DNA from: a virus | IMG/VR virus record: IMGVR_UViG_3300037091_000121 | Coordinates: 3,203 to 67,202 of that record | Strand: one strand, 5' to 3' | Length of the DNA: 64,000 bases | In this document: in pieces, positions 1 to 64,000 of the stretch | How positions within the stretch are numbered: the stretch's first letter is position 1 | How the letters are laid out: every line of letters starts with the position of its first letter | Made by a program: the position numbers and the translations under genes | Notes under the pieces: generated by a model | The model's input: the letters and a program-made list of their open reading frames with translations, nothing else | Database searches by the model: none | Told to the model about the DNA's origin: nothing

Positions 1-651
1 GGTCAAAGGCGCAGCCCATCGTTGTTTAGCGGCCGGTAGACGGCGTTGTATTTCCGCTGTGTATGCTGCGATACGTTGGGTGTTAATAGGGTCCGGGTGC
101 GCCGAAAGCCAACCAATCGCAGCGTCGTATCGCACAAGCTGCTGGTCCATATCCGACAGCTCTGGTGTTCCGCTTACCTGCAACCCATCATCAGCCGATC
201 CAATCCATCGCCATCGCAGATACTTGACACCAGGCACCAGGAATGGCGGATTCCCCAAGATGGAGTCCTCGGAAGCAGGCGGGTTCAGGATCAGGCTTCG
301 CCCTTCAATCGCATACTGGGTTGGTGTCCCCGGCTCTGCTGAACGCCAGTTAATCGTCCCGCCAGAGACATTTGTCGTATTTAACGAAATAGCATATGTA
401 GATGTAGGTTTCAACTGGTAGTGATTATATTCAACCCATATCATCCAAGCGAGGTTCCTGGGCAATGGATACTCTCTTTGGCCGGCGACCAAAAGTATGT
501 CGTCGTCCTCGATTACATCCATCTGAAGTTCGGAAGCCAACCAAACCAAGCTTGGATTGATAAAGTGGTCTAGCTCAAGCGCAGGGACTTCGTTGACGGT
601 AGGATTCCCGATAAGCAGTCGTAAAGTTCCGCGTAGTTGATCGGCTGTCAT
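1..651 (-). CDS. Head-tail adaptor-like virion protein (partial, runs off window edge)
   Basis: ATG at 651 with AGGAGG RBS. Translated by hand as MTADQLRGTLRLLIG...LVAGQREYPLP...WRSAEPGTPTQYA, which resembles the C-terminal domain of 1414-3396 (LVPGVQEYVMP...WRNEVPAEPLYWA). Confidence 0.65.
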   Translation of the reverse strand, partial: MTADQLRGTLRLLIGNPTVNEVPALELDHFINPSLVWLASELQMDVIEDDDILLVAGQREYPLPRNLAWMIWVEYNHYQLKPTSTYAISLNTTNVSGGTINWRSAEPGTPTQYAIEGRSLILNPPASEDSILGNPPFLVPGVKYLRWRWIGSADDGLQVSGTPELSDMDQQLVRYDAAIGWLSAHPDPINTQRIAAYTAEIQRRLPAAKQRWAAPLT

Positions 652-708
652 TCGGTCCTCCTTTCCTCATTACATGATACCCTGAACTGGGCAGACTTAC
701 AACCTACC

Positions 709-1002
709 TCACTTCTTACCCTTCTTGCCACCCTTGTCACCAGAGCCCATAATCCCAAACGCCTTCTCTACTCCACTGTTATACTTATGCTTTAGCTTGC
801 TCGAATCAGGCTGCTTCACTTTTGCCGGAGCAGCAGGGCCTGAAGCGCCGAACCCACCTTTGTTAGACGCTCGGTCTTTATTCATCGCAGCGAAGGCATT
901 GGGGTCGAACTTGTGCAACCCACCACCAGCCACAGGTTTTGGCATCGCCTTTGGTTTCGGCATGGGCTTCGGAGCCATTGGTTTGGGCATCGGTCCTGGC
1001 AT
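709..1002 (-). CDS. Small Pro/Lys-rich hypothetical protein
   Basis: ORF with AAGGAGG RBS, in the minus-strand virion operon. Confidence 0.6.
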   Translation of the reverse strand: MPGPMPKPMAPKPMPKPKAMPKPVAGGGLHKFDPNAFAAMNKDRASNKGGFGASGPAAPAKVKQPDSSKLKHKYNSGVEKAFGIMGSGDKGGKKGKK

Positions 1003-1014
1003 TGTCGTTCCTCC

Positions 1015-1398
1015 TTATGCAATCTCTGCGTCAAAGCGATAAACATGACCCGTCAGATGCACGTCAATCTCCGCCTTAAAATGCGGAGGGAATCCCGTAA
1101 TATGCTTACGAATCGCCACTTCACCAGTAGTCACTGGGGCAGCATTATCAAAAATGATCGTTGAGGCGCCGCCAACAAGAGGTCGCTCCGCATGCAGGGT
1201 ATGAGCCACCCCGTCCACAGAGAAAGCCGCGTCAAACCAGAATACGTCCCCCGCCTTCAGACCCACCTTGCCGCTAGTAACCGGACCCTTACGAACCGTA
1301 TCCAGAGAAACCGTCCAGTTCTTCAAGTTGATCTTGGGAAGCGTGATGCTTTGGGCCGCGCCACCCAAAAGCAGTTTCAGAATATCCAATGGGTTCAA
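1015..1398 (-). CDS. Hypothetical protein
   Basis: ORF track; tightly packed in the operon. Confidence 0.6.
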   Translation of the reverse strand: MNPLDILKLLLGGAAQSITLPKINLKNWTVSLDTVRKGPVTSGKVGLKAGDVFWFDAAFSVDGVAHTLHAERPLVGGASTIIFDNAAPVTTGEVAIRKHITGFPPHFKAEIDVHLTGHVYRFDAEIA

Positions 1399-1413
1399 GA
1401 TATCTCCTTAAAC

Positions 1414-3396
1414 TTAGAGCGCGATGCTCTTCCTTGCTGAATCCTCAGTCGCTGCCACCATTCCAGCATCGAACTCGGCCTTCAGTGCTGTTGCACGTTG
1501 GGTTGCTACTACTGAATCGGGAAAACACGCCGACCAGAGGTAAGCCCCATACATCACCACTAACCTATAGTATATCGAAGGAAGCTGGTCGGGTCCAGCG
1601 GTCGTAATGCTTGGTGGTGTAGCCTTCCTTCGGATCGTCAAGTTAGGGGCCTGCGACACTGCTAATGCCGAAGGCGCGGGCCTGATAACGAAGTGATTTC
1701 CGCCGTAGTGTGCCCAATAGAGCGGTTCAGCAGGCACTTCATTACGCCAGTCCTCACCTAGCCTACGCCACTGCTCAACGTCGCCCTTCTCCAGTAACCT
1801 GTTAGTTCCATACTGAACCCAGACGATCTCAATGGCATCGGCAGGCATCACGTATTCCTGAACTCCAGGAACAAGGGTTACTTCCGTGCTATCAGTGACC
1901 ACATAGTACCGGATCTGGCGATATATCTGCTGGCAACCCCAATCTAAGTAGATATCCACGACTGAATCAGGAATGACCTGGGTGTTCCGCTCATTGGTCA
2001 GCTCTCGCCAAAGGTTACGCATCGTTACCGTGGCGGCAGGTTGAACAGTAACAGGAACTCCAGTCTGACCCGCGAGGATGCTGCTAGAGTTCAGCAAGTC
2101 TGCGAAGTTCTCCTTGCAAATACTTGCTGATATCAAGGCTCCGCCGCCAGCCACAGCGTTCAGGGAGAAGTCTCCTGTGCCCGCACTTGTGAACGGGATA
2201 GCAGTAAGAGTGGTGTCATCAGCCGCTGCTGGCATATTCAGGTATCTGCCTACTCCGGTAGTGAAGAAGTCGTTACACTTGAAGGTGTTGTCAACCCAAG
2301 TCTGACCCCCAGGACCGGTAACTGTAGCAGGGGAAGTCTGGCGATATGCGATGTCGTATAAAGTGTTATTACCGAAGATGCAGCTCTCTATCGTGCTAAA
2401 CTCTCCGAAGTGAAGACTTGTCGGAGTAATATCCAGGCCATACTGGGAAGCACCCCAGAGGACACTATTTCTCAAGATCGCACCAGTGCTGTTGGCATTG
2501 ATCTGAACACCTACCGCACCGCCATCCACAACGCAGTAACTCAACCTAATTGGACTGCCACCCTCCACGCTAACACCAGCCTGCCCTGCCCCTGCGTCTA
2601 TTCGGCAAAACTCTAACAAGTTTCCGCCAGTATCCCTAATCGCCGCTACGTTCGTTCCGCCCTTTATCCAGCACCTTCGGATTATCTGCAATGCGCTGAT
2701 TTCAAGAGCGTATCCGGCTGTAGATGTAGCGTCAAAGATACAGTTCTCGATAATCTGACCCAGTGCTCCGGCTGATACCGTAGCTCCGGCAAAAGAACCC
2801 GATGTCATAAGGTTCTTGAACACAGTCCACTCAGCAGTCCAGTTCCCAACCTTAGCCAGATGGGCTATCCCTCCGTCACCACGAACCAAACTGTATCCTT
2901 CAACACGAACGTAATTCTCTTCAGCTCCATTGATACCTATATTGCTGCCGATCGTACTGGCGTATGCCGTAACCACCCCCGCAGAGTTAGTGTCCCTTAC
3001 CCAGATTATGTTTCCAGGGACCACCACCGAGAATTCATATGGTTCCAGAGATGAGACCGCTGTCCCCTTGGCTCCACCAGCTCCTCCTACGTTGGCTGTC
3101 TGTCCGGAGAAAGAACCCGTGGCTCTGTCTACTACAACCGCATTGCTGCTAGTCCTGGTGATAATCTGGTAGAGGTTGCTGTTGACGTGAATCCCGTTCC
3201 CTTGCATCGAAACAGTGAAACCGCCAGTGGCCGAAGTTATACTTGTAGTCCCTGTTCCGGCAGCATCTGTTACAGTTAAAATAGGAGTCGCTGACTGGCT
3301 AAAGTCTGTGCCTGCGAACGAAGGGCTAAATCCTACGCCGTTGGCTAGGGCTCCGTCTGGCCTAATCTCATAAACGGAATCTGCAGTCCAGGCCAT
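1414..3396 (-). CDS. Right-handed beta-helix tail/fibre domain fused to a head-tail adaptor-like C-terminal domain
   Basis: Pectin-lyase-like Gly/Asn/Ile repeats. The N-terminus is paralogous to 62427-63896 and the last ~200 aa resemble 1-651. Confidence 0.65.
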   Translation of the reverse strand: MAWTADSVYEIRPDGALANGVGFSPSFAGTDFSQSATPILTVTDAAGTGTTSITSATGGFTVSMQGNGIHVNSNLYQIITRTSSNAVVVDRATGSFSGQTANVGGAGGAKGTAVSSLEPYEFSVVVPGNIIWVRDTNSAGVVTAYASTIGSNIGINGAEENYVRVEGYSLVRGDGGIAHLAKVGNWTAEWTVFKNLMTSGSFAGATVSAGALGQIIENCIFDATSTAGYALEISALQIIRRCWIKGGTNVAAIRDTGGNLLEFCRIDAGAGQAGVSVEGGSPIRLSYCVVDGGAVGVQINANSTGAILRNSVLWGASQYGLDITPTSLHFGEFSTIESCIFGNNTLYDIAYRQTSPATVTGPGGQTWVDNTFKCNDFFTTGVGRYLNMPAAADDTTLTAIPFTSAGTGDFSLNAVAGGGALISASICKENFADLLNSSSILAGQTGVPVTVQPAATVTMRNLWRELTNERNTQVIPDSVVDIYLDWGCQQIYRQIRYYVVTDSTEVTLVPGVQEYVMPADAIEIVWVQYGTNRLLEKGDVEQWRRLGEDWRNEVPAEPLYWAHYGGNHFVIRPAPSALAVSQAPNLTIRRKATPPSITTAGPDQLPSIYYRLVVMYGAYLWSACFPDSVVATQRATALKAEFDAGMVAATEDSARKSIAL

Positions 3397-3625
3397 CAGT
3401 GGCCTTCCCTTCGGATGCGAAGCATATTAGAGGTGGCTTGGGCTGACTCAAGACTACAGCAGGGATGGAATTCAGCGGGGGAACCAAACTCATTGGCTCG
3501 TTCAACGGCAAGCTCTCGGCTGGAGTAGACGCCAATGAACCGATATGGAGAGACAGTCTCTACGGCTATCCACTTACCCGCCAGTGACCATCCCCACTCG
3601 GTAGGCATAGTGGCCTTCCTGTCCA

Positions 3626-4147
3626 TCAAGAGATGTCGAATGCCAGAATTTTCAACCCCGCTGCAAAGGAGGCTGTTCCACTTACGTCAGTCTGGGAGAA
3701 CACAACTCTCCACGCTGACAGACGGGTCCCAGTGGTCACAGTCTCTCGGTAGGGGGGATTGAATGGACCATTCATCACTACGCCTGCATTCAGTTCCGTT
3801 CCTCCTACAGACCCGCTATCTATGAAGACCTTCTCTGGCGACTGTAGTGGTATGACGCTCTCCAGAACTGCCTCTTGAACGAATGGTGCAGCAACAGATG
3901 CCGCCTGATTGCCAGCGACTAGATTGAACCTAACCCGAGTGTTCCACGTCACGCCGTCTGTGGTATCCTGAACCTTCACGTCAAGGAAGTCGGTTGCACC
4001 CGTAGCGGCAGCAGTCACGTTGAGCTTGAACTTAAGCATATTCGCCCGAGACAAGTCCATCGGTGCCAACAAATACGTCAGCTTGATGCCTGTGCCATTC
4101 GTGGTGGCAGGGAGCGTGATGCCGTCTATTTTTCTGCCGCCTATCAT
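3626..4147 (-). CDS. Putative virion structural protein
   Basis: Beta-rich ORF (LDVKVQDTTDGVTW) in the virion operon. Confidence 0.55.
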   Translation of the reverse strand: MIGGRKIDGITLPATTNGTGIKLTYLLAPMDLSRANMLKFKLNVTAAATGATDFLDVKVQDTTDGVTWNTRVRFNLVAGNQAASVAAPFVQEAVLESVIPLQSPEKVFIDSGSVGGTELNAGVVMNGPFNPPYRETVTTGTRLSAWRVVFSQTDVSGTASFAAGLKILAFDIS

Positions 4148-4467
4148 TGGCTGTGCGTCCCTTCTACCAAACGGGCCTCTCTGTCAGCAGTACGAGACTT
4201 CAAAACCTCAAGCGCAGTTTCTAGATGAGTTATTGCACACTCATTCTCAAGGCACTTAAACTCGCTATCCTGGTAGAATTCTAATCTTTTTAGAGCAGCA
4301 GTTATTACGTCTTCTACAAAAGCCCCATTAGGTCCCTTTCGTTCATCACCTCTTCCCAGAGGCCCGTTCTGCCATGAGATTGCAAACCCGGTTCCGTAAG
4401 TGCAACCTCCAGCCGGATTACCGTTCTCATCCCTCCAGTTATGATACCCCAAAACAAACCTATTCAT
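4144..4467 (-). CDS. tad1: Tad1-like (Thoeris anti-defence) immune-signal sponge
   Basis: WQNGP...NGAFVEDVI...RLEFYQDSEFKCLENECAITHLETAL...RTADREARLVEGT matches the Tad1 pattern FQxG...GV..DLL..RL..FQ..F..RENA.ALTH.EEAL....R..DR..R.V.GT (from memory). Confidence 0.75.
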   Translation of the reverse strand: MNRFVLGYHNWRDENGNPAGGCTYGTGFAISWQNGPLGRGDERKGPNGAFVEDVITAALKRLEFYQDSEFKCLENECAITHLETALEVLKSRTADREARLVEGTHSQ

Positions 4468-4991
4468 TCTGCGTCCTCGCTAGGTGTCTTCCCACCCCTG
4501 CAGTTGCAATCCACCGCTACTCTCGTTCTGACTGGCTTCGGACCCTCCGTGCAGTCGTTCACATCCACGGCCTTCGGATACTCCTTGCCTGGCCCGAACC
4601 CGAAGATAGTGCAGTCCCAGAGGCCAAGGTTCTTGCCGTAGTCAATGAGTTCCGTGGCAGGCTTCCTCAAGTCGCCCATCTCCTGCGTCACGATATCGAA
4701 GGGTTTGGGAGTCTGATAACCATAGCCCAGATCCTTGTTTCGCATCACACACCGCCTCTCATGTCCATCTCGGTCTGTCCCAACTGTTTTTGTATAAGCG
4801 CTTATCAACCCAAACTCCGTCTTGACGAGTGGCGAAACGCATGGGCACACTCTCCCCGGTCTTCCCATCAAGAACGATAGGTCCCATAAAGACGGCGCTC
4901 AACAGTGGCCTTCTCCGTAGCGAGGATGGATCATCCTTCGTCTAGCTGGACTGCGCACTTGGCATCACCCCTCTCGGTATTACAAAAGCAT

Positions 4992-5024
4992 GGGTGGAGG
5001 GAGGACATACCCTCCACCCTTTTT
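4992..5024. terminator. Intrinsic terminator-like hairpin
   Basis: GGGTGGAGGG-N8-CCCTCCACCC followed by a T run on +. Confidence 0.55.
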
Positions 5025-5036
5025 GGTTAATCCTTA

Positions 5037-5681
5037 TTAGGCGTAAGTGTAACCATCAGCGGGACTCACTACAGACTTGCCCCCCAGGCCGGTCACCGTA
5101 ACATCCACCAGGCCCGCAACACCCGCAGGGCTTGTAGTGGTAATCTGCGTATCGCTGTTAAGGACGAAGGTGGCAGCCGCAATGGAACCAAAGCTCACAG
5201 CCGTTGCGCCAGTGAACCCCGTGCCAGTAATCACGACACTCTCTCCGCCTGCCTGTCCACCAGTAGCGACGCTCAATCCAGTCACCACCGGCATCGCTCC
5301 ACCAGTCGTAGGGACAGTCGTATTCAGAGCCTTAATCTTGTCCGCACCGGCCTGAACAGCGGCCTCTGCCGCCTGGACACGAGCCACCTCGGGGGAAAGG
5401 TCAACTGACGGACCCACCTTGGCGAGGATAGCCTGCACAGCCGAATCAATCTCCACAAACGCAGCCGTGTTAGAAGTCTCAAGTGCCGTAAGGGCCGTAT
5501 CGAGGTCTGTAATCGTCATTGCCATTTCTGTAACTGTTCCTTCTAGCGCGACGAGGCGCTGGTCGATTGAGAGCAGGCCAACAGCCATCTCTGCCGCCAT
5601 CCGCTCAACCAAAGCTGTCAAATACTCACTGTCTTGGTGCATCCGAAATCTCCCCCTGATAGCAGCGAAGAGATCATTCAC
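5037..5681 (-). CDS. Coiled-coil protein with C-terminal IPT/TIG (Ig-like) domain
   Basis: C-terminus PVVTGLS..GG.AGGESVVITGTGFTGATAVSFG...DTQITTTSP...VDVTVT is a typical IPT/TIG domain. Confidence 0.75.
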   Translation of the reverse strand: MNDLFAAIRGRFRMHQDSEYLTALVERMAAEMAVGLLSIDQRLVALEGTVTEMAMTITDLDTALTALETSNTAAFVEIDSAVQAILAKVGPSVDLSPEVARVQAAEAAVQAGADKIKALNTTVPTTGGAMPVVTGLSVATGGQAGGESVVITGTGFTGATAVSFGSIAAATFVLNSDTQITTTSPAGVAGLVDVTVTGLGGKSVVSPADGYTYA

Positions 5682-6236
5682 CTCTTCCCCTTCTTTTTGC
5701 CGTCAGTAGCATGACCGCTGCGGCTTACACCACGTGCGTCAACCTTTTTTTGTAGAACTGGGACTCATTGTGATCGTGACGGCTCCGCCAGTTGCAGTAG
5801 AGGCTCCACTGTTTCGTGTGGCTGAAGTTGGGGAGTTAGAGGCAGCCCCAGTAGCTCCACCTGCGGATTGATTACGTCCTAACGCGCCTTTCGACCCTTG
5901 ATTTTTTGGTTTAATTGGCTTGTTTATTTACGTTTCATCCGCTTCTCGCCTAACTTCTCGGCAGCTGGAAGCCCCTCCTTATTATATCCTAACTTCTTGG
6001 CTCCTGCTACCGCATTGCCTTTTCCGGATTTCAGGGCGTCGCGAACCCCCTCCGCCTTCTCTCCGGCCTCTGCCTTCTTCACCCAAGGCTTCTTCGCTTG
6101 GGTCTTCATGGCTTTCTGGAAGTCTGACACTTATCCACCCCTCCCGCTTTTATAGCTGTCAATCCACAACAGAATCATGGGCACAAAGCAGAGGCCTCCC
6201 AGAATCAGAAGTATCAGCATCATCTCACTTCTCCTT

Positions 6237-7604
6237 CTACAAGCGGGTCCAGCGAACTGAGTAATAGTCCAGAATCAGATCAACGTTATCAGTTCCAGAG
6301 CTGCGTTGCACCGCGAAGAACGGCTGGAAAGCCATCGCCGCCGTCAGGTTCTTCATGTTCATAGTCCCAAGGAAGATGTCAAAAACCTCAGTGTTCTTCG
6401 GGTTATTGGCATCCACATTGGTCATCCAGAAACACACGTTAGTCGGATCGCTGAAGTCAATCGTGAAGTCATAATACTGACCAGCTACCATTGCGACTGG
6501 ACCAAGCACTGGGTTGAACGCCGTGTTAACCAGCGTTCCGTCATTGGTCTCCAGCGTCACGTTCATATTACCAGCCAACTTGAACCAAGCATACTCCGAG
6601 ATGCTGGAAAGAGTGGCGTTGAAGGCCGTAGCAACCCCGAAGACAACGATATCGTTAGACCCTACCGCTGTAGTAGATCCAACCTTCAACCTCGCCTCAA
6701 AGAACGGACCGTCCCCAATGATAGGGTTTGCAACGTCCCACTTGGCGAATGCTAAATTGTCACCCCACCCTAACCCGGCAGTCGATACCCCACTAGTTGC
6801 GTCCAACTGGATCAACGCTTCGCCGTTCCGCGCTCCGTTGCCAGGGTTAGTCAGGTTGAACTTGGCAACCGGCGTTCCTACGCCAGATGAAAAACCAGAC
6901 AGGTTCCCAACAAGAGTTCCGTTGAGTCCAGTAGTGGCCGGTGCCGTAGGAGTAAACGAGACCACCAGATACGGGCCGTAGATTCCAGGAGCCGCAAATG
7001 TTCCCGTAACACTCTGGAGAAACGTGATTACATCTCCAGCAGCCACCGTAGTTCCAGCAGCCAGTGTCAAGGGATAGTTCACGTTGGCTGTCAGGTTGGC
7101 GCCACCATTAATAGCCGTTGCGGTGGTGTCGGTAGTGTTCGCATGAGCCGCCACTGACAGCAGGGTGCTGGCACCGTTGTTCTTCAAGGAGGTGACTGTG
7201 AAGTAATTCGTCACCGACTGCGTAACAACAGGCGAAACACCTTTAGGCGTGACGTATCCGAATGTTACGCCTGTAATAATACCAGCCGCAGGCGCTGTCC
7301 AGTCCGTAGTCGTCTGTGCAGCTGCCGTTACGGTCAGGGCGTTAGCACCAGGAGTGTCCGTCTGGTTATCAATCAGCAACTGCAATGACTGGGTTGGGCC
7401 ACCACCAGCAGCAGGAGGGGGGCCGATGAAGTCATTGAACTCATGGCACTGTGTTCGGTAAGTATCCCTAAAGGTAAAACCCTCAACTTCCTTACCAGCC
7501 TTCGTCCCTAGTGCGTGCTTCCGCTTGTAAGGGCCACGAACGCCAGTTCCCGAGATTAGCCTCAAGTGACCCGGCCTGTTGCCAGTTCCTGCCTGTCCAG
7601 CCAT
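6237..7604 (-). CDS. Virion structural protein (beta-rich)
   Basis: 455-aa Thr/Gly/Ala-rich ORF downstream of the capsid gene, GAGGAGG RBS. Confidence 0.6.
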   Translation of the reverse strand: MAGQAGTGNRPGHLRLISGTGVRGPYKRKHALGTKAGKEVEGFTFRDTYRTQCHEFNDFIGPPPAAGGGPTQSLQLLIDNQTDTPGANALTVTAAAQTTTDWTAPAAGIITGVTFGYVTPKGVSPVVTQSVTNYFTVTSLKNNGASTLLSVAAHANTTDTTATAINGGANLTANVNYPLTLAAGTTVAAGDVITFLQSVTGTFAAPGIYGPYLVVSFTPTAPATTGLNGTLVGNLSGFSSGVGTPVAKFNLTNPGNGARNGEALIQLDATSGVSTAGLGWGDNLAFAKWDVANPIIGDGPFFEARLKVGSTTAVGSNDIVVFGVATAFNATLSSISEYAWFKLAGNMNVTLETNDGTLVNTAFNPVLGPVAMVAGQYYDFTIDFSDPTNVCFWMTNVDANNPKNTEVFDIFLGTMNMKNLTAAMAFQPFFAVQRSSGTDNVDLILDYYSVRWTRL

Positions 7605-7642
7605 TTCTAGACCTCCTCATTCGCTCTGGGGATTGTATACCC

Positions 7643-8617
7643 CTACACTAACTTTACGTTACGCTTACTCCAATGCCTATCGCCCTTGGTGCTTGTGTCG
7701 TTGGGTAAATCGAGAAGCAGATGGCCCCACGTCTTCCCCGTAAGTATCTTCTGGATAGTTCCTCGGTCGGAACCATAAGCATCCGCGATCTGTTGGGCAC
7801 TCTCGGTTCCGATGTTGTATCGGTCCACTATCTGCCTAACCTTTGCTTCGGTTAGCATGTGCCTAACCTGACCGATCTTGCGATGCTCTCGCTTCTCGTA
7901 GGCAGACTGCCATTGGCATTTATCAGAGCAGAAACGCCTCTTCGCGTCCCTTATCTCCATTATACTTCCACAACGCTCACACGGCCTCTGATCCGTCGGC
8001 TTGGAGGCAAACCAATGATTGTAGCACTGGTCAACGCTTCGATAGCAAATACGGTTACAGTCATCTTCTCGACAGATACGGGCAGGCTTCGAAACCTTCT
8101 CCGTCTTACCTTCAACTTCTACGAACTCCCTACCAATGCAATCACCGCGCTTGTTAAGAAGCCTGATCTCGTCGTAAAGCACCTTCACGATAGGCTGATC
8201 GGCAAGAGCCCAACCTCGCTTAACTCTTCCATCGGCGTGATTACCTCGAAGCGAAAGGAACGTAACCACGATCTCTGCCTGACGCTTCTTGGTTACCAGA
8301 TACGGCAAAACTTGCGGTAGAACGTGCCTTATCTGATTACCACCCAGTTTCCACTTATAAAGGGCCTTACGACCCTCTCTGCTCTCCGCTCCTTCGTCAA
8401 TACGTCCATTACCCGTTAGTCGAACCAATTCCTCAAGTTGACCAACCCTGGTATTAGACGCATCTATTACGGCAACCACAGCTTCTCTGACATTCAATCC
8501 AAAAGGCTTTCGAAGGTGCAACGCTATGCTACCCTCGGCCTCCAGATACATCGCAACAGCCCGAGCCTCACCCACATCCATAACCTTGTCAGATACAACG
8601 TTTTCCTTGTATGCCAC
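7643..8617 (-). CDS. Free-standing LAGLIDADG-like homing endonuclease with C-terminal Cys-rich and HTH domains
   Basis: AVAMYLEAEGSI (degenerate LAGLIDADG) and LPQVLPYLVTKKRQAEI, plus CxxC clusters and an HTH tail; has its own sigma70-type promoter. Confidence 0.75.
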   Translation of the reverse strand: MAYKENVVSDKVMDVGEARAVAMYLEAEGSIALHLRKPFGLNVREAVVAVIDASNTRVGQLEELVRLTGNGRIDEGAESREGRKALYKWKLGGNQIRHVLPQVLPYLVTKKRQAEIVVTFLSLRGNHADGRVKRGWALADQPIVKVLYDEIRLLNKRGDCIGREFVEVEGKTEKVSKPARICREDDCNRICYRSVDQCYNHWFASKPTDQRPCERCGSIMEIRDAKRRFCSDKCQWQSAYEKREHRKIGQVRHMLTEAKVRQIVDRYNIGTESAQQIADAYGSDRGTIQKILTGKTWGHLLLDLPNDTSTKGDRHWSKRNVKLV

Positions 8618-8640
8618 TGTATACCCTCCCTTGTATAGAG

Positions 8641-8669
8641 AGTATACACGGATCGGCTGTATTTGTCAA
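8641..8669 (-). promoter_or_regulatory. Sigma70-type promoter for the endonuclease gene
   Basis: TTGACA-N17-TATACT on the minus strand. Confidence 0.8.
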
Positions 8670-8696
8670 GACACTATATTGTGGTATTAAACGCTC

Positions 8697-10069
8697 TCAC
8701 AACGAGCCCGCGACCCCAGTTGGGTGGGTAATCCCATGGCTTTCCCTGTAGCTACCCGTCAAAACCAAGTTGCCGGTCGCAAGGCCATCGGTTTCCCGCT
8801 GAAGAGAGATAGGCCGACGATTGAACCAGAGAACAGCAGTCTCTTTCTTATCGGCCATAAGGAACCAGCGACCATCGTTGGTCATATGGGTCATTACGAT
8901 AACCTGAAGATCGAGAGCGCGAATGGTGTTGGGGTCGTTGTCAGCAGTGAAGGGCCTCTGAATCGAGTTCACGATCCGCTGGGCATTGAACCGATCGTCG
9001 GTGCCCACCACGAGCCTGACAGGCTGAATGGCGAGCTTCCGGCCTCTCTGGTCAACCATACCCGAAGACCACTGGTTGAGGAGCGCCTCAAGGCTCTCAA
9101 TGGACAGGTCGGCACCGCTCGAAAGCTGGTTCGACCACGTTCCACCGTCAGCCCGGAAGTGGACCTGGGAGAGCAGGGGATAACCCGTCCCGTTAGCCGT
9201 ATACTGGACAGCCGTGCCGGCGTTGTTGAAGAGGTCCATAGCGTTGACCTCCTGCGTGTAAGCAGCCGCACGAGCAAGCTCTCGACCGAACTCCGGGAAC
9301 ACTCCGTAAAGTTCGTCCTCCATCGCCTCCATAGTGATACGGCACTGGAGAGCATACGTATTGTGGACATACGTGCGCTTCCACGCTTCAGCACCACTAT
9401 CCTGGGCCGCAGGCGCGCCCTGGGCCTTCAGGAAAAACTGGCCAAGACCAGCCATTACCGTCTCGTTCTCCTGGCCCTTAACGGACCCGTCGATACGGTA
9501 AATCTGCTGGAACTGCTTGACAGCCTCGAGCCCAAACCTTCGATCCCCTCGGCTCTTTATCCGAGGGCTACGAGTTTCCTCGCAGATGGGACTATCTCTT
9601 CACCTCATAGAGGTGCGGGGCACTCGTGGAGCTTTCGGCGTTTCTCGTCTACTTGCTCTAGTCTCTGAACCTTCCGAGAATTCCTTCTCGGCTTGGCTGC
9701 GGATTACCATGCCTTTCGGTTTAGGCTTCCCGCAATTCACCCCGTCTTCACTACCGCATCGCTACGGCAGGGAGCAGCTTTAATCCTACTCGTTAAAATA
9801 AACGTGCTCGCCCTTTACAAGGGTTTGGACTATCTCATCACCCGCTATGGGGTGCCGGACGCTCTAGCCTGTATTCAGGTAGTCTCTGAACCTTCCGCAA
9901 TTTATGCGGCTTGGCTGCGGATTGGGATTTCTCCGTTCCCGCAATTCATCCGGTTATCACTCCGGCCTCACGACCGAAGGGCGCCACTTTCAGGGCTACG
10001 CAGCCCTCTTTCGAGCTGATCCGCAACGTTTGCGGTTGTCATCACGCCTGAGGGAATAATCCCAGGCAT
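8697..10069 (-). CDS. Major capsid protein (gpT-like, HK97 fold), three exons: 10069-9998, 9806-9788, 9532-8697; 308 aa after splicing
   Basis: The spliced frame is open (927 nt): MPGIIPSGVMTTANVADQLERGLR|HVYFNEW|LEAVKQFQQIYRIDGS...MAGLGQF...YALQCRITMEAMEDELY. GAGG RBS before 10069. Confidence 0.85.
9533..9787 (-). ncRNA. Group I intron 2 in the capsid gene (255 nt, ORF-less)
   Basis: Core elements GAAUUGCGGGAA, AAUCCGCAGC, GUUCAGAGACUA, GAGAUAGUCC. 5' exon ends in U and intron ends in G. IGS AGCU-GCUC pairs with exon ends GAGU and GGCU. Confidence 0.88.
9807..9997 (-). ncRNA. Group I intron 1 in the capsid gene (191 nt, ORF-less)
   Basis: Same P/Q/R/S core. IGS GUG-GCGC pairs with 5' exon GCGU and 3' exon CAC; terminal G at 9807. 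Confidence 0.88.
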
Positions 10070-10130
10070 ATTGGACCTCTTTCTTCATTATCATCCTGGC
10101 CCTTGGTATGACAGCCAGGGGTTACCCCTC

Positions 10131-10159
10131 TTGACACTTCCGTCATTTCACTGTATAAT
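10131..10159 (+). promoter_or_regulatory. Consensus sigma70 promoter, probably making a leaderless mRNA
   Basis: TTGACA-N17-TATAAT, ATG 6 nt downstream, no RBS. Confidence 0.8.
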
Positions 10160-10165
10160 GCTAGT

Positions 10166-10663
10166 ATGAAAGATACGGAACTAGCTTATGCAGCAGGTAT
10201 CCTTGACGGAGAAGGATACGTCGGTATGGTCTACCGGAAGCCTGGAGCCCGTCTTGTTAGGGCTGATTACACCCTACAAACTGTTATCGGTATGACACAC
10301 GAGCCCACCATTCGATGGCTCTGCGAAACCTTCGGGTTCAACTTCTTCCGAAAGGAACCAAGGCAAGCCCATCACACCGTCGCCTTCTTGGCATCTCTTC
10401 AACACAAGAGAGCCGCTGAATTCCTTCGTCTAGTTCAGCCCTATGTTAGAACAAAGGCTGAACAGGTCTCTCTTGCGATTGAGTTCATCGACGGCCTCTG
10501 CGAGTGGCGTGATAAAGTCGGAGCCAACCGAAAGAGAATACCCGATGATGAACAAGATCGTCGCCACGGATACTATTCCAAACTCCGAGACCTCAACGGC
10601 AGGAAGCGTGGCGATCAATCAGAACCTAACTCTGAAAGAGCAGCCGACCTATATCCTAGATAA
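10166..10663 (+). CDS. Free-standing single-motif LAGLIDADG homing endonuclease
   Basis: LAYAAGILDGEGYV motif and FLRLVQPYVRTKAEQV; inserted antisense to the head operon. Confidence 0.88.
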   Translation: MKDTELAYAAGILDGEGYVGMVYRKPGARLVRADYTLQTVIGMTHEPTIRWLCETFGFNFFRKEPRQAHHTVAFLASLQHKRAAEFLRLVQPYVRTKAEQVSLAIEFIDGLCEWRDKVGANRKRIPDDEQDRRHGYYSKLRDLNGRKRGDQSEPNSERAADLYPR

Positions 10664-10672
10664 ACCCAACCA

Positions 10673-10702
10673 CAATCCCTCTGGTTATAGCCAGAGGGAT
10701 TG
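10673..10702. terminator. Hairpin between convergent genes
   Basis: CAATCCCTCTGG-N6-CCAGAGGGATTG. Confidence 0.55.
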
Positions 10703-10712
10703 TGCCACATCT

Positions 10713-11351
10713 TCAGGACCACATCTGAAGTGCGTCCAAAGCCCCCGTAATCGCGCCGGTATAGAAGGTAGGAATGAACTGAACATAGGCCAGACCGTTG
10801 ATATCACCAGGGCCATTACCAACCACCTGGGTTCCAGTGCTATCCAGACCACTCTGCGGGAAGCCTACGATCCTCACCATTGGGAGAGTAGACACCACAG
10901 CGTTCAGCACATCCACATGCCACAGACCAGAAGCGCTCTTGACGATATTGAACCTATCCATCAGCATCGCCTGGGTAAACACAGCACTCGCCGGCGTGGT
11001 ATGGAAAGCGTTCATGATGTAGGTGGAGGTCGGCTGAAAGGCTGCGAACGCAACCGGGGCTCCAGTAACACCAGTCGCCTTATTACCCGGCTGCCCAAGA
11101 ATGGGGCTAGTCAACTGGGCCATACCAGCGGTGGTAGCTGTAGTGCAAACAGCGATGGTGCCATTCGCGCCATCAACATAGATCAGGTCGCCTACGACAT
11201 AGGACTGTGCAGCGGTCTCTTTGAAGTAGGATTCCGAGACCAATGCGGGGACGTTATTCGGGTCAACTACTTTAGTTCCGTGGTTAGCTGGTTGTGTTCC
11301 GCTCAACGGATAGTCCAGCGTCACGGGGATCAGCAACATTGTTTGGGCCAT
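10713..11351 (-). CDS. Putative capsid decoration/cement protein
   Basis: Lies just upstream of the capsid gene; AQSYVVGDLIY motif; beta-rich. Confidence 0.55.
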   Translation of the reverse strand: MAQTMLLIPVTLDYPLSGTQPANHGTKVVDPNNVPALVSESYFKETAAQSYVVGDLIYVDGANGTIAVCTTATTAGMAQLTSPILGQPGNKATGVTGAPVAFAAFQPTSTYIMNAFHTTPASAVFTQAMLMDRFNIVKSASGLWHVDVLNAVVSTLPMVRIVGFPQSGLDSTGTQVVGNGPGDINGLAYVQFIPTFYTGAITGALDALQMWS

Positions 11352-11436
11352 TATTTCATCTCCTTAAGACACTGGGTTACCCGCTCAAATAGATCCAGGT
11401 ATCCAAATACATTATACGCGATTCCGTCTAGATTGC

Positions 11437-12279
11437 CTACCACTCCCCTTTTCGGCTACCGTGATCCGGGGAAGCTCGAACATCCACCACTTTTCGTCCT
11501 GCGCTTCGGTTCATAGATTCAGCCACATCCATCGCATTCTGAACCTGCGGGATAGAATCGAATGCGCCTGACGGACTGTATCGAAGAACACGGGCAGCAT
11601 AAACCTCTGGTGGAATCTGAACCGCACGACCAAGCTGTCCAACCAACGGCCTGCCGTCGTCATCCATCACATCCTCTGCGCCCTGCGAGTAGAAAGAACG
11701 CAGACGACGAGAGTTAGGTTTCCCATCCACATCCTTGTCTCTAATCCAACGAGGAATCCATCCCGGACGAACTAGCGTCTTCCCAGTTTTCAGGCTAACC
11801 ATTGCTGCCACATCATCGAACTCTGGCATATAGGCAGCCAGTGACATTCGAGCCCGATCCGTGGCCGACATATTCATACCTGGGTTACGAGATTTAGCCC
11901 TAGCCTCGTTGTCCTCGGAGTAGGCCCTAGCCACCTCTTCAAGAGCCATATCCATCGCGTATTTGATAGGGTCATTAGCCTGTTCCTCGGAGATTTTAGG
12001 TTCCTTGGATGGAACAGGCTCCTCGAAATCCTTTGTGTCTCTCATATTCTCACGGTGGAGTTCCACATTCGAACCCACACCTAATTCTTCTCTCATCGCT
12101 GCTGCTGTCTCCTTACCAAACGCGTTCGCCTCGGCCGCTTCATCCGCTGGCATCGCAAGGGAGTGGGCGCTGCAGAACTCGCTAGTTCCCATCGCCCACT
12201 TGTAACACTTCTCCTCGCCATTTCGATAGGAGCAATAGGAATGGCCCTCACACTTCTGTTTGGAGGATGGCTTCTTCAT
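11437..12279 (-). CDS. Head-module hypothetical protein
   Basis: 280-aa ORF with PGWIPRWIR between scaffold and decoration genes. Confidence 0.6.
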   Translation of the reverse strand: MKKPSSKQKCEGHSYCSYRNGEEKCYKWAMGTSEFCSAHSLAMPADEAAEANAFGKETAAAMREELGVGSNVELHRENMRDTKDFEEPVPSKEPKISEEQANDPIKYAMDMALEEVARAYSEDNEARAKSRNPGMNMSATDRARMSLAAYMPEFDDVAAMVSLKTGKTLVRPGWIPRWIRDKDVDGKPNSRRLRSFYSQGAEDVMDDDGRPLVGQLGRAVQIPPEVYAARVLRYSPSGAFDSIPQVQNAMDVAESMNRSAGRKVVDVRASPDHGSRKGEW

Positions 12280-12441
12280 TCCAACTCACCCTCTTCGTCA
12301 TCCTCCAAGCATTCATCCTCCATCCTATGATACTCCTCAAGGCATTTATCCCAAAGATTTCCGTCTACTTCCATGGACACATTAATTGGTATTGCTTGCT
12401 CGGTGGAGTTGTAAGTTTTGCCCCAATCTAGTTCATTCATC

Positions 12442-13410
12442 CTATCTCTTCCCCTTCGACTTATCGATACGCTTCTTGGCTCTCACGTATTCGTCGATGG
12501 TATGCATCCCTCGCTCATCCACAGCATCAAGAGCAGCCATCTCCTCCGGTGCGATGCGAGCTACTCGCTTATCTGCAAGCCAGCGAGAACCTTTCGCATA
12601 CTCGTCAGAGTATCCCCTGTCAGCATTAGATGATTGATCCATACCACTCCTCGATTGCGGAACCAATGATCGGTTCACCGCCGCCCTAGCCGACTTGTCA
12701 TCCAGGTTAACTGCCCTATCCGGCATCTGGTCGGCATCCATCCAAGCCACCAGCCCCAACGCCGTAGATGCAAGCACCTGAGGGCTCTCCAACCATTCAG
12801 GGGGCATACTCTCAAGTTGCTTACGGAACAACTCATCAAACTGGGGATGGTCCATGATGTGAACATAATCAGGAGCCACAGCAGCCAGAGCATCTGCAGT
12901 CTTTTGCGTGGCGTCATCTACATACTTACGCCCAACCAACCCTCGCTGCTGCGCTAATTGGTCCTGTAACGGTTTGGCGATCTTCTCCGCCTCCTCCCGG
13001 ATAGCAGCCCGGAACTGGTCCGGGGTCATCTCCCACATCTCAGGGTCCTGGCCACGCTGCACCGGTTCAGGAATAACGGGTTCCGGTTCTGGAGTAACGG
13101 GCCGAACATTCGGAGGAGCATCGCCAGTATTCGAACCCATCACCGCTGGTCGTGCCCAATCACGGAACCGCTTCGGGTCACGGATTACCGGATCTCCCTC
13201 ATCTGACAGATCAAGGCCGTGAGTAGCCAGCCGATCCTTAAGACCCTTCACACGATCCTGAAGAGCCGATTGAAGTCGGGTTTCGGCTACCTCTTCCTCG
13301 TCTTGAGGTTCTTCTTCTTCGCCCGAATCCCATTCCTGGATGTTTTCTTCTTCTGGCTCCGGTTCAGGGATTGGGTCTTCTTGTTTTGGTCTTGAGAACC
13401 AACTTGCCAT
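12442..13410 (-). CDS. Putative capsid scaffolding protein
   Basis: Acidic N-terminus, helical body, C-terminal TIDEYVRAKK; sits between portal and capsid. Confidence 0.6.
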   Translation of the reverse strand: MASWFSRPKQEDPIPEPEPEEENIQEWDSGEEEEPQDEEEVAETRLQSALQDRVKGLKDRLATHGLDLSDEGDPVIRDPKRFRDWARPAVMGSNTGDAPPNVRPVTPEPEPVIPEPVQRGQDPEMWEMTPDQFRAAIREEAEKIAKPLQDQLAQQRGLVGRKYVDDATQKTADALAAVAPDYVHIMDHPQFDELFRKQLESMPPEWLESPQVLASTALGLVAWMDADQMPDRAVNLDDKSARAAVNRSLVPQSRSGMDQSSNADRGYSDEYAKGSRWLADKRVARIAPEEMAALDAVDERGMHTIDEYVRAKKRIDKSKGKR

Positions 13411-13538
13411 CTATTTCCTCCATCTTTCCGGCTTCGTGGTTAGCTTGGTGACTTCACAACGGTAACACCTCCACTCATAGAAAACAGGGTGGATATTTTC
13501 TGGAAACCACTTATGAAGTCCAATTCGGCACATCCAAT

Positions 13539-13754
13539 TCATTCAATAACTTCCGCGTCAGGGTCGTTCAAAACGATTGCTAAATTAGCGAACATAGCCG
13601 CCGTCTGAAGATGAGTAAGAGCCAACGACAACTCCCTGGTCTGTGGAAGTTCTTTCAAGTTATCTCGAAGACATCGAAATCGATATCGGTTGGCCTGCAA
13701 TAACTCCCGACCCGACTCTCCCGGTTTATGGTAATAAAACGAATCTCCCCTCAT
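13539..13754 (-). CDS. Acb2/Tad1-hairpin family small protein (putative nucleotide-signal sponge)
   Basis: FYYHKP...R..F..L......P.TRELSLALTHLQTAAMFANLAI fits the family pattern F.YH.P...R......P.SRE.SLA.T.LE.A.MWAN.AI. Confidence 0.65.
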   Translation of the reverse strand: MRGDSFYYHKPGESGRELLQANRYRFRCLRDNLKELPQTRELSLALTHLQTAAMFANLAIVLNDPDAEVIE

Positions 13755-14453
13755 GATTTATCCACTCCTCGCTCTTTACTAGAAACCGTCAAGCTATCCA
13801 CCGGTTCATCAATGATACGCCGAAGCACCGAATGCTGACCCTGCTTGAACTTCACCGTCTCCAGATCAATCTGCGTGTTCACGGCAAGCTGTCGTTCTAC
13901 AAGGTTTAGCCGATACTCCAGGGCTGGCTTAATTACGTCCCGCCAAGTAGAACTCTCTACGAATGACCTAACCATTTGGCGATCTTCTACATCTCTCGGG
14001 TCTACATTCTCTGTCAATTTAGTTGGGTCGGTATGAAGATACTCGTAGGGCTTCTTCATACACCATCTCTCACAATAGACACCACCGGCTCCCACTGACC
14101 GTATTGGTCAGATTCACTAGCAGGAATCCACGCATTCTTGTTCCACACAAACATCATCTCCGAGGGGAGGCACACCCGACCATAGCAGCGGCGATGACGG
14201 TCCATCATCTCGATGTAGCGATATTCGCCCCTCAATGAGCAAAGCTCACCCCACGCCTCCTCGAACAGGTCGGCCTCTTTTCGAATGGCCTCGTAATCAA
14301 CCCTAGCCAATTTTTTCCTTCTCCTTATTCTTACATTCAGGACACTCTACACCGCGAAGAACCGACCCCGCTGCATCCAAATCAGCAGATTCTTTAAAAT
14401 AATACCATACCAAATGCCCACAAATATGCTTTATGCAGACCCCCAAGCTATCA

Positions 14454-15146
14454 TCATCCAACCCCTGAATCTCCTTTAACCACATATCCTTTGTCGAGTT
14501 GATGGATGGACCACTTTCCACTAGGAGAGGGTCTAAAGTCGTAGATACCGCCTGGCTCGGTATTATCACGGAACTCCAGATCGAAGTCAATCTTTGGGTT
14601 ATCCGTCCCCGTCTTTACCCAGCCCTCAATCAATTTAATGCACCTGCTGTGCGTTACGCAACACACCGTAATCCCCTGCCCCTCAACGTGCTGCATCAAC
14701 TTCCTGATCCACCCAATTAAACGCTTCTTCCAAGCCGCGAAACTCTCGCCGCCTTTTACCGGAACCATAGGATGATCCTCTGCATACTGGCGCAGCAAAG
14801 GCTTGGCTATCACCGCGCTCATCCCAGTGAACTCACCCATATCCCAGGGCAGCAGTTCCTTCTTCTTCCTCGGCTTCAATCCTATCGGCCCACCGATCTC
14901 TCTAGCAGTCACCAGGGCTCGAACCAAGGGGCTGCAATACAGTTCTACTATGCCAGCATCCTTCAGCCTCTCTCCTCTATCCTTGGCCTCCTTGACACCT
15001 ACCGATGTCAATGGATGATTGCTCTGCCCCCTCACAACGTCACCAGCAGTCCCCTTCTTCTGGTTATCGGCTGTGGCTCCGTGTCTCACAATCAGGATTC
15101 TAGGGCCTGGAAAAGCAGATACATCGTTAATGTTTTGAGACTTCAT
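14454..15146 (-). CDS. Histidine phosphatase family protein
   Basis: ILIVRHG, SPLVRALVTA, GGES and VTHS motifs. Confidence 0.88.
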   Translation of the reverse strand: MKSQNINDVSAFPGPRILIVRHGATADNQKKGTAGDVVRGQSNHPLTSVGVKEAKDRGERLKDAGIVELYCSPLVRALVTAREIGGPIGLKPRKKKELLPWDMGEFTGMSAVIAKPLLRQYAEDHPMVPVKGGESFAAWKKRLIGWIRKLMQHVEGQGITVCCVTHSRCIKLIEGWVKTGTDNPKIDFDLEFRDNTEPGGIYDFRPSPSGKWSIHQLDKGYVVKGDSGVG

Positions 15147-15329
15147 CTGAACCCTTCAACCATGGGTATCTCTTCACCCATTCGGATTTGGCGGCAGGAA
15201 CTTCATGGTCGGGATAGTTAAGTTGAAATAAATCGAACACTTTATTCATAAGGCAGCAAGCCACCATCCTAGCCTCATCGCGCTCTTTCAGAAACCTAAA
15301 CGCACTCTCTAAAACCTTCTGATCGTCCA

Positions 15330-17450
15330 TCACTGGCCCATCATACCTGGGGGTCCTCCACCCGACTTCGGAGGAGGTGGTCCTGGCGCTCCGATAGATT
15401 TACCCGGACCCGGAGAAGGCATCGCTGGAGCACCTGCAGGAGGCTGCACAGCCCCTCCACTATCTCCTCCAGGGCCTCCAAGGAGAGGCTGCCCACCACC
15501 AGAAGCCATTTCCGCCTGTTGAACCTGTTGCTGTGCTTCAACACCCTTCTTGATCGCTCCCATCAACTCTTCCCGGTGAGGATAGTTCAAAGCGCGAAGG
15601 TAGTCATCCGCCAGCATCATCTTCGCCTCAACGTTACTCTGAACCAATGGATCTCCCAGCATCGCGTTACGGATCATCACCGCAATCTGAACTCTGGTTC
15701 CCATATCAGACATCTGCTTCAACCCAGTAGGAACAAACTGAACCCGTCTTCTCAATATGTCAGGAGGGATAGACTTGAACACATTCTCATTCGCCGGCAC
15801 CGTAGAGCGAAACTTCACCTCTCCGTCAGGGCCAACCCCATACTGCGACACCAACCATCTAACCTGATCCCAAATCTTAACGTGCTGTCGAGCCACCTCT
15901 GCTACGTGGTCCTCGAACACACGCTGCAAAGAGCTGTTCACCATCTGCATCTCACCTAGTGTTGACTCGCTCTCTGCAGGCTTTCCCAAGGATATGTTAG
16001 AGGTGGCCGTCAATCGGTCGCAAATATCCTGAAGATGAAGGTGCATTTGGTAATGCTCGGCAGGAAGCGCCATGGGTGGAACCGGCTTGATGCCGCCAAG
16101 GTTCTGCACCCTAATCGGCTTCCCTAGCTGCATAACGAACCGATCAGGGAACAGTCCAGCCGTGTCATCGTAGAAGATGTTTCCATTCCAGTTAAGAGCA
16201 AGGTCCCCATGGTCGATCAACTGATTAAGAACCGCTGTATCTGCATTATGAAACGAGGAGATCAACTCTGCCACGCCCATCGCAAACATCTCGCCAGGGC
16301 GCACCATATAACGCATCATCGTATAGTAAGGCTGTCCGTGTTCATACTCAAGCCAAGACAGACGAAGTATTTTACGGGTGTCCATGTGCATGACAACAAC
16401 GGCCCACTCCATAAGTCCGTCGCCATCGAAATCCGCTTTCCAACAAAGTTCAGCCACTCTGTACTGTCGGTAGAGTCGATCATCGTCACCTCCGTAGGTT
16501 CCTCTGGCAGAATAGCTATCGGATAGCCCTTGAGCATCTAACCTCTCTCTTCGTTCCTGAGATACATCATCCGATTGAGCCGCCATCACCATCTCGACGG
16601 CATCCTCATCGTAGATACCCTGCTTCACTCCAAGAACAAGGTCCTCGCCACGGATGCTATAAATCTCACCGATACCATACGCCTCTTCAGGTTCTCTCGC
16701 CGTAGGTGGAAGGATGAACATATCCTCCCAAGGGATCACCTTCAGGCAAATGCCCTGGTAGGCGGTGACGGTCTCATGCTCCAGTTTTACTCCTTCTACC
16801 CCAGCCCACACCGCGTGGTCTGGACGACCAGTCTTGGAAAGGTGCTGTCGGGCTTTGTTCTTGTTGTAATTCACCACCACTCTAGGATGACGCTCAATCT
16901 TCTGCTCGTAGGTAGTTCTCACCAGGCAGTTCCCAGTAACAGAAATCTCCTTGTGGATCTTCCTGGCAAACCCAATCCAATCAGCAGAGTTCAGCATCGA
17001 CCACAAGCAGTCGCCAATCACATCGGAATATTGGTCGGCTTCCTTATCGTCATCCTCGGCTATGGTGGAATACGGGGGAACGTCGTCTAGGATCTGCCCA
17101 TTCAGACGGTAGGTATGGGAATCGGCGTAGATACGGGTGAATGGGGAAGGGCTGTCAGAGGAGTTATCCCATCGGTTCGCTGTTCCAGGAGGCATCGTCT
17201 CGTAGGCGTATCGCCATACCTGAGAGGCGTCTCTCCTCCTGGCGACGGTCATGTGGTATCCGTCTATCTCTTGAGCGATTCGAATAGCCAGCGCTGACCG
17301 ACTAACCATCGACTCGGGTATTCGGGTATCTATCCGCTGGAACTGGGGCTCATCCTCTTGAGGTGGCGCTTCAGGTTCTTCCTGATCTTTCTGATCTTCC
17401 TCCTCGGAATCATTGATACCCAGATCATCGGCATTGGGATTATGCAGCAT
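15330..17450 (-). CDS. Portal protein
   Basis: 706 aa with ISVTGNCLVRT, YTMMRYMVRPGEMFAMGVAE and an acidic N-/Pro-Gly C-terminal tail; lies between terminase and scaffold. Confidence 0.8.
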   Translation of the reverse strand: MLHNPNADDLGINDSEEEDQKDQEEPEAPPQEDEPQFQRIDTRIPESMVSRSALAIRIAQEIDGYHMTVARRRDASQVWRYAYETMPPGTANRWDNSSDSPSPFTRIYADSHTYRLNGQILDDVPPYSTIAEDDDKEADQYSDVIGDCLWSMLNSADWIGFARKIHKEISVTGNCLVRTTYEQKIERHPRVVVNYNKNKARQHLSKTGRPDHAVWAGVEGVKLEHETVTAYQGICLKVIPWEDMFILPPTAREPEEAYGIGEIYSIRGEDLVLGVKQGIYDEDAVEMVMAAQSDDVSQERRERLDAQGLSDSYSARGTYGGDDDRLYRQYRVAELCWKADFDGDGLMEWAVVVMHMDTRKILRLSWLEYEHGQPYYTMMRYMVRPGEMFAMGVAELISSFHNADTAVLNQLIDHGDLALNWNGNIFYDDTAGLFPDRFVMQLGKPIRVQNLGGIKPVPPMALPAEHYQMHLHLQDICDRLTATSNISLGKPAESESTLGEMQMVNSSLQRVFEDHVAEVARQHVKIWDQVRWLVSQYGVGPDGEVKFRSTVPANENVFKSIPPDILRRRVQFVPTGLKQMSDMGTRVQIAVMIRNAMLGDPLVQSNVEAKMMLADDYLRALNYPHREELMGAIKKGVEAQQQVQQAEMASGGGQPLLGGPGGDSGGAVQPPAGAPAMPSPGPGKSIGAPGPPPPKSGGGPPGMMGQ

Positions 17451-17714
17451 TATCGCTTTCGTCTAACCTTCTTGGGCTTGGATACTTTCTCTGGCAAGGA
17501 CTTAAACTCCCCCTTCGTTGCCTTATCGAACTCATCTACAACTTTGGGCTTGATCTCTCCCTTGGACTCCATAGCATGGAACGCTCGCTGTTGAGATTTG
17601 CTCTGGTACGGAATTGGAGTTCTCCTATTAAAGTAGTGACAGCACCCGCAGGCATACACCCCAATGGGGGATTGGTCCCTTTTATGTATCCTTACGAATA
17701 CAGACCTTGTATCA

Positions 17715-17980
17715 TCCTAGCCGGCCGGCACCCAGGGGCGCTGTCACAGATGCGGGGCATCGCGCTACCGAGGATCGCCGCCCCTTCTCTTCTCGACACG
17801 CCTGGCCCGCCAACCCCGGATCTACTCTGGGAGTGCTGCTGTCGAGCGGATATAACGAGTTCCCGAGTTGCACGGGGTCTTCCGGGGGGACAACCCCGGT
17901 GAGCTAGCTGTTACTCCATCTCGTTGAGTTTCAGTATGGATGGAGGGGATCGCTTGGGTAGCTGCTCCACCCACACTGCA
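17715..17980 (-). ncRNA. Candidate structured RNA/leader upstream of the portal operon
   Basis: GC-rich region without a credible ORF, directly after a consensus promoter, with several hairpins. Confidence 0.4.
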
Positions 17981-17985
17981 CTGAT

Positions 17986-18014
17986 AGTATACCAAGGTCA
18001 GGGTTGGTTGTCAA
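17986..18014 (-). promoter_or_regulatory. Sigma70-type promoter (phage-repeated TTGACAaccaaccc motif)
   Basis: TTGACA-N17-TATACT. Confidence 0.8.
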
Positions 18015-18577
18015 CCCCCTACCTCTCGTCCGGAGGGATATAGTCCAAGGTGCTCTTCTTGTGAACTAGATCCTTGCTCTGATCGTGGAACTGATCCTTG
18101 GTCTTGGGCCGCAGAGGTGCGTAGAACTTGTTAAGCTCATCAGAGGGCTTAAAGTCCCGGCCGGAGGTATTCTCCCCGCCGTCGATGCCTCGAACCTGCG
18201 CCGCCATCTTGATAACCTCCGGTGGCAACAACTTGGCTGCCTCACCCGGCGGAAGGCTATTCACACGGCTCGTTTTGTTAAGCGCCACGAGACACCGCCT
18301 TCCTAGTAACTTACGCGATCCTTGCCTTTGCCACCGGCAGGCTGGTCAGCCGCCTCGAATGGATGCCAAGCACCCTTCGCCCCGATAACGGCAGGGTCCC
18401 ACTCTCCAGGAATCTCAAACTCTGGCAAACACTGGCGGTCCTCAGTGAAGTTCCCGCCAGGGTTGGGTTCATATTCCGACAGGTCGATGGTAGACTTAGT
18501 GGCAGTCTTCCTACCCTCTGGCGAAATCGGGTACGGATCAACCCGCACAATCGGGGAGTTAGCCATGGTCATTCTCC

Positions 18578-19225
18578 TTATGCTGCAGCACCGGACGAGA
18601 CATCTCCCGCCCCTACCGCTATTATACACGAAGCCTTGATCATTAGCCAATCGTCCACTCCTGGCGAGTACAGTAATTTGGCGTTCTTCCCCCAATGCAC
18701 GGTCATCCCACGAATATCCTCAAACGGCTTGCCATCCAGTAACTCCCCACAGGTGATCCGCAGACCTTCCCTTGGACCACGCTTGACCAACCTGCCAGGA
18801 CCATAAGCAAGGATGTATCCACTACGATTCCGATTTTGGTATCGCTCGGGGATCTCTATACCGCCAGTAGTTTCTCTCTTGCGCCACCCACTAACGAGCA
18901 GCCATTCACCGCAAGGGTCTATCCCATATCCAGGGTTGGAGGTTAGGATGGCTACGATGTCTTCATCAGACACCACTCCCTCCATCTCATTGATACCCGG
19001 CTCCATATCCATCCGCTCAAACAGGACGCGCTCTCCAACTCTGGCCTGAAACTTTCGGCAGATCCCAGAAGGAAGGTCCTTCCTCCCTGAACCCAACTTA
19101 ACTACTTTCCCTTCGTTGCAGTTCCACGGGTCACCGTCGGGAAGGAAGATGCCTCCCTTAGTTTGGGTTTCGGGTGGAGTTATCTGAACCCTATAATTCA
19201 TCCCAGTAGGATTCCAGTTAATCAT
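18578..19225 (-). CDS. groES: GroES-like co-chaperonin with two tandem cpn10 domains
   Basis: TQTKGGIFLPD...GKVVKLGSG...VGERVLF, then ETTGGIEIPE...GYILAYGPG. Confidence 0.8.
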   Translation of the reverse strand: MINWNPTGMNYRVQITPPETQTKGGIFLPDGDPWNCNEGKVVKLGSGRKDLPSGICRKFQARVGERVLFERMDMEPGINEMEGVVSDEDIVAILTSNPGYGIDPCGEWLLVSGWRKRETTGGIEIPERYQNRNRSGYILAYGPGRLVKRGPREGLRITCGELLDGKPFEDIRGMTVHWGKNAKLLYSPGVDDWLMIKASCIIAVGAGDVSSGAAA

Positions 19226-19400
19226 TCCGCCTTTTCCATATAGCTCACTATCATTGTTGTTCGCATTCCTACTCCAAACGCAGACTCAACACATACCTTC
19301 TCGTGCTGGAACTCCAAACCGTTTAGCCAATCACTAGGATCTCTATCCTCATTGAATGACCGAACAACCCACTTCTTTAAATATGTTCCGTTGATACTTC

Positions 19401-21434
19401 TCATCTGTTTCTCCAATGGCTGGATGATTGGCTTATAAATCCAGGAGTAGGAGCCGGCGCATCCTCATCATCCAAAGGCTCCGGTCGTGCCGAGAGACGA
19501 GAGGCCACATAGGCAACCGCATCCATAATATCCGAAGCATCATCCTTCGCAGGCTTGTCACTATAATCTCCATTAGGATATCGCTCGAATGTGTTTCCAG
19601 TAATGAATGTCTTCCCGTTCCTGCGAGCAATCCAAGATCCCGAATCTGTCTCGGGGCACCATACCATGGGAACCGTAACATCGACTCTATGAAGGTCAGC
19701 CATTCCTACTCCAATCTTTTTGGGTCTCCTGAAGGAAATAGACCAACTTCCTCCCTTCCCACGACTATCATACTTTCGAAGGTATGGATCTAGTCCAGAA
19801 ATAGTTCCCATCATTTGCAATCTGTTAAGAGCATCCATATTTCTTCCGGATTGCGATATGATAGGAGCAGCTCCCAACCTAGAGAAGAAAGATGGAACAC
19901 TATCAAACGGAACCGGGGGTGACGGCAGTTGATCCAATGCCCCTTTCCCACCGCTCCCATCTCCACGTATGAACTCATACAAAAACAACCGGAGTTGATG
20001 AGTAGGCATCTCCGCAATCATCTCGTAAGACGGATACTTATCTGGCATACATTCTCGTAACTGTTGAGCAGTCTCGTATCGTATATACCAGACATACTTA
20101 TCGCCATACGGCCCAGTTCTGGTCGTTCCGTGAAACGATTCCAAAAGACTAGTCAACTCCTCCACATACTTAGGATTCGACTCTTCTGACTGGCACAGAG
20201 AAACAGTTCCGTCTTTTCTATAGTGCCCCTCTGAACTTACCCAAGCACATAGACGAATGAACTCATCGCTGTATCGTCTCTTCCCTCCATGCCCTATATG
20301 CGCTAATGAAGATGTCGTAACCAAGAAGTGGTTAGTATTCAAGTCCATCGCCGGGATGAACTCCGGAGCATCTAGTCGATAACCTCTACCTCCTCGAACA
20401 TGGCGTTTCACCGATAGGCACCGATGCCCCGGCGTAACTACCATATCAACGGATCTTCCATAGAAGTTAATGCAGTCAACCGGAATTCCCTCGAACCTAT
20501 GGACTGCCTTTAGAGTTCCCAATCGGAGTTTCCCGCCGTTCGACTTACCCAATGACTCGTCGTAAACGTATACATCCTCCCCTTCCAACAATTCGTTGTG
20601 CTTCTTCCAGCCCCTGGTAGTGAGGGCCTCGGTTTCCTCATCAACACAGTATAAACCTTGGAAGCAACGAATCATATAATCCTCTCTTGGGTCAATAATG
20701 AAAGCAGGAAGTCCATCTCCTACCTGGGATGTAAGTCTAGCTCTAACCGCCTCAATCCTCTTCTGAACGCTGATAACACCAGGGACTACATTCAATCCCC
20801 ATCCTGGCTTATCAGCATAGAGCCCTCTACCGTTCTCGTCCTCTCCCATGAACAATCGAATTCCTGTCCGTAAGGTCTCCCAGCAACTCCGCATGTCTTG
20901 ACGGCTTCCATCGGACCTGGTAGGGACAGTGTTCCCGGCCGGGTCCCCGATGATAACCATAGGTATCTGTTTAAGAGTCCGACCATACGGTTCCCCGTAA
21001 TTCTTCTCAATGTGTTCTGCCATCCACTCCGCGAACTCGTAGAAGGACGAGTCTTGCCCCCTACTTGGATGCAGGCTGGGGAAGATTTGCCACTGCCCCC
21101 AAGGATTCAACTGGGTGATAGCCAGAGCAGGGCACCCCGGAGCGTCGAGCCCGCAATGAAGAGGCAACTCCGGCCAGTATCGCAACTCCTCGGCGGCTAC
21201 GTGAGTATCCCACTTGAACTGCGGATATACCGCCATTCCAGAGGATGCAGACCAGTTGATCTCAAGTTCCCGCTCAATCTGGTCGTCTGACATTCCCGTA
21301 CACGCCGACTCAAAATCATACTCAGGAACAATTGAATAATGCAGGCGGGCAACCCAGTATCCGTCGACAGTCTTCCTCAACCCAAGAGGTGCGGATTCTG
21401 GATCGGCTGGTCTAGGAGCTTTCTCGTCTATCAT
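19401..21434 (-). CDS. Terminase large subunit, C-terminal nuclease half, containing an intein
   Basis: ERELEINW...GMAVYPQF...CGLD...IGDPAG...IEAVRARL...SDIMDAVAY. Confidence 0.8.
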   Translation of the reverse strand: MIDEKAPRPADPESAPLGLRKTVDGYWVARLHYSIVPEYDFESACTGMSDDQIERELEINWSASSGMAVYPQFKWDTHVAAEELRYWPELPLHCGLDAPGCPALAITQLNPWGQWQIFPSLHPSRGQDSSFYEFAEWMAEHIEKNYGEPYGRTLKQIPMVIIGDPAGNTVPTRSDGSRQDMRSCWETLRTGIRLFMGEDENGRGLYADKPGWGLNVVPGVISVQKRIEAVRARLTSQVGDGLPAFIIDPREDYMIRCFQGLYCVDEETEALTTRGWKKHNELLEGEDVYVYDESLGKSNGGKLRLGTLKAVHRFEGIPVDCINFYGRSVDMVVTPGHRCLSVKRHVRGGRGYRLDAPEFIPAMDLNTNHFLVTTSSLAHIGHGGKRRYSDEFIRLCAWVSSEGHYRKDGTVSLCQSEESNPKYVEELTSLLESFHGTTRTGPYGDKYVWYIRYETAQQLRECMPDKYPSYEMIAEMPTHQLRLFLYEFIRGDGSGGKGALDQLPSPPVPFDSVPSFFSRLGAAPIISQSGRNMDALNRLQMMGTISGLDPYLRKYDSRGKGGSWSISFRRPKKIGVGMADLHRVDVTVPMVWCPETDSGSWIARRNGKTFITGNTFERYPNGDYSDKPAKDDASDIMDAVAYVASRLSARPEPLDDEDAPAPTPGFISQSSSHWRNR
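19593..20648 (-). mobile_element. Intein (352 aa) with LAGLIDADG endonuclease
   Basis: Starts CVDEETEALT; block B VTPGHR; AWVSSEG and EFIRGDG endonuclease motifs; VWCPET block F; ends TGN followed by Thr. Confidence 0.9.
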
Positions 21435-21653
21435 TCAACTTTCGCCTCAACGCATTGTTTTCTAACTTAACTATCGCAAACTTGCCATGCCAAAACAAAG
21501 CCAGTTTAATTTGTTTCCCCCAATCCTTATTAGCAAAATCCAACCTCTTGCCCAATAACGAAACTTCTTTATTAAGACATCCAATATGCCTATGCATATC
21601 TTCAATCTGATCTTTCGCATCTGACAATTCTTTTGAAAGTTCTGTTTCGTATG

Positions 21654-21983
21654 TCACCTCTTTAACACCTTTCCCTTACCTCCCGGAATCGGGCTCTCCG
21701 CCACAGCCTTACCTGCCGGTTCCAGGGACTCTGGATTTGCCGATCCGCCAGTAGCCTTCTTCAGCACCTCTGCCGAGTTCTGCTTAACTGGCAGCGAGTC
21801 CCCTGCTCCTGTAGAGTGTAGCTTGCCAATTCGGGCGTAGTGCTCCTTACCATGCCGATCATTGGTCACTCCGCCGCCCTTCTTTCCTATTTTGGAGTAG
21901 TAATCTACCCCATGTTTCTCCTTCGTGGAGTTTCCGCCAATTCGTCCCCACTCGGCAGCCTGGTCTTTCTGTTTAGGTTCCAA
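21654..21983 (-). CDS. KGG-repeat stress-induced (GsiB/Con-10-like) protein
   Basis: GRIGG.STKEKHG.DYYSKIGKKGG...HGKEHYARIG repeats. Confidence 0.75.
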   Translation of the reverse strand: MEPKQKDQAAEWGRIGGNSTKEKHGVDYYSKIGKKGGGVTNDRHGKEHYARIGKLHSTGAGDSLPVKQNSAEVLKKATGGSANPESLEPAGKAVAESPIPGGKGKVLKR

Positions 21984-22191
21984 TTGGACACTCTTCCTTA
22001 ATATTCATTGTCTTCAAGAAACTTCTTTAGACGAATCAAATCCTCTTTACTTGATGAAAAACCCTTACCCCGGCACATCCCATCACAAACCCAAAACCCT
22101 GCTGAACCATCTTTATAGATAGTAACATCCATAGAGTTATTTCCAACATCATCTCCAAGTTCTAGTTTCAACCCTTCATCTGCCTTCTCCA

Positions 22192-23055
22192 TCATTCCTC
22201 CTCCATCTCTACCTGAATAGGCCGTGCTGTCTTGCCTCTCACTTCTCCGGAGACAATTTGCGCGGCGAAGCTAGGGTAAGCAGCAGTACTAATCGCTACC
22301 AAATGGCCTCCGCCTCTACAAGTTTGCAGAGCAGAGCAGACACTCGCCCTAGCCTCCTCCCAGGCCCCTAGCTCGTCAGCAAGGATAATGGTGACACCTG
22401 ATCCTCGCAACTGGTTCTCTCCCTGGGGAACAGCAGCTATGACAGTTCCATTGGATAGCCTGGCTCTCTCCCTTGTCCATACGAACTGGGGGAAGTTTGG
22501 CCACTTCTCTCTTCCCCCGTTTTCCTCGAACTGCTTAACCAAGAATCCGATGCGCTCGTTCAGGATTTCACTAGACCCGTTCTCGCCTCGAAACTTCTGG
22601 GCTGCCAGGATACACTTCCGGTTTCCCGTGGCGTTCATCAACTGCGGCCAGCGCGGGTCCTGACCTCCAGCAGCTATCCAGAGGAGGAAGGCGCACCCGG
22701 TCCAAGTAATCAGAGTTCGACGGCTCTTGGTGATAAGCAGGGGAGTCCTCTCAACTAGCATATCGTCTACGTGGCGAAGGTATGGCCAGTCAGGGATCAA
22801 CTGCACCTTGCCACCGCCGGCCTCATCTTTAGTCCAGCACAGTTCTGTTCTGAACCTGGTGAAGCTATGCTGCCAGGGATTAGCCTCTGCCCTCAGTCTA
22901 TCCCGATAGTGCTGCATCAGGATAGCAAACTGCTCTTCCGGGGTCTCCTTCTTGTATGCCGGCCGGATCGGCTGGCCCGTCAGTCTAGCTATAGCCGCCT
23001 CCTGGGTGGCGTGGAGGACTTCTGACTTCAGCGGACGCCCCCTCTTTACCGGCAC
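22192..23055 (-). CDS. Terminase large subunit, N-terminal ATPase half
   Basis: ITKSRRTLITW (Walker A-like), QLRGSGVTIILADE (Walker B), ISTA (motif III). Confidence 0.8.
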   Translation of the reverse strand: MPVKRGRPLKSEVLHATQEAAIARLTGQPIRPAYKKETPEEQFAILMQHYRDRLRAEANPWQHSFTRFRTELCWTKDEAGGGKVQLIPDWPYLRHVDDMLVERTPLLITKSRRTLITWTGCAFLLWIAAGGQDPRWPQLMNATGNRKCILAAQKFRGENGSSEILNERIGFLVKQFEENGGREKWPNFPQFVWTRERARLSNGTVIAAVPQGENQLRGSGVTIILADELGAWEEARASVCSALQTCRGGGHLVAISTAAYPSFAAQIVSGEVRGKTARPIQVEMEEE

Positions 23056-23573
23056 TTCTTGTTACCCTTCGGTTCCTGCAGGGACTTTACCATCTGCCCT
23101 TCCAACACATCGTCACCTTCAAGAGCAGCCCGCTTGAACCGTTCCAGCATCGCCTCGGCAGTAGGGACAGTCATCTTCATCTCTCGGACAAGCACCTCTC
23201 GGATAAGAACCTCCGTCTCACTCGCCGTCTTATCGGACACACGAACGGCAAGCGGCTGCTCTGGTAGTCCGAGAAACGTCTCCTTGAATACACGAGCAGA
23301 CTCGAAATGACCTCTCTCTGCCAAATACAGAAGCGTAGCCAATCCTTTCTCACCCAGCTTTCGGATGAGAGAGTCTCCCCATATGAGTGAACCTTCCTCA
23401 TCTCGGAAAGCGTTTTTATCGACGAATTCTTCCCATTCATCTTCAATCGCTTGTTTTATGTCAGGGGATTCGAAGTCAGCCTTACCAAGTCTTGCCACGT
23501 TATTTACGACCCTCGTTGATAGCGTTATCGACACCTTGAAGGGTGAAACACCTACGCAACTCCTGTAGCTCAT
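23046..23573 (-). CDS. Possible terminase small subunit
   Basis: Helical ORF directly upstream of the ATPase gene; call rests on position only. Confidence 0.4.
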   Translation of the reverse strand: MSYRSCVGVSPFKVSITLSTRVVNNVARLGKADFESPDIKQAIEDEWEEFVDKNAFRDEEGSLIWGDSLIRKLGEKGLATLLYLAERGHFESARVFKETFLGLPEQPLAVRVSDKTASETEVLIREVLVREMKMTVPTAEAMLERFKRAALEGDDVLEGQMVKSLQEPKGNKKCR

Positions 23574-23781
23574 CCAGAACCGGCTTTAGGAACTGCTTCC
23601 AGCGACGACAGTCGTGGCACTGCCCTTTGGCTGAAGGTTCCTCGGCGTATCCTCCACCGCATGTCTTGCAACAACCCCAACCCGGATCTTTGTCCTTGGT
23701 CATCGGAATATCCATCAGATTAGGTTCTTCCATATCCAACCCCTCCTTCTATCCTATCGCGATGCCTTGGTTCTTGTCAAG

Positions 23782-24240
23782 CTACTCGAAGAGATGGCTC
23801 CAGGTTTGACCAGACCAAATCTTATGAATAGTCCCTTGATAAACACCCAGGTCTTTGGCTATACTAGCCTGGGATTCTCCAGCAAGCATCCTAGCCATAG
23901 CGCCTATAACCTTTTCCTCGGTTAACCTGGAACCACTTGCTCGTTCCCCTCTAGCTATAAGTTCCGGGTTGCGCCTAGAGTAGTGATTATCACCACTTGG
24001 AATCCTCCCCTTTAATGCAGCATCATGCAGGTTGTCCTTGTTAGTCCCAAGGAATAGGTGATCCACGTTTATACACGCTCTATTATCGCAATGGTGACAT
24101 ACCATCATACCTTCAGGGATAGGGCCTTCGGATTCCATCCACGCCCACCGGTGAGCCAAGTATAGAACAGTTCCTCTCCTAATCTTCCCATATCCGTTTT
24201 TATACTTACATCCCTTGAAGATCACGCATTCAGACTCCAC
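23782..24240 (-). CDS. HNH homing endonuclease
   Basis: AHRWAW...VCHHCDNRACINVDHLFLGTNKDN. Confidence 0.9.
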   Translation of the reverse strand: MESECVIFKGCKYKNGYGKIRRGTVLYLAHRWAWMESEGPIPEGMMVCHHCDNRACINVDHLFLGTNKDNLHDAALKGRIPSGDNHYSRRNPELIARGERASGSRLTEEKVIGAMARMLAGESQASIAKDLGVYQGTIHKIWSGQTWSHLFE

Positions 24241-25903
24241 TAGTCTTCTCCTTCTTCTGCATCAATCTCTCAATCATAGAACTTCCCTTGCCCTTGCTCA
24301 AGTCCTTAAGCATATCCTCGGGAACTCCGCTCCGTCTCAAGAACCCAATCTGCTTCTGACTAGCAGGTTCTTTAATCCACTTGGCTTTAGTCCTGGTCCA
24401 GTCAGCAGAAGAACCCCATTGTCTCTCCACAGCCCTATCTGATAATCTAAACGCTTCCTCAATTCCATCCACCGATCTCGATCCCAGTTGCTTATCACCT
24501 TGATAAATCTCAGCGGTATACCTTCCAAGGTCATCTTGCTGAATCCTGGCTTCCCCCGCTCCGGCGATGACTAGCCTATAGCCCTCACGCCAAGGAGCCC
24601 AGATTCGGTTAGTAAGCCTACGAATGTCATCGGGGAGTTCATGGTCGGAAAAAAGGTCCCATTCCTCGCACTTATGATTGAGCTGCTCGACAGACCTCAT
24701 CCCCTCAAGCCTAGACGGAGGAACACCGCTTGCATCGACTTTATCCCGCACCTGATCGAGTCGCTTACCTGCAACGTCCATCGTGTCCGGCAAGCCAAAA
24801 ATCACGGGCGCCGTTACTAGTTTATTTCTCCTACAGTTATCTACGAGGTCTATCACTAGGAGATTTTCTTTCCCTGGAAAGATCCTAGTCCCTCGCCCCA
24901 TACACTGACTATAGAGAGAACTCGACTTCGTTGGGCGCAGCATGATGACACAGGATACCTTTGGCAGGTCCACCCCTTCGGTCAATAACGCACAGTTACA
25001 AAGCACGTCTATATGGCCGTCTCTGAATTCTTGGAGAAGTATAGCTCTCTCCTCCGGGTCCGTCTTACCAGATACAGCAGCCGCCCTAACCCCCTGCTCC
25101 AAGAACAGTTCGGCAGTATCGATTGCGTGCTTCACGTCCACGCAAAACGCCAGGGTGGGTCGCCCAGGGCACAGCTTTTTCCAATACTCCACGGCCATCA
25201 GAGACCGCTCTCGATGATTGACCGCTGCAGAGAGTTGGGAGGTAATGAAATCTCCAGCAGTAGTTCCTACATCAGCTAGGTCTGTTCCCGTCTCTACTCG
25301 ATAGGCCGAGATAGGACAAAGCCATCCTCCGGCGATAGCATCTCGGATGCCAAGATTGTAAGCCTCTCCCTCGAAGATGCGTCCAAGCGTCTTCTTGTCA
25401 CCGCGATTAGGAGTGGCTGTGCATCCGAGCAAGAACGGACCCCCCTCATCCCAACATCCCAGCGCCTTCAAGACCGACTTGTTACCAGGGGCAGCCGCGT
25501 GATGGACCTCATCATACACCACTAACCCTATGTCCATCTTCTCTACTAGGCGCTTCGCCCGCCTTGCCCCGTTCTGTGCCAACGTCTGGATGGAAGCAAC
25601 GATAACATCGGACCCCCAGTAAGCTGACTGCTCCGCCTTCTCGACGGAGATAGTGGCATCGGGCATCGCCTCCCTGATCTTATCAGCCGCCTGGTCTAAC
25701 AACTCTCCGCGATGGGCCAAAACCAACGAAGTTCCTTCTCCCGGCCACCTACGGATCAGATCAGCGAAAGCCACGGTTTTGCCAGTACCGGTGGCCATCA
25801 CCATCATCACTCGGCGCTTTCCTTCCGCCTTGCAGGCAAGGACCGCATCGACCGCCTGCTTCTGGTAGTCTCGGAGGACCGGTCGATCTGGGATGTCAGT
25901 CAT
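24230..25903 (-). CDS. SF2 DEAD/DEAH-box helicase
   Basis: LRDYQ, ATGTGKT, DEVHH, TAT, LTEGVD, QCMGRGTR motifs. Confidence 0.92.
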   Translation of the reverse strand: MTDIPDRPVLRDYQKQAVDAVLACKAEGKRRVMMVMATGTGKTVAFADLIRRWPGEGTSLVLAHRGELLDQAADKIREAMPDATISVEKAEQSAYWGSDVIVASIQTLAQNGARRAKRLVEKMDIGLVVYDEVHHAAAPGNKSVLKALGCWDEGGPFLLGCTATPNRGDKKTLGRIFEGEAYNLGIRDAIAGGWLCPISAYRVETGTDLADVGTTAGDFITSQLSAAVNHRERSLMAVEYWKKLCPGRPTLAFCVDVKHAIDTAELFLEQGVRAAAVSGKTDPEERAILLQEFRDGHIDVLCNCALLTEGVDLPKVSCVIMLRPTKSSSLYSQCMGRGTRIFPGKENLLVIDLVDNCRRNKLVTAPVIFGLPDTMDVAGKRLDQVRDKVDASGVPPSRLEGMRSVEQLNHKCEEWDLFSDHELPDDIRRLTNRIWAPWREGYRLVIAGAGEARIQQDDLGRYTAEIYQGDKQLGSRSVDGIEEAFRLSDRAVERQWGSSADWTRTKAKWIKEPASQKQIGFLRRSGVPEDMLKDLSKGKGSSMIERLMQKKEKTSGV

Positions 25904-26052
25904 CTTTCAATTCCCGCTCCTTTGGCCTTGATCGCATACAGGTTTTACAATTAACCCATATCCAATCTTCGGATGCCTTCACTCCTCCTTCACGGATAAC
26001 CCAACCACAGGAAGTCCAAGAGCCTTTGTTGAAATGGACTATCACTCTCGCC

Positions 26053-26778
26053 TTATTCATCTTCGCTCCAAAGGTCAATAGGGGCTTCGTTAGACCCTCT
26101 CTCTACAGCCTCGGAAGCCAACCGATCAGCCGCCTCATTCTCCACTACTCCGGAGTGTCCACGGACAAAAAGCATCTTGAACTTGGCGCACTCCTTGGAA
26201 AGGGTTCGGATCTCGTTTATCAAGCTCTTGTTCGCTTTAGCTATCCATTTCCCATGGATGACCCCTATCGCATACTGGCTATCGCTCATAACAGTGACCT
26301 TTGCAGAGTGCCGATCTGGTATCATCAACAGCGCCTCTCGGACAGCCATCAGTTCTGCGGCGTTGTTGGTAGACGGCCCGATGGCCTTGCCTCGCTCCGT
26401 CCTCCTGCCATCTGACAGCAGGACCACGCCAATCCCGCCAGGCCCTCCAGGGTTCGGCCAGCACCCTCCGTCGGTATAGGCCACGTAATCCACCGTCTTC
26501 GGAACCGGAACCTCCTTCGGGATCATGTAGTTCTTGGTCTTCTGCTCGAAGGCCAGTGGCCTTCGCTTTACCTTCTTCGTATCTACTACCTCGGGATTCA
26601 TCTCGCGATGGGTAATGTTCCTGGGATCGAACACAGCGAGGAAGTATCGAGCCTCCATTCCAGCCCCACTAGAGGACAGCTCCATCCTGAAGTGGAGGGC
26701 ACCCTCAAGCCCCCTCGCCACCGAGTCTGATAACCAATACATTGCGGTATCGTAGTCGTCAGTAGTCTGTATGGTCAT
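26053..26778 (-). CDS. rnhA: Ribonuclease HI with N-terminal extension
   Basis: YTDGGC..NPGGPGG.G, TNNAAEL, SDSQY, VRGHSG..ENE.AD.LA. Leaderless start 6 nt after a TTGACA-N17-TATACT promoter (26785-26813). Confidence 0.88.
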   Translation of the reverse strand: MTIQTTDDYDTAMYWLSDSVARGLEGALHFRMELSSSGAGMEARYFLAVFDPRNITHREMNPEVVDTKKVKRRPLAFEQKTKNYMIPKEVPVPKTVDYVAYTDGGCWPNPGGPGGIGVVLLSDGRRTERGKAIGPSTNNAAELMAVREALLMIPDRHSAKVTVMSDSQYAIGVIHGKWIAKANKSLINEIRTLSKECAKFKMLFVRGHSGVVENEAADRLASEAVERGSNEAPIDLWSEDE

Positions 26779-26837
26779 GGTTATAGTATACAGTCAAGGG
26801 GGTTGATTGTCAAGTGGGTTCGGTCTTGGCGGAGACA

Positions 26838-26986
26838 AAGAAAAAGCCCTCCGTCTTGTAAGACGGAGGGCTAATGAGAAATTGACCACAAGAGGAAGGG
26901 TTCACAGGAAGGAGCGCGGCTGGGCTGTGAAATCAGCTACGCTCACTAACTGAACCTAGTATAGTCCAGAAACTTTATTCTGTCAA
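26838..26986 (-). ncRNA. Promoter-terminator-bounded small RNA (~115 nt)
   Basis: TTGACA(26986-81)-N17-TATACT(26963-58), no ORF, ends in the AGCCCTCCGTCTT/AAGACGGAGGGCT hairpin + U-tract. Confidence 0.55.
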
Positions 26987-27025
26987 GGGGGTTGCTTCTT
27001 GATACTCATCCCGATATACTCTGGT

Positions 27026-28732
27026 ATGACACCAAAGAGATACACGGATGCAGAACTTCTCGGGCTTCTTGAACTGGTGAACGAAGACCATTACTCCTGG
27101 TTCTCGCCAATGGCTGTAAACCTAATCAATGAGCTTATCCAGTTGCGTAAGGAGATTAATGACCTTAAGGACCCGTTCGTGGAGGAATCGGAGTGAGTGA
27201 CAAGCTATCAACTCACTGGGTCTGTGGATGCGATGACACAGACAATTGCCACTGTCATAACTGCCTGATGGAGAAGATCGATGAGTCGGTGGTTCATCGT
27301 GATGACTACGAGAACGTATACATAGAACAGGGGATTTATCTTAGTAATTCCAAGGGAGAGATAGGTCTATTGAAAGATAGACTAATAACGTTAGAGAGAA
27401 CAATCGTTCTCCTTGAAGAGTGGATTAGCTCGATTCCGGATCACGTGGGGTTCTGCAAGCCGTTGGGATTGAGGAAGAAGGAGTGAGTGATGGATTACTG
27501 CTTTCACGGGTGTGTCTCCCACCTCTGCCGCAAGTGCGTGGAGGATGAGCGAGACGTTGCAGCCAAGCAACGTGATGAAGCCGTGTCTCATCGTGACGAC
27601 TACGAGACTCTCTACATAGAGAAGTGTATCGAGTTGAGGAAGTCCAGAGAAGAGGTTGAACGGTTGAAGGATAGATTATCGGAAGAGGAACTGGGAAGAA
27701 GGAGTGGATGATGGAGAACCGGATGGATATAGAACTTGATCTGGGCGGTGTGATTTCGTTCGGATCTGCCGGGGTGGATAGAAAGTTCATCCATTTTGAG
27801 ATAGGAGTGGATGAACCGTGGGGATACAGTCACCGACTCTGGCTTACATCCGAGGATCTAGAGAAGATTATCGAACTAGCTAATTCGACCAAGCAGGAGA
27901 TGTAGAGATATAGAGAAGGAGTTTGGGTTTTTGAACTATGAAGGAGAAGGAATGAAAGACGCTCTATCTAGATACAAGGAGCAGGCCCATCTGGTCGAGG
28001 CTCTGGAGCACCAGCGCCCTTTGCTGTCGGGAGATAGTGATAGGTCGAAGCTGGCTGCTAGATGGATACAGCATGCCATAGAGCGAGCTAATGAGAAGAT
28101 GGCTGAAGCACGAGTGGAATGTGAAGGATTGGGGGTCGATTGGCACGACTCTTGCAAGTAGGTAGGGTATGACAACCAAAAATCAAGTATCAGAACTGTT
28201 GGAAAGAGTGTCGGATTTGGAGAGGATCGTCACCCTCCTCGAAGAGTGGATTGACGCGCTTCCAGCTCACACAGGATTCTATAAGCCAGAGGGATTGTGG
28301 AAGAAGAATGAGTGACCTATGCTGCTGTAAGATGTGCTTGGATCACGTAACGGCTCAAGTGGAGTTCCTTGCTGCACAGAAGTTCTATGATGAGATGGTT
28401 CAGAAAAGATATAGAATGAGAAGCTTGGGTTACCATTGGTGTCGATATACCTGTGGGTGGGCTTCCGATGAAGTGGAGCGGCTGGCATCCACGCAATCTG
28501 AAACGAAATATAAAAGGAGTTCAGTATGGATGAAGTATTACAGAGTAGCGAGAAAGTTATGGGAAACTCCCAGATAACCGAATGGATCAGATTCTGCTTG
28601 TCCCAGTATCTGTCTGAAGGACAGCTAACCGCCGGAGAATTAGACAATCAGCTTGTCCTTCGCGTGTTTATTACTGTTAACAAGAAGAGTGTTCCCGAGC
28701 TATATATCATTAAGGTTAACAAGCAAGGGTGA
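27026..28732 (+). other. Cluster of small hypothetical ORFs with internally duplicated modules
   Basis: Overlapping short ORFs with AGGAG RBSs; HRDDYE..YIE and LER...LLEEWI...P.H each occur twice. Confidence 0.55.
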
Positions 28733-29074
28733 TGGTTTCTGGGATATTCTTGGGGTTTTGAGCACGAGAGAGTGCAAAATTATGCCAATCGAATGAGTGC
28801 ATACCCCCCCCTAGCAAGGACGACGACAGTAGAAGAGAAGCCTATCGAACAAGTGTTTGCTTCTCTGCGAATGGATACATCTAGGGATGATCGGCTCGAG
28901 GGCATCGATAGGCGCAGCACGGCGGGCAAGGAGGGGGCTCGAGTCCATGGGTGGTGCATCGGGTAGGGCTAGGGGCTAGGGCGTCAGGATGAGAGGCTGG
29001 GTGATTACGGGTGTGCGAGGTGGGGGCAGAGGAATGGCCCCTCGATGAGAGGAGCCTGGGTGAGAGGAGAAGGG

Positions 29075-32000
29075 CTAGCCGAAGATTGAGCGCAGAACCT
29101 CTCGGCCGCAGTCCGTAGCGTAGTAGTAGTGTTCGGGTGCGGTGCGATAGAACGATATCCATCCCTTCATAAACAATCGGTAGGTGTCGTGATACTCTTC
29201 GGGCAGCACGCCGAACCCAAGGGCTCCGGCCGAGGTTCTAATCTTGCCGAGGAGGTCAATCTCACTCTGCGGAACCGGCTCCGCACCGTTGGCGGATCGC
29301 TTGGCGTTGAAGGTGTTGAGGTCACGTTCTGCACAGGTCATCATCGGTTCGTCTCCTTCTTAATCGGGTGGGCTTGCTTGCCCTCGCAATTACAGTATAC
29401 CGATCCGGCCCAGGACATGCATTCCCCCCGGTGTAATAGTTAAACCTTGTAAGCACCAACGCCCAGCACGAAGTCTTTCCAGTCCTTGGTGAGCCTGTAA
29501 TCTCCAAAGGAGCCAAACACGCGCTCATACTCGCCGGCCAGCTCGAGGATCGTGAACCCAGCAGCGAGCGCCTCTATGGGCTTCTCAAACCACTTGTCGT
29601 TGGTGTCGAACCATTCCTGTATACTCATTGCCTCATCCTCCTCGTGCTTGATCCGGGCCAGGGCGTCAGTCACCTTGTCACTAGTCAGCCATTCAGCAGC
29701 AGTCATCATCGTCTCATCCTCCTGGGTTGGTGGGTCAGTGACACCATAGTATACCGGGATGGGGTAGGACATGCATTCCCCCTGGTGTAATACCTGGGGA
29801 ATGCAGCACCGTGCACGCACTGGGGCTCTCCTAATCCAGGTATGCACGAAACGAGGGCTCTCCTAATCCAGGTATGCACGAAACGAGGGATCATTGGTAT
29901 CTAGCCAGTTGTCGAACGATTGCGTTGTGATCATCGGCCTTCCTCCTCATATATGCGTATAACGATCACACCAAAATCAGAAGCCCATTGTTCCGCCTCT
30001 GCTCGGGTAGAGAATTGGAAATTAGCCTTCGTTGCTGGCCGTGTTTCTGACTTATAGATCAGCTTCCATTTAGCCATTGTTGTTTCCTCCACTGCATCCT
30101 ACCGATCCGATCCATGATATGCAACGCCAAGGTGTAATATCTACCTTCTCGGCCTACTCATTCAATCCTTCCCAAACCCCTTCGCTTTGCCTTCATCCAT
30201 CGCAGCGCCACGGTCACAGGGCATTGTCTTTGGCCCTACGGGTGCCCTCGCTAGCTCGGCCAAAGAATTTGACACCAAGACAAGAGATCTAGGCCCTGGC
30301 ATTTGCCTTGCCCTTAAAGGACCTTGCCATACAAGCGCCCGGAGGGCTTCGGAGGTCTTTCTCCGCGCCCTGCTAACGCAATGACTGCAGATCCTTGCAT
30401 GTGGTCGCTGCGGCTTCCGACACGCTCCATCCTCTCTGCCGGGACCTTGTCCCTAACACCCCTTTAGACAGGCACGGAACTGCACTCGGTTTGCCCCATC
30501 TACAATTGTAAATCTACTCACCGCGCTCGTCCGCCGTCATGGCCTTCTTATGAGCATGCCACGCCTCATCCTCAACTCGATCAGCTTCCGATTGGGCGAT
30601 CCACGCCTCCTCGGAAAGCTTATCTACGTCCTTGTATTTGGCAGTCAGTGCTATGGCCTCTTCCAATCCCTTTTTCCATTCCGCATGCTTCCTAGCACGA
30701 CTAGGGCTTCGAACCTTCTCTCCCGACGGTGCAGCAGTCCTCACCTCATCATCATCCGGGCGCAGGTATCGGTGCTCCTCCTCGGCAAGAAGGTATTCCT
30801 CGATCATTGGCTTCTCCTTCTTCTGGTGTCGGCCAGAGTTCGGATGCCGAGTGCTCTGCTTCCCCGGATCCCCCAGCGGGTCATTGACACGCTGACACAG
30901 TTCCTCACGAGACAGGCCAATGACTCTGATCCAGTCCTTACCGTGCTCGACGGTGTATCCCTGCTCTCGATAGTCGGCAGTCATCACTCCCACCCAAAAC
31001 TCTGGCAGGCCATTAAGATACGCGCTGGGTTTGTAGTTCCTCATGCCTATAATCCTCGAGAAGAGTAGTCCTTATCTATAGCGGTCCAATCGAAAGGATC
31101 TACAGTGATAACTATCTTATCGCCTTCCTCATCCTCTTGGCTGCGTGCAGACAGGGATGCCTCTTCGTCAGGTTGTGCCCACTTCACCATGCGCTTTCTC
31201 TCCTCTGCCTTCAGCTCGGCCAGGACCGCCGGGAATCTACGAAGTTCGGCCAACAGCGCATCATCCAGGGGCATGCCAAAGTCAGCCCACTCCATCCCAT
31301 CATCGGGTAGTTCTGGGGTATCCATTAGAACTTCACCACCGGAGCACATGGCCCAAAATCGGGATAGGTGTTCCTGCTAGTGTTCTCCACGCAGTAGGCA
31401 TGTTTGGTTCCATATCTCTCATCAGCCACGTCCTCGTCAATACAGGCGTGAACCTCATCCATGGAATAGACATAATACGGCCGGCCCAGTTCGGTCCAAT
31501 CCTCACCACGCTTGACGAGGAGAAAGATAGCAATCGCCGGCGGTTCAGTATCGCTCTCGCACCATCCGCACATTAGGTCAGCACCGCATCCGCCTACATA
31601 CTTCCCGTGCTTGCAGTATCCGTCTCTCATAGTATTATCCTCCCGTGGTCCCTGGCAGGTCATTCACCCGCACTTCATACTACCGATTCAGCCATCTATT
31701 ACAAAGCCCTTGTGAAGATCAGAACTTCACCACCGTCTGATACTGCTCGGCCAGATCGTTGCCGGCCCTTGCCAATTGTGCAGCTATGGTGCGCTGGTCC
31801 TGTGTCTGCACGGTGACCCAGACGTGGTTGGAGTGCATCCAGATCCCGAGGGACACAATGGCCGACGTAGCTGCGGTCAGCAGTAGGTAAGTGATACCAG
31901 ACTTGTTCACGACATCTCCTCCATTGGCATTGCAGTTTCCCACAATGATTTTGACTCCTGTTCCTTAAGGAACTTCCGCCACTCCAGCATCGGCCCGATC

Positions 32001-34190
32001 AGTCCACCCCACAGGCCGCAAACAGGAATGGCAGCCATCCATACGACCCCAGCCGCCAATACAACCCCAACCGCCACATGGAACATGGTAGCCATCATTC
32101 CTTCATCTCCACCAAACCAGCGTTGCAGCCGAATGTCGAGCGGACCATCCGCAGCCATGTGAAGGCTTCCGCGTAGGTGCTGAAGGCCTGGGTGTAGTTC
32201 GGATCGTCTGCCTCAACTCTGTATCTCATCAGACGTTGACCCTGTTCGTTACGAGCATGATCTGTTCCCCCGCCTTGTTCCATTCATTGGCGGACTTCGG
32301 GAAGTGCCCAATCCGCTTCTCCTCTGCCTTATCGAGGCATATCCCTGCGATCAGGGACAGAACTTCGGACAGGCTGGTTCGCTCAATCTCGTTCTGAAGC
32401 TCCTCGGCGTATGTCTTGTTGGCTTTCATTGCCTTACTCCTCCTAGTGGTCAGGCCAGTGACACCATAGCCTACCGAACTACATTCGTCACTGTCAAGAT
32501 CTTCTTTTTCAAGGGACGTTCCGCCCATGCTCCTAATGGTCCAAGAGACTGGAGCTGGGTATCCACCAGGGCCAGCATCATCCGGTTAAGGTGCTCAATA
32601 TCAGCATCATCCAGATCCTCATCATACCTGCGCCAGTCTTCCATCATATCCTTCTTGGACCTTCTCACACTTCCTCCTCAATATCTCTACTACCACACTC
32701 CGGACACTCCAGATCATCAGCCACGCCTCCATACTCGATTGTGACCTCCTCCTCGAAACGCCAGCAGCACGCCTCACATCGCCATTCGACCATCTCCGTA
32801 TGCCTCTGCGGGCTCTCTATCCAGCGATCCAATGCCCCTTTGTCTATCTCGAACATGTCGTCTCCTTTTCAGTATGAATTGCCCACCCAGTTTCGGTGGC
32901 CATTCAGATATGATTGCCCGCCACTTGTTCAGCGTTATTTCTCTATCCCTTGGTGAGCATCCAAGCACTCGCTTTGTCCTCTACCTTAATGTCAGTGCTA
33001 TCCGGATCATTGATAACCACGCATCCGACCTGCGAATACCTGTAGACATGGATGGGCGTTCCACTATCTAGAAACCCTTGCAGCAGATCAGACGTTCGAC
33101 CGTGGTATCCGATCCTCTCGTAAGAATTGGTCACGCTGCCGTCCTTGTTGACGCTGCCCCAGGTTCCGTTGCAGGCAATGGTGATCTCGAATGCGTTCCT
33201 ACCGACTTGGCGCCCTTGAGCATACTGGTCGTCAGCATAGGTGGACGGGGACAGGTCGTCAAATTCGGATTTGAACAGGACCGGGTTCAAGTAGTCCTCT
33301 GGTGACATCTCTTCGGCTCGTCTGCTTTTCATCCTAGTATCGCTCCTTCTCGTAAGTGTCATCAATGCGTCTGGTTAGTTCTTCGTGAGTTGCTATCTTG
33401 TGGGGAAGATGGGCAGACATCCAGTCCTGGGCGAACATCGCCGCGCCTGCCTCGTCGCTATAAACCCTGTCATACTCTGACGCCAGCTCCGCGAAGGAGT
33501 AACCTGCATCCAGAGCGGAAGTCATGTCCTCTAAATTCGGATCGTAGTATTCGAGCCATTCTCGAATGCTCATCGTATCGCGTGTCATCGGATCATTCTC
33601 CTTCGTGGTTGGTCAGTCAGTAACATCCTATCCTACCGATCTGGACCACAACAAGCAACCCCCCAAATCGTGTCAGTCTTTTGTGTCCTCCTGTAACGCG
33701 TAAACTTCCAAGTCCTCCCACTTGGGCAGATCGAAGCGACAGTCTGGCGACAGATCGTGATTCCGGCCCTTTCGCCAGGTTATCTCATGGGCATAGCAGG
33801 CATGGCAGAGAATGGCGTTGCTGTCGCCTCCGGTAGGCAGAACCCGGACCTCGCCGCGCCAAAGTAGACAATAACCGCCGCTGCAATCAGGATTTTGAAC
33901 GGACTTATGAGTGATCATGGTGTTTATCTCCTCGTGACAATCATTCAGCAACAGCCCAGTGTATGGATCTTCCATTCAACATGCAATCCACACCCGTAAA
34001 ACATCACCTGTTATTACTTGACGGGTACTTGACACAAGCGGCAATCTGCTCCGAAGTCAACACCTCCATCATGGCCGTGGCGTGCCTGGATAGCACGGTA
34101 ATGATGGCCTTAAGCTCCTTAATGCTCTGCGCCTGTGCGTCTATCTCGGCAAGCAGGTTGGATATCTGGAGTGAAGTCATTCTCGTATTA
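29075..34190 (-). other. Cluster of small hypothetical (early-type) ORFs
   Basis: Dense short minus-strand ORFs with GGAG RBSs; promoter TTGACA-N17-TAGACT at 34250-34222. Confidence 0.55.
29823..29886. repeat. Exact 32-bp tandem duplication
   Basis: GGGCTCTCCTAATCCAGGTATGCACGAAACGA x2. Confidence 0.85.
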
Positions 34191-34295
34191 CTCCTTTGTG
34201 GTCAAACATCAGTGATGGCCTAGTCTACCGGCATGGGCCTTGGTTGTCAATCCCTCATTTTGCACCCAGTGTATAGGTATGATATGATATATGTC

Positions 34296-34661
34296 ATGGA
34301 TAAACCAACCAACGGATACCAAACAGCGATGCTCATCCGCAGGCCAGATACAGGGAGAGATCCTTGCAGCTTGTATCTGACAGTTCAGCAGACGGCAGCA
34401 ATGCGTGGCTGTCTACCCGTCAGTGTAAGAAACGCCATTGTGTCTGGTCGATTGCCTTCTTGGAGCCTTGGTGGTATATACTTAATCAACCGTGCGGACG
34501 CCGAGGATTGGGCACTTCGAAAGCCTGCCATCAGTGGCGGCGGACGAGAGGTGAAACACTCCGAGCGAAGAATTGCCAAGCTGCAACGCGCTGCTGCTTC
34601 TCGGGCCTTGAAAGATGGCCGAACCAGTGAACGCGCTCACCGGACTAAAGAAGACGCATGA
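34296..34661 (+). CDS. Excisionase-like HTH DNA-binding protein (start uncertain)
   Basis: YLTVQQTAAMRG....VRNAIVSGRLPSW.LGGIYLINR. Confidence 0.7.
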   Translation: MDKPTNGYQTAMLIRRPDTGRDPCSLYLTVQQTAAMRGCLPVSVRNAIVSGRLPSWSLGGIYLINRADAEDWALRKPAISGGGREVKHSERRIAKLQRAAASRALKDGRTSERAHRTKEDA

Positions 34662-34900
34662 GCTACCAGAGACCCCATAATGAGCCTGCCCGCCCCCAGA
34701 GCATCCGCAACAGCATCACATATGAACCTGACCGCCAAAACATGCCGGTTCAAAAGTGCTGTAGGGTCCCTCGGTGGGTGTCAGAGGCAATCCTCCAATT
34801 CGCAGAGATCCACAATCAAAGTGAATCGGCCGTGATGAGAACAGCGTTAATGGACTTTGCTTCAGGGTTGCTTGAAAACAAGGACAGGGTTGAGCCGTGA
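34658..34900 (+). CDS. Ribbon-helix-helix-like regulator
   Basis: CRVPRWVSEAILQFAE...SESAVMRTALMDF. Confidence 0.55.
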   Translation: MSYQRPHNEPARPQSIRNSITYEPDRQNMPVQKCCRVPRWVSEAILQFAEIHNQSESAVMRTALMDFASGLLENKDRVEP

Positions 34901-34985
34901 TTGCTCAACCCTGTCCTTCCATACCCTGCCCGACCGGGCCACACCAGACCTAGCCATTCCCCGCCCCGCCCAGCCATTCCGTACC
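34880..34985 (-). ncRNA. Family-1 pentamer guide-like RNA A (13 GGH-NN units + 16-bp hairpin)
   Basis: GGTac GGAat GGCtg GGCgg GGCgg GGAat GGCta GGTct GGTgt GGCcc GGTcg GGCag GGTat. Own promoter 35023-34995; hairpin 34918-34880. Confidence 0.85.
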
Positions 34986-35019
34986 CAACACTATAGTATA
35001 CCTAGATGAGGGTTGGTTG

Positions 35020-35667
35020 TCAATCCCTCAAAATCTCACAACTGCAAACCTGAAACCGTCCATAGCTAGGGCGAAAATCACCCACTCCGACCAGCTTTCC
35101 CGCTTGTGTAAGCACATCCCGAAGCACTTGCGGTTCGATATACTCTGGCGTCAACACAAGGAAGATGACTTTCGCCCTCCAACCTTTCTCAACCGCCGGC
35201 CGCTGCCGTGTGATGCCGTTACGCTGAACCACAACTCGGCGCTGATCGAGATAGCTCCAATCCGAGAGGGTTTTACCCGCCAGAGTGATAGGAGCCAGTT
35301 CGGTTTCCACAATCAGACCTGCTTTGAAGAGATCCATTGCGCTCTTTCTTGGTGAGCGAGGGTCTTGCCGAAACTTGGCTGCCCAAACGCAAGCCATTCG
35401 CAAATACTCTCCCGGCAATGCAATCTCGCCTTTCTCCGTTCGGTATACGTAGCTGTTCACGTTGTCCGACTTCTTGGCATCGCTCCCCTTGGCTGCTTTT
35501 GACTTCTCCTCTACTGCCTCACAGTTCCACCGATGGAATAGAATGGGTGTCGTGCCCTCAACCTCCACCTCGCAGCGATAGGGAAACGCCAAAAGATCCT
35601 CTGCGCCGTTGGAAACCTCCTCCAGCGCTGGCATAACATTACGACCATTCAATTTTGTAGCTACCAT
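35020..35667 (-). CDS. RAMP/Cas7-fold-like RNA-binding protein 1 (Vipr-like), 215 aa
   Basis: VEGTTPILFH, IALPGEYLR and the Gly-rich C-terminal loop VGVGDFRPSYGRF parallel RAMP motifs. Start placed at ATG 35667 (AAAGGA RBS); the ORF-track extension is the repeat array. Confidence 0.75.
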   Translation of the reverse strand: MVATKLNGRNVMPALEEVSNGAEDLLAFPYRCEVEVEGTTPILFHRWNCEAVEEKSKAAKGSDAKKSDNVNSYVYRTEKGEIALPGEYLRMACVWAAKFRQDPRSPRKSAMDLFKAGLIVETELAPITLAGKTLSDWSYLDQRRVVVQRNGITRQRPAVEKGWRAKVIFLVLTPEYIEPQVLRDVLTQAGKLVGVGDFRPSYGRFQVCSCEILRD

Positions 35668-35691
35668 AATAGTTTTCCTTTCAAAAAACCC

Positions 35692-35826
35692 TAACCTTAC
35701 CAAACCCCACCGGACCGGGCCGAACCCTACCACTGCATGCCACGCCGCACCCTTCCGGACCATGCCGATCCTTGCCTCTCCGGGCCGCGCCTCGGCTCAC
35801 CGCACCGCTCCTCGCCACGCCACACC
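35692..35826 (-). ncRNA. Family-1 pentamer array B (27 GGH-NN units) in the leader of RAMP-like gene 1
   Basis: 25 of 27 pentamers begin GG; strict 5-nt phase. Confidence 0.85.
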
Positions 35827-35834
35827 TCTAGTGT

Positions 35835-35850
35835 TGCAAGAACAGTGCCA
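35835..35850 (-). promoter_or_regulatory. Sigma54-type (-24/-12) promoter for array B and RAMP-like gene 1
   Basis: TGGCAC-TGTTC-TTGCA, canonical spacing, 8 nt upstream of the first repeat. Confidence 0.65.
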
Positions 35851-35869
35851 ATCGACCATCTCCAGAACG

Positions 35870-35967
35870 AAAAAATAGGCCCATGGTTACACCATGGGCC
35901 TGACGGTAAAGAAGGAGTGTGTTGTGTTAAGCAAGTGGAGTATACCAGATCGAGGGTTGGTTGTCAA
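35870..35967 (-). ncRNA. Promoter-terminator-bounded ~60-nt sRNA with anti-SD core
   Basis: TTGACA-N17-TATACT (35967-35939), then CACTCCTTCTT, then hairpin AGGCCCATGG/CCATGGGCCT + U6. Confidence 0.55.
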
Positions 35968-36021
35968 CCCCTAAAAATAGGGCTTGCTTCGGCGATCTCA
36001 TCCCGGTATACTATGGTGTGA

Positions 36022-36131
36022 GGCAGGGCGTGGCGGGGACAGGCGGGGTGAGGCGCGGCCTGGTGCGACGAGGCGAGGAATGGCAAGGCATGGGTATCTC
36101 ACCCCAAGGAGAAACCCTTGGGGTGAGATAC
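36022..36131 (+). ncRNA. Family-1 pentamer guide-like RNA C (14 units + 16-bp hairpin)
   Basis: GGCag GGCgt GGCgg GGAca GGCgg GGTga GGCgc GGCct GGTgc GACga GGCga GGAat GGCaa GGCat; promoter TTGCTT-N17-TATACT at 35984-36012. Confidence 0.85.
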
Positions 36132-36154
36132 AATTATTAGGAAGGGGTCATAAA

Positions 36155-36694
36155 ATGGCTATAGATCAAAGGCATGTTGTAAACATAAACGGTAAACTTT
36201 ATCTCAAATACTCCGGTGTCCTTGAAGCGGCGACAGAGGCAGGATTGAAATCTTTGGAAGTTGAGATCATCCAGTTGCCTTGTGCAGATAATGGAAATAC
36301 AGCAGTTTGCAAAGCCATTGCTATTCTAGAGAAAGACGGGGTAGTAAGACGGTTCATAGAGATTGGAGATGCTTCTCCTCTCAACGCTTCTAAAATGGTT
36401 ATCAATGCCACAATCCGCCTTGCATCCACAAGAGCGAAAGGACGGGCGCTCCGAGATGCGGTTTGTCATGGCGAGGCTTTGAGCGATGAAATCCCAGAGT
36501 TAGAGCCAGCTCCACAGAACCGAGAGTGGACGCCGGCCAAAGAGGCAAGCCCTCTCGTTCGCGATCAGTTTTGCCAATGGGAGGGATGCGGGGTGGAACT
36601 CCCGCCGGCGGTAGTCACGTTCTCCAAAAGGAAGTATAACCTGAGTCTCTGCCGCGACCACCAGCTGGCAACGGATGCCAAGAAAGCACAATGA
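36155..36694 (+). CDS. Rad52/22-like single-strand annealing protein with C-terminal Zn-ribbon
   Basis: INGKLYLKY.G.L...GDASP.N....A.IRLASTRAKGRALRDA; start reassigned to ATG 36155. Confidence 0.65.
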   Translation: MAIDQRHVVNINGKLYLKYSGVLEAATEAGLKSLEVEIIQLPCADNGNTAVCKAIAILEKDGVVRRFIEIGDASPLNASKMVINATIRLASTRAKGRALRDAVCHGEALSDEIPELEPAPQNREWTPAKEASPLVRDQFCQWEGCGVELPPAVVTFSKRKYNLSLCRDHQLATDAKKAQ

Positions 36695-37224
36695 TGAACT
36701 GGCAAGAGAGATGTGATGCGAGGAAGCGAATAGAGACCACCTTGAGCGACGCGCTGCATTCTACTTACGCAAGAGATGCCGCCCCGCTGTGGCGAGAAAC
36801 GGCACGTCTTGCGATGGCAATGGCTGCCGAGTGCGAGGATCAGTTTCAGCAGAAGGTTGTCCTCACCATCCCTGGGGATGTGGCCAGAGACCTCTCTCCT
36901 AACCTGCGGCTGCACTGGAGAGAAAGAGCCAATAGAACCCATAGGTGGAGAGCGATGGCTCGACTAATATGGCAGTCTGAAGGAAGCGTCCGTTTTAAGC
37001 CGGGGGTTTCAATTCATATCACTGTAAGACGTGGAAGGCTGGTGGATCGAGATAATTGCATCTCGTCCTGCAAGGTCATATTAGACTCGCTGTGGGGTGA
37101 TGACGGGATGCTAGGTGCGGATGATGCAAGGTGGGTGAAGTCTATCGAGGTAATTCAGGAGACAGGTGGGAAATGGACAAAGCATCCGGAAGTCAAAGTC
37201 GAAGTGGCAGGGGAAGTCGAATAG
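36691..37224 (+). CDS. RusA-like Holliday junction resolvase
   Basis: LSPN...HW..R, DRDN....K..LDSL, DDARWV motifs. Confidence 0.65.
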   Translation: MMNWQERCDARKRIETTLSDALHSTYARDAAPLWRETARLAMAMAAECEDQFQQKVVLTIPGDVARDLSPNLRLHWRERANRTHRWRAMARLIWQSEGSVRFKPGVSIHITVRRGRLVDRDNCISSCKVILDSLWGDDGMLGADDARWVKSIEVIQETGGKWTKHPEVKVEVAGEVE

Positions 37225-37568
37225 CCCATCTGAGCAACGAGGATCTGATCGTTAAAGATGAGCCGGTTCGAATTCCTAGCCGGAAAGGTTACTCAAAGAC
37301 CAACCCTGGGCCAGTGTTCGTTTGGTTCTGCCGGAATAAGCACACGTCTAATATGCTTATCGAGGCATTGAAGCAAACTGCATATGGCGAGTGGAAATCA
37401 ACTCCCAGGCAGGCTAGATCTCACGGGAAATTCAGTGGATGCGCCTGGGTATTAAAGTCCTGGGGGCTGACAGAAGCTGAGTATAACGCCATGCAAAGGG
37501 TCGCTGTTAAGTTAGACCCTACTGCGTCGAATATGGTTTGGGATGAGGCGGGTCAGTGCTATGTTTAG
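37131..37568 (+). CDS. Hypothetical protein (true start probably near 37221)
   Basis: ORF track; contains KQTAYGEWKST, matched by guide D. Confidence 0.55.
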   Translation: MGEVYRGNSGDRWEMDKASGSQSRSGRGSRIAHLSNEDLIVKDEPVRIPSRKGYSKTNPGPVFVWFCRNKHTSNMLIEALKQTAYGEWKSTPRQARSHGKFSGCAWVLKSWGLTEAEYNAMQRVAVKLDPTASNMVWDEAGQCYV

Positions 37569-37605
37569 GGGATTGACAACCAAGGCTCATTCCGGTATAA
37601 TATGG

Positions 37606-37709
37606 TGCAAGTCCAGGCACGGCCAGGCTAGGCGGGGCGAGGATGGGCAAGGCATGGCACGGCAAGGTGAGGAGCAGCAGCTTGGATACCTAATATCCAG
37701 GCTGCTGCT
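37606..37709 (+). ncRNA. Family-1 pentamer guide-like RNA D (13 units + hairpin)
   Basis: TGCaa GTCca GGCac GGCca GGCta GGCgg GGCga GGAtg GGCaa GGCat GGCac GGCaa GGTga; promoter TTGACA-N17-TATAAT at 37573-37601; terminator hairpin + TTTT. Confidence 0.85.
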
Positions 37710-38325
37710 ATTTTCAGGCAATCAGTGCTATGTGTAGACCTACTTGGATCGACACTGGGGTCCACTATCGCGGCCGAAGGGTTGTGGTGAGTCAATACGA
37801 TGGCACGATGGCTTTACAAGACACTGGAGGAAACCTGGAGAGCGTTACAGAGGAACTGGAGGATCTTGTTACCGACATCCTGATAATGGTTGAGCAGGTT
37901 AAGTATATGGACAAGGATGTGCTTCAGCAGCAACTTGAAGATAACAGAAGTAAGGGGAATTGATATGAGTGTAATAGATCATCACGCAGAGGAGAGGTTT
38001 CATTCTATGGTTCTGCTGGCGACATCAGAACGCGTTAGGCGCATACTCACGGCTGCTCTCCGGCGTCCACCCACTCCTCGCGAGATGACCCGAGCTATGC
38101 GGGCAGCAGAGGAGAATGATATGGTGGAGAAAGGGCTATGATAACGAAGCATCAGCTTATCACTGCTTTACAGGAATGTCCTGATAATGCCCAGGTGTTC
38201 TTCTGTGTTCCGCACCCGGAGAGTGTTGAGGACTTCCTAACCGCTTACCTGGCCCAGGTGGAATACGCTCACGATGAGGACTGCACTCCGTTCATCCGGG
38301 TTTATCTAGAGTCGGAGAAGGGGCT

Positions 38326-39141
38326 ATGAAGAGCAGCTTTTTGGCGTGGGCACCATTCCTATCGTCGTCTATTATGTCAGGGATTTGGTACTTCATCGGG
38401 TGGAAAGATGGGCGTAGTTTTGAGAGAAAGAAGTTTAACAAAAAGTTCGCTCCTTGGAGAGATGTGCCCCCTGATTCCAAACGCATAGATATGACAGATA
38501 AGGTGGGGGGCTATTGTGTTAAATGGTGGAAGCCTTCCAATCGCGGCTTCACAATTTTGGAATTACTCGTAGTAGTGGCAATCATAGCGATACTTATGGC
38601 CCTTCTTTTCCCGGCTTTCGCAGCAGCAAGGAGGCGAGTGCTGCAAACGTCGTGTGCTTCCAATCTTCGTCAGCTTGGTATGGCCATCTCGATGTATGCC
38701 CAGGACCACGACGGCTATCCGCCTATTGGTGGATACAATTACATTCCTCCAGCCCCTGCCCCGCAAGTATGGAACAGGTCGGACTGGGAAGACGGCCTGG
38801 TTGCGCTTGCTTACGTCAATAATTATAATCTATTTCGATGTCCTTCTGCCTCCAACAAGGATTACCGTTCAGCTTATGGAGTGAACCGATGGATTTTAGG
38901 ATGGGGGATCTCACAGTTATTAGACGCACCACCGTTCCCTAGCAATACTCTTTTGGCTACTGAAAAACAAGGTTCCGATTGGCCGGTTTGGTTACCTACC
39001 GAGCAGACAGGGAATCCTTACTACTTCCCCTTGGACCCCCGTCATAACAATCAACTCAACATTCTTTTCGTGGATGGACACGTAGGAAAGTCCATCATAG
39101 GGGAATTGATCGAGAGCAGCAACATCATTTGGAGATGGTGA
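38326..39141 (+). CDS. Prepilin-type N-terminal cleavage/methylation protein, DUF1559/H-X9-DG family (start uncertain)
   Basis: RGFTILELLVVVAIIAILMALLFPAF..AR....SCASNLRQLG.A..MYAQD, C-terminal RHNNQLNILFVDGHV. Confidence 0.9.
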   Translation: MKSSFLAWAPFLSSSIMSGIWYFIGWKDGRSFERKKFNKKFAPWRDVPPDSKRIDMTDKVGGYCVKWWKPSNRGFTILELLVVVAIIAILMALLFPAFAAARRRVLQTSCASNLRQLGMAISMYAQDHDGYPPIGGYNYIPPAPAPQVWNRSDWEDGLVALAYVNNYNLFRCPSASNKDYRSAYGVNRWILGWGISQLLDAPPFPSNTLLATEKQGSDWPVWLPTEQTGNPYYFPLDPRHNNQLNILFVDGHVGKSIIGELIESSNIIWRW

Positions 39142-39168
39142 TTGGCACGGTTCTTGTATATACTATGG

Positions 39169-39268
39169 TGCTAGTAGGGATGTTGCAATGCCGAGATGGG
39201 TGTTGCATGGCGGGTCTGGGAATAGCAAATCACAGTAGAAGGGTGGATGTGTAGGCATCTACCCTTCT
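39169..39268 (+). ncRNA. Family-2 guide-like RNA E (12 NNY-NN units + ATCACAG + hairpin)
   Basis: TGCta GTAgg GATgt TGCaa TGCcg AGAtg GGTgt TGCat GGCgg GTCtg GGAat AGCaa ATCACAG; upstream TGGCAC-N5-TTGT and TATACT. Confidence 0.8.
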
Positions 39269-39433
39269 TATATTTTAGAGAGAAGATGGAATGAATCACC
39301 TTGTCTACCTTTGGAGGCGCTATCGGGGCCGATGCTACCGATGCGGCAGGGTTCCTCCTCGCAGCCGAGGTAGGGTCTACTGCGAGGAGTGCTTTGCCAT
39401 CATCGTGCAAGAGTTCAAGATGAGTATGTCCAA

Positions 39434-39646
39434 GTGAGTGACACACAGATCATTAAAGGAGACTGTAGGGAGGTGCTTCAAACTCTCCCATCAGAGTCGG
39501 TTCACATGGTAGTTACCTCTCCGCCATGCGGAACCGTTGGCCGCGTAGCAACCCGGCTCGGACGCCGATCCATCTTGATAGAACTCAATCTAGAGTACGC
39601 AGAAATGGCGGCCCGAAGAACTTCCCAGAAAGGACTTGGGATCTGA
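39434..39646 (+). pseudogene. Internally deleted N4/N6 DNA methyltransferase
   Basis: The N-terminal GDCREVL..LP.ESVHMVVTSPP is joined directly to the C-terminal GT...VA.RLGR..I.IELN.EY; the catalytic Y and the DPF.G motif are missing. Confidence 0.75.
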
Positions 39647-39678
39647 TGTCAAGGCGCAACCATGTGAGTTTGGTTGAG

Positions 39679-40143
39679 CTACGTGAATGTCACATCACAA
39701 ACGAAGTTGAGGCTACCTCCGACGAAAATCACAATTGTCGGGGAGGTCCCTAGCGGTAACAATAATGGGCACCCGGCCGGATTGGTTCCGGGAGGTGAAA
39801 CGGCCGGAGGGATCGGAGGTTGGTGCGGAGTTATGAGAATACCGACATCGCCTGCAGAACCCTTGAGGGTCAATTCTGGCGGTATATTTGGAAGTGGAGG
39901 GATCGGTGGGACGGTAGGGTTAGGGATGGTTGGAGGTAGCTCAAGTAGCATTGCAATGGAGCCAGTCGGAATTTGGATGACGTTATTTCCTGGAACCAAT
40001 GTGAGAGATTGATGTGAGCCGGTGAGTCCTGCCCCTGGAGTAAATCGGACAGGCAGAAGCGTTCTGTCTATTACGACCCCACCGGAGTCGATTACGGTAA
40101 CGGCAACCTTCACTTCACACAATGCACTCATTAGCTTACCCAA
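39679..40143 (-). CDS. Pro-rich hypothetical protein
   Basis: ORF track. Confidence 0.5.
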   Translation of the reverse strand: MGKLMSALCEVKVAVTVIDSGGVVIDRTLLPVRFTPGAGLTGSHQSLTLVPGNNVIQIPTGSIAMLLELPPTIPNPTVPPIPPLPNIPPELTLKGSAGDVGILITPHQPPIPPAVSPPGTNPAGCPLLLPLGTSPTIVIFVGGSLNFVCDVTFT

Positions 40144-40649
40144 GACCTTCCTTTGACGACATTTCGGATCTGTATGTTGCTAACCCCATATTCACGCCCC
40201 AGGCCCCTATACGTGACGCCTCCTGCCGAGAAGCGCTCTCGGATCTCTAAAACCTTCTTCTCATTGAGCTTTGCCGAAGGGTGCGCCTCACCTCGGCGTC
40301 TACGCTCGGGTGGGCAGTGTCCTTGAACCCACATCTCCGGGTGCCGTTGCCATATATTTCGACCCTTGGATGCGCAGTCCTTGGCGTTGTCCGATCCTGT
40401 CCCGAGGAATAGATGGGCAGGGTTACAGCAAGGCGGATTGTCGCAGCGATGCAAGACCATAAGCCTGTCGGGAATGTCACCGAACTCCAGAACCCATGCT
40501 ACCCGATGAGCGCGCCACTGTTTTCCCATAAACCTGAATCGCCCGTAGCCTTGAGGCACGCAGGCCCTCGTCCAATTCCAGCACACATCATTATCCCCAT
40601 CGGGAATGTCCACCCCGGACCAAAAATAATCAGCAGTGTTCAGTCTCAT
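40131..40649 (-). CDS. HNH homing endonuclease
   Basis: CWNWT...GYG.F...AHRVAW...VLHRCDNPPCCNPAHLFLGT..DN + HTH tail. Confidence 0.9.
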   Translation of the reverse strand: MRLNTADYFWSGVDIPDGDNDVCWNWTRACVPQGYGRFRFMGKQWRAHRVAWVLEFGDIPDRLMVLHRCDNPPCCNPAHLFLGTGSDNAKDCASKGRNIWQRHPEMWVQGHCPPERRRRGEAHPSAKLNEKKVLEIRERFSAGGVTYRGLGREYGVSNIQIRNVVKGRSWVS

Positions 40650-40690
40650 GCCTATATTGTATCACGTGAAGTGAAGCTATGTCAAGTACC

Positions 40691-43600
40691 TTATCCTCCT
40701 GATTGCTTCGTTAGTGATGTAATCTTGTCGCCAAGGGCTCGATATAACAGATATGCCCCCTTGACCTTCCTCTTGGCATCATCGGTCAACTGGTTCTTGG
40801 CATCGTAACTATTCGCTGCCTTCATAATCTGCGTTGAATAGTTGGAGGCTGACTTCATCCTGAAGGCCAGCTTCCCTCTATCAATAATCCTGGCGCTGGA
40901 TATATCCGGCTGCTGCGTGTAAGGGTTGTCACTGGAAGAATACCCTTTCTGTATACCCTGGACATACGATCCGTAACCCTTGAATTTGTCCGTCAGGGTT
41001 CCTACCATCGCCTTCTTGCGTGCGTCAGTCATTGGTGGTCCGTAGACTGGTAGTCCAAACGCTTTCATCAAGGAATGAAGCCTGGTTTCCGGAACAGCAT
41101 ATTCAGAAGCAGAATCAGTTACTCCCTCATTTGATTTCCCTATTTTGGAAGCATAACGAATCAGTGAGGCCACGGTAGGAGAATTTTTCTTGGCGAATTC
41201 CCATTGCTCCGGGTAAATACCGAGTGTGCTAAGCTCTGGAGATCCGGGCTCGTGGAGTTCTCTGCCAGTTCCTGCATCTCGGTTAGACGCCAGCGCATAT
41301 ATAGCGGGCCCTGCCAGAGGGATAGAGAACAGCTTGTCAGACCAGGTTCTCTGGTCTCCTCCTGAATCTGGCCGTGTCGGTTGCATCATATCAAGAAAAG
41401 GAGTGAACGGGAACCACCTCCCAATATCAACGACATTCCCTTTCCCGATGGGAACAGTCATTGCCCCTCGCTGATACCTTGGCCTGTCCTCTCGATCATC
41501 CTCTGAACCGGGGTTCTCCGCCTCTATATCTCGCCGAAGGCGTGGATACCTTGCCAACAAGTCAGGACGGCGAATCGCGGTCCTGATAGCGCTAGCCATC
41601 GACTTCGTTGGATACGCATTGAAAGCCCATAGCCCTGACCGATTCAAAGCCTCTAGTATAGCAGGCTGGTCAGCATAGTCGAACAGATGATCCTTTACCA
41701 ATTGAGCTGCCGCCTCGTCACCAATCTTACCTCTGGATGCTTCGAACAACGCAAGCTTTACCACCTGGTCAGCAACTGCATGCGCTACTGGACCGGTAGA
41801 CATGAAGGCTTTGTAAGCATCCCTCGGGTTGGTGAACTCCGGTGGAACATATATCCTTCGGCCACCAATGCTCACGAACTTACCAGCCCCGGCCAGGTTT
41901 GCTGCTGACCTTCCACCCGCCCCTGATTCTATCTGGTCCATCACGCTGCTTCGCCAGGTGGGGAAGTGTTCGTCTAGAGTCCGCATCGCCTCGGTGTCTA
42001 CACCCTTTCGCAGCCAGTTCGTAATATCCCGTCCAGCGGTAGCCAACGGCTTTGCCAACCTCAAGGCGCCTAGATTGGCAGTCTTCATTCCAATCTCTGC
42101 CTGATTCAGACGGGAACCAATCGAGGTTAATAGGCCAGTCGGGTTCATTGTGAGCATAAAACGCTTCACCTCAGAGGGGAGATGCTGAATAGCTTTCTTT
42201 ACACCTCGCACCATCTCGTCCTGCTCTGCCTGAACCGCCCGTTTCGATATCCCCTGGACAGCCCTCAAGACAGGGCCAGGAACCTGCTTGCCAGCTAGTG
42301 GGCCATACTTCGGCTCGTCAGGGACCGCTAACCATCCCCCTTTCGGTTTCTCGCCCTTACCGAGAGGTTTGGCGAACGAGTCAGCAACCTCAAGAGCTTG
42401 GGCGTTGGCCGCTGACTTTATGGCCCTCCGGCCTTCCTCTGAACCTGCCGGAGCCTCTATCTGCACCAACCCATGTTCATGCTTCGGAACCGACTTCCTA
42501 TCGGCGGTAGAAGCGAAGTAGTTCAAGGAGCCTTTTCTGGTTCCCTTGGGAGGTCCTTTCTCCGCAATGATCTGCTTTAACTCCTCGGAGGTGATCCCCT
42601 TCGTTGCGGCCATCTTCTCGGCCTTTTCAGGATCAACCTTGAATACCCCACGTAGCATCTCTTGGAACGACCGCGTTCCCTTGGCTACTGCCATAGGGCC
42701 TGCCGGTGCTGTAGCGGCTGTCTTGGCCTCCTGGAGTGGCTTTGGGGTTTCTGTAGGGAGTGCTGGCTTCGGTGTCTCTACAGGCGCTACAGTGGCGTCC
42801 TCTGCCTCTTTTGCTAGCTTCCTGTTCCAATGGTCCTCAATCCCCTGCGCCTGCTTGGGATTGTTCTTGCGCAATCGGCTTATCTGTTTCTGGATGTATT
42901 CCGGGATGCCCTCTGTTGGGCTGCTTGCAGACTGACCCCGCTCGGTTTTGGTTGGCTCTACGGTAGATGTCTTCGTAGATACTGGTTCCGAAGGAGGCTT
43001 TGCCTCTGGATGGAGTTGACGGACTGGCTTCTTGGCCGGGGTTGGCTTGGTCGTCTCTACTCCTTGCTTCTCTGACCATTGCTGTGCTCGTTTCTGCAGA
43101 TCTTCTGCGGTTGGTGTTTTGGCTCCCTTGGCTACAGTTTTCTCCTTGGGGGTAGCATGTTTCTCCTTGACCGCGACGAGCTTAGGCTTCTCCGAAACAG
43201 TAGCAGGAGGATGTTTCTCTCCAATGACTTTAGGAACTTCAAGGTTCCCTGCCTCTGCGTCTCTTGCCAAGCCCTTGATGTGAGACCTAACCTGCTGCCC
43301 AATAGCTCGTATCTCTTCATCGGTTGCGCCGGGATAGTAAGCCCGAAGAAGGTGCATATAGTGACTGTCAGCGCTGGATGGTTTGGACTGCGAGACTATA
43401 TAGGCAGACTTGTCCAATTCGTTATCGAATATCAGTGTAAATAATTTCTTCCCATATCCGTAGCGAGGCTTTGCGGATGCCAGTTGAGCAGGAAGCGAAA
43501 AGCTCTCACCGGGTTTAATGTGCGCGGTGGATGGGAGAGAGACTAATGGCTTCGCGCCCTTGGCAGGAGGAGTGATAGGCTTGCCATAGGCATCTAGGAA

Positions 43601-45754
43601 GCCCGCTTTGACCGGAACAGGTTTATCTGGTTCTATAGGCGGATGAGAAGGCAGTCCAGCAGCTTCCCTTGCTTCTCTTTGCTCCTTCAGAACCTGCCAT
43701 TGGGGCTTTGGCATAGGCACATGCTCAACAGGAGGTGCCGCTGGCGCGACGTGAGGAGTCGCTGTAGGCGCTGAAGGAGGAACGGTAGGAGTAACCGTTG
43801 GTGAGGTGCCAGGAGCCGCAGGAGGGGCCTCTGGTAGCGCTGCTGGTGGATGGGGGGCATTGGTATGGGCCGGGTGAAGTGCCTCTGGGGTATGGGCTTC
43901 CGGCTGCATCCCAGGGAAGCCTTGCTCCTTGGTCCAACCCATCACCTTGTGGAAGAACCCTCTTCGGAACGCGGTTCGCTCTGGAGATGCAGTTTGGTGC
44001 AAAGGCCCCGATAGCTTCCTGTCTCGAAGGGAGTTATGTCGAAGAAGTATCTTGAGGTTTTTGTCTGCCTCCGCTATGGCCTGATCCCCAAGTTCTTTAA
44101 CCAGGTTAGGATCAACTCCCAATTTCTTTGCGTGTTCTATACCTACATCGGGTGAGTGAATATATGTGTCAATCGCATCTGCCAGCCGACTGCGGCCGTG
44201 GTTCTCGTTTCTATGGGCTGTCTCTAATGCTTCCTGCTGCGGATCATCCCCAGAGGATTTAACTACCGCGTTACGTATCTTCGTCCCCACCTTGCCAGCA
44301 GAGAGCAGGTTAGTCGCTATGTTGTTTCTTTCTGCTGCCCTTACCGTTCGGCCCTCCGCTGCTTTCTTGCCAATCCCCACCCAACCGCCCGCTACATCTA
44401 AATGACCAGCCTCTGTTGGATACTTCTCGGCAATCTTTGCACCACCCTTCGCCAATGCTTCTCCAAGGATGGGCTTGGCTACCTTTGCTATCTTACCCGT
44501 AATTGCACTTACCCCATGCCCAGTTGCCACGTTAACAGGGTTGAATTCCCAATCGAGCAGATAATCTGCTATACCTAGCGCTTTATAGGTAAGAGTGTTT
44601 CGCTTGACCCCCAATCCTTCCGCACCAACCCGGAGAGCGTTAGGAGGCACTGCGCCACCTTCAGAGACCACCTTCAGGGCTTTGCCTACCGCTTGAACAG
44701 GATTAGGACCTCCCCTTCCCTGACCTCTCTTAACCGCTGCCGATATCCCTGCAGGATAGACGCTGGCCCCCATATCAAACAATCTCTGCACCGCTCCACC
44801 GATCTTAACTGGCAGCTCGGTGGCTCTCTCAATCCTGTTTCTCGCCGGAACTGACATCCTGCCAGTGTAAGGCTCAATAGAAGCCTCTTGGGGTTCTCCT
44901 GGCTTTGGTGGAGCGGAATGTGAGGTCTGATGCGGAACACCCTGATACATTGGGGACCCAGAGTAATGCTCTCTTTCAGTAGCGGGGTCGATAATGTGCG
45001 GCGTCCCATTGATCGTCTTGTAGTATTGGATCTTGCCAGTGCGATCTCTAAACGCCCTTCCGCTTACATGAGTGGCCCCAAACGATGCCCAAGGGTATCT
45101 CCTGATCGATTGAGGGACATCAGGCGTGAACTGAACTCCAGTAGGAGACGCAGCAGCAGGAGGGGCGGTGGCTCTACTTGGCGAAGTCGGAGTGAATAGA
45201 TGACCAAATGATGTCTTTTTAGGAGTGCTAGGGGTTTTAGGAGTGCTGGGAGTAGGGGGCGGCGGAGATTCTTGTTGAGTGGGCTCTGGTGACGTGAAAA
45301 GATGCCCAAAGGTAGGAGGATCTCCAGCGCCCTTTGATCCAACAAAAAGATGGCCGAGACGGGGAGGATCTCCAACACCTTGACTGCCTACATAATCAAA
45401 GTGTACCGGATCGACTTCCCCTGCGAACGCCCACCCATGAGGGGCAAGTATTTTAGCTAACTTCTTTTGTTCTTGTAGATTACCGCCTGCGGAGACATCC
45501 CAAGCTAGGCCCTTCTGGTGTTGGCTCTCTCCGGGTTTGGCTACAGGATTAGGGTTGTTTCCCCTGCCGGCATAGAGACGCTCTTGCATTTCGCGGGTCC
45601 GATGACCGCCGTACGGACTCATGGTCAGATTAAGGCCCGCTGCTTCAGCGTCCTTAATGCCCCGCATTGCCGCCGCCCTTGCATCTGGGTGCATACCCCG
45701 AAGCATCCCTGGCGTTATCGGCCTATTGTCATCTATACCTGGACCTGGCATCAA
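40691..45754 (-). CDS. Large internal virion/ejection protein with N-terminal M15-type peptidoglycan peptidase
   Basis: RTREMQERLY...AKPGESQHQKGLAWDV...DPVHF; 1687 aa with a low-complexity middle. Confidence 0.75.
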   Translation of the reverse strand: MMPGPGIDDNRPITPGMLRGMHPDARAAAMRGIKDAEAAGLNLTMSPYGGHRTREMQERLYAGRGNNPNPVAKPGESQHQKGLAWDVSAGGNLQEQKKLAKILAPHGWAFAGEVDPVHFDYVGSQGVGDPPRLGHLFVGSKGAGDPPTFGHLFTSPEPTQQESPPPPTPSTPKTPSTPKKTSFGHLFTPTSPSRATAPPAAASPTGVQFTPDVPQSIRRYPWASFGATHVSGRAFRDRTGKIQYYKTINGTPHIIDPATEREHYSGSPMYQGVPHQTSHSAPPKPGEPQEASIEPYTGRMSVPARNRIERATELPVKIGGAVQRLFDMGASVYPAGISAAVKRGQGRGGPNPVQAVGKALKVVSEGGAVPPNALRVGAEGLGVKRNTLTYKALGIADYLLDWEFNPVNVATGHGVSAITGKIAKVAKPILGEALAKGGAKIAEKYPTEAGHLDVAGGWVGIGKKAAEGRTVRAAERNNIATNLLSAGKVGTKIRNAVVKSSGDDPQQEALETAHRNENHGRSRLADAIDTYIHSPDVGIEHAKKLGVDPNLVKELGDQAIAEADKNLKILLRHNSLRDRKLSGPLHQTASPERTAFRRGFFHKVMGWTKEQGFPGMQPEAHTPEALHPAHTNAPHPPAALPEAPPAAPGTSPTVTPTVPPSAPTATPHVAPAAPPVEHVPMPKPQWQVLKEQREAREAAGLPSHPPIEPDKPVPVKAGFLDAYGKPITPPAKGAKPLVSLPSTAHIKPGESFSLPAQLASAKPRYGYGKKLFTLIFDNELDKSAYIVSQSKPSSADSHYMHLLRAYYPGATDEEIRAIGQQVRSHIKGLARDAEAGNLEVPKVIGEKHPPATVSEKPKLVAVKEKHATPKEKTVAKGAKTPTAEDLQKRAQQWSEKQGVETTKPTPAKKPVRQLHPEAKPPSEPVSTKTSTVEPTKTERGQSASSPTEGIPEYIQKQISRLRKNNPKQAQGIEDHWNRKLAKEAEDATVAPVETPKPALPTETPKPLQEAKTAATAPAGPMAVAKGTRSFQEMLRGVFKVDPEKAEKMAATKGITSEELKQIIAEKGPPKGTRKGSLNYFASTADRKSVPKHEHGLVQIEAPAGSEEGRRAIKSAANAQALEVADSFAKPLGKGEKPKGGWLAVPDEPKYGPLAGKQVPGPVLRAVQGISKRAVQAEQDEMVRGVKKAIQHLPSEVKRFMLTMNPTGLLTSIGSRLNQAEIGMKTANLGALRLAKPLATAGRDITNWLRKGVDTEAMRTLDEHFPTWRSSVMDQIESGAGGRSAANLAGAGKFVSIGGRRIYVPPEFTNPRDAYKAFMSTGPVAHAVADQVVKLALFEASRGKIGDEAAAQLVKDHLFDYADQPAILEALNRSGLWAFNAYPTKSMASAIRTAIRRPDLLARYPRLRRDIEAENPGSEDDREDRPRYQRGAMTVPIGKGNVVDIGRWFPFTPFLDMMQPTRPDSGGDQRTWSDKLFSIPLAGPAIYALASNRDAGTGRELHEPGSPELSTLGIYPEQWEFAKKNSPTVASLIRYASKIGKSNEGVTDSASEYAVPETRLHSLMKAFGLPVYGPPMTDARKKAMVGTLTDKFKGYGSYVQGIQKGYSSSDNPYTQQPDISSARIIDRGKLAFRMKSASNYSTQIMKAANSYDAKNQLTDDAKRKVKGAYLLYRALGDKITSLTKQSGG

Positions 45755-45758
45755 TCCC

Positions 45759-47852
45759 CTATCGTCCCTTTGGAGCCCCGACGACCACTTTCTCGCCGTC
45801 CACCTCCATCCAGTAGCTTTTCCCTCCGATCCTGGCTATCCCTCGGTTTCCAGTAGTCCCCCAGACGTTTGTTACCCCCTTGGGGAAGGATAGCCCCTTC
45901 CACTCCCCTGGCACTCTTGACGAGAAATTGATTGTCTCGTTATTGGCGACAGCGTTTCTCCTGAACTCTTTGTCCGTCATCTTGGCGGTGGGGGCGCTTG
46001 GCGCTGCTGTCTGGGCACCCATGCCAAGGTGATTCTTCTTGATCCGAGTTATGAGGTCTGAAAAGTAAGGTTTTGATTTCCCATCAAGACCCTTAAGGAT
46101 ATCTGTAGACGAAATTCCTCTACCTATGAACGCCTGCCATACCTGCCACTCATTGCTCCCTTTCTTGAATGGGTTTGGTTCAGCCCTAGTCTTATCCCAT
46201 AGCGAGGCATCAATACCTTTCGGAGCCGGAACATTCAGCTTGGGGGAGAAATCTTGCCCTTGATAGGTATACTTTGCTCTGTCTTCAGGAGGAAGAGGCT
46301 TTCCTACTGCCCTGGCAGGAGATGCAGTTGCTCGTGCTGGATGTGCCGATCTAGGCGTAGCCTCGGTTCCTGGGAATGCCGGAACAGCAGTGTCCTTCGT
46401 CACTGGAGGAAGGACAGGAGGGCCACCAGCCGCCCTTCTCGGTGCAGTAGCCCCTTGCTTCGGCTGATTCGCTTGGTAGTATGCATAGTCCAGCTTCGTC
46501 TTCACCGAGTCCTTCAGATCCTCTCGCTGCGACGGAGTAGAACGCTCCCATACTCGCTTGAACGCCCCTGCTCTTGCCTTTATACCGTCAGGAGTAGCCG
46601 GGTCATAGTCCGGGGCTGGAGGCTGCTGGAAACCTTGCGAGTGCATACCAGTAAGTATCTTCATCGCAGAGGTGCGTTCCTTGCTAGTACTGCCCTTCGT
46701 TCCCGGAGCCGTCATCGCAGCTCCCATATTGCGATGGAGATACTTCTGGAGCCCAGGGTCCATAGTTAGACCAGCAGCCTTATATACTGCATGTAATTTC
46801 CTGATCTTGGAGGCTCTCACATCCGGGTCCATCGCCAGGAGCTTTTTCTCGTCACCTAGCTGGCTCTCCAGTTTGGATGCTTCCCTGCCCGCTGCTGCCT
46901 TCTGGTCAATCCCGGATCTGCCTCTAGGGTGGGCCTCTCGATACCGATCTGACCTTTCGCGCTCTCTTTGCCCTTGCTGTGCCACATCTAGATGGCCTCT
47001 GCCTAACTCAACCTGGGCATCTCTATACCCTTGTACAGCCCTAGCGTTGATCTCTGCGTCCGAAAGCCTTTCGCCAAACAGCTTCTTTTCGTATGCCCTC
47101 CAGTCTTGCAGGTTCATCTGCGCCTTTTCAGCATTAGAGAGACGCTTATCAGCACGCTTTGCTGCTGCTTCTGCTGCTGTCTGCTTCACCGTTGGCTGGG
47201 TGGCAATGGGAGCCTTTAATCTGGAAGGGGTTACAGGTGCGGGTGGAGTAAAAGTGGCGGTTGCTGGCGAAACGCCGTCTGTGGCTGGAGGAGGCGTTCC
47301 TGTAATCGAAGGAGGAGGTGCCGGAGTAGAGGTTGTATCATACATTCCTTCCGTTCCAGAAATGTTTAGACCTCGGGCCTTCCCTTTCCAGGTCTCCGCT
47401 TCAGCGTCAGCCTGATCTGCAAGGCCATTGTAGTATTCCTGGTATTTTTGTCTATCAGCAGGAGCCATACCCATTACCTGGGCAGATACTGCCATCTCTC
47501 GGTAATGTCTCGATGCAAGCCCTGATTGGTTGGCGCCATTCGTGTAACGTCCTAATAGAGTATCATTAGTTCTATCGGTTTCACCTTTAACACGACGCTT
47601 CTCTTCCTCACCCTGGTATGTAACCCGATCCGCTTCTGCCTTCTGCTGATCTGCTATCCTTTGCTTCTCAATCTCTCTCATGGAATCGACGTTCTTCTGC
47701 GCCTGAAGCTGCCTCGCTGCTTCTTGGTTCTTCTCTGCCTCCGCTTGTTGCTGTTGGGCCTGTGCCTGTTCCCCCATGGCCTTGCCGACCATGAGGCCCT
47801 GAGTCACCTGGGCAGCGGCACTGAGGAAGGACGATAATCCAATTGACGCCAT
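45759..47852 (-). CDS. Putative ejection protein
   Basis: Gln/Ala coiled-coil N-terminus; lies next to the large virion protein. Confidence 0.55.
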   Translation of the reverse strand: MASIGLSSFLSAAAQVTQGLMVGKAMGEQAQAQQQQAEAEKNQEAARQLQAQKNVDSMREIEKQRIADQQKAEADRVTYQGEEEKRRVKGETDRTNDTLLGRYTNGANQSGLASRHYREMAVSAQVMGMAPADRQKYQEYYNGLADQADAEAETWKGKARGLNISGTEGMYDTTSTPAPPPSITGTPPPATDGVSPATATFTPPAPVTPSRLKAPIATQPTVKQTAAEAAAKRADKRLSNAEKAQMNLQDWRAYEKKLFGERLSDAEINARAVQGYRDAQVELGRGHLDVAQQGQRERERSDRYREAHPRGRSGIDQKAAAGREASKLESQLGDEKKLLAMDPDVRASKIRKLHAVYKAAGLTMDPGLQKYLHRNMGAAMTAPGTKGSTSKERTSAMKILTGMHSQGFQQPPAPDYDPATPDGIKARAGAFKRVWERSTPSQREDLKDSVKTKLDYAYYQANQPKQGATAPRRAAGGPPVLPPVTKDTAVPAFPGTEATPRSAHPARATASPARAVGKPLPPEDRAKYTYQGQDFSPKLNVPAPKGIDASLWDKTRAEPNPFKKGSNEWQVWQAFIGRGISSTDILKGLDGKSKPYFSDLITRIKKNHLGMGAQTAAPSAPTAKMTDKEFRRNAVANNETINFSSRVPGEWKGLSFPKGVTNVWGTTGNRGIARIGGKSYWMEVDGEKVVVGAPKGR

Positions 47853-47863
47853 TTCAAATCACC

Positions 47864-49015
47864 TCAAGATGGAAACTGAAGCCCACCTGGCATTGACAGT
47901 CTGTTCAGCATAGCCTCTTGGGGGCGCCTAGTCTGGTTCCGAACGGAATTTTCACCACCTGGCTCATTGCCTCTTGCGCCGGCGCCTTGCATACCGGGAG
48001 GGCTCTGTGGAGAAGCCATCCCTGACGCGGTGTATCCAGGCAGGGGCATCGCAGGGGCATCACCAGCCCCGGCGCTAGATGGCTTGCGCTTCCTTTTCGG
48101 CTTATCTTTGCTCTTGGCCTTCAGCTTCGCCATGTCCAGGTGGTGAGCGATGATCTGATGGATAATGCTCATCGCGTGCATCATCGGATCGTGTTTCGGC
48201 TGGGGCTGTGCAGGGGCATCTCCTGCACCTGCCATACCCTGCCCCAGGTTCCACATACTTGTATCATGCGGGTTCATTCCACCACCAGCGCCAGGAGGGT
48301 TTAGAGAACCAGCCGTTCCGTTAGGAGAACCTGCTCCACCCTGCAAAGAGGCGAACGGATCGTATGGTTGCGGGATAGGGTTGGTGGAAGGGAAAGGGCT
48401 AGCGTTACCTGCACTGACCGCATCTGATGAGGATGTGCCGTCAGGAACCTCACCCCCACCCTTGTTCGCCTTGTTGTAAGCATACGCCTGCGCTACCCCA
48501 GACAGCGATTGGCCGAGATTGTTAGGAGGTGTAGCCCCTGGCCCACTCGCCATATTGTAAGCCTGCTGGTTCACTCCAGAAGCCTCTAGGAGCGCACTCC
48601 TCCGGGCCGCGATAGCGTCAGCCATGTGTTGTTCGCCGAGCGCCATTCTGTTCGACGCATCATTCTGCTGAAGATTAGCCATTTGGTCATTAGCACCACC
48701 AGTGGATACTCCACTGGGATTACCAAATGCGGAAAGCGAATTAACATTGGAACGCTCTGCTTGGCCTTGAATTCCTTGTGATTGTGCCAAAGAGTTTAAA
48801 TCTTGTTGGTTGCTCATTGGCGAGGAGGTGCCGTAGTTGTATAGCTGGTTGGCTATCGCTCTCTGCTGCTTTAGGGCTGCCTGCTGCGCCGCAGACATCT
48901 GCCCGCCGCCGCCTCCTAGAAGGCCCGCGAAACCAGACAGGGCAGCCCCTACGGGGCCTCCCGTGGCGAAACCAGCACCAGCACCCAAAATACCACCTAC
49001 TGGGCTTACAGGCAT
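47864..49015 (-). CDS. Putative ejection/pilot protein
   Basis: Gly-rich N-terminus GGILGAGAGFATGGPVGAAL..AGLLGG and Gln/Asn-rich body. Confidence 0.6.
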   Translation of the reverse strand: MPVSPVGGILGAGAGFATGGPVGAALSGFAGLLGGGGGQMSAAQQAALKQQRAIANQLYNYGTSSPMSNQQDLNSLAQSQGIQGQAERSNVNSLSAFGNPSGVSTGGANDQMANLQQNDASNRMALGEQHMADAIAARRSALLEASGVNQQAYNMASGPGATPPNNLGQSLSGVAQAYAYNKANKGGGEVPDGTSSSDAVSAGNASPFPSTNPIPQPYDPFASLQGGAGSPNGTAGSLNPPGAGGGMNPHDTSMWNLGQGMAGAGDAPAQPQPKHDPMMHAMSIIHQIIAHHLDMAKLKAKSKDKPKRKRKPSSAGAGDAPAMPLPGYTASGMASPQSPPGMQGAGARGNEPGGENSVRNQTRRPQEAMLNRLSMPGGLQFPS

Positions 49016-49079
49016 CTTGCGCCTCCTCCAAAACTAGAGGGGTTGACAATCAACCCCCACCCCGGTATACTCCATTGTT

Positions 49080-49173
49080 CTACAATCGATGCATGTCATG
49101 GCTCTGAAACGCCTTGCCGGTCCAGGAACGGCAAATCACAGCGGATGGGTTAGGGTTTTCCCTTTCCCATCCG
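49080..49173 (+). ncRNA. Family-2 guide-like RNA F
   Basis: Promoter 49043-49071; ATCga TGCat GTCat GGCtc TGAaa CGCct TGCcg GTCca GGAac GGCaa ATCACAG + CGGATGGG/CCCATCCG hairpin. Confidence 0.75.
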
Positions 49174-49872
49174 AACCTTCATCAATGCTGGAGACGACTC
49201 CGCCCGCTCTCTCTTGATGTTAAGTTCGAACGGCTTTGGCTCTGGTGCCTGCCTTGGCTCTGACCGAGGAGGCATATCATTCGATACCGTCGGTCGCTCT
49301 CTCCCTGCTTTGGCAGGATTGGCTTCAGGAGACTTCAAGGTCATAAACGGGTTCAGAGACCTTGGCTTCCCGATTGGCTTCAATGACTTCTCGTTAGGGA
49401 GGTAAGCCTTCGGGCCACCAGGGCCACCTCGCTTACGGGGCGATTCCGGGTTGTTGCTAGGGATCTTCGCTGACGGTTTTTTCCTTCTGGTGTAAACTCT
49501 TGGAGTTGTTTCTGGCGTTAGGGCTTGAACCCCTCCGGTCAATGGCACGGGCGGATCTCCTGACCCAAAAGACACAGGCTTGACCACTGGCTTTCGCCCT
49601 TTCGTTTGACCTAGAGGCTTGTTAAGCAAAGGGGCACTTACTTTTCCAAAACCACCCCTTGTAGGATGAAGACCTTTAGGACCGTTTGGCCCTGGCGGCT
49701 TCATGGCGGGCGCATCGCCAACCCCAGACATCCGACCAAGCACTGACTTCACCTCGGCAGGCTTGCCCTTGACTTTGACGGATAGCTTATTACTATCCTC
49801 TGGCTTCTTCTTGGTGGCTGGTCGCTTCGGGCTTCCGAAGTCTGTTGGTGCTGGCATAGTGGCCCTCCTCAT
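49150..49872 (-). CDS. Basic Lys/Pro-rich protein (start probably ATG ~49857)
   Basis: GAGGAGG RBS before MPAPTDFG; shares the GxGD[AP]P motif with the ejection proteins. Confidence 0.6.
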   Translation of the reverse strand: MRRATMPAPTDFGSPKRPATKKKPEDSNKLSVKVKGKPAEVKSVLGRMSGVGDAPAMKPPGPNGPKGLHPTRGGFGKVSAPLLNKPLGQTKGRKPVVKPVSFGSGDPPVPLTGGVQALTPETTPRVYTRRKKPSAKIPSNNPESPRKRGGPGGPKAYLPNEKSLKPIGKPRSLNPFMTLKSPEANPAKAGRERPTVSNDMPPRSEPRQAPEPKPFELNIKRERAESSPALMKVRMGKGKP

Positions 49873-50030
49873 ACATTATACTCCAAACTGGCACTTGACA
49901 CCAAGGGGCACCCCCGGTATACTCTCCCTGCCTGACAACCAAGGCATTGTCTGGATCTACAATGCAATGCCCGGTGAGGTTCTGCCCTTCAGAGCAGAGC
50001 AACTCAAATCACAGGAGGGCTTCAGCCCTC

Positions 50031-50077
50031 ATAATGCGGCAACTCGGTGGCAAGCCCGAGGGAGGACGCAGAGCCAA
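50031..50077 (+). ncRNA. Twister-like self-cleaving ribozyme 1
   Basis: UAA-UGCG-GC-AA-CUCGG-U-GGC-AA-GC-CCGAG-...-CGCA-GAGCC: P2 UGCG/CGCA, P4 CUCGG/CCGAG, pseudoknots GG/CC and GC/GC. Confidence 0.8.
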
Positions 50078-50156
50078 GAATCAGGCGTTCCTGGGCAGGT
50101 CACGTCGTTGATCGGCTCTGCAGGGCGCAGTCAATCACAGGTGGCCTTCGGGCCAC

Positions 50157-50203
50157 ATAATGCGGCTAACCAGTGGCAAGCCTGGTGGAAGACGCAGAGC
50201 CAA
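50157..50203 (+). ncRNA. Twister-like self-cleaving ribozyme 2
   Basis: Same core with compensatory P4 ACCAG/CUGGU. Confidence 0.8.
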
Positions 50204-50302
50204 AACCTTGTCTGGCCGGGTCCTGTTGGGTCTAGCGATGCGAGGCGAGTCAAATCACAGGAGGGATGGAAACATCCCTCAACTTCCTTCTAAGGAGACA
50301 AA

Positions 50303-50908
50303 ATGGCTGTAAAGAAGAACGACTCGGTAGCTATCCCCGAGTTCAAAACAACAAAGATGCTGGTTCCCATCGTTGGAGTTTCCCCTCTCTTGTGTAATCG
50401 AATTACACAAGAAGTGCTCGAAACTCTTTCTGGCGGAAAGAAAGAGGGCGAAAAGAAGTCAAAGGACAACCGGGGATGGAAGGAGATCGCAATGGATGGG
50501 GCGTATCGTCATCCCAAAACGGGGGCCTACGTATTCCCCTCTTCTGGGCTTATGAACGCTCTGGCATCGGCATCATACCGGATGGGTCTGACCAAGAGCG
50601 CGGTCGAAGTGTTCGCTAATGTCCAGATTGAAGATGAGTGGCTGGACATCCTTGGGCCAGCGCCTCGGGCTCGTCAGGACAGCGGCCGCAACCAGGGCAA
50701 GGGATTGGTCGCTGTGAACCGAGCGGAGTTCCCTTTGGGCTGGCATATCAATGTTCCTGTTCAATTCACTTCCGAGATGAGCGCCAAGAAGCTAGGGATG
50801 CTATTTGAAGCCGCCGGTTTCGGAGTTGGGATTGGATGCTGGAGGCCGGAGAAGAAAGGCCGCTGTGGACGGTTCGTTATTCAGCGCAGTGCTGGAAGCG
50901 ACCTGTGA
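50303..50908 (+). CDS. RAMP/Cas7-fold-like RNA-binding protein 2 (Vipr-like)
   Basis: IVGVSPLLCN, VFPSSGLMNAL, Gly-rich loop GFGVGIGCWRPEKKGRCGRF; TAAGGAG RBS. Confidence 0.75.
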   Translation: MAVKKNDSVAIPEFKTTKMLVPIVGVSPLLCNRITQEVLETLSGGKKEGEKKSKDNRGWKEIAMDGAYRHPKTGAYVFPSSGLMNALASASYRMGLTKSAVEVFANVQIEDEWLDILGPAPRARQDSGRNQGKGLVAVNRAEFPLGWHINVPVQFTSEMSAKKLGMLFEAAGFGVGIGCWRPEKKGRCGRFVIQRSAGSDL

Positions 50909-51417
50909 TGACATACAGGGCGAAGAAGGGATCTGGAATTAGCCACAAGGTCGCCAATGTGGTAGCATTAGAGATGACTCGATTAGACCCGGAAGGGGAT
51001 GGCATCACGGCTCACGCCCTTCACATATCGCAAAAGCCTATTGACATGCCGCTTCACTCAGAGTTTGAGTGGAGGGACGATTTCGCAGGATCGCTTTATC
51101 GTGACAGTCAGGCCAGAGGACTTCTCCGATGTGTATTCCTGGTATCAGATGACGAGGAAGGCACTCCCGCTTATGAAGGCAGGGCTTTTCTGGCAATTAA
51201 GGCTGAAGCCACGGATGATGAAGACGGGGATGATGAGTGCGCAAAGGTCTACAAACCAGCGCTTCTGGTCCTGAAGGACGAGAACCTGTCAACCCAAGTC
51301 ATCGACGATGCTTTGCGTCAACTGAAAGGTTGGCGTGACCGATGGCATTCTTACTCGGAGGTGGCTACTAGGCTTCAGAAAGTCATCTCGGCCATTGATG
51401 AAGTATTTGAACAGTAG
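50908..51417 (+). CDS. Partner protein translationally coupled to RAMP-like gene 2
   Basis: TGATG overlap; motif PLHSEFEWRDDFAGSLYRDSQARGLLR. Confidence 0.7.
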   Translation: MTYRAKKGSGISHKVANVVALEMTRLDPEGDGITAHALHISQKPIDMPLHSEFEWRDDFAGSLYRDSQARGLLRCVFLVSDDEEGTPAYEGRAFLAIKAEATDDEDGDDECAKVYKPALLVLKDENLSTQVIDDALRQLKGWRDRWHSYSEVATRLQKVISAIDEVFEQ

Positions 51418-51430
51418 GTAGATTTAACAA

Positions 51431-51512
51431 GGCGTTTTAGGGCCGGCCCATTCCTTGTATGTCCAGGCAAGTCAAATCAAATCACAGAAGCCCGGAGGAT
51501 ACCTCCGGGCTT
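51431..51512 (+). ncRNA. Family-2 guide-like RNA G4
   Basis: GGCgt TTTag GGCcg GCCca TTCct TGTat GTCca GGCaa GTCaa ATCaa ATCACAG + AAGCCCGGAGG/CCTCCGGGCTT hairpin. Confidence 0.78.
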
Positions 51513-51580
51513 AACCCTATCTTGGGGATTGACAAACAACCCCATTGCCGGTATAACCTTCTACAGTAGGGGTTGCCGAA

Positions 51581-52564
51581 ATGGCTATGAAAACCTACCC
51601 GATGGAGATTGGTCTTCTTTACGAGGATGGCAGCCTATGTGGTTACTACAGCCAGGGCCATCACGACCCGGAGATGTTTGTGGAGGCGGTCTGGCTGAGT
51701 GATGACCGAGAGATCGACGTATCCGAGGTGAAGCACGACTTCCGACGATGGGAGATTTGCTATGGGCCGGATGAGTGGGTGCGCTGCTTGAACACCCCCA
51801 GGGATGGTACCACTCGCAGAGGAGTATTTCCAGTGACTATAGTCGAATGGTACTGATATGAACAACGATGAGGCTAACGCCTTTATGGACGCACGCCGAA
51901 ACGAGCAGCAGTGCCTTATGTTGGACACCTGGGACACCAAGGATGGCGAGAAGAGATTCAATATCTCCTACTGGGCCTGGTCCGAAAAGGGCAAGAAGTT
52001 CCGCATCCACGTGCTAGCCCCAACCCTGGAGATGGCTGCCACCCTGGCTTTGGAAAAAGAGAATAGATTTCGAGATAGCAACAAAATGATTGTCGTGACG
52101 AAATGAAACAATGCGAGATTTGCGGGGCCTTGATTGAGACTAGGAGACAGAAGGCACAGAAGTGCCTTCTGTCTTGGTGCTCGGCTGGATGCTGGAGAAG
52201 AACCATTTGGGCTGGCTGGAAATGACCAAGGAGAACACAAGTGAGCTGGGATATCTACCTAGATATCGACACAGGAGGACCTAAACCCGCACAGGTGTGC
52301 GAGGTTGGGAATATGACGTGGAACGTTGACCCGATGTATGTGAGGGCAATGGGGATTTCACTATCTGAACTAGACGGTCGAATTGCAGGAGATGTGATGG
52401 CACACCTTCGAACCGGACTAACGAATATGGAGGACTGCCCTGACATATACAAGGAAATGAATCCTCCTAACGGGTGGGGAGATTACCACAGCGCTTTGAA
52501 ATACCTTCAGGAGATCACCCATGCATGTGCGCAGCATCCTCGTGCAACGATCAGGGTATGTTAG
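51581..52564 (+). other. Small hypothetical ORFs (51581-51856, 51858-52106, ~52103-52225, 52241-52564)
   Basis: ORF track plus manual translation; promoter TTGACA-N17-TATAAC at 51529-51557. Confidence 0.55.
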
Positions 52565-53092
52565 ATGACCGGATACCCTGACTGGGTTAATCTAGCTCGA
52601 TGGGCTGTCACGAAATACACCAAGAACCGAAAGGACGCCGAGGACATCAATCAGGAGGCCATACTTGGGGCTCTGAAGTCTATTCGTAAGCAGGAAGCGG
52701 GCGGTATCGGAACCTGCTCTCGAAACCAAGCGGTTGTCAAAGGGGCCAGGTGGGCTGCTGCCGAATATCTACGTCAAGGTTTCTACAAGCGTTGTATTCC
52801 AGAGGATAAGGTTGTCGGGTATGACGAGATAGGTTATGATCCACCAGGTGAATCGTTCGAGGATGAGGTGATAGACAAGGTTTTGAATGAATACATCAGG
52901 AATCTTGTTAACACCATCCTGCCTGCAGATCAGAGAGAGGTGATTGAGCGAACATACTGGAATGGGCAAATAGAAACCGAGGTGGCTTCTGCGATGGGAT
53001 ACTCGGTCAACTGGATAAGAGTGCTTAAGCGCAGAGCAAAGGATCGGCTGGCTATGGTTTTGGATCTTGACCAACAAGTCTCGGATAGGTAG
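52565..53092 (+). CDS. Sigma70/ECF-like RNA polymerase sigma factor
   Basis: DAEDINQEA region 2; LPADQREVI..Y......EVA.AMG.S...IR....RA..RL region 4. Confidence 0.8.
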   Translation: MTGYPDWVNLARWAVTKYTKNRKDAEDINQEAILGALKSIRKQEAGGIGTCSRNQAVVKGARWAAAEYLRQGFYKRCIPEDKVVGYDEIGYDPPGESFEDEVIDKVLNEYIRNLVNTILPADQREVIERTYWNGQIETEVASAMGYSVNWIRVLKRRAKDRLAMVLDLDQQVSDR

Positions 53093-53223
53093 ACTAGAGG
53101 AATGGAGATAGACATGCATAGATCATTTGATTTTAGAAAACTACAGGGAGAGGTTGATGAGTGGTCCCTGCGTGTTTGTCGAGAGTGCCATAGGGCTAGG
53201 GAAAATAATCGAAGGAACCACCA

Positions 53224-54180
53224 ATGACTATCAGAACAGATCGGCCCAAGATTTTTCTAACACCTTCTATTGTGGCAATCCTAAAGACTAGGGTCGCAAA
53301 GCCTACATCAAGAATGTCTAATTTGATTAGTCTATGCGACCGGTCAACTGAACCTACGTGGGATATTGGCATCATAAACCACTGCTTGGCATATGTGGTT
53401 ACTGGGAACCCGAAGTATTCGGCTAATGCATACAATCTGATGAGCCAAAGTATGGCTTCCGGTATCGGTCAGGTGACAGGTGACAGTGGCTACCAGGCCA
53501 GGAACCTGTTCCCTGCTGCCTCGGTGGTTCTAGATTGGTGCTACCCGGCCCTGACCGCCGCCCAGAGAACAGCACTGGTCGCCAGTATCGAGATGTGTGC
53601 TGATTGGATCTATCCACGCACCAATCCTTCGAGAGTAGGCCAGTGGGGAGTTGAACAGTATGGGAACAATTACCACGCTGGATTTCAATACACCTGGACG
53701 GCGGGCCTAGCTCTGTATGGAGATAGCGCCAAGGCGCAGGGATACATTGACGAAGGGTTGAGACGGTGGAACAGTGATGTACTGCCCTACCTGAACACCA
53801 CGGCGGCAGGAGGAGCACTTTTGGAGGGTACTAGCTACTCCGTAGACTATCTAGGGATGACAATGCTTCAACTGTTAGCCCATTCAACAGCTACGGACAC
53901 TGACCTGCTAACGCCTCAACTTGCTACTGGGTGGTGTAGTGATGCGATCCGTTGGTTAGCTCACATGACCGCACCGACCATGGACCGTTTAGCCCCAATC
54001 GGTGACCAGACAAAAAATTCTGGAGGAGCGCTTCAAGACGCAGCAAGACTACCTATGTTGATCGCTGCATCGAAGGGTAACCTGGATGCCAAGGCGTGGC
54101 TAGATAACACCATTCCCCCTATCAGCCAGCAGCGACTAAACGCCTGGATTGAGACGCTGTTATACCCGGAGACACTGTAA
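53224..54180 (+). CDS. Polysaccharide lyase-like (heparinase II/III type) N-terminal helical half
   Basis: LDWCY..LT..QR, NNYH, EGTSY, APIGD motifs. Confidence 0.6.
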   Translation: MTIRTDRPKIFLTPSIVAILKTRVAKPTSRMSNLISLCDRSTEPTWDIGIINHCLAYVVTGNPKYSANAYNLMSQSMASGIGQVTGDSGYQARNLFPAASVVLDWCYPALTAAQRTALVASIEMCADWIYPRTNPSRVGQWGVEQYGNNYHAGFQYTWTAGLALYGDSAKAQGYIDEGLRRWNSDVLPYLNTTAAGGALLEGTSYSVDYLGMTMLQLLAHSTATDTDLLTPQLATGWCSDAIRWLAHMTAPTMDRLAPIGDQTKNSGGALQDAARLPMLIAASKGNLDAKAWLDNTIPPISQQRLNAWIETLLYPETL

Positions 54181-55214
54181 TGAGCCTTTCCCTGGATTTC
54201 TACGCCCCTGGCGCTGGCCTGATCTCCTCTCGAACCGATTGGAGCAAGACATCCACACAGCTTATCTTCAACGCAGGCCCTACTGAGGAGAGCCACGAAG
54301 ATAGGGCGCAAGGGGAGTTCCTACTATTCAGAAGCGATTGGCTCTGCGCCGAAGCAAAGCTGGCTTCACACAGCGGGATTGCAGGCGATTGCTCGGACCA
54401 TTGTTGTGTGAGCTTCGGTGGCCAGGCCCAAACGTGGACGCAAGATGGGGTGAAGATCCTAGCAAGCGAATTCACGCCCGCCTACACATTCCTGTCAGCC
54501 AACTTGTCCCCTGCTTACGTAGGGCAATGCACCTCATACCAGAGGTCTTTGTTCTTCCTTAAGGGGGCGGCGTCCCAATACCTGCTAGTGAAGGACGAAT
54601 GGGCAGGAAATACGCAACCGGCTGTCTTCCATTTACAAACTCTAGTTCAGCCGGCGATTGGCATTCTATCCTTCGCAGCGGTATATCCCGGAGCAACGCT
54701 ATTCGGGGTCAATCTCAACATGCCAGACTGGACAAAGACCTCTGTTAGCAAGAGCGTGGATCAGGTTACGCCATCCTGGAGATTGGACTTGCCAGATGGA
54801 GGTGCGAATGAGTTCTGTGTGGCGCTAGAGGCGTCTCCGGCTGCAGCAAGTGGAACCTTAAAAAGTGTAGTGGCCACACCAGGTCTTCGGGGTGTAGGTC
54901 TGGGCTCCGACTTCGCAGCGTGGCTCACCGGACCAGGGCCGTGGAAGTATGTATCGCCTGTTCCTGGCAAGCACTACTTGCTCGGGCTTAAGCCGAACAC
55001 TTCATACACTGTTGATATAGGGGGAAGTCTCAACATGACTAGTAGCAGCGCTGGTGTTCTAGTCATATCGGTAGGAACCGATTCTCGGCCTATTATAGTC
55101 ACTGAAGGCTCGGTGGTGCCGCCGCAACCTCCTACTGCTACAGGGAGAACCTTCCAGATTACCGTTCCCTCGGATGGAAGCGCCGCAACTATAAAGGAAA
55201 TACCCTCGATATAG
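54180..55214 (+). CDS. Heparinase II/III-like C-terminal beta-sandwich half
   Basis: GLISSRTDW, SHEDRAQGEF.L, YQRSLFFL..YLLVKD; TAATG overlap with the upstream gene. Confidence 0.6.
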   Translation: MSLSLDFYAPGAGLISSRTDWSKTSTQLIFNAGPTEESHEDRAQGEFLLFRSDWLCAEAKLASHSGIAGDCSDHCCVSFGGQAQTWTQDGVKILASEFTPAYTFLSANLSPAYVGQCTSYQRSLFFLKGAASQYLLVKDEWAGNTQPAVFHLQTLVQPAIGILSFAAVYPGATLFGVNLNMPDWTKTSVSKSVDQVTPSWRLDLPDGGANEFCVALEASPAAASGTLKSVVATPGLRGVGLGSDFAAWLTGPGPWKYVSPVPGKHYLLGLKPNTSYTVDIGGSLNMTSSSAGVLVISVGTDSRPIIVTEGSVVPPQPPTATGRTFQITVPSDGSAATIKEIPSI

Positions 55215-55226
55215 AAACTCCTGGGG

Positions 55227-56966
55227 CTAGGCGCCCACCCATGAGTAAACGCCTAGCCCCACTGCCGCTCCATTAGCAACAGCGACAATACCTGCCTGAT
55301 TTGGAGCCACTCCAAGAAATGTAGTCCTGCCCTCGACAAGAACATCTAGCCAGTTAATTCCATCGTGAGATACGGAATAGGTTCTGTTAGTAGTCCCGTC
55401 GTCGTGTATCTTAAACCAATTAAACTGCTTTCCAAACATAGTTTTAAGTAAGGGGTTGGATACCCTCGTGTTTGCATCTGACCATTGGGTAACATTTAAA
55501 TTCAAGGTGCTACTGAATACACTCTGCTCAAATGTTATTATTTTACCTCCAGCACTATCTCTCAATGCCAACCCGCCTGCGGTAAATGTAGCGGATATAA
55601 GCCACGTCTCCAGGTGGGTAATCCAAGTGTAAGCCCCAGACGCCAACGTCTTAACCCAGAATTGACCGTGAGACGCTGAAATGTCAGGCGCATTAAGGAA
55701 CCTACTTCCTGCATTGTCTACCAGTGTTGCTGTAGTAACATTTACGGACGTTAAGGACGCCGCCAACGGAGGAGTTGTAAGTTCATTCAATCGACCCCAT
55801 GGCAGCCACGCAGATCCCGACCAACGTGCTACTGATATGCCATTGGTGTAGAAATCTAGGTCTCCGGTGGTTGGAGATCCAGGCTCACTTCCGTATGCCG
55901 TGGCGCTGGTTATATTTCCGCCACTACTGGCCGTAGTCCACGAGGGGTTCGCAGCCGCTCCTTGTGTGGTAAGAACTTGACCTGCCGTTCCGTGGCCCAA
56001 GTTGTTCCACGTAGTAGCCCCTCTAAATAACACATCTCCCTGTGCGGTTCCTGATAGGCTAACGTCAGTCAGCGTGGCGAGACTGTCCGTATCTGCTGGC
56101 AAAGAAGCCCACGTTGGGTTAGCCGCCGCCCCCTGTGTCTCCAGGAACTGACCTGCCGTCCCATGACCAAGGTTATTCCACTGTGTCGCCCCCCGATAGA
56201 GCAAATCGCCTTGAGCCACTCCAGCTAGAGATACATCTCCTAGCCCTGCTAGTGTCCCTGATGACGAGGGAGTCCAGGTGGGATTAGCCCCAGGACCTCC
56301 AGTTGTAAGGACAAACCCTGCGGTTCCTGCGGGGAGGTTATCCCAAAATGATGCGCCGCGATACAGAACGTCCCCTTGTGCGGTTCCTGATAGGGATACG
56401 TCAGACAGAGACGCTAGGCTGCCACCACCGCCAGCAGCAACCCACGAGGCTGACGCACCGGGACCGTTAGAGGACAGAACCTGACCGGCTGTTCCAGCAC
56501 TGCCGTTGGCATCTATCTCGCCATTGGCCTTTACATCGAAGAAAGCCCCGGTCTTAATCTCCCCTGCGGTGAGAAGGCCAGTAACCGTGAGTGGTCCGCT
56601 GATGGTGGAGGTGTTGACGTAGGCAGTTCCGTTGAAAGCGATCAGTTGGCCTAGGGTGGGGGCTGTAAGAGTGAGGGGGGTTCCCTGTAGCTTGCCAACC
56701 GTGTTGCTGACAGCAGGGCCGGTCACGTCCCCACCCAGCATAGGTGATCCACCACCGCCGCCGCCAGAACCGCCTCCTCCACCGCCACTGCCGCCAGAGA
56801 TGTTGATTACCTGACCAGCACTGGCAGCAGCGTTTCTTCCGAAGGTAGTGCTGGCAGCGGTAGGGACGACCCCGCTAATGCGTGTCAGGGAGTCCTCTAG
56901 GTGCCTGACACGGGACTCGTCTGCCGGGTGAGGCATATCCCTGACCCGGCGTGGCTTGAATAGCAT
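55227..56966 (-). CDS. Tail fibre protein with ~53-aa tandem repeats
   Basis: Three copies of L..L.DVSL.G.AQGD.L.RGA..W.NL..GTAG..L.T.G..ANP.W. Confidence 0.75.
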   Translation of the reverse strand: MLFKPRRVRDMPHPADESRVRHLEDSLTRISGVVPTAASTTFGRNAAASAGQVINISGGSGGGGGGSGGGGGGSPMLGGDVTGPAVSNTVGKLQGTPLTLTAPTLGQLIAFNGTAYVNTSTISGPLTVTGLLTAGEIKTGAFFDVKANGEIDANGSAGTAGQVLSSNGPGASASWVAAGGGGSLASLSDVSLSGTAQGDVLYRGASFWDNLPAGTAGFVLTTGGPGANPTWTPSSSGTLAGLGDVSLAGVAQGDLLYRGATQWNNLGHGTAGQFLETQGAAANPTWASLPADTDSLATLTDVSLSGTAQGDVLFRGATTWNNLGHGTAGQVLTTQGAAANPSWTTASSGGNITSATAYGSEPGSPTTGDLDFYTNGISVARWSGSAWLPWGRLNELTTPPLAASLTSVNVTTATLVDNAGSRFLNAPDISASHGQFWVKTLASGAYTWITHLETWLISATFTAGGLALRDSAGGKIITFEQSVFSSTLNLNVTQWSDANTRVSNPLLKTMFGKQFNWFKIHDDGTTNRTYSVSHDGINWLDVLVEGRTTFLGVAPNQAGIVAVANGAAVGLGVYSWVGA

Positions 56967-56971
56967 AGGGG

Positions 56972-57220
56972 TTAGAGGCTTAACGTTCCGGTGAAGTTGA
57001 GCATCCCCGCAGGAACGGTTGTGATCGTAGCTGCAACAGCGTCAACAGTCAGGAACTGGCTGGCAATGTATTGCAACATAGCTGCCTGAGTTGAGAAATT
57101 ATTCAGGTCAGCAGCGCTGAAAACAGCCTGATGATGCTTTCCAGCTACTGTCGCATCAACAGTAACCAGTCCGCCATTTGCGTTTCTATAACCCCCATTG
57201 ACTACCACCGTGACAGCCAT
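56972..57220 (-). CDS. Small virion-associated hypothetical protein
   Basis: ORF with AAGGA RBS upstream of the fibre gene. Confidence 0.5.
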   Translation of the reverse strand: MAVTVVVNGGYRNANGGLVTVDATVAGKHHQAVFSAADLNNFSTQAAMLQYIASQFLTVDAVAATITTVPAGMLNFTGTLSL

Positions 57221-57280
57221 TTCAGTTTCCTTGTCCTTTCATTGGATTAGGGAAAGTTCCCCTGTAACTATTATACCACC

Positions 57281-60127
57281 TCAGCCCGAGTGGCGATTGT
57301 GCAAAAGAGGAATGTAAGTTAGTGTCAAAAGCTCGAACTCCGGCCTGTTGAATACACTCCCCGATATTGATAGCTGTCCAGCTCGGCCTAGAAGATCTCT
57401 ATCCAGCCTTTGAGATAGTTCCAGCTGCACCCCTGGTAAGTAATTGGGTTGTGAGTTCTGAACATTGGGGTTAAACCCCAATAGGTTTAGGGCGTAACTA
57501 TGGGATGTAGGAGGATACTCACTACGAGCCGTATTAGCCGAAAGGGTGACGTTATCAGTTGTAGCCGCTAGGCGGATCTTAACATTTGTAAGCAAGCTCT
57601 CATCGAGGTGCCTGAACCAGATCTGGTGTACGATTACGAGCGCGTAGGCCGGCGTCGAGAAGTTGATCTGGATAGGAGCCGACCCATCCAGGTTCCCACT
57701 CTCCGCCTGGTAGACTACGCCACTCGCGTCTAGTTGATAGAGACCGGCGATGCTCTTGAGAGGCACGTCTGTTGCGAATGCACCACAGAAGTTTTGAGAC
57801 ACTCCCTCCCCCATCGGATTGTAGGTGCAAGGCTCCCAAGCATCCAGGTCAATATTGTAGTCAAGCCTCTGGTCGCCACCATTAGCCCCTGCCGTGGCGC
57901 TGGCGAAGTAGAGGCAGTAGTATCGACCCTCCAGCCTTCGGTGAGTGGTGGCAAACCACTGGTTCCACTTGGAGGCCGGGGCCGATGTCAGCCTGGGGCT
58001 ACAGCGCAGCCAGGAGATGTCCTGCGGATCGCTAGACCCATCCCAAGCCATTACCTTGGGGCCTGGTGCTACCCAGTAAAGGATGCCATTAATCTCCTTG
58101 ACAGTATCTCCTCCGTTCTGCAAGCATCCAACAGCAGCAGTCTTCTGAACAGACGTAGGACCCCACTCCGTCTGCGAGTGAGCGGTGCAGCGGTAGATGT
58201 TGTTCCTGGTGATGATGGTTGCCCACCCCTGGAAGAACCCACCCCACTCTATCTCCTCATCTTGAGCTACGTCTCGGAAGATGTCGAAATTCCAGCCCAT
58301 AGTGGGGCTTCCCCTGGTAAGAGGGTCAACTCCCGAGGTGAACGTCTCGTAATCCTTTGGTCTAAATGGTGTAGCAAGGTTACTGACAGCAATGCCATTA
58401 GGGTGGCCCGCGTAGTTGAAGAGCCACAACCTGCCTTCTGGGGAACGTTGAACATATCTTGCTCCTGCAGGAGGGGCACTCCTGGAACTCTCCGAGGTCA
58501 ATAGGGGGACATCCAGCGTATTCAGCAACTGAATGGTCTCGTTAGGCGTATTGTCTACGTAGCAGGCTCTTACAGAAACTCCGCTGGAGTGGCTGAACTG
58601 GAAACCGTCAGGGTTATTTGTAGTGGTCGCGTAGTTCAGTCCTCCCGTCAGAGTGACTGTATTCCCTGATATGTTTCTAATCTGAAGGGCTTCCTGCTTT
58701 CCAGTAGCCCCAGGTTCGAATACCAACCAGTTGCCTACAGCTAGACCAACAACCGAAGTTAACCCTGTCGATGTATCTCCTACCGCTGAAGCCCCTACCG
58801 TTGTCGAGGAATAGTTAGGTACGGAGTCCACGAACAACCACAGCGGTAGACCGTTACTGTCGAGAGTGAGTGATGGCACACCACCGTTACGGTAGATGCG
58901 GATGGTCGTGACGGTGGAATCTGCGGATATGGCAGGGATAATCAGTGCTGACTTTGAGAACGCGCCCGCCGTGGTTTGATCGAACGATATACCCTCTACG
59001 CTGAAGTCTACAGGTTGACCATTGTTGGTGATTGCCGAAGGGGCGCTCTCCCTCACTCCGTTGCTGTCGTAGTAGGTGTAAACCCATCGATAAGGCCCTT
59101 CCAAGGTTCCGGGGAGATAGACTGATGACATCCAGTCAGAACCACCGCCCTGCGTGTTCTGAACCAACACCCTCATAAAGTTAAGCGCGTTCAAGTCTCC
59201 TATAGGAACGAAGAATGGATACCAAACATTCACGTTCTCTGCATCCGAGAACATCGAAACGCTGTAGTCAGTGGGAGTGTTTACCCCATACTGGAACTGC
59301 ATCCTCACCTTTTGCGTGATCGCGTTCTGATCCTGCTTCACCCAAAAGGCAATACTGTGTGAGATACCTCCAACGTATGTTCCCCATTGAGACGGAAATA
59401 AGAAATCGGTACTGTTGACGTAGTGGCCCAGTGCAGCCGCGTTCACATCGTTCAGGTGGCTTGATACACTGCCGTCAGGAGGAGGGTTGGATGTAGTATC
59501 TACAAGCTGGTTGAAGTTACCAGCACTGTCAGCGCCCCACGCCGTGTTGTAGTTCTCCATGATGCCAAATGGACGAGGAATGACAACTGGAGAAGCAGCA
59601 GGTGCTGTAGGCAAAGACAGTGAGATAAGATGGTTAGGCGAGTTAGTTGGTGAATACTTGTGCAGAGTATTCTGCCTATCGGTGAGGTAGAACTGATCTG
59701 CCAGCGTAGTGCCCTGGAAGTAGGGCTGTGCCGTGCCTCCTAGGCCCGTTCCACCACTCGCTGCCACCCACCCAGTATCAGTCCCCACCTTGATCTCATA
59801 CAGGACTGCCGTAGCGCCTGGACCCATCGCAGAGAGCCAGGTGAACGAGCCGTCACTCTTGTAAAGGAAATCAAGGAACCTTGGTGGTATCGTTCCCGGC
59901 AACGCCCCGAACTGTGCCGTCTCTCCAAGTCGGGTGAGCCACGTCTTTCGAGATACCCGAATGTTACTAAGAACCGGTGCCTTGTCCTCGGGGAAGTCTA
60001 CGCTTCCAGGGTCAGTGCCTTCAAGCAATCCACCAATGGGGGCCTCAATGAGACGCTCCTGCCGGATAGCGCCGTCGCTGGCGATCGAGGGGATTCCCGA
60101 AGCTGCGTAGTCTCCACGAGTCGGCAA
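57281..60127 (-). CDS. Tail nozzle/tubular B-like protein
   Basis: 948 aa, beta-propeller-like (GRLWLF, VGC..G.TV.EI.G.LYW); typical of podovirus tails. Confidence 0.65.
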   Translation of the reverse strand: MPTRGDYAASGIPSIASDGAIRQERLIEAPIGGLLEGTDPGSVDFPEDKAPVLSNIRVSRKTWLTRLGETAQFGALPGTIPPRFLDFLYKSDGSFTWLSAMGPGATAVLYEIKVGTDTGWVAASGGTGLGGTAQPYFQGTTLADQFYLTDRQNTLHKYSPTNSPNHLISLSLPTAPAASPVVIPRPFGIMENYNTAWGADSAGNFNQLVDTTSNPPPDGSVSSHLNDVNAAALGHYVNSTDFLFPSQWGTYVGGISHSIAFWVKQDQNAITQKVRMQFQYGVNTPTDYSVSMFSDAENVNVWYPFFVPIGDLNALNFMRVLVQNTQGGGSDWMSSVYLPGTLEGPYRWVYTYYDSNGVRESAPSAITNNGQPVDFSVEGISFDQTTAGAFSKSALIIPAISADSTVTTIRIYRNGGVPSLTLDSNGLPLWLFVDSVPNYSSTTVGASAVGDTSTGLTSVVGLAVGNWLVFEPGATGKQEALQIRNISGNTVTLTGGLNYATTTNNPDGFQFSHSSGVSVRACYVDNTPNETIQLLNTLDVPLLTSESSRSAPPAGARYVQRSPEGRLWLFNYAGHPNGIAVSNLATPFRPKDYETFTSGVDPLTRGSPTMGWNFDIFRDVAQDEEIEWGGFFQGWATIITRNNIYRCTAHSQTEWGPTSVQKTAAVGCLQNGGDTVKEINGILYWVAPGPKVMAWDGSSDPQDISWLRCSPRLTSAPASKWNQWFATTHRRLEGRYYCLYFASATAGANGGDQRLDYNIDLDAWEPCTYNPMGEGVSQNFCGAFATDVPLKSIAGLYQLDASGVVYQAESGNLDGSAPIQINFSTPAYALVIVHQIWFRHLDESLLTNVKIRLAATTDNVTLSANTARSEYPPTSHSYALNLLGFNPNVQNSQPNYLPGVQLELSQRLDRDLLGRAGQLSISGSVFNRPEFELLTLTYIPLLHNRHSG

Positions 60128-60180
60128 GGTGGGTAATCTCCTCTACTCTATTTCTAACAGCCATCCAGAAAACTATTTTC

Positions 60181-60447
60181 AGGCGTGAGTACTGTAATCC
60201 GAGATTGCAGGTGTCCTAGTACTTATAAATACCTGCAAGGCCCTGGTCCATAGCGTTAGCTGGGACCCCCAACTAGCCCCTCGGCGAGAGGCTGTTGTCC
60301 TCCGGACGCCCTCCGGGGGTCGAAGCGCTCCGCTTTCCAGTATGGGCAAAGTCTACAGGAAAGGCTGCTCTTGACCTAGCTTTATATAAAATCCTCTGCC
60401 GAGGCTCCGCCGAGGGTACCCTTCGAAGAAGGGCAGAGACCACGCCC
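60181..60447 (-). ncRNA. Candidate ~270-nt structured RNA with closing stem and pseudoknot
   Basis: Ends pair with each other (GGCGTG/CACGCC); several 7-9 bp helices; no ORF. Confidence 0.5.
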
Positions 60448-60458
60448 TTGATCTAGGC

Positions 60459-61055
60459 CTAGATCTTCCATCCACCTCCGTGCCCCTGTGAGATATCCTC
60501 ATCAACGCTTATCCCACAAACTGTAGATCCCACCGTCTGCTTGAGGTTCCAGTCAGCGAAGGTGTGGCTCCCGGCCCAGCCCGTAGACATAGACAACCAA
60601 GCATAGCTACCTGGGATGCTCTTCTTGATGTGACTGCAGACCAGACCTGATCCATACACCCCGATTGGATGTGCGTTGCCCGTCTTCGCAAAGGCCGCGA
60701 CTACACCCGTGAAGTAGTCCGTGATTACACCCAATACCTCGGCTTGACTGGCATCATGATCGACCGCGAAGTAGATCGGGCTACCTGCCGACTGGCCAAC
60801 GAATAACGCATTTTTAATTGCAAACATCCCGTCTTCCAGCCCCTTGGCGTGAGAGAAGTAGGCAGCGCTAGTGGGGCTGCCATTCTCAACTATGGTAACT
60901 ACATAGAGCCCCGCTGCAGACAGCGCCATAGCCTCGGCCTTGCTAAGACACGAGGGGCTCGATTTGTAGTATCTTGCCACCCATCTGTAGCCCGAATCAA
61001 ATATGCACTTGGCGTGGTTAGAAAGGTCTTGGTTCGCATCGCACCCTCGGATCAT
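60459..61055 (-). CDS. DUF1906/Rv2525c-like glycoside hydrolase (endolysin candidate)
   Basis: GYRWVARYY, LSKAEA..L..AGL, PIYFAVD, GVYGS motifs. Confidence 0.82.
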   Translation of the reverse strand: MIRGCDANQDLSNHAKCIFDSGYRWVARYYKSSPSCLSKAEAMALSAAGLYVVTIVENGSPTSAAYFSHAKGLEDGMFAIKNALFVGQSAGSPIYFAVDHDASQAEVLGVITDYFTGVVAAFAKTGNAHPIGVYGSGLVCSHIKKSIPGSYAWLSMSTGWAGSHTFADWNLKQTVGSTVCGISVDEDISQGHGGGWKI

Positions 61056-61255
61056 TTATTTTCCTTATACTTGACTGGTGCAGGATACGCACATGTGGCC
61101 TATCGTTACCCACTTATTACATCTAGAACAAAATGCCCAATTTAAACCAGAAACAGGAAGAGGATTAGACTGGCTTGGCATAACATTACACTTCGGATGC
61201 TCCAGACGATCCAACCTATCCTCCAACTCTTTTAGCCTTTTCCCAATGTCTTCTG

Positions 61256-61792
61256 TCATTTGGTCGCCACTGTCCTTTTCGGTCTTGGCCCAATGATAAG
61301 AGCCGAGTCAAACCACCTCATTCTATCCATCACGTCAGACCCATAGGATTTCCCAGTAGTCCACTCATCCACATCTCCAGCAGCGTGACCACGAGCTGCA
61401 CCACCGAACCCCGCGTTGTAGCTGGCAGCAGTGAACTTGAGACGAGCCCAGTCATCTGCGATGTCAGGGTAGCGCCTGATGCACTCGGAAAGATCAGCAG
61501 CCAGCATAGCGCACCCATACGCGATGAGCAGATCAGGGTCAGACTTCCAGGTCCGGTGCGCTTGTGCCAGCCTCGCTATCTCGTGCTGAATGTCTATCTG
61601 CATCACCCCGGTTCCGTGATACACGCCGCCACGGAAGCCCCCGAGGATGTTATCGCAGTTAGTCTCCCTACTAGCGATGGCACAGACAAACCCCAGGTCA
61701 AGCCCATGCTTCTTCGCAGAGACCTCCATCGGGACATAGCAGCCCTGATCCTGCAACCTGGCTATCTGCTCCTGTGCGTCTCGGAGCTTCAT
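61256..61792 (-). CDS. Lysozyme g/SLT-like muramidase
   Basis: AIASRET, GVMQID, ASYNAG, TTG..Y..DV..R. Confidence 0.82.
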   Translation of the reverse strand: MKLRDAQEQIARLQDQGCYVPMEVSAKKHGLDLGFVCAIASRETNCDNILGGFRGGVYHGTGVMQIDIQHEIARLAQAHRTWKSDPDLLIAYGCAMLAADLSECIRRYPDIADDWARLKFTAASYNAGFGGAARGHAAGDVDEWTTGKSYGSDVMDRMRWFDSALIIGPRPKRTVATK

Positions 61793-62331
61793 TCTGACCC
61801 TTGGCCTGTATTGGATATCGTTACTGGCAATGGATCTGGCGCTGTAACGGGCATTGGAGTGGACGCTGCGGGCATGGCAGAGATCAGCAGATTAGTCTTC
61901 TGGTCGGCCAACACGACAGCAGCCTTCAACTCTGCCGCAGCGGTTCCAGTAGCCATGCCCTCGTTCACTCCCGCAGAGTGGCTGGCGCTCTTTGTCATGT
62001 CCAACAACTCCTGCATGCGGCCGTCGATAGATAAGTGAAGCTCTTGAACCTGACCTGACACCTGCTGAACTTTACTTGATGCATCAATCGCCTTTAAGAA
62101 AGCCAACAGTGCAGCAATAAAAGTAGCCAGTGACGTTAGTATAGAGGTCAAGTGGTCTATCGTCACAGAAGCACCACCGCCGCAGAGACTAGGCAGAATA
62201 GCATCTCCTCGGTTCCCGTTACCTTGCCCATCCACCCAGCGATAATCGCAAGAATGAATGCCACTAGAGCTACAATCTTCCCTACCCAAAATGGCTGGAA
62301 TGACATTTCGGTCTCCTTTTACAATATTCAC
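61789..62331 (-). CDS. Membrane protein of the lysis module (holin-like; true start probably ~62166)
   Basis: Hydrophobic ILTSLATFIAALLAFL followed by a coiled coil; adjacent to the lysins. Confidence 0.45.
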   Translation of the reverse strand: MNIVKGDRNVIPAILGREDCSSSGIHSCDYRWVDGQGNGNRGDAILPSLCGGGASVTIDHLTSILTSLATFIAALLAFLKAIDASSKVQQVSGQVQELHLSIDGRMQELLDMTKSASHSAGVNEGMATGTAAAELKAAVVLADQKTNLLISAMPAASTPMPVTAPDPLPVTISNTGQGSE

Positions 62332-62426
62332 CTATTACGGCCGGTCCAATACCAGCCGCCACCTCCGAACAATAATAGCGCCAATATGATGATGAGGATG
62401 GTTTCCATTTCTTTCTCCTTTACAGG

Positions 62427-63896
62427 TCACCCCGCTGCCGAGATTATCTGCGGCGGGCCACCACTACTACTAGGTTGTGTGCTGCTTCCACTAGGCCCTG
62501 ACTGAACAGCCCCCATATCCAACGATCCAACGGTTGCTGTAATTCCAGGGAATGGGCCTGGAGCGCCTTTGCCCCGGACGGCCGCACCGCCACCGGCTGT
62601 ATTGTTCAGTCCGAAGTTGGCGGTTCCCCCGCTCGTCGGGCCTACGTAGGGAGAGGCGGAAAGAATGACATCCTTCGGGTTGAGGTAGGGGTTCACCTGC
62701 CCGGCGCCGGTGGCGTCCGAGTTCATATGGTTGCGCGTACCGCCGGTGTTCGCGGACGCGCCACCGCCATAAGCGTTCCCGTCATAAGCGAAATCGGAAG
62801 GCCAGTTCCCGCTGGTCATCGTAATACCGAACCCGCCGTTGTTGGTCAACAGGTTGTTTTTAACTAGGTCGCCTAGCATGTTGCCGCCCGACCCCTTGAT
62901 CCCGTCGCCACCGTTACCGTGGCAGGTATTGTTATGGATCGAGTTTCCGGTCCCCGTAAAACGGATGCCGTCGGAGGAAGCCCCGGTGTTATTCGTCACC
63001 AGGTTGAACGAGGCGCCGGTGTTGTTGTTCAGGTTGATGCCAGGGCAGGCGTTATCATGCACATAACAGCAGGTCACGTAGTTAGACACGCTGGCGGCCA
63101 TGTTGATGCCGGCGGTGGCGCCCGATCCGCCGCCTGTCGCCTCGCACTCGACAATCGCATCGTTTCCACCCGTGACGTTGAACCCAAGAGTGGTAAAGTT
63201 AGCTGCCTTGCAGCGGCGGGTCATCGAGTGAGTTCCTACGGAGAAAGCGGTCGAAGTGCCGAACGAACCGCAGTCTACATCCAGGTTCTCTACCCAGATA
63301 CCCACCCCGGACATATTAATGACGGTGATACCGGTGTTCGCGGTCAGGGTCAGGGTGGCATGGCCGCTGTCATTCCTGACCGCCCCATAGCCGATCACTC
63401 GCACGGCCCATCCCGTCGCGGAGCTTGGGGTCGAAGATTGGGCAAAGGCGATGGAGGCGGTGGTGGTGAATGCGCCATTGCAATAAATCTTATTGGAGGC
63501 CACAGCCACCGGAGCGACTGCCGTCAGCGTAGCTAGAGCGCCGCCCACCGAACCAGTCCCCGCAACACCTGCCGCTGACGTAGGAGCCCGGTCTAGGGTC
63601 ACGGTGTTCGTGTTGGTTACCACCGTGATCTCGTAGAACCCGGCCGTAAAATTTGTTCCAGAAACGATGTGGATCAGGTTTCCAACCATAGCGGCGGTGA
63701 ACCCGCCAGTAACAGAGGTAAGGGTGGTGACAACGCCGGTGGTGGCCAGATCAGTGAGGGTCAACTGGGCCGCGTTCTGCTGCGAATAATCCGTGACTAC
63801 AGTAAGCGCGTTGATCCCGCCGCCATTGTTGTCATTACCAGGGCCAATACCCCCAGTACCCCTAGTCTCCCACACTGTGCTTGGCGAAAGCGCCAT
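62427..63896 (-). CDS. Right-handed beta-helix tail/fibre protein
   Basis: Asn/Gly beta-helix repeats; paralog of the 1414-3396 N-terminus (TS.TGGFT..M.GN.IH). Confidence 0.7.
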   Translation of the reverse strand: MALSPSTVWETRGTGGIGPGNDNNGGGINALTVVTDYSQQNAAQLTLTDLATTGVVTTLTSVTGGFTAAMVGNLIHIVSGTNFTAGFYEITVVTNTNTVTLDRAPTSAAGVAGTGSVGGALATLTAVAPVAVASNKIYCNGAFTTTASIAFAQSSTPSSATGWAVRVIGYGAVRNDSGHATLTLTANTGITVINMSGVGIWVENLDVDCGSFGTSTAFSVGTHSMTRRCKAANFTTLGFNVTGGNDAIVECEATGGGSGATAGINMAASVSNYVTCCYVHDNACPGINLNNNTGASFNLVTNNTGASSDGIRFTGTGNSIHNNTCHGNGGDGIKGSGGNMLGDLVKNNLLTNNGGFGITMTSGNWPSDFAYDGNAYGGGASANTGGTRNHMNSDATGAGQVNPYLNPKDVILSASPYVGPTSGGTANFGLNNTAGGGAAVRGKGAPGPFPGITATVGSLDMGAVQSGPSGSSTQPSSSGGPPQIISAAG

Positions 63897-64000
63897 CTAG
63901 TTCACCTTATCCAAGGAAACTGTCAACTCAGAACTTAGCACCACCGTTAACCGCAGCGCCCTTCACCTGGTTCAGCACCGCATTGGAAGTCGCCTCATAA

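What the first reader, a model, noticed from the sequence alone, without database searches (positions are those of the whole stretch)
36461..49464. Self/non-self by codon-family swaps: guides seem to target rival alleles while the resident allele is recoded
No decoded guide matches this genome perfectly. Several mismatches keep the amino acid but switch six-fold codon family: Leu CTN (guide) vs TTA at 34482 and TTG at 36479; Ser TCN vs AGC at 49456-58; Arg AGR vs CGT at 49435-37. These are the only synonymous changes that can defeat a wobble-skipping code. Inference: each guide is linked to an immune allele and silences or excludes the homologous allele of a co-infecting relative. That is an RNA-guided counterpart of homing-endonuclease marker exclusion. 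Attenuated autoregulation is the alternative.
Basis: inference. Interest (0 to 1): 0.9.

Follow-up and report, generated by a model that had tools for sequence, protein, structure and literature searches.

The report
Phage guide RNAs aimed at relatives' alleles
This phage carries a recently described RNA-guided silencing system (VIPR), and its guides fit the versions of neighbouring genes carried by related phages better than its own copies, suggesting allele-specific warfare between relatives.

Summary
The "guides" are real. Window 34.9-37.7 kb holds a VIPR locus: a Cas7-like Vipr gene (35023-35667, minus) and four arrays of GG(Y)NN pentamers. This system was described in three 2026 bioRxiv preprints.

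No guide matches its own genome. Full-length identity is 0.61-0.71, which is chance level. Taken alone, only the 36461-36492 near-match is borderline.

Homologues change the picture. Each of the three hairpin-tailed guides fits relatives' alleles of the gene beside it better than the resident allele:
- A3: 11 of 11 codons in P0122, against 18 of 22 nt in the resident.
- A1 and A4: the same direction, but weaker.

The pattern recurs in 272 related loci. Eight guides have confident targets (31 hits, against 0 for shuffled guides). Six of the eight also have a mismatched homologous site 64-729 nt from the guide in their own locus.

The codon-family part of the finding is minor. Of 17 DNA-verified discriminating codons, 16 are amino-acid changes and one is a Ser TCG/AGT swap. 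The two Leu swaps in the window exist but are not significant (p about 0.08). The claimed sites at 49435-49458 were not reproduced.

Verdict: the linked-immune-allele idea is supported; the recoding mechanism is mostly not.

The parts
35023..35667 (-). vipr gene: 215-aa Cas7-like RAMP protein
   Evidence: phrog_4652 at E 5e-16. AF2 model with pLDDT 81.5. Foldseek top hits are Cas7/Csm3 of type VII and III, E 6.5e-6. The profile hits PDB chain 36pp_D 'SUSP1 Vipr protein' at E 4.4e-11. At least 6998 homologues.
34906..34985 (-). vrRNA A1 repeat tract, 16 pentamer units of which the last 2-3 run into the hairpin
34995..35023 (-). promoter-like site for A1 (TTGACA, 17 nt, TATACT)
   Evidence: 11 of 12 matches
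34880..34918 (-). A1 3' tail: 16-bp hairpin followed by a T-rich run
   Evidence: z -4.39
35687..35826 (-). array A2: 28 units with 2 imperfect units, in the 5' leader of vipr, no hairpin tail, no target found
35877..35967 (-). promoter (35939-35967) plus intrinsic-terminator-like hairpin (35877-35901) upstream of A2 and vipr
36022..36096 (+). vrRNA A3 repeat tract, 15 units
36094..36131 (+). A3 3' tail: 16-bp hairpin
   Evidence: z -5.39
36155..36694 (+). resident gene (179 aa, no Pfam or PHROG family, C-terminal Cys pairs) whose relatives' alleles A3 fits
36461..36493 (+). resident 'immune' site for A3: 18 of 22 guide-read bases; codons TGT, TTG and AGC break the match
37616..37675 (+). vrRNA A4 repeat tract, 12 units
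37573..37601 (+). promoter-like site for A4 (TTGACA, 17 nt, TATAAT)
   Evidence: 12 of 12 matches
37673..37709 (+). A4 3' tail: 16-bp hairpin
   Evidence: z -4.11
37170..37568 (+). resident gene (about 132 aa, no family; start uncertain) whose relative's allele A4 fits better
37377..37403 (+). resident site for A4 units 1-9 (7 of 9 residues; homologue P0246 has 8 of 9)
34233..34661 (+). resident HTH_17 / excisionase-like gene whose relatives' alleles A1 fits better
34470..34496 (+). resident site for A1 units 4-12 (12 of 18 bases by my count; includes TTA at 34482)

Best explanation
The window carries a VIPR (Viral Interference Programmable Repeat) system. It consists of a Cas7-like Vipr protein and small RNAs made of GG(Y)NN pentamers. 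The NN pairs of those pentamers read a DNA target while skipping every third base. Three guides (A1, A3, A4) each have their own promoter and a 16-bp hairpin tail. Each is directed at the allele that close relatives of this phage carry of the gene lying 200-400 nt from that guide. The phage's own copies differ at two to four guide-read codons, so the phage does not silence itself. Most of those differences are amino-acid replacements; two are Leu CTN-to-TTR differences. The likely use is transcriptional silencing of the matching early gene in a co-infecting or resident related phage. Keeping guide and resistant allele together means recombination cannot separate weapon from immunity. SHOWN: the parts, the family membership, the better fit of relatives' alleles, and the linkage here and in related loci. 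INFERRED: expression, binding, silencing, the benefit, and that four mismatches are enough for immunity.
For: System identity. Arrays flank vipr on the same strand in 70 of 80 viral loci and in 75 of 80 genome loci. The third unit position is C or T in 5529 of 6204 units. Hairpin tails. Mechanism as published: 10.64898/2026.04.26.720920 (Results and Discussion read) and 10.64898/2026.04.26.720927 (section 6). A3: units 2-12 imply Val, Gly, His/Gln, Gly, Asp/Glu, Ala, Leu, Ala, Asp/Glu, Asp/Glu, Ile/Met. P0122 (65% identical) reads VGHGEALADEI, 11 of 11. P0123 and P0124 score 10 of 11. The resident reads VCHGEALSDEI. 108 of 119 homologues score 6 or less. Resident Cys104 and Ser110 occur in 0 of 119 homologues. 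A1: four homologues read GGIYLIPR against resident GGIYLINR. A4: P0246 reads TQYGEWKST against resident TAYGEWKST. Specificity: among 256 held proteins, each guide hits only its neighbour's family, and shuffled guides gave 0-1 hits. Generality: in 2.03 Mb of related loci there were 31 hits at 19 of 20 or better, against 0 for shuffled unit order. These come from 8 guides, and 6 of them have an own-locus homologous site 64-729 nt from the array. Own sites score 15-16 of 20 (or 20 of 26) against 19-20 of 20 (or 24 of 26) in rivals. The database share homologous to each own locus is only 0.028-0.086. L023 and L070 aim at each other's alleles.
Against: No DNA of the rival alleles of the three window genes could be fetched. 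The window evidence is therefore at residue level, and the rivals' Leu codons are unknown. Even the best rival fits only the core. Over all 14 units P0122 would reach at most 22 of 28 (0.79), just under the published 0.8 cut-off, so the true target may be an unsampled allele. A1 and A4 are weaker, with 7-8 of 9 residues and few homologues (4 and 1 informative). A2 (28 units) has no target. A shuffle test on 197 arrays found no general excess of own-locus near-matches: 6.1% had p of 0.05 or less. The related-locus database holds only vipr flanks, which favours finding targets that have homologues in the guide's own locus. There are no expression data. Peat runs showed no variant alleles at guides or sites.
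Confidence: 0.7

Rival explanations
1. Attenuated autoregulation: the partial matches are functional. Each guide weakly represses the resident gene beside it, for example to time early genes, and the better fit of relatives' alleles is incidental.
For: A3 lies in the 5' leader of the gene it nearly matches. On the 11-unit core the resident scores 18 of 22 (0.82), near the published 0.8 cut-off. All three sites are within about 400 nt of their guide.
Against: Over the full guide the resident scores 0.64, which is chance level. Across related loci the own site is always the worse fit, 15-16 against 19-20 of 20. The discovery paper reports that perturbing NN pairing abolished silencing, and found no self-target at 80% or more.
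Confidence: 0.12
2. Footprint of guide birth: new guides are made from the neighbouring gene by an unknown local process, and the resident allele then mutates away. The fit to relatives only reflects that they keep the ancestral sequence, with no ongoing targeting of rivals.
For: Guides lie 64-729 nt from the homologous own site and about 210-410 nt away in the window. Resident Cys104 and Ser110 are unique among 120 family members, so they look derived.
Against: No adaptation machinery is known or seen here. L023 and L070 carry guides against different genes of each other, which fits selection. L220's guide fits 12 different loci at 19 of 20, which suggests a maintained target.
Confidence: 0.1
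3. Chance: the own-genome near-matches and the homologue fits are coincidences, and the real targets are satellites or prophages, as in SUSP1 and P. fulva.
For: Own-genome scores are at the shuffle level for A1, A2 and A4. There is no general excess of own-locus near-matches. Published targets are mostly satellites and prophages.
Against: An 11 of 11 residue fit of A3 to P0122, with shuffled guides giving 0 hits. Three of three guides hit the family of their neighbour. 31 real against 0 shuffled hits in related loci.
Confidence: 0.08

Closest known systems
VIPR systems (Vipr + vrRNA), SUSP1 and P. fulva type II; bioRxiv 10.64898/2026.04.26.720920 and 10.64898/2026.04.26.720927
   Same: A Cas7-like Vipr protein with a sequence-profile hit to the solved SUSP1 Vipr. 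Guides of GGY/NN pentamers flanking vipr. A structured 3' tail. A one-base skip aligned with the wobble position. No self-target at 80% or more.
   Different: The tails are three different 16-bp hairpins rather than a conserved pseudoknot. Each guide has its own consensus promoter, and guides lie on both strands. One 28-unit array sits in the vipr leader. There is no conserved vap neighbour: the largest flank-gene cluster covers 8 of 80 loci. The targets are homologues of the phage's own adjacent genes, not satellites or prophage switches. I could not assign one of the seven types, because supplements were closed.
Solo vrRNAs and vrRNA-targeting vrRNAs of SUSP1-family phages; bioRxiv 10.64898/2026.10.15.759431
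   Same: Guides aimed at relatives' VIPR parts, with a self-match lower than the rival match. The authors read this as avoidance of autoimmunity (section 8). Vipr-targeting guides also occur here (L067, L120, L068).
   Different: [quoted passage not shown] Here the target is a homologue of a gene the guide's own element carries next to the guide. Such genes include an HTH regulator, a portal, a DUF669 protein and a Walker-A protein. The words 'allele', 'homing' and 'six-fold' occur 0 times in that paper, and 'allele' 0 times in the discovery paper.
Marker exclusion by phage homing endonucleases (T4 seg/mob type; recalled, no call)
   Same: By analogy, a weapon gene sits next to an allele that is immune to it and acts on the sensitive allele of a co-infecting relative.
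   Different: No nuclease is linked to the guides; the HNH gene at 40134-40649 is 2.5 kb away and unrelated to the loci. Published VIPR type II action is silencing, not cleavage, so gene conversion is not expected.
Class 1 CRISPR-Cas Cas7 backbone
   Same: Fold: Foldseek probability 1.00, TM about 0.5. A periodic thumb interrupts guide-target pairing.
   Different: There is no repeat-spacer array, no other cas gene among the ten neighbouring genes scanned, and a 5-nt guide period with a 3-nt target period.

Membership tests
VIPR system | Vipr protein: a small single-RRM RAMP homologous to SUSP1 Vipr | tested here: met
   The profile of 34 homologues hits PDB 36pp_D 'SUSP1 Vipr protein' at E 4.4e-11 over positions 33-204. 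Foldseek finds Cas7/Csm3 at E 6.5e-6. The protein is 215 aa.
VIPR system | vrRNA: 9-16 tandem GGY/NN pentamers next to vipr | tested here: met
   A1 has 16 called units (13-14 before the hairpin), A3 has 15 and A4 has 12. A2 has 28, which is outside the range. The third position is C or T in 89% of 6204 units in related arrays.
VIPR system | Structured, conserved 3' tail (a pseudoknot in the SUSP1 clade) | tested here: inconclusive
   A1, A3 and A4 each end in a 16-bp hairpin, but the three sequences differ and no pseudoknot was sought. A2 has none.
VIPR system | Targets read with a one-base skip aligned to the wobble position | tested here: met
   A period of 3 gave A3's best hit (18 of 22), against 16 for periods 2 and 4. 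The fits to homologues are codon by codon. There were 31 against 0 cross-locus hits at period 3.
VIPR system | vap accessory gene beside vipr | tested here: not met
   vipr is followed directly by A1. No flank-gene family is shared by more than 8 of 80 related loci. The discovery paper says loci 'typically' include a vap, so this does not exclude membership.
VIPR system | vrRNAs expressed as RNAs of about 100 nt, bound by Vipr, and silencing transcription | not testable with these tools
   No RNA run is listed. This needs sRNA-seq, pull-down and reporter assays.
CRISPR-Cas class 1 | Repeat-spacer array and further cas genes | tested here: not met
   There is no such array in the window. Pfam and PHROG scans of ten neighbouring genes found no cas family.
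Homing-endonuclease marker exclusion | A site-specific nuclease linked to an immune allele | tested here: not met
   The linked immune allele is met by analogy. No nuclease lies in the locus; the HNH gene at 40134-40649 is separate.

The most novel reading that the evidence does not exclude
VIPR guides and the resistant alleles beside them form poison-antidote cassettes. A phage silences the sensitive allele of an early, structural or recombination gene in a related co-infecting or resident phage, and is protected by a few codon changes in its own linked copy. This would make VIPR an RNA-guided system of allelic exclusion that drives mosaic modules through phage populations. The tight spacing (64-729 nt) may also point to how guides arise, namely from the neighbouring gene. 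That question is open for a system with no known adaptation step.
Probability: 0.45. Interest if true: 0.8.

Novelty: new variant of a known kind. Interest (0 to 1): 0.62.

Why it matters
VIPR was described only in 2026, and its natural targets are known for just a few clades: satellites, prophage switches and other VIPR loci. This work adds a simple, testable rule for a very large environmental clade (at least 6998 Vipr homologues). The rule is to look next to the guide. The neighbouring gene names the target family, and the resident copy shows which codon changes give immunity.

That yields natural pairs of sensitive and immune sites. These can be used to measure mismatch tolerance, which matters for using VIPR as a tool.

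It also corrects a published statement that escape requires amino-acid change. Leu, Ser and Arg allow synonymous escape, and one Ser case was seen. In practice, though, escape is almost always by amino-acid change.

Finally, it frames competition between related phages as a contest of alleles rather than of whole genomes.

Tried and rejected
IDEAS CONSIDERED AND DROPPED
- My first ideas for the pentamer arrays were a TRAP-like ring-protein attenuator, a CsrA-type sponge, G-quadruplex arrays and a rut site. I dropped all of them once the fold and the PDB sequence hit named Vipr.

SEARCHES THAT FOUND NOTHING
- Megablast of 30-50 kb against phages: no match.
- Rfam: only two group I introns. tRNAs: none.
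- DNA of rival alleles: viral-contig scans with the 179-aa protein, P0122, the HTH alignment and the 132-aa alignment found no relative. The alignment of the 179-aa family gave 32 distant loci (51% identity or less) whose best A3 fit was 17 of 22.
- None of the first 160 vipr loci holds a homologue of the 179-aa protein, so it is not a vap.
- The closest vipr relatives (L081, L082, L088; 84-86% aa) share only vipr at DNA level. Neither side's guides fit the other above shuffles.
- A2: no hit of 7 of 8 or better in any held protein.
- Own-locus excess: uniform-expectation counts were 321 against 217 at 16 of 22, and 0 against 1.2 at 19 of 22. The shuffle test on 197 arrays showed no excess. I do not use as support, because guide and locus share composition.
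- ESM Atlas for the 179-aa protein: only unnamed viral clusters.
- No RNA holder is listed among 10 peat runs.
- Contigs of four runs showed no other letters at guides or sites within 34000-37900. Differences begin at 37912.

TOOLS AND FILES NOT AVAILABLE
- Supplements of the three preprints were not opened. They may hold type assignments, target tables and self-score tables that bear on novelty.
- Searches behind 'not in print': (listings), and term finds. The structure paper was not searched for these terms.

Full report
WHAT IS THERE

The genome is one 67,202-bp contig, and the window is bases 3203-67202 of it. It is a phage. It has an SU10-type portal and adaptor, a capsid protein and a helicase.

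Between 34.9 and 37.7 kb lie four arrays in which GG recurs every five bases:
- A1: 34906-34985, minus strand.
- A2: 35687-35826, minus strand, 28 units.
- A3: 36022-36096, plus strand.
- A4: 37616-37675, plus strand.

A1 and A4 follow near-perfect sigma-70-like promoters. A3 follows a weaker one that I read by eye (TTGCTT, 17 nt, TATACT, at 35984-36012). A1, A3 and A4 each end in a perfect 16-bp hairpin. A2 lies in the leader of the gene at 35023-35667.

WHAT IT IS

The 35023-35667 gene encodes a 215-aa protein.
- It has no Pfam family and falls in phrog_4652, of unknown function.
- It has at least 6998 homologues.
- Its AlphaFold model (pLDDT 81.5) resembles the Cas7/Csm3 backbone subunits of type VII and III CRISPR complexes.
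- A profile of 34 homologues hits one solved chain, 36pp_D, named 'SUSP1 Vipr protein', at E 4.4e-11.

That name led to three 2026 bioRxiv preprints (listing). I read these parts:
- 10.64898/2026.04.26.720920: Results, Discussion and methods sections 20 and 27.
- 10.64898/2026.04.26.720927: outline and section 6.
- 10.64898/2026.10.15.759431: outline and sections 8, 9, 17 and 26.

They describe VIPR. Vipr protomers line up on a vrRNA of 9-16 GGY/NN repeats with a 3' tail. The NN pairs base-pair with DNA while every third target base is skipped, and that base is usually the codon wobble. The result is transcriptional silencing of competing satellites, prophages and other VIPR loci.

The association is conserved:
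- 70 of 80 viral loci with a Vipr homologue carry such arrays directly beside the gene on its strand.
- 75 of 80 genome loci do so.

CHECK OF THE OBSERVATION

- No guide matches its own genome. Full-length identity is 0.61-0.71, at the level of base-shuffled guides. The discovery paper reports the same for its own systems.
- The near-match at 36461-36492 is real: A3 units 2-12, 18 of 22 bases, in frame and in the sense orientation. Shuffled guides reach that score in 2 of 60 trials.
- The Leu codons TTG at 36479 and TTA at 34482 do face guide units that need CT.
- The codons at 49435-37 and 49456-58 exist, but none of the four arrays aligns there at 55% identity or more.
- With 28% of Leu codons being TTR, two of two has p about 0.08.

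THE DECISIVE EVIDENCE: HOMOLOGUES

A3. The gene downstream of A3 (36155-36691) has 119 listed relatives. At the aligned site the resident reads VCHGEALSDEI. The closest relative, P0122 (115 of 179 identical), reads VGHGEALADEI. That is exactly what A3 units 2-12 imply, 11 of 11. P0123 and P0124 score 10, and 108 of the 119 homologues score 6 or less. All of these residues except Leu belong to single codon families, so the rival DNA must match at 21 or 22 of 22 positions. The resident's Cys and Ser are found in none of the 119 relatives.

A1. Units 4-12 fit the HTH_17 gene 34233-34658. Four relatives read GGIYLIPR where the resident reads GGIYLINR.

A4. Units 1-9 fit the gene 37170-37565. P0246 (79% identical) reads TQYGEWKST where the resident reads TAYGEWKST.

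Specificity and linkage. Over all 256 proteins held, each guide gives hits of 7 of 8 or better only in its neighbour's family, and shuffled guides give 0-1 hits. The three sites lie about 410, 365 and 213 nt from their guides. By my own arithmetic, three sites each within 500 nt of their guide in a 67-kb genome has a chance of about 3e-6.

IS IT GENERAL?

I called 570 arrays in 272 loci plus this genome (2.03 Mb). I scanned every 10-unit window against everything, with the arrays masked.
- Hits at 19 of 20 or better: 31. With shuffled unit order: 0.
- These hits come from 8 guide arrays.
- For 6 of the 8, the guide's own locus has a homologous site 64-729 nt from the array. Only 2.8-8.6% of the database is homologous to each of those loci.
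- The own site always scores lower: 15-16 of 20, or 20 of 26, against 19-20 of 20, or 24 of 26.

The targets are:
- a Walker-A protein gene (L200);
- a DUF669 gene just upstream of vipr, hit in 12 Phycisphaerales loci (L220);
- a portal gene (L023);
- vipr itself (L067, L120);
- one unnamed gene (L251).

L023 and L070 are related, at about 70% nt identity, and they aim at each other. L023's guide fits L070's portal at 20 of 20 against 15 of 20 in its own. L070's minus-strand guide fits L023's allele at 22 of 26 against 19 of 26 in its own.

Two caveats apply. My database holds only vipr flanks, which favours targets that have homologues in the guide's own locus. A shuffle test on 197 arrays found no general excess of weak own-locus matches.

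THE CODON-FAMILY CLAIM

It is correct from the standard genetic code that only Leu, Ser and Arg allow a synonymous change at codon positions 1-2. The preprints say escape needs amino-acid change, and 'six-fold' is absent from the competition paper.

In the six DNA-verified pairs, 17 codons differ between own and rival allele at guide-read positions. Sixteen change the amino acid. One is a synonymous Ser TCG/AGT swap, in L023.

In the window, five resident-specific differences are amino-acid changes and two are the Leu codons, whose rival state is unknown. Recoding therefore exists but is the exception.

HOW IT MOST LIKELY WORKS

- Shown: the parts, the family, the fit and the linkage.
- Taken from the preprints: Vipr filaments on each vrRNA bind the matching DNA and block transcription.
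- Inferred: in a cell that also holds a related phage, A1, A3 and A4 silence that phage's HTH regulator and two early genes. The resident copies escape through 2-4 mismatched codons. Close linkage keeps guide and immune allele together in recombinants.

Rivals to this reading are weak autoregulation of the resident genes, a mere footprint of guide origin from the neighbouring gene, and chance. I give them 0.12, 0.10 and 0.08.

NOVELTY

The system is known. The following were not found in the three preprints by my term searches, with supplements unseen:
- the rule that guides sit beside an immune allele of their own target;
- the kinds of genes targeted;
- the measured share of synonymous escape.

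Lower self-match than rival-match was already reported, but only for vrRNA-targeting guides.

Noticed in passing
window 9568-9797 and 9809-10011 (minus): Two tandem group I introns (Rfam RF00028, 89 and 64 bits) lie just upstream of an ORF (8700-9455) that matches only the C-terminal part of phage capsid models. The major capsid gene is probably split by introns. L081 7787-7887 is 85% identical to 9823-9923.
   Followed up: partly
window 38326-39138 (plus): A phage gene with a prepilin N-terminal methylation motif plus DUF1559, a combination I recall as typical of Planctomycetota. 30 of 80 genome records with a Vipr homologue are titled Phycisphaerae, Planctomycetota or Pirellulales. The phage DNA occurs in peat metagenome runs.
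   Followed up: partly
window 17983-18025, 26782-26813, 26971-27002, 34219-34261, 34992-35034, 35936-35978 (minus); 37568-37600, 49038-49070, 51524-51556 (plus): A family of near-identical promoter cassettes (TTGACA, 17 nt, TATAcT, with shared flanks) is scattered through the genome. Three of them drive the VIPR arrays.
   Followed up: no
window 35877-35967 (minus): A consensus promoter is followed after about 35 nt by a strong terminator hairpin, directly upstream of array A2 and vipr. This could be a short RNA or an attenuator controlling vipr.
   Followed up: no
window 29823-29886: A perfect tandem duplication of a 32-nt unit (TRF score 134) in a region of small ORFs.
   Followed up: no
window 50007-50077 and 50133-50203; 39205-39244 and 49111-49150; 49999, 50245, 51472: Repeated non-coding elements that share a CAAATCACAG core, some with GC-rich hairpins. 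They may be regulatory sites of the plus-strand gene block.
   Followed up: no
window 40134-40649 (minus): A free-standing HNH homing-type endonuclease gene (PF13392, E 1.9e-13; phrog_1872, E 1.4e-31), next to a 1686-aa ORF whose N terminus looks by eye like a cell-wall peptidase.
   Followed up: partly
window 37912-37964: In two peat runs the otherwise identical phage contigs carry 14 listed differences (21 per contig) and then run on unlike the window after 37964. This is a mosaic junction at the 3' end of gene 37730-37960.
   Followed up: no
L067 3119-3423; L065 4746-5162; L059 3689-3958: Some related loci carry very long uninterrupted arrays, 61 units in L067 and spans of 270 nt (L059) and 417 nt (L065). 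These are far beyond the published 9-16 units per vrRNA, so processing or staggered vrRNAs must be assumed.
   Followed up: no

Follow-up and report, generated by a model that had tools for sequence, protein, structure and literature searches.

A predicted vrRNA 11 kb from its putative Vipr protein gene matches the adjacent pilin-like gene of a peat phage

The window, the whole 64,000-nucleotide stretch of DNA analyzed here, represents the larger part of a 67-kb contig of a phage from peat metagenomes. The phage was present in 10 runs, none of them listed as an RNA run, and its variants were compared on DNA contigs from four runs. Near the middle of the window lies a gene for a pilin-like protein (Table 1) with 777 homologues, the closest of them 96% identical, and with a true start that is likely the ATG at 38491. 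A −10-like box starts 18 nt past the stop codon of this gene and leads into a short unit, here called E, that had been described as lying 27 nt after the gene; counted from the end of the stop codon at 39141, the guide pentamers in fact begin 30 nt on. Two genes for Vipr paralogues and further units of the same kind as E lie upstream and downstream. No tRNA was found in the window, and Megablast of positions 36000-52000 against 50,697 phage records gave no match.

Table 1. Genes, predicted vrRNAs and associated elements, in window coordinates
Feature	Position	Strand	Details
vipr1, second, divergent Vipr paralogue	35020..35763	-	vipr2-family profile against own genome, E 1.1e-17; match covers 35044-35577
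Family-1 vrRNA, YNNGG repeats, other hairpin tail	36013..36130	+	best own-genome match 16/20, in adjacent gene at 36461
Family-1 vrRNA (37.6-kb unit)	37602..37725	+	perfect TTGACA-17-TATAAT promoter; best own-genome match in adjacent gene at 37371
Pilin-like gene	38326..39141	+	Pfam N_methyl (prepilin N-terminal methylation) E 2.6e-8; DUF1559/SBP_bac_10 E 4.8e-6
Near-target of guide E, ten codons YGVNRWILGW	38875..38904	+	codon positions 1-2 against guide dinucleotides
-10-like TATACT (39159-39164), then ATGGTG	39159..39170	+	read from sequence; -35 weak
vrRNA E, whole unit	39171..39268	+	pentamers, tail and hairpin
vrRNA E guide tract, 11 pentamers YNNKG, match in first ten	39171..39225	+	periodicity scans
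Conserved tail start CAAAT CACAG, in phase with pentamers	39226..39235	+	shared motif
Tail hairpin (14 pairs, 39237-39268), then TATATTTT	39237..39276	+	intrinsic-terminator-like 3' end
vrRNA A	49078..49173	+	promoter TTGACA-17-TATACT (49043-49071); antisense between two minus-strand genes
vrRNAs B, C and D, array in vipr2 leader	49925..50280	+	promoter 49895-49923; hairpins 50015-50030, 50141-50156, 50261-50280
Twister-like elements behind B and C (putative)	about 50031-50077, 50157-50203	+	Rfam Twister-P5, sub-threshold
vipr2, cognate Vipr (RAMP) protein, 201 aa	50303..50908	+	profile, fold, phrog_4652
Gene in vap accessory position	50908..51417	+	ATGA overlap with vipr2; phrog_15946 only
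vrRNA F	51423..51512	+	downstream of vap-like gene

The product of vipr2, which the initial annotation had called protein 2, is by profile and modeled fold a Vipr protein with a Cas7/Csm3-like RAMP fold. A profile of 60 homologues matched PDB 36pp_D ('SUSP1 Vipr protein') at E 9.7e-16, and the AF2 model (pLDDT 95) returned Csm3/Cas7 chains as top Foldseek hits (E 8e-7, TM about 0.55). With the single protein as query, no relatives were found in viral_contigs; with an alignment as query, 29 loci were. The vap-like protein had no PDB relative and matched only viral hypothetical clusters in the Atlas, and its single-sequence model (pLDDT 41) was unusable. Once the protein had been identified as Vipr, several other readings of E were set aside: a nut-like antitermination site, an RNase site, a CsrA site, a type III toxin-antitoxin RNA, and a minus-strand terminator formed by the hairpin and CTGTGATTTG.

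The RNA-guided system of this phage is VIPR, which is already known as an RNA-guided DNA-silencing system related to CRISPR. It is the subject of three 2026 bioRxiv preprints. According to the main description, it comprises seven types (bioRxiv 10.64898/2026.04.26.720920), and most work on it concerns enterobacterial and Pseudomonas phages. In the published read-out, established on canonical GGY systems, two target bases are read and one is then skipped (10.64898/2026.04.26.720920). Natural targets are read in sense orientation, and the base passed over is the wobble base (10.64898/2026.04.26.720920; 10.64898/2026.10.15.759431), and the authors' cut-off for a natural target is 80% of read positions (10.64898/2026.04.26.720920). 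SUSP1 guides, for example, match satellites at a mean of 89% (10.64898/2026.10.15.759431). Stand-alone vrRNAs have likewise been described (bioRxiv 10.64898/2026.10.15.759431).

Judged from its sequence, E is a true vrRNA. It belongs to the second VIPR system of this phage, whose cognate protein is encoded 11 kb away. The handle ascribed to it, ATCACAG followed by a hairpin, is present: ATCACAG lies at 39229-39235, and the 14-bp hairpin and T-run come directly after it. The tail CAAAUCACAG plus hairpin is common to E and the five vrRNAs around vipr2; in all six of these units, CAAAT CACAG and the hairpin are in phase with the repeats, and pentamer periodicity is phase-locked to the tail. This shared tail, together with the relaxed pentamer type, bears out the assignment of E to family 2. 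A similar tail, AUC(A/C)CAG plus hairpin, precedes a Vipr gene of 34% identity in an IMG/VR locus (L099). Across the window ATCACAG occurs seven times, six of them on the plus strand as the longer AATCACAG, each followed by a hairpin with a variable stem. The heptamer by itself is not enriched (7 found vs 9.4 expected) and the octamer modestly so (6 vs 2.4 expected; 5 of 100 shuffles reach 6), and the weight of the tail motif comes from the combination of strand, hairpin and phase, not from the octamer count alone.

Pentamer structure in E is loose. Position 1 is a pyrimidine in 8 of 11 pentamers, position 4 is G or T in 9 and position 5 is G in 8, which gives a periodicity score of 25/33; 4 of 5000 shuffles attain this value, and other registers score 9-17. 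Only three of the 11 pentamers end in GG, so that E is the least canonical of the set, and its score is among the lower ones. Across the 68 pentamers of the logo, C occupies position 1 in 44, position 4 is G or T in 54, and position 5 is G in 45. When the 67-kb genome was scanned for periodicity on both strands, blind to the tail, 14 regions were flagged, E included. The −10 and ATGGTG leader of E also occurs at two family-1 vrRNAs (36007-36018 and 37596-37607), and in both E and the 37.6-kb unit the code match begins at the first pentamer past this leader; a promoter scan offers TTGGCA-16-TATGGT (39142-39169) as an alternative for E. The predicted span from leader to terminator is ~100 nt. 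E has no CRISPR-like array (a repeat finder shows no array of 24-40-nt direct repeats with unique spacers around it, and the sole periodicity is 5 nt), and no Rfam family fits it, the best being snoZ6 (16 bits, E 0.8). Four traits of a VIPR vrRNA are found, namely an available Vipr protein, at least four tandem 5-nt units, a constant structured 3′ tail and a target, here in the phage's own genome, matched at 80% or better.

The hairpin and T-run of E are the sole terminator-like site in 37400-39800, and the tail hairpin probably doubles as terminator. E could therefore be nothing but the end of the pilin-like gene, with the motif, periodicity and code match coincidental, a reading that would also fit the unenriched heptamer. 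However, E has features beyond a terminator, and these are mutually independent: the periodicity, the 10-nt tail motif, the leader and the code match described below, rarely equaled by shuffled guides. We regard this explanation as extremely improbable.

When pentamer positions 2-3 are read and one base is skipped, E decodes to the segment YGVNRWILGW of the adjacent gene, as had been proposed. Here the one-nucleotide-skip rule, set up on canonical GGY systems, is applied to relaxed YNNKG repeats. The match is codon-phased and on the sense strand, at 18/20 (90%) over ten pentamers or 18/22 (82%) over 11, and 38875-38904 is the best site in the genome for guide E on either strand. Guides with shuffled pentamer order reached 18 in 1 of 300 cases, and in 0 of 60 in a second run, and 14 other combinations of register and skip length (0-2) gave 14-15 only. 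A test of contiguous similarity between E and the gene, with Smith-Waterman scores of 11-12 vs a shuffle mean of 11.6, was discarded as the wrong test for a gapped code. Both mismatches fall on first codon bases, one in the Ile and one in the Leu codon. At these codons, V-M stands in two homologues (P0155 and P0156) and agrees with the guide, whereas the phage and its 96%-identical relative have I-L. The guide-E site is the most conserved block of the pilin-like subfamily, and its Y, G, N and final W are invariant in an alignment of eight subfamily sequences; in the wider family the Y-G-x-N core is common and the rest of the motif is not conserved.

It had been stated that no RAMP gene lies near E. 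This holds for the cognate protein, which is taken to be the one encoded 11 kb away because the vrRNAs of vipr1 have other tails; vipr1 itself, however, lies 3.4 kb upstream. Since the family-2 gene vipr2 encodes a predicted RAMP-fold Vipr, E must work in trans, in agreement with the initial annotation. By the published definition of solo vrRNAs (10.64898/2026.10.15.759431), E is distal and not solo, as the same contig encodes two Vipr paralogues.

A relation between guide and neighbor is not confined to E. For four of ten vrRNAs (E, B and two of family 1), the single best own-genome match lies in the neighboring gene, on the sense strand and in codon phase; counting two further ties at background score, the number is six of ten. 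Shuffled guides matched the neighbor best in 38 of 600 trials. All four matches fall at 80-90% (16-18/20) and none is perfect; the 37.6-kb vrRNA, for example, matches 37371 at 16/20, or 18/22 over 11 units. In one contig from another peat sample (X3), positions 48936-49198, covering vrRNA A, are replaced by 970 other letters, and one X3 contig skips 37547-37798, the 37.6-kb vrRNA. These two units, replaced or missing in other peat contigs, fit cassette turnover. E and its target lie together in a 2,281-letter X3 contig, with no difference among the best-supported ones listed (718 more lie beyond these). The earlier proposal that a guide and the gene it concerns travel together is thus partly borne out, by the four neighbor matches set against the shuffles and by the two units replaced or missing in other samples. 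The array in the vipr2 leader has putative twister-like elements behind B and C, which score 27.0 and 23.2 bits against Twister-P5, below the gathering score of 37.6. Their cores match, P1 and P4 differ between the copies by paired changes, and their strand order is unlike the three Rfam permutations. In 19 of the 29 loci with Vipr2 relatives, no ribozyme passed the Rfam gathering threshold.

The initial annotation suggested that the real target could be a rival phage's copy or a host paralogue; exact search and small samples of loci turned up no copy that E matches better than it does the phage's own gene. The decoded pattern had no exact occurrence in viral_contigs or genome_contigs and two in metagenome_contigs; these represent one and the same stretch, in which no ORF of at least 60 aa covers the site, and two is about the chance level for 20 fixed bases. 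Among 83 loci, of which 80 were DUF1559 loci from species genomes, guide E scored at best 15/20. The exact decoded peptide was absent from the 120 homologues listed, protein fragments shorter than 118 aa yielded no candidates carrying the motif, and viral_contigs held only one distant locus with a relative of the pilin-like gene. These searches for a target of E relied on exact matches or small samples and are weak negatives. DUF1559 itself is widespread: at least 600 stretches of species genomes matched, at least 568 of them encoding a relative. Among the matches listed, the nearest relatives belong to Chthonomonas and other Armatimonadota, and the best, across 185,579 species genomes, are at most 45% identical.

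Our preferred reading, for which we would put the chances at about even, is that E acts in trans as a guide against the alleles of rivals and is linked to an own allele that is immune. In such a scheme an RNA of ~100 nt would most likely start at or just past ATGGTG, or be cut from read-through of the pilin gene, with the tail hairpin as its 3′ end and, in this case, as terminator too. Vipr2 protomers would assemble along the pentamers, holding the K-G-Y positions and presenting the two variable bases, with the CAAAUCACAG-hairpin tail as a common handle. The complex would read double-stranded DNA by twos, skipping each third base, and its address would be the conserved motif Y-G-V-N-R-W-V-(I/M)-G-W of the pilin-like DUF1559 subfamily. 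Binding would block transcription of the targeted gene, most likely the counterpart of this gene in a rival element, for instance a prophage or a related phage, while the own allele beside the guide would be spared by two changes at read positions (V to I, M to L). Guide and immune allele, being tightly linked, would stay together during recombination between related phages. What the sequence shows is the anatomy, the family of the protein, the code match with its statistics and the pattern of linkage; we infer that E is expressed, loaded and silences, which target is the real one, and that two mismatches protect. On this last point, no statement on tolerance of two mismatches was found in the main text of the VIPR cryo-EM preprint. 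The own gene may itself be bound, because a match of 90% or 82% passes the 80% threshold for natural targets. As for precedent, phage vrRNAs aimed at rivals' vrRNAs score lower against self than against the rival, by which autoimmunity is avoided (10.64898/2026.10.15.759431).

Self-regulation would make direct use of such binding: as soon as Vipr2 is present, E would turn it against the phage's own pilin-like gene, a timing switch or negative loop for an accessory gene, and the promoter of E, downstream of the roadblock, would stay active. The only site at 80% or better in any sequence searched is indeed the neighboring gene, the 90% match falls inside the range accepted by the VIPR authors and close to the SUSP1-on-satellite mean quoted above, and three other guides stand in the same relation to a neighbor. 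However, a self-regulating guide is permitted a perfect match, yet all four neighbor matches are imperfect, and at the two mismatches of E homologues carry the residues that would match. The accessible parts of the main description, moreover, contain no use of this kind, and its self-target controls gave no match of at least 80% in the clades examined (10.64898/2026.04.26.720920). We consider self-regulation unlikely, if worth keeping in view.

Alternatively, E could silence a pilin or pseudopilin paralogue of the host, altering pili or secretion or excluding other phages, while the phage supplies a resistant version. The abundance of DUF1559 genes in the likely host phyla and the common Y-G-x-N core lend this idea some appeal, which is countered by the low identity of the best relatives among the matches listed, by the lack of any locus above 15/20 among the 83 scanned or of any exact match in genome_contigs, and by the loss of the motif beyond Y-G-x-N in the wider family; a host target seems improbable. 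We find it a little harder still to credit that E is a degenerate vrRNA that guides nothing or competes for the Vipr protein. Its loose pentamers and weak −35 would suit a relic or decoy, but a codon-phased, best-in-genome match at 18/20 would not persist in one, and E and its target showed no listed difference in the X3 contig among the best-supported ones.

More tentatively, and on balance against the odds, the preferred reading of E might extend to the other guides. These would be scattered cassettes, each a guide beside an allele of its target gene with a few changes at read positions, and each acting as a poison-antidote or marker-exclusion module. If so, a rival's allele would be silenced in mixed infection, recombinants inheriting the guide would inherit immunity with it, and RNA-guided silencing would drive allele-level competition and mosaicism among related phages. 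This would also explain why a guide sits 11 kb from its own protein.

Measured against the accessible parts of the preprints, several features of this uncultured peat phage are additions: its two Vipr paralogues each go with a separate vrRNA family, the repeats are of a relaxed type, the elements in the array resemble twister instead of hammerhead, and guides are spread across the genome; the supplements of the three preprints may cover twister arrays, the relaxed repeat type and near-self matches. Of wider reach is the linkage, in which four of ten guides read the adjoining gene well but never perfectly, whereas the published self controls, as far as the accessible text goes, had none at that level. 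If the neighbor is an immune allele, a simple genetic rule would allow a phage to avoid autoimmunity while attacking close relatives, and VIPR targets could be predicted without a sampled rival genome. If it is the neighbor that is truly targeted, VIPR would serve phages for gene regulation as well.

Known systems offer several points of comparison. Like Class 1 CRISPR, in which a crRNA is held by a Cas7 backbone, VIPR has a RAMP-fold multimer on a guide with a constant handle and periodically unpaired bases; unlike it, VIPR has no repeat-spacer array, no cas1 or cas2, no contiguous spacer and no known guide acquisition, and its information consists of two bases per pentamer. The free-standing homing endonucleases of T-even phages cut a rival's allele near their own insertion site (marker exclusion). 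There, too, a weapon gene lies beside a resistant copy of its target and is co-inherited in mixed infections; the difference is that a protein cleaves DNA, whereas VIPR is presumed here to act by RNA-guided silencing, and the likeness is one of analogy only.

The closest counterparts, so far as the accessible text describes them, are the type II VIPR systems of Escherichia phage SUSP1 and of a Pseudomonas fulva prophage (10.64898/2026.04.26.720920). These share with the system described here a small phage-encoded RAMP protein of ~20 kDa, RNAs of ~100 nt with 9-16 pentamers that carry two variable bases and end in a constant structured tail, and a read-out of two bases in three that skips the wobble base, usually in coding sequence. 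They differ in their repeat, YNNGG as against YNNKG here, although for some types the paper gives repeats of the YNNNG kind; in the tail, which here is a short motif with a simple variable-stem hairpin and no pseudoknot; and in the position of E, 11 kb from vipr and with its best match next door in its own genome. Hammerhead ribozymes interspersed in vrRNA arrays (10.64898/2026.04.26.720920, fig. S19 legend) resemble the vipr2 array in that self-cleaving RNAs between the vrRNAs would free the guides; the elements of that array, however, resemble twister, and E has no ribozyme but a hairpin followed by a T-run. Finally, the solo or orphan vrRNAs of F5 satellites and VIPR-null SUSP1-like phages lie, as E does, away from vipr, with repeats and a family tail, and are used in trans (10.64898/2026.10.15.759431). 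According to the same preprint, such elements lack vipr and borrow a rival's protein, while the phage described here encodes two Vipr paralogues. They are aimed at host REP elements, at vipr genes, at the vrRNAs of rivals or at satellites, whereas the match of E is to the gene adjacent to it.

In VIPR (Viral Interference Programmable Repeat) as published, a Vipr protein acts with vrRNAs of ~100 nt, made of 9–16 YNNGG repeats followed by a constant tail at the 3′ end; the NN dinucleotides read double-stranded DNA and skip a base, usually the wobble, after each pair, and binding silences transcription, with satellites and prophages as natural targets (main text of bioRxiv 10.64898/2026.04.26.720920). 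The ten pentamers at 39171–39220 of the candidate guide RNA E were read at positions 2–3, with a single unconstrained base separating the pairs; over both strands of the 67-kb genome, the top match lies on the sense strand of the adjoining pilin-like (DUF1559) gene. The pairs fall on codon positions 1–2 of Y-G-V-N-R-W-I-L-G-W, mismatches are confined to the first base of the I codon and that of the L codon, and pentamer 11 fails to match. Pair-order shuffles reached 18 in 1 of 300 trials and, in a second test covering ten guides, in 0 of 60; the 14 control combinations (the other four dinucleotide registers, skips of 0, 1 and 2 bases) all gave 14–15. The proposal of the initial annotation that E decodes to this segment of its neighbor is thus borne out. 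Contiguous similarity between E and the pilin gene was at chance, a test irrelevant to a gapped code.

Positions of features in the window
Feature	Position	Strand	Detail
Pilin-like gene	38326-39141	+	
E leader TATACT	39159-39164	+	
E tail hairpin	39237-39268	+	14 pairs
ATCACAG with hairpin	39229 (E), 49135 (A), 50008 (B), 50134 (C), 50254 (D), 51481 (F)	+	Family 2
YNNGG vrRNA tracts	34899-35003, 35680-35829	-	Family 1
YNNGG vrRNA tracts	36013-36130, 37602-37725	+	Family 1
vipr2	50303-50908	+	201 aa
vipr1	35020-35763	-	
Best site of E	38875-38904	+	18/20; pilin-like gene
Best site of B	49467	-	17/20; gene 49150-49872
Best site of 36.0-kb unit	36461	+	16/20; gene starting at 36155
Best site of 37.6-kb unit	37371	+	16/20; 18/22 over 11 units, 9 perfect; gene 37131-37568
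Periodic stretches	63015-63059, 36437-36481	+	
Tail hairpins with twister-like elements	50010-50077 (B), 50136-50203 (C)	+	
Conserved promoter type	17986, 29394, 29748, 30096, 33630, 34222, 34995, 35939	-	
Conserved promoter type	37573, 49043, 49895, about 51530	+	
Skipped or replaced in other peat-sample contigs	48936-49198 (A), 37547-37798 (37.6-kb unit), 38132-38321, 36574-36692		
Methyltransferase remnant	39389-39646	+	85 aa
Group I introns	9568-9797, 9809-10011	-	89.3 and 63.9 bits
Tandem duplication	29823-29886	+	32 nt, perfect

E is built like the guides around vipr2 (family 2). ATCACAG occurs seven times in the window; the six plus-strand copies have the extended form AATCACAG with a hairpin, of varying stem sequence, directly after it, and the handle earlier ascribed to E is indeed common to E and the five units of the vipr2 area. 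The hairpin of E, followed by TATATTTT, is the only terminator-like site in 37400–39800, and the span from first pentamer to T-run is ~100 nt. The G-richest 5-nt register (positions 4–5) has the phase of CAAAT CACAG in 6/6 family-2 units, whose 68 pentamers carry C at position 1 in 44, G or T at position 4 in 54 and G at position 5 in 45, with positions 2–3 mixed, i.e., YNNKG (KGY/NN in the notation of the VIPR papers). E scores 25/33, attained by 4 of 5000 shuffles; its remaining registers score 9–17. A tail-blind periodicity scan of both strands of the whole genome flagged 14 regions, including E, the other five family-2 units and the four canonical YNNGG tracts around vipr1. Two stretches attained the periodicity threshold (22/27) with no tail recognized, and the one at 36437 overlaps the 36.0-kb guide's near-target. 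In the leader of E, TATACT is followed by ATGGTG and the first pentamer; the 36.0- and 37.6-kb family-1 units (+) have a -10 hexamer, ATGGTG and first pentamer in the same order. Elsewhere, an IMG/VR locus carries at least four AUCACAG-hairpin units after CNNNG pentamers, and two more with the variant AUCCCAG, upstream of a Vipr gene (34% identity over residues 68–193).

The vipr2 product has no Pfam family but many relatives, with 1,122 cluster representatives at an E-value of 0.001 or lower; a profile built from 60 family members matches a single solved structure, chain D of 36pp, named "SUSP1 Vipr protein" (E 9.7e-16). The structures nearest to its AlphaFold model (pLDDT 95) are Csm3/Cas7 chains from CRISPR complexes of types III and VII (E 8e-7, TM ~0.55). 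The Vipr profile also finds the divergent paralogue vipr1 (E 1.1e-17), which together with the four YNNGG tracts is a predicted second VIPR system; the tails of its vrRNAs are long hairpins, unlike family 2 and unlike one another. Overall, E is very probably a trans-acting vrRNA of the vipr2 system, presumably expressed, loaded and silencing, and its address is probably the conserved motif of the pilin-like gene family.

The 47-nt elements after the tail hairpins of B and C match Rfam Twister-P5 at 27.0 and 23.2 bits, short of its gathering score of 37.6, with paired changes between copies in both stems. P2 could be closed by a downstream CGCAGAGCC that would also pair with the loop GGC; the strands begin with the closed P1 hairpin and end with the 3′ strand of P2, an order that differs from all three Rfam permutations. 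Should they be active, these elements would free the guides by a cut directly after the tail hairpin. Published VIPR variants have NNNGG, YNNNG or NNNNG repeats and arrays interspersed with hammerheads, the only kind in the main text (bioRxiv 10.64898/2026.04.26.720920); "twister" is absent from the main texts of that preprint and of 10.64898/2026.10.15.759431. Several vrRNAs are probably driven by a phage promoter type that shows strong conservation, often as GGGGTTGACAA...CCGGTATACT, its -35 lying inside a short palindrome.

All ten vrRNAs were handled identically, counting best or tied-best 10-unit matches within 700 nt of the guide; these occurred for 6/10 guides vs. 38/600 shuffled-guide trials. 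A and C only tie for best, at a background score, and should be discounted. E, B and the 36.0- and 37.6-kb guides each have a single best site in the adjacent gene, on the sense strand and in codon phase, and none is perfect. Score by itself singles out just E and B (B attained by 1/60 and 6/300 shuffles, the 36.0-kb unit by 29/60); the improbable feature of the pattern is position.

The phage is a single contig of 67,202 bases, 64,000 of them in the window, with a repeat at both ends, and encodes a portal protein, a helicase, HNH endonucleases and a virion-type protein of 1,687 aa. No close relative was found among 50,697 phage records, and at least half of its sampled words were present in 7/10 listed peat-metagenome DNA runs. 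Comparison with other peat samples rests on contigs and so informs on presence only. One contig of 2,281 letters (sample X3) spans E and its target, unchanged there among the best-supported differences listed (there are 718 others). The unit A stretch is replaced by 970 different letters in one X3 contig and the 37.6-kb unit is absent from another; since two of the skipped or replaced stretches are vrRNA units, turnover of guide cassettes from strain to strain seems likely. Downstream of E lies a DNA methyltransferase remnant (phrog_67; N6_N4_Mtase in Pfam, under the cut-off), with the motifs of its N and C termini fused and the middle missing. This remnant is the most diverged part of the X3 contig and is replaced at 39527–39630 in an X6 contig. 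Two neighboring group I introns, both scoring over the Rfam gathering threshold, lie within a repeated segment (family D11), and a tandem duplication is also present.

The peptide decoded from E, Y-G-V-(N/K)-R-(W/C)-V-(I/M)-G-(W/C), corresponds to the most conserved block among the seven proteins (48–96% identity) that form the pilin-like protein's close subfamily; Y, G, N and the final W never vary there. Like the phage protein, the 96% relative reads W-I-L-G-W. Homologues P0155 (Y-G-S-N-R-W-V-M-G-W) and P0156 (Y-G-V-N-R-Y-V-M-G-W) thus carry V-M, fitting the guide, exactly where the phage gene mismatches, and each departs from the decoded peptide at one further residue; by codon logic from the protein, the P0156 gene could match up to 19/20. 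The full peptide occurs in no homologue among the matches listed, and a protein-fragment search gave no candidates. The exact pattern of the E code is found 0 times in viral_contigs and genome_contigs and twice in metagenome_contigs; those two hits are copies of a single stretch, lack any ORF across the site, and are about what chance would give.

We favor, at even odds for the statement as a whole, that E binds a rival's allele of the pilin-like gene, because every neighbor match is imperfect, homologues fit the guide at its mismatches, and self-match scores of published vrRNAs are kept below rival-match scores (main text of 10.64898/2026.10.15.759431). A guide linked to the immune allele would prevent suicidal recombinants. 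Self-regulation, with E binding the phage's own allele, is rather unlikely; in its favor, the match of 82–90% lies inside the range accepted for targets in the VIPR authors' main texts. None of the clades checked by those authors had an own-contig guide match of at least 80% (bioRxiv 10.64898/2026.04.26.720920). A host gene as the target is still less probable; the nearest species-genome relatives of the pilin-like protein among the matches listed, mostly Chthonomonas and other Armatimonadota, are at most 45% identical. The top guide-E score over 83 loci was 15/20.

The kind of system is already known, VIPR, and solo vrRNAs have been described on satellites and on phages without vipr through loss (main text of 10.64898/2026.10.15.759431). 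Relative to the main texts of the two preprints cited, whose supplements may bear on all four points, the new features are a guide lying far from vipr in a phage that carries it, near-self matches of at least 80% adjoining guides, a pair of Vipr paralogues served by separate vrRNA families within a single phage, and twister-like, not hammerhead, elements in the array.

What the first reader, a model, noticed from the sequence alone, without database searches (positions are those of the whole stretch)
49895..51512. Second, apparently orthogonal system: RAMP-like protein 2 + partner with degenerate NNY-NN guides tagged ATCACAG-hairpin
Seen: a promoter, three guide units, RAMP-like gene 50303-50908, a coupled partner gene 50908-51417 and a fourth unit. 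The fixed triplet is degenerate (GGC, TGC, GTC, AGC, ATC; mostly ending in Y), so a GGY search would miss these units. All end in the invariant ATC-AC-AG plus a hairpin, which family 1 lacks. Inference: a distinct subtype in which the 3' handle gives specificity, perhaps read by the partner protein, so one phage carries two non-cross-reacting systems.
Basis: partly seen in the sequence, partly recalled or inferred. Interest (0 to 1): 0.9.

Follow-up and report, generated by a model that had tools for sequence, protein, structure and literature searches.

The report
Second VIPR guide-RNA system in phage
This stretch of a peat-metagenome phage is a complete second copy of the recently described VIPR RNA-guided DNA-silencing system, using a looser repeat code, its own RNA tail and apparently self-cleaving ribozymes to cut its guide RNAs apart.

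Summary
Window 49895-51512 holds a sigma70-type promoter, three tandem 5-nt-periodic RNAs, a 201-aa RAMP-fold gene, an overlapping 169-aa partner gene and a fourth RNA. All RNAs end in AATCACAG plus a hairpin.

It is not a new kind of system. It is a VIPR system (Viral Interference Programmable Repeat; three bioRxiv preprints of 2026): Vipr protein + vrRNAs + vap accessory gene. A profile of the 201-aa protein's family hits only the solved SUSP1 Vipr structure (E 7.8e-17).

The phage carries a canonical GGY/NN system at 34.9-37.7 kb and this second one, whose fixed triplet is D-(G>T)-Y. That matches the published 'YNNNG' alternative.

Added here:
- Vipr2 has Cys and Asn where SUSP1 Vipr reads the first G with Asp177 and His17.
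- The three to four other Cys-type loci fetched also have single-G arrays.
- The two spacers between the tandem vrRNAs look like twister ribozymes, though below Rfam's threshold.
- Two more family-2 vrRNAs lie at 39.2 and 49.1 kb.
- The partner is a widespread Vap found beside GGY systems too, so it is unlikely to read the handle.

Orthogonality is plausible but untested. No targets and no RNA data were found.

The parts
49895..49923 (+). sigma70-type promoter of the vrRNA-vipr2-vap operon
   Evidence: TTGACA-17-TATACT, 11 of 12. It is one of 10 exact TTGACA-N17-TATAMT sites in the window, against 0.02 expected.
49943..50032 (+). vrRNA 2c: 14 five-nt units (49943-50012), AG, tail hairpin 50015-50030. 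Predicted 3' end after U50032.
   Evidence: Register and unit list; hairpin; passes the K-Y run test.
50032..50075 (+). Twister-like ribozyme 1. Predicted cleavage between U50032 and A50033.
   Evidence: Rfam Twister-P5 27.0 bits, E 7.5e-4, below the gathering score of 37.6. The core is identical to 4 viral contigs. One of them scores twister-P1 39.5 bits, E 9.6e-8.
50084..50158 (+). vrRNA 2d: 11 units (50084-50138), AG, hairpin 50141-50156. Predicted 3' end after U50158.
   Evidence: part of the 126-nt tandem duplication. It does not pass the strict run test.
50158..50201 (+). Twister-like ribozyme 2. Predicted cleavage between U50158 and A50159.
   Evidence: Rfam Twister-P5 23.2 bits, E 7.2e-3. 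Its P4 stem differs from copy 1 by compensatory changes.
50209..50280 (+). vrRNA 2e: 10 units (50209-50258), AG, hairpin 50261-50280.
50303..50908 (+). vipr2: Vipr-family minimal RAMP protein, 201 aa, with G-loop G-I-G-C-W-R-P.
   Evidence: phrog_4652 E 5.6e-12. Family profile against PDB gives only SUSP1 Vipr 36pp_D, E 7.8e-17. AF2 pLDDT 95.7. Foldseek top hits are Csm3/Cmr4/type VII Cas7, E 3e-6.
50908..51417 (+). vap-like accessory gene, 169 aa, start overlapping the vipr2 stop (TGATG).
   Evidence: phrog_15946 E 2e-14. Homologue of Gordonia phage Ecliptus gp20, E 3e-15. Found beside vipr in 19 of 31 Vipr loci. AF2 pLDDT 86.1, with no PDB fold match.
51431..51512 (+). vrRNA 2f: 11 units (51431-51485), AG, 11-bp hairpin 51488-51512, at the 3' end of the operon.
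   Evidence: (I8).
49043..49173 (+). Solo family-2 vrRNA 2b with its own promoter (49043-49071): units 49085-49139, AG, hairpin 49142-49173. Its hairpin overlaps, antisense, the 3' end of ORF 49150-49872.
39143..39268 (+). Solo family-2 vrRNA 2a behind a sigma54-like promoter (39143-39158): units 39179-39233, AG, hairpin 39237-39268, then a T-run.
35020..35667 (-). vipr1 (context): the canonical Vipr paralogue, with G-loop G-V-G-D-F-R-P and a beta1 His.
   Evidence: 27% identical to vipr2, E 6e-5. phrog_4652 E 5.3e-16. Direct hit to SUSP1 Vipr, E 3.8e-4.
34906..37675 (.). Family-1 GGY/NN arrays (context): 34985-34906 (-), 35826-35687 (-), 36022-36096 (+), 37616-37675 (+).
   Evidence: Column counts over 71 units: G1 71, G2 67, Y3 57.

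Best explanation
The region is a complete VIPR system, the second in this phage.

Operon layout. One transcript from the 49895 promoter carries, in order:
- vrRNA 2c
- a twister-like ribozyme
- vrRNA 2d
- a second twister-like ribozyme
- vrRNA 2e
- vipr2
- vap
- vrRNA 2f

Two further family-2 vrRNAs have promoters of their own, at 49.1 kb and 39.2 kb.

Mechanism, inferred by homology with SUSP1 VIPR and not shown here:
- Vipr2 protomers polymerise along each vrRNA, one per five nucleotides.
- They sequester the fixed triplet and present the two variable bases.
- The variable bases read double-stranded DNA in an NN-x-NN-x register and silence transcription of a competing mobile element.

What is particular to this copy:
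- The fixed triplet is D-(G>T)-Y instead of G-G-Y.
- Vipr2 carries Cys179 and Asn32 where SUSP1 Vipr uses Asp177 and His17 to read the first G. It keeps the residues that hold G2 and Y3 (Arg140, Trp180, Arg181). The looser code is therefore encoded in the protein.
- Every family-2 vrRNA ends in the constant units ..CAA-ATCAC-AG followed by a GC-rich hairpin of variable sequence. I read this as the 3' cap and possible loading mark, equivalent to the SUSP1 tail pseudoknot.
- The tandem vrRNAs are probably released by self-cleavage 2 nt after tail hairpins 1 and 2.

Shown: homology, fold, repeat statistics, tail, synteny.
Inferred: RNP formation, DNA targeting, ribozyme activity, and the separation of the two guide pools.

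The confidence of 0.6 is for the whole statement, including the residue rule, the ribozymes and the tail as loading mark. That this is a VIPR system at all I hold at about 0.9.
For: Protein:
- A family profile (69 sequences) hits only SUSP1 Vipr in the PDB, E 7.8e-17 over residues 3-188 of 202.
- The AF2 model has pLDDT 95.7. Its best fold matches are Cas7-type RAMPs at E 3e-6.
- The family is large: 2,658 representatives at E<=1e-3.

RNA:
- Six units with a period-5 D-K-Y/NN tract, AATCACAG and a hairpin.
- K-Y runs number 13, against 2.2 in shuffles.

Published description of VIPR (sections read):
- 9-16 pentamer repeats.
- An invariant 3' tail.
- An adjacent vap gene.
- Alternative NNNGG, YNNNG and NNNNG repeats.
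- Hammerhead-interspersed arrays.
- The contacts of G1, G2 and Y3 are given.

Code and residue:
- The alignment places Vipr2 Cys179 at SUSP1 Asp177 and Vipr2 Asn32 at SUSP1 His17. Vipr1 has Asp and His.
- Cys-type loci L003, L004 and L006 have arrays with G at position 1 in 0.00-0.18 of units. L005 is weaker, at 0.18-0.50.
- Six Asp-type loci with clear arrays give 0.70-0.88.
- Among the 153 family representatives listed, the beta1 His occurs in 31 of 48 Asp/Glu-type proteins with a recognisable motif, against 2 of 43 Cys/Ala/Ser-type proteins.

Partner: homologous to the gene next to vipr in 19 of 31 loci.

Ribozyme:
- Two sub-threshold Rfam twister hits at equivalent places.
- The same core occurs in 4 viral contigs, one scoring E 9.6e-8 as twister-P1.
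- 89% of 83 pair cells are paired in my structure, against 12-37% when partners are slid.
Against: - No RNA data exist for this phage, so no vrRNA, processing site or RNP is shown.
- No target was found. The best self-matches equal those of shuffled guides. An 11-unit exact pattern of vrRNA 2c found nothing in the viral or genome contig collections.
- The repeat is degenerate. Only 3 of 6 units pass the strict run test, and position 2 is T in 20 of 68 units.
- The residue-code link rests on few loci. In 19 of 25 Asp-type loci my filter found no array or only weak short runs. The one Ala-type locus was inconclusive.
- Several Asp-type loci with clean GGY arrays have Asn, not His, at the beta1 position. 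The His is therefore not required.
- The twister hits score 27.0 and 23.2 bits against a gathering score of 37.6.
- Stem P1 is absent in both window copies.
- P2 and both pseudoknots never vary in the 5 distinct sequences, so they carry no covariation support.
Confidence: 0.6

Rival explanations
1. One shared pool: both Vipr proteins load both RNA families, or Vipr2 loads both. On this reading the second system only adds guides and protein dosage, and is not an orthogonal channel.
For: GGY is a subset of D-G-Y, so nothing in the repeat code bars Vipr2 from family-1 RNAs. Family-1 tails are plain hairpins, as are the family-2 hairpins.
Against: Vipr1 keeps the Asp and His that read G1 in SUSP1. 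Family-2 RNAs have G at position 1 in only 31 of 68 units. All 6 family-2 RNAs, and none of the 4 family-1 arrays, carry AATCACAG. The two proteins belong to different clades, only one of which has the p2-type Vap.
Confidence: 0.3
2. The partner protein (50908-51417) reads the ATCACAG-hairpin handle and so sets specificity.
For: The gene is translationally coupled to vipr2. No p2-like gene lies near vipr1; the best tblastn hit in the window has E 0.45.
Against: p2 homologues accompany Asp-, Glu-, Ala- and Cys-type Viprs with other tails in 19 of 31 loci. One example is Gordonia phage Ecliptus, with a GGY array. The published vap genes of several types are predicted DNA binders. The p2 model matches no known RNA-binding fold.
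Confidence: 0.08
3. Some family-2 units, above all the two solo ones at 39.2 and 49.1 kb, are decoy or hijacking vrRNAs aimed at a competitor's Vipr. Satellite-borne solo vrRNAs do this against SUSP1.
For: Solo vrRNAs that redirect another element's VIPR are described in the passages read. Units 2a and 2b have their own promoters, away from vipr2.
Against: They share the exact tail of the operon's own vrRNAs, and a cognate Vipr is encoded in the same genome. The simpler reading is that they are extra guides for Vipr2.
Confidence: 0.07
4. The units are ordinary leader, terminator or attenuator structures, and the 5-nt periodicity is chance or compositional.
For: The motif count alone is weak, with 5 of 100 shuffles reaching 6. 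Three of the six units fail the strict run test. Hairpins followed by CTGTGATTTG look terminator-like on the minus strand.
Against: All six motifs lie on one strand, each directly before a hairpin and directly after a period-5 tract. They flank a Vipr gene. Independent Cys-type Vipr loci carry the same kind of single-G arrays.
Confidence: 0.03

Closest known systems
Type II VIPR of Escherichia phage SUSP1 and the P. fulva prophage (bioRxiv 10.64898/2026.04.26.720920 and .720927; Results sections read)
   Same: - A minimal RAMP protein of about 200 aa with a G-loop and thumb.
- vrRNAs of 9-16 pentamer repeats with a constant 3' tail.
- vrRNAs both upstream and downstream of a vipr-vap gene pair.
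- Phage-encoded.
- Sequence homology, E 7.8e-17 by profile.
   Different: - The fixed triplet is D-(G>T)-Y, not GGY.
- The G1-reading Asp and His are replaced by Cys and Asn.
- The tail is a short constant single strand plus a simple hairpin, not a 40-nt pseudoknot.
- Tandem vrRNAs are separated by ribozyme-like elements.
- Whether the partner belongs to the vap1 family could not be checked, because no vap1 sequence was available.
Non-canonical VIPR repeat codes: YNNNG, NNNGG and NNNNG (Methods of 10.64898/2026.04.26.720920); WGT/NN, TGH/NN, GAC/NN (10.64898/2026.10.21.760802, passages)
   Same: A pentamer code with one degenerate position in the fixed triplet, next to a Vipr-like fold. In the YNNGG register, family 2 reads Y-N-N-N-G.
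   Different: Those papers give motif classes. In the text I could read, they give no residue-level reason, no coexistence with a canonical system in one genome, and no ATCACAG tail. The supplements (fig. S17, data S4) were closed and may cover this clade.
Hammerhead ribozyme-vrRNA arrays of type I and V VIPR (fig. S19 legend)
   Same: Self-cleaving ribozymes placed between adjacent vrRNAs of an array.
   Different: Here the element is twister-like, not hammerhead. 'Twister' occurs 0 times in the main text of the two papers searched for it. Activity was not tested.
Cas7-family backbone subunits of class 1 CRISPR effectors (Csm3, Cmr4, type VII Cas7, Cas7-11)
   Same: RRM core, glycine-rich loop and thumb. 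Foldseek E 3e-6 to 1e-4, TM 0.44-0.61. One subunit binds per fixed number of guide nucleotides.
   Different: - 5-nt rather than 6-nt periodicity.
- Sequence-specific reading of a fixed triplet in each unit.
- No CRISPR array and no other cas genes in the window.
Twister ribozyme (Rfam clan CL00120)
   Same: As aligned by Rfam:
- U^AA cleavage site.
- 4-bp P2.
- P4 with the CAAGCC-type loop.
- Both pseudoknots can form. One has GGC:GCC where the Rfam consensus has CCC:GGG.
   Different: - Scores lie below the gathering thresholds.
- There is no P1 stem. The vrRNA tail hairpin abuts the cleavage site instead.

Membership tests
VIPR system | Vipr protein: a minimal RAMP (RRM core, G-loop, thumb) homologous to described Viprs | tested here: met
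   Family profile against PDB: the only hit is SUSP1 Vipr, E 7.8e-17. AF2 pLDDT 95.7. Cas7-like fold. G-x-G-x-W-R-P loop.
VIPR system | vrRNAs of tandem pentamers with a fixed triplet alternating with variable NN, about 9-16 units | tested here: met
   Six tracts of 10-14 units. Position 2 is G or T in 64 of 68 units, and position 3 is Y in 62 of 68; positions 4-5 are mixed. The triplet is degenerate at position 1, as in the published YNNNG class.
VIPR system | An invariant 3' tail after the repeat tract | tested here: met
   AATCACAG plus a hairpin in 6 of 6 units. The hairpin sequence varies; the single-stranded part is constant.
VIPR system | An adjacent accessory (vap) gene | tested here: met
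   p2 overlaps the vipr2 stop. Homologues lie beside vipr in 19 of 31 loci. Which of vap1-6 it is could not be tested.
VIPR system | vrRNAs expressed and bound by Vipr as a helical RNP | not testable with these tools
   No RNA run holds the stretch.
VIPR system | Guides match natural DNA targets under the NN-x (1-nt skip) rule | tested here: inconclusive
   No self-target above shuffled guides, as published for other VIPRs. 0 exact matches for one 11-unit pattern in the viral and genome contig collections. No mismatch-tolerant search of a collection was possible.
Twister ribozyme | Reaches Rfam's gathering score | tested here: not met
   27.0 and 23.2 bits against 37.6 for Twister-P5. The relative in L035 scores 39.5 against 67.2 for twister-P1.
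Twister ribozyme | Core: U-A cleavage site, P2, P4 and two pseudoknots | tested here: met
   All are present in both copies. P2, T1, T2 and P4 are 100% paired in 5 distinct sequences, and one P4 pair changes on both sides. The invariant pairs give no covariation evidence.
Twister ribozyme | Stem P1 closing the cleavage-site loop | tested here: not met
   P1 pairs in L033, L034 and L035, but not in the two window copies or (beyond 2 bp) in L036. In those, a hairpin lies just 5' of the site.
Twister ribozyme | Self-cleavage | not testable with these tools
   This needs an in vitro transcription and cleavage assay.
CRISPR-Cas class 1 effector | A CRISPR repeat-spacer array and further cas genes | tested here: not met
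   No family of RNA other than two group I introns reaches Rfam's threshold. The repeats are 5-nt units. No cas domain appears in Pfam for the neighbouring genes.

The most novel reading that the evidence does not exclude
The phage runs two truly separate guide channels.

The residue after G-x-G in the Vipr G-loop would decide whether the first base of each pentamer is read:
- Asp or Glu reads G.
- Cys, and perhaps Ala or Ser, does not.

The short constant ATCACAG-hairpin tail would restrict loading to Vipr2.

This would give a simple predictive rule for repeat codes across the 2,658-member family. It would also give a natural pair of non-interfering programmable DNA binders, whose tandem guides are released by twister self-cleavage.
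Probability: 0.35. Interest if true: 0.65.

Novelty: new member of a known kind. Interest (0 to 1): 0.45.

Why it matters
VIPR was described only in 2026 and is proposed as the viral ancestor of CRISPR RAMP effectors and as a new programmable DNA-binding tool.

A single phage carrying a canonical GGY system and a relaxed D-G-Y system side by side is a natural experiment. It bears on three questions:
- How the protein reads its repeat.
- Whether tails keep guide pools apart.
- How arrays are processed.

The Asp-to-Cys change at the G1-reading position, and its match with single-G arrays in other loci, gives a directly testable rule.

If the spacers are active twisters, ribozyme-processed vrRNA arrays are not limited to hammerheads.

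None of this changes the picture of what VIPR is. It is a well-furnished new example.

Tried and rejected

Close relatives of Vipr2:
- None were fetched by single-protein scans of viral and metagenome contigs.
- None were fetched by the 4-sequence alignment in genome and viral contigs.
- Only 4 distant Cys-type metagenome loci came back.
- Conservation of the ATCACAG tail in close kin therefore could not be tested. The three closest proteins (52-64% identity) sit on contigs I could not fetch.

Alignment A2 was too diverse for a collection scan.

The Ala-type scan gave one locus with no convincing array.

Targets:
- No self or cross targets within the phage under skip rules 0-2. The skip-3 hits are the guides themselves.
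- 0 exact hits for one guide in two collections.
- Other guides were not scanned, because 8-9 variable units give too few specified bases.

Partner protein:
- No Pfam family.
- Only unnamed viral clusters in the Atlas.
- No PDB fold match, best E 0.059.
- The Vipr2-Vap complex prediction gave no verdict. It is not evidence either way.

Mycobacterium phage Gorge gp54 first looked like a Vipr-Vap fusion. Its middle part translates as low-complexity Arg/Pro text. I therefore treat it as a likely annotation run-through and make no claim.

Sequencing runs:
- No RNA holder is listed; there are 8 DNA runs from peat metagenomes in 5 studies.
- Contigs of four runs were laid. The operon is nearly invariant: one contig is identical over 49000-51470, and another has two changes, at 50118 and 50121. 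There is no guide hypervariability to read.

I considered and dropped these readings:
- TRAP-like or CsrA-like protein-titrating RNAs, G-quadruplex tracts, and promoters at ATCACA-16-CATAAT. I dropped them once the VIPR homology and the ribozyme core were seen.
- Four further K-Y runs (43051, 32389, 34865, 34594) were not followed up. About two such runs are expected by chance.

Supplements of all papers were closed. Fig. S17, fig. S19, data S4 and table S3 of the discovery paper may already list this clade, two-system loci or twister arrays.
Full report
WHAT IS THERE

The window is 64,000 of the 67,202 bases of a single virus contig.

At 49895-49923 lies a near-consensus sigma70 promoter. It is one of ten exact TTGACA-N17-TATAMT sites in the window, against 0.02 expected.

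The 370-nt leader that follows has no credible ORF. It holds three units that each end in AATCACAG followed at once by a GC-rich hairpin.

Two genes follow:
- A 201-aa gene at 50303-50908.
- A 169-aa gene at 50908-51417, whose ATG overlaps the first gene's TGA.

A fourth unit then ends in an 11-bp hairpin at 51488-51512.

Units 2 and 3 are a 126-nt tandem duplication, 82% identical over 71 nt, with compensatory changes in both stems.

THE PERIODICITY

Read back from the constant motif, each unit is a tract of 10-14 pentamers. Over 68 pentamers in six units:
- Position 1 is G 31, T 21, A 14, C 2.
- Position 2 is G 44, T 20.
- Position 3 is C or T in 62.
- Positions 4 and 5 are mixed.

Runs of at least 9 of 10 pentamers with K-Y number 13 in the window, against 2.2 in 100 dinucleotide shuffles with a maximum of 6. 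Only three of the six units reach that strict bar. Six runs lie on the other array family, and four are unexplained.

The motif count alone is weak, since 5 of 100 shuffles reach six. But all six copies in the whole genome lie on the + strand, each between a periodic tract and a hairpin.

Two of the six lie outside the finding:
- One sits behind its own sigma70 promoter at 49043-49173.
- One sits behind a sigma54-like TGGCAC-N5-TTGTA site at 39143-39268.

THE OTHER FAMILY

The 201-aa protein has a paralogue at 35020-35667 on the minus strand, 27% identical, E 6e-5.

Around that paralogue lie four arrays of 12-28 GGNNN units. Over their 71 units, G1 is 71, G2 is 67 and Y3 is 57. Each array starts just after a promoter, and three are followed by a hairpin.

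It lacks ATCACAG, but it does not lack hairpins.

WHAT IT IS

A search of PDB sequences gave 'SUSP1 Vipr protein' (36pp_D). The match is weak for the 201-aa protein alone (E 0.74) and clearer for the paralogue (E 3.8e-4).

That name led to three bioRxiv preprints of 2026. I read the Results and two Methods sections of the discovery paper, one Results section and passages of the cryo-EM paper, and passages of the satellite paper.

They describe VIPR as follows:
- A phage-borne minimal RAMP protein (Vipr) polymerises, one protomer per 5 nt, on vrRNAs made of 9-16 GGY/NN units plus an invariant 3' tail.
- The NN bases read dsDNA with one skipped base per unit and silence transcription.
- A vap accessory gene lies alongside.
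- Seven types exist.
- Alternative repeats NNNGG, YNNNG and NNNNG exist.
- Some arrays are interspersed with hammerhead ribozymes.

A fourth preprint reports further degenerate motifs such as WGT/NN next to Vipr-like folds (passages).

MEMBERSHIP

- The family of the 201-aa protein has 2,658 representatives at E<=1e-3.
- A 69-sequence profile hits only SUSP1 Vipr in the PDB, E 7.8e-17 over residues 3-188.
- The AF2 model is confident, pLDDT 95.7.
- Its best structural matches are Csm3, Cmr4 and type VII Cas7 subunits, E 3e-6, TM 0.44-0.61. The fold library ends in April 2026 and holds no VIPR entry.

'RAMP-like' is therefore right, and the system is VIPR. In the published YNNGG register, family 2 reads Y-N-N-N-G, one of the alternatives already named.

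WHY THE TRIPLET IS LOOSER

In SUSP1 Vipr:
- G1 is read by His17 and Asp177.
- G2 is held by Arg138 and Trp178.
- Y3 is held by Arg179 and neighbouring residues.

The alignment puts Vipr2 Asn32 and Cys179 at the two G1 positions. Arg140, Trp180 and Arg181 are kept. Vipr1 has His and Asp. All three close homologues of Vipr2 also have G-I-G-C-W-R-P-E.

Among the 153 family representatives listed, the residue after G-x-G is Glu 42, Asp 39, Ala 34, Cys 19, Ser 10 and other 8. The beta1 His is seen in 31 of 48 Asp/Glu proteins with a recognisable motif, against 2 of 43 Cys/Ala/Ser proteins.

In fetched loci:
- Cys-type L003, L004 and L006 have arrays with G at position 1 in 0.00-0.18 of units. L005 is less clean, at 0.18-0.50.
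- Six Asp-type loci with clear arrays give 0.70-0.88.
- The Glu-type Gordonia phage Ecliptus has a GGY array between vipr and vap.

Against this:
- 19 of 25 Asp-type loci gave no array, or only weak short runs, by my filter.
- Several GGY loci have Asn at the beta1 position.
- The single Ala-type locus was inconclusive.

THE PARTNER

p2 matches phrog_15946. It is homologous to Ecliptus gp20 (E 3e-15) and to the C-terminal part of the annotated Gorge gp54 (E 9e-14).

By tblastn, p2-like genes lie just downstream of vipr in most of 19 of the 31 loci fetched through a Vipr match (upstream in L013), across Cys, Ala, Asp and Glu types. It is thus a general Vap, not a reader of this phage's handle.

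Its model (pLDDT 86.1) has no PDB match, so its action is unknown.

Vipr1's nearest relatives (L032, L006, L027, L029, L031) lack a p2-like neighbour within the DNA held for each locus. No p2-like gene lies near vipr1. The two systems therefore belong to different clades.

THE SPACERS

A permissive Rfam scan found Twister-P5 at 50010-50059 (27.0 bits) and 50136-50185 (23.2 bits). Both span the full model and both fall below the gathering score of 37.6.

I read the element differently from that alignment. After the tail hairpin comes, in order:
- U^AA
- A 4-nt P2 strand
- GC
- A P4 hairpin with loop UGGCAAGC
- A purine linker
- The other P2 strand
- GAGCC

This puts the ribozyme at 50032-50075 and 50158-50201.

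The loop GGC can pair with GCC, where the Rfam consensus has CCC and GGG.

An exact pattern of this core found four viral contigs. One of them, with a proper P1 stem, scores twister-P1 at 39.5 bits, E 9.6e-8, again below its gathering score of 67.2. Two of the contigs also carry hammerhead II ribozymes.

On five distinct sequences, 89% of 83 pair cells are paired, against 12-37% with slid partners. However, P2 and both pseudoknots never vary, and P1 is missing in the window copies.

I hold the ribozyme as probable, not shown. If active, it cuts 2 nt after tail hairpins 1 and 2 and stays on the 5' end of the next vrRNA.

TARGETS AND EXPRESSION

- No guide matches its own genome better than shuffled guides do. 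This agrees with the published absence of self-targeting.
- One 11-unit exact pattern found nothing in two collections.
- Only DNA runs from peat metagenomes hold the stretch.
- Their contigs show almost no variation in the operon.
- A DUF1559/N-methyl protein at 38326-39141 hints at a planctomycete host.

VERDICT

This is a distinct second system, but of a known kind. Its partner is a general accessory protein, and its independence from system 1 is unproven and, by the code alone, likely one-way.
- Confidence that this is a VIPR system is about 0.9. The value of 0.6 given for the best explanation reflects its added, untested parts: the residue rule, the twister, and the tail as loading mark.

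Noticed in passing
window 9568-10011 (-): Two adjacent group I intron matches above Rfam's threshold: 89.3 bits at 9568-9797 and 63.9 bits at 9809-10011. The host gene was not examined.
   Followed up: no
window 28141-28156 (+), 35835-35850 (-), 39143-39158 (+): Three exact TGGCAC-N5-TTGYA sites, against 0.04 expected. These are sigma54-type promoters in a phage. Two of them drive vrRNAs: the 28-unit family-1 array upstream of vipr1, and solo vrRNA 2a.
   Followed up: partly
window 35826-35687 (-): A 28-unit GGY/NN tract runs straight into the vipr1 ribosome site, without a tail hairpin. It is twice the published vrRNA length. It may be two guides or a staggered array.
   Followed up: no
L004 4780-5070: In a Cys-type VIPR locus from a metagenome, three of the four vrRNAs downstream of vipr are each followed by a tRNA-like minihelix, with an acceptor-like stem and a T-arm with a GGTTCRACTCC loop. 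ARAGORN calls no tRNA there. This may be a third way to process arrays, by RNase P or RNase Z.
   Followed up: partly
L033 2038-2732 and 10984-11068; L034 1221-1287: The viral contigs that share the twister-like core also carry hammerhead II ribozymes and a RAGATH-28 RNA above threshold. They are ribozyme-rich phage genomes.
   Followed up: no
L002 1682-2899 (Mycobacterium phage Gorge gp54): The annotated 405-aa ORF starts Vipr-like, ends Vap-like and is Arg/Pro-rich nonsense in the middle. The annotation probably runs through a frameshifted or array-bearing VIPR locus.
   Followed up: partly
window 38326-39141 (+): A protein with an N-terminal methylation motif and DUF1559. That family is typical of Planctomycetes by my recollection, which hints at the host.
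   Followed up: no
window 35967-35870 (-): A perfect TTGACA-N17-TATACT promoter is followed by a roughly 60-nt non-periodic RNA ending in a terminator hairpin with a T-run. This is an unexplained small RNA between the two family-1 arrays.
   Followed up: no
window 49198-49453: The minus-strand ORF 49150-49872, next to the operon, is the only strongly variable stretch among the peat samples. Up to 25 differences and 2 indels occur in one 248-nt contig.
   Followed up: no

What the first reader, a model, noticed from the sequence alone, without database searches (positions are those of the whole stretch)
50031..50203. Twister-like ribozymes punctuate the guide array (self-processing instead of Cas6)
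Seen: two ~47-nt near-copies sit exactly between G1/G2 and G2/G3, with a covarying stem (CUCGG/CCGAG vs ACCAG/CUGGU). Established: the twister core is UAA-P2-GC...P4 loop U-NNN-AA-GC...P2'-GA-NNN and cleaves at U^A. Here the pseudoknot is GGC/GCC rather than the CCC/GGG or CCU/AGG of twisters I recall, and P1 is essentially absent. The predicted cuts (50032/3, 50158/9) fall 2 nt after each guide hairpin. That would release single guides and separate them from the downstream mRNA without a processing nuclease.
Basis: partly seen in the sequence, partly recalled or inferred. Interest (0 to 1): 0.9.

Follow-up and report, generated by a model that had tools for sequence, protein, structure and literature searches.

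The report
Twister ribozymes cutting a phage guide-RNA array
Two small self-cutting twister RNAs sit between the three guide RNAs of a CRISPR-like VIPR system in a peat-soil phage and probably cut the guides apart, a job that published VIPR arrays give to hammerhead ribozymes.

Summary
Two 44-nt twister cores lie at 50032-50075 and 50158-50201 (+). Each starts 2 nt after the tail hairpin of a guide unit.

Both cores carry every conserved twister element except an open P1:
- the U^A cleavage site
- a 4-bp P2
- the GC/GC pseudoknot T2
- P4 with the GU-NNN-AAGCC loop
- a 3-bp pseudoknot T1
- the GAG motif

The copies differ at 9 of 48 positions, and 6 of these form three compensatory P4 pairs. 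A core model built from 65 other phage twisters scores them 41.8 and 39.2 bits (E 2e-8 and 1e-7 in the window). Rfam's own thresholds are not reached, but 10 other phage twisters tested also miss them.

The GGC/GCC pseudoknot is ordinary T1 covariation. P1 is reported dispensable for cleavage.

The "guides" are VIPR vrRNA-like units: 10-15 degenerate NN-xGY pentamers, then AUCACAG and a hairpin. They lie upstream of a Cas7-like Vipr homologue.

Hammerhead-interspersed vrRNA arrays are published. I found no twister-interspersed array in print, though this scan noted one on another genome. No cleavage data exist.

Verdict: a real feature, a new variant of a known kind.

The parts
49895..49923 (+). 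Sigma-70-type promoter TTGACA-17-TATACT that drives the array and the operon.
   Evidence: 11 of 12 consensus matches. The same promoter type also occurs at 49043-49071.
49930..50032 (+). vrRNA-like unit G1: 15 NN-xGY pentamers, AUCACAG, tail hairpin 50015-50030, then A and U. The predicted 3' end is U50032 with a 2',3'-cyclic phosphate.
   Evidence: The 5' end is inferred from the promoter, not mapped.
50032..50075 (+). Twister core 1, with the predicted cut at U50032^A50033. Elements: P2 50035-38/50067-70; T2 50039-40/50054-55; P4 50043-47/50056-60; T1 50049-51/50073-75; GAG 50071-73.
   Evidence: pattern. (Twister-P5, 27.0 bits). (twister-P1, 20.7 bits). (R1, 39.2 bits, E 9.8e-8). (the minimum-energy fold gives P2 and P4).
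50076..50158 (+). vrRNA-like unit G2: about 11 pentamers, AUCACAG, tail hairpin 50141-50156, then A and U.
   Evidence: Two variants lie in its pentamer tract (50118 C>T and 50121 C>A) in one DNA contig.
50158..50201 (+). Twister core 2, with the predicted cut at U50158^A50159. Same elements as core 1; three P4 pairs are changed compensatorily relative to core 1.
   Evidence: (23.2 bits). (20.7 bits). (R1, 41.8 bits, E 2e-8). (the differences).
50202..50281 (+). vrRNA-like unit G3: about 10 pentamers, AUCACAG, tail hairpin 50261-50280, then A. No ribozyme follows. The ribosome-binding site of the next gene lies about 10 nt downstream.
   Evidence: No Rfam match up to E 1 other than the two twisters in 48900-51700.
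50303..50908 (+). Vipr-like Cas7-family RAMP gene (201 aa).
   Evidence: BLASTP E 6e-5 to the window's other Vipr-like protein, 35020-35763(-). That protein hits PDB 36pp_D, SUSP1 Vipr, at E 3.8e-4. This protein's own hit to 36pp_D is E 0.74. AF2 model pLDDT 79; Foldseek top hits are Csm3, Cmr4 and Cas7 at E 4e-6.
50908..51417 (+). Translationally coupled partner gene (169 aa), a possible vap. Function unknown.
   Evidence: The ATG overlaps the TGA stop. Only phrog_15946, of unknown function, matches. No Pfam family. Atlas hits are viral hypothetical proteins.
51420..51512 (+). Fourth unit of the same family (U51), after the operon and followed by a new promoter. No ribozyme.

Best explanation
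The promoter at 49895-49923 makes one transcript. It carries three VIPR-type guide RNAs (vrRNAs), then the vipr-like gene and its partner gene.

A P1-less twister-class ribozyme sits between guides 1 and 2, and another between guides 2 and 3. Each folds through P2, P4 and the pseudoknots T1 and T2, and cuts its own 5' edge at U^A, 2 nt after the guide's tail hairpin.

The cut gives guides 1 and 2 a defined 3' end: tail hairpin, then A and U with a 2',3'-cyclic phosphate. The 44-nt core stays on the 5'-hydroxyl end of the next guide.

Shown here:
- the motifs
- the covariation
- the model scores
- the guide-like periodicity
- the RAMP fold of the neighbouring protein

Inferred:
- that a single transcript is made
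- that cleavage happens
- that the released RNAs load the Vipr-like protein
For: 1. All conserved twister elements are present in both copies and match the Rfam consensus letter for letter outside T1 (alignments; pattern).
2. The copies differ at 9 of 48 sites. Six of these form three compensatory P4 pairs, and none touches a conserved position.
3. Model R1, built from 65 twister cores of other IMG/VR contigs, scores the copies 41.8 and 39.2 bits (E 2e-8 and 9.8e-8). The next best hit in 64 kb scores 10.4 bits.
4. In the alignment of 67 cores, 99.4% of 871 cells pair, against 82.5% in shuffles (0 of 500 reach it) and 8-38% with slid partners. Three of the 4 P4 pairs change on both sides.
5. 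The same GGC/GCC T1 occurs in five other phage contigs, most with an open P1.
6. P1 is reported dispensable for cleavage (PMC5408937, passages; PMC11662667, passages and abstract). The latter found about 94% of tested natural twisters active.
7. Context. Ribozymes occur only at the two internal junctions of the one tandem array. The three single units of the same family, at 49072-49175, 51420-51512 and 39160-39270, have none.
8. The units look like vrRNAs. One family member, U39, decodes by the 1-nt-skip rule to the adjacent gene at 21 of 28 positions, a score reached by 0 of 100 order-shuffles.
9. Hammerhead-interspersed vrRNA arrays are published and reported as confirmed by sRNA-seq (10.64898/2026.04.26.720920, Results).
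Against: - No RNA data exist. No listed run is RNA, and the laid runs were DNA contigs only.
- Rfam gathering scores are not reached. The twister-P1 search at E<=10 also "rings" in 10 of 14 control genomes, so that sub-threshold hit alone means little.
- Model R1's training set was fetched with a pattern taken from these copies' own conserved letters and filtered on T1 complementarity. R1 and the T1/P2 counts are therefore partly circular. P4 is the unbiased helix.
- Copy 2's nested minimum-energy fold is not the twister fold.
- No open P1. Only 8 of 77 cores examined have 2 bp or fewer, and two of those eight are these copies.
- No ribozyme separates guide 3 from the mRNA, or the mRNA from unit U51.
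- Four distant relatives of the protein (26-34% identity) have pentamer arrays but no ribozyme.
- The closer relatives (52-64% identity) sit on contigs I could not fetch.
- Whether a 44-nt core on a guide's 5' end is compatible with Vipr filament assembly is unknown.
Confidence: 0.75

Rival explanations
1. The twisters are active, but their main role is not guide release. They would tune the operon instead: cleavage leaves a 5'-hydroxyl, structured leader on the downstream RNA, which alters its stability or translation, or lowers read-through product levels.
For: Reviews suggest that bacterial twisters and hammerheads process mRNAs and polycistronic transcripts (PMC6765202, passages). Many phage twisters in my sample sit right after a terminator-like hairpin between genes, with no guide array nearby.
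Against: Both ribozymes lie exactly at guide-guide junctions, 2 nt after each tail hairpin. The junction nearest the mRNA has none. The two roles are not exclusive.
Confidence: 0.1
2. The cores are inactive relics, or simply a duplicated DNA spacer. They look like twisters but do not cleave without P1. Host RNases process the array, as presumably happens in arrays without ribozymes.
For: Rfam thresholds are not met. There is no open P1. Relatives' arrays lack ribozymes. No RNA evidence exists.
Against: All substitutions between the copies are compensatory or fall in unconserved positions, which indicates selection on the fold. R1 gives E 2e-8 and 1e-7. P1-less twisters are reported to cleave at nearly wild-type rate (PMC5408937).
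Confidence: 0.08
3. The conserved junction sequence is an internal promoter. ATCACA, 16 nt, then CATAAT would give each downstream guide its own start, and the twister likeness would be incidental.
For: The promoter scan lists 50008-50035 and 50134-50161 with 9 of 12 consensus matches.
Against: A promoter would not explain conservation and covariation of the 40 nt downstream of the -10 element. The phage's clear promoters score 11 of 12 and use TTGACA and TATACT. The ATCACA motif is part of the tail in units that have no -10 element after it.
Confidence: 0.03

Closest known systems
Hammerhead ribozyme-interspersed vrRNA arrays of VIPR systems, types I and V (bioRxiv 10.64898/2026.04.26.720920; Results text and the legends of figs S19 and S20 read; figures and supplementary data not seen)
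   Same: - A phage-borne Vipr (Cas7-like RAMP) locus without Cas6.
- Guides made of pentamer repeats plus a structured 3' tail.
- A small self-cleaving ribozyme between adjacent guides.
   Different: - The ribozyme class is twister, not hammerhead.
- The pentamer's fixed triplet is degenerate (xGY, not GGY).
- The tail is AUCACAG plus a simple hairpin.
- The array lies upstream of the genes, and its last junction has no ribozyme.
- I could not assign the VIPR type.
Type-P1 twister ribozymes (Rfam RF03160, clan CL00120) and the engineered "mini-twister" lacking P1 (PMC5408937, passages)
   Same: The U^A site, P2, T2, P4 with its loop L4, T1 and GAG are in the same linear order as type P1. As in the mini-twister, there is no P1 helix.
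   Different: - There is no 3' strand for P1.
- A closed hairpin belonging to the upstream guide abuts the cleavage site. Rfam's Twister-P5 model aligns that hairpin as its closed P1.
- Scores fall below Rfam's gathering cut-offs.
Other phage twisters in IMG/VR contigs (loci L005-L127)
   Same: Same core. Five carry the identical GGC/GCC T1. Six cores (in L021, L026 twice, L032, L074 and L105) also have an open P1 of 2 bp or less. L009 (open P1 3 bp with skips allowed) also has a closed hairpin 1 nt before UAA.
   Different: None of the 82 twisters in those loci has a convincing pentamer-periodic tract within 120 nt.
Engineered ribozyme-flanked guide RNA arrays for CRISPR (hammerhead and HDV flanks; recalled from memory, no paper read)
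   Same: The logic is the same: self-cleaving RNAs release single guides from one transcript without a processing nuclease.
   Different: Those are artificial and use two ribozymes per guide. Here the arrangement is natural, with one twister per junction.

Membership tests
Twister ribozyme (Rfam clan CL00120) | U-A cleavage dinucleotide followed by A and the 5' strand of a short P2, pairing with a 3' strand just before GAG | tested here: met
   UAA-UGCG pairs with CGCA-GAG in both copies. P2 is 100% paired in the 67-core alignment. Three of its 4 pairs were fixed by the fetch pattern; the fourth covaries as A-U (48) or G-C (19).
Twister ribozyme (Rfam clan CL00120) | P4 hairpin with the conserved loop G-U-NNN-A-A-G-C-C | tested here: met
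   Both copies read GUGGCAAGCC. The P4 stems are CUCG/CGAG and ACCA/UGGU plus an invariant G-C. Three of the 4 P4 pairs covary in the family alignment.
Twister ribozyme (Rfam clan CL00120) | Pseudoknot T2: GC after P2 pairs with the GC of AAGC | tested here: met
   The bases are present in both copies and invariant in all 67 cores. Invariant pairs give no covariation support.
Twister ribozyme (Rfam clan CL00120) | Pseudoknot T1: three loop bases are complementary to the last G of GAG plus the two bases after it | tested here: met
   GGC pairs with GCC. Across 119 pattern hits T1 takes many complementary forms. The alignment used was filtered on this complementarity, so only one search counts as evidence.
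Twister ribozyme (Rfam clan CL00120) | Open P1 helix flanking the core (type P1) | tested here: not met
   2 bp and 0 bp with skips allowed. P1 is reported dispensable for activity (PMC5408937; PMC11662667). A closed hairpin ends 1 nt before the U.
Twister ribozyme (Rfam clan CL00120) | Score at or above Rfam's gathering cut-off | tested here: not met
   Twister-P5 scores 27.0 and 23.2 bits against 37.6. twister-P1 scores 20.7 bits against 67.2. In 11 other loci, 10 twisters scored 35.1-57.8 bits, all below 67.2, and one (L009) was not listed at E<=0.01.
Twister ribozyme (Rfam clan CL00120) | Site-specific self-cleavage giving 2',3'-cyclic phosphate and 5'-OH ends | not testable with these tools
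   No RNA run is listed.
VIPR system with a ribozyme-vrRNA array | Vipr protein: a minimal Cas7-like RAMP | tested here: met
   Foldseek top hits are Csm3, Cmr4 and Cas7, E 4e-6, probability 1.00. BLASTP gives E 6e-5 to the window's other Vipr-like protein, which matches PDB SUSP1 Vipr at E 3.8e-4. The direct match is only E 0.74.
VIPR system with a ribozyme-vrRNA array | vrRNA: 9-16 pentamer repeats of GGY/NN "or a related consensus", followed by a conserved structured 3' tail | tested here: met
   There are 10-15 pentamers per unit. Position 5 is Y in 88% of 73 pentamers and never G. Position 4 is G in 64% of 72. All six units share an invariant AATCACAG followed by a hairpin. The triplet is more degenerate than GGY.
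VIPR system with a ribozyme-vrRNA array | Guides decode to DNA targets by the 1-nt-skip rule | tested here: inconclusive
   G1-G3 have no better-than-shuffled match inside the window (74, 93 and 63 of 100 shuffles do as well). U39 matches the adjacent gene at 21 of 28 positions, reached by 0 of 100 shuffles. Outside targets were not searched.
VIPR system with a ribozyme-vrRNA array | Accessory vap gene next to vipr | tested here: inconclusive
   A translationally coupled 169-aa gene follows, but it has no recognisable family.
VIPR system with a ribozyme-vrRNA array | The interspersed ribozyme is a hammerhead, as published | tested here: not met
   No hammerhead up to E 1 in 48900-51700. The elements are twisters.

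The most novel reading that the evidence does not exclude
The guide's own tail hairpin serves as the twister's P1. That would be a fourth twister topology. The whole P1 is a closed hairpin 5' of the cut, and the chain leaves straight after T1.

Two consequences would follow. Cleavage would be gated by correct folding of the guide's protein-binding tail. And the finished guide would be released without unwinding any helix.

The retained core would in turn act as a structured 5'-OH cap on the next guide.

Rfam's Twister-P5 model already aligns the hairpin as its closed P1. Two other P1-less phage twisters, in L074 and L105, also have a strong hairpin ending 0-2 nt before the U, and so does L009 (open P1 3 bp with skips allowed).

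However, hairpins that close are about as common upstream of twisters that do have an open P1: 20 of 57, against 10 of 20. The idea therefore has no statistical support yet.
Probability: 0.25. Interest if true: 0.6.

Novelty: new variant of a known kind. Interest (0 to 1): 0.5.

Why it matters
The biological role of bacterial and phage twister ribozymes has stayed open since their discovery. [quoted passage not shown] The abstract of PMC8501958, seen in a search listing, says "no confirmed biological function".

Here a twister has a concrete, testable job: cutting a natural guide-RNA array into units for an RNA-guided DNA-silencing system.

It also shows that VIPR arrays have solved the processing problem with at least two unrelated ribozyme classes. 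A distant relative (L129) appears to use tRNA-like separators as well.

The compact P1-less core, which leaves only two extra nucleotides on the guide's 3' end, could be useful for multiplexed guide expression.

Tried and rejected
- RNA evidence. No RNA holder was listed for the stretch. Laying four DNA-contig runs gave only two variants, in guide 2, and contig breaks inside the repeats. Neither bears on cleavage.

- Conservation in relatives. It gave nothing in viral contigs or in genome contigs. The four loci have NN-AGC pentamer arrays but no ribozyme by Rfam at E<=0.1, none by model R1 and no tRNA by ARAGORN.

- Other twister-plus-guide arrays.
  - A strict xGY periodicity scan found none within 300 nt of twisters in the fetched loci.
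  - A looser scan is too permissive: 795 windows in 2.18 Mb of scanned sequence (both strands). Its four near-twister hits look like chance.
Only one hit continues into a full twister (L015), and that one is not guide-like.

- Hairpin as a P1 surrogate. No enrichment was seen. My first P1 measure missed P1 helices with a bulged A, so I redid the count.

- Self-targets of G1-G3 inside the window: none above shuffled controls.

- I did not search decoded guide patterns against public collections, because that would have meant typing a changed sequence.

- Papers. "twister" occurs 0 times in the three VIPR preprints. No paper holds both "twister" and "vrRNA". Supplementary figures and data of 10.64898/2026.04.26.720920 (fig. 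S19, data S4) were not visible and could hold twister arrays.

Full report
WHAT IS THERE

The window comes from an IMG/VR virus record of 67,202 nt. DNA runs labelled peat metagenome hold it.

At 49895-49923 lies a near-consensus promoter, TTGACA-17-TATACT. Five elements follow on the + strand before the gene at 50303-50908:
- unit G1, to 50031
- a 48-nt element at 50032-50079
- unit G2, to 50157
- a second 48-nt element at 50158-50205
- unit G3, to 50281

A ribosome-binding site and the gene come next.

IS THE REPEAT REAL AND NON-RANDOM?

Yes. The pattern TAATGCGGC..GCAAGCC..CGCAGAGCC matches exactly twice. None of 100 shuffles gives a match. A looser form finds only these two in the whole record, and the reversed-pattern control finds none.

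The copies differ at 9 of 48 positions. Six of these make three compensatory pairs in one stem: C-G>A-U, U-A>C-G and G-C>A-U. The other three lie in linkers. Nine randomly placed changes give that picture about 2 times in 10,000.

IS IT A TWISTER?

Read against the Rfam consensus printed, each copy has:
- the U-A site followed by A
- a 4-bp P2 (UGCG/CGCA)
- the GC that forms T2 with the GC of AAGC
- a P4 stem closed by G-C
- the loop GU-NNN-AAGCC
- GAG followed by two bases that complete a 3-bp T1 (GGC/GCC)

At Rfam's gathering thresholds the whole-window scan finds only two group I introns. Below threshold:
- Twister-P5 scores 27.0 and 23.2 bits (E 0.0012 and 0.012 on 501 nt; cut-off 37.6).
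- twister-P1 scores 20.7 bits for each copy (cut-off 67.2).

The control shows that hits at E<=10 occur in 10 of 14 ordinary genomes. That hit alone is therefore weak evidence.

To get a fairer yardstick I fetched twister-pattern matches from IMG/VR. Among 119 distinct hits, T1 is complementary in many forms: CAC/GTG 25, GAC/GTC 15, TCC/GGA 13, TAC/GTA 10, GGC/GCC 7, and others.

I aligned 65 of the 66 short, T1-complementary cores with the two window copies; L021 was dropped as a likely chance match.
- 99.4% of 871 cells pair, against 82.5% in shuffles (0 of 500 reach it) and 8-38% with slid partners.
- Three of the 4 P4 pairs change on both sides.
- T1, and three of the four P2 pairs, were fixed by how I fetched and filtered the set. 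P4 is the unbiased helix.

A covariance model of the 65 foreign cores (R1) scores the window copies 41.8 and 39.2 bits (E 2e-8 and 9.8e-8). The next hit scores 10.4 bits.

Rfam run on 11 of the foreign loci of their twisters at 35.1-57.8 bits, all below the 67.2 cut-off. It misses L009, which like ours has GGC/GCC and an upstream hairpin. Failing Rfam's cut-off is therefore normal for these short phage twisters.

THE MISSING P1

Allowing 0-2 skipped bases on each side, open P1 is 2 bp for copy 1 and 0 bp for copy 2. Among 77 cores, 8 have 2 bp or less: these two copies plus L021, L026 (twice), L032, L074 and L105.

P1 is reported to be dispensable. The 2016 twister review says P1-less twisters cleave a single nucleoside at almost wild-type rate (PMC5408937, passages). 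The high-throughput study found that P1 imperfections had no effect and that about 94% of natural twisters tested were active (PMC11662667, passages and abstract).

In both window copies the guide's tail hairpin ends 1 nt before the U. Rfam's Twister-P5 model aligns that hairpin as its closed P1. Whether it really stacks in P1's place is open. Close upstream hairpins are not enriched among cores with a short P1: 10 of 20, against 20 of 57 for the others.

WHAT ARE THE "GUIDES"?

Six units in the window share an invariant AATCACAG followed by a hairpin of variable sequence: G1-G3, 49072-49175, 51420-51512 and 39160-39270.

Upstream of that tail each has 10-15 pentamers of the form NN-xGY. Position 5 is a pyrimidine in 88% of 73 pentamers and never G. 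Position 4 is G in 64% of 72. The NN positions look like background.

I read the Results of bioRxiv 10.64898/2026.04.26.720920.
- vrRNAs are 9-16 pentamer repeats (GGY/NN "or a related consensus") plus a structured 3' tail.
- They are bound by a minimal Cas7-like Vipr protein.
- They read DNA with a 1-nt skip.
- "Hammerhead ribozyme-interspersed arrays" exist in types I and V and were confirmed by sRNA-seq.

The protein at 50303-50908 fits this picture.
- BLASTP gives E 6e-5 to the window's other Vipr-like protein, which matches PDB 36pp_D "SUSP1 Vipr protein" at E 3.8e-4. Its own match to that chain is E 0.74.
- An AF2 model (pLDDT 79, from 8 sequences) finds Csm3, Cmr4 and Cas7 chains at E 4e-6.

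By the skip rule, unit U39 matches the adjacent gene at 21 of 28 positions, reached by 0 of 100 order-shuffles. G1-G3 have no above-chance match in the window. That is expected if they aim at other elements.

HOW IT MOST LIKELY WORKS

One transcript runs from the promoter. Each twister folds and cuts at its own 5' edge. Guide 1 and guide 2 then end in tail hairpin, A and U with a cyclic phosphate. Each core stays on the 5'-OH end of the next guide.

Three observations fit a processing role:
- Only the tandem array has ribozymes.
- The three single units have none.
- The cut lands just outside the tail. In SUSP1 the 3' tail caps the filament (10.64898/2026.04.26.720927, passages).

Left unexplained:
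- The G3-mRNA junction and the mRNA-U51 junction have no ribozyme.
- The fate of the retained core is unknown.

WHAT SPEAKS AGAINST

- There is no RNA evidence.
- Copy 2's nested minimum-energy fold is not the twister fold.
- The full leader folds well (z -3.19) but not in the twister form for copy 1. These programs ignore pseudoknots.
- Distant relatives' arrays lack ribozymes.
- The closest relatives could not be inspected.

NOVELTY

Ribozyme-cut vrRNA arrays are published with hammerheads. I found no mention of twisters in the three VIPR preprints, and no paper with both "twister" and "vrRNA".

This scan has already reported twisters between VIPR guides on another genome (e1-6160874), and tRNA-like separators on a third (e1-6055473).

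I rate this a new variant of a known kind, with moderate interest.

Noticed in passing
L129:4600-5130 (metagenome locus that encodes a 33%-identical Vipr-like protein): The pentamer (NN-AGC) guide array downstream of the gene is punctuated by tRNA-like minihelices: an acceptor-like stem plus a T-arm with GGTTCGACTCC or GGTTCAACTCC. This suggests processing by host RNase P or RNase Z instead of a ribozyme. ARAGORN calls no tRNA there. An earlier scan note (e1-6055473) describes the same idea on another genome.
   Followed up: partly
window 9568-10011 (-): Two tandem group I introns score above Rfam's gathering cut-off (89.3 and 63.9 bits).
   Followed up: no
window 39160-39270 (+) and 38869-38909 (+): A stand-alone family-2 unit (U39), 11 kb from the Vipr-like gene, decodes by the 1-nt-skip rule to the gene just upstream of it. 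The match is 21 of 28 positions, reached by 0 of 100 order-shuffles. A near-match to the phage's own gene suggests it targets a rival allele.
   Followed up: partly
window 49043-49175 (+): A consensus promoter plus a family-2 unit (U49) lies antisense to the end of the minus-strand gene 49150-49872. Its 13-bp tail hairpin overlaps that gene's stop codon. It has no above-chance skip-rule match in the window (16 of 24; 86 of 100 shuffles do as well).
   Followed up: partly
IMG/VR loci L005-L127: Many phage twisters sit directly after a strong terminator-like hairpin, with only a 3-5-bp P1. These loci also carry hatchet, hammerhead type II and RAGATH-22 RNAs. Together this suggests a general ribozyme-defined 3'-end arrangement in phages.
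   Followed up: partly
L078:548-3161 and L017:10886-10930: A subgroup of twister-pattern hits has a closed upstream hairpin, a loop reading CAC or TGC, and GAGGA-GC(C/T)ACC after P2'. The usual T1 complementarity is therefore absent. L078 carries three such copies, spaced about 1.2-1.4 kb apart. This may be a variant T1 register or a different class.
   Followed up: no
window 50118 and 50121: The only two variants seen in a near-identical contig of run X4 (C>T and C>A) lie in the pentamer tract of guide 2. None lies in the twisters or the tails.
   Followed up: no
window 50008-50035 and 50134-50161: A weak promoter-like site, ATCACA-16-CATAAT (9 of 12 matches), is formed by the guide tail plus the first bases of each twister. 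It is probably incidental.
   Followed up: partly
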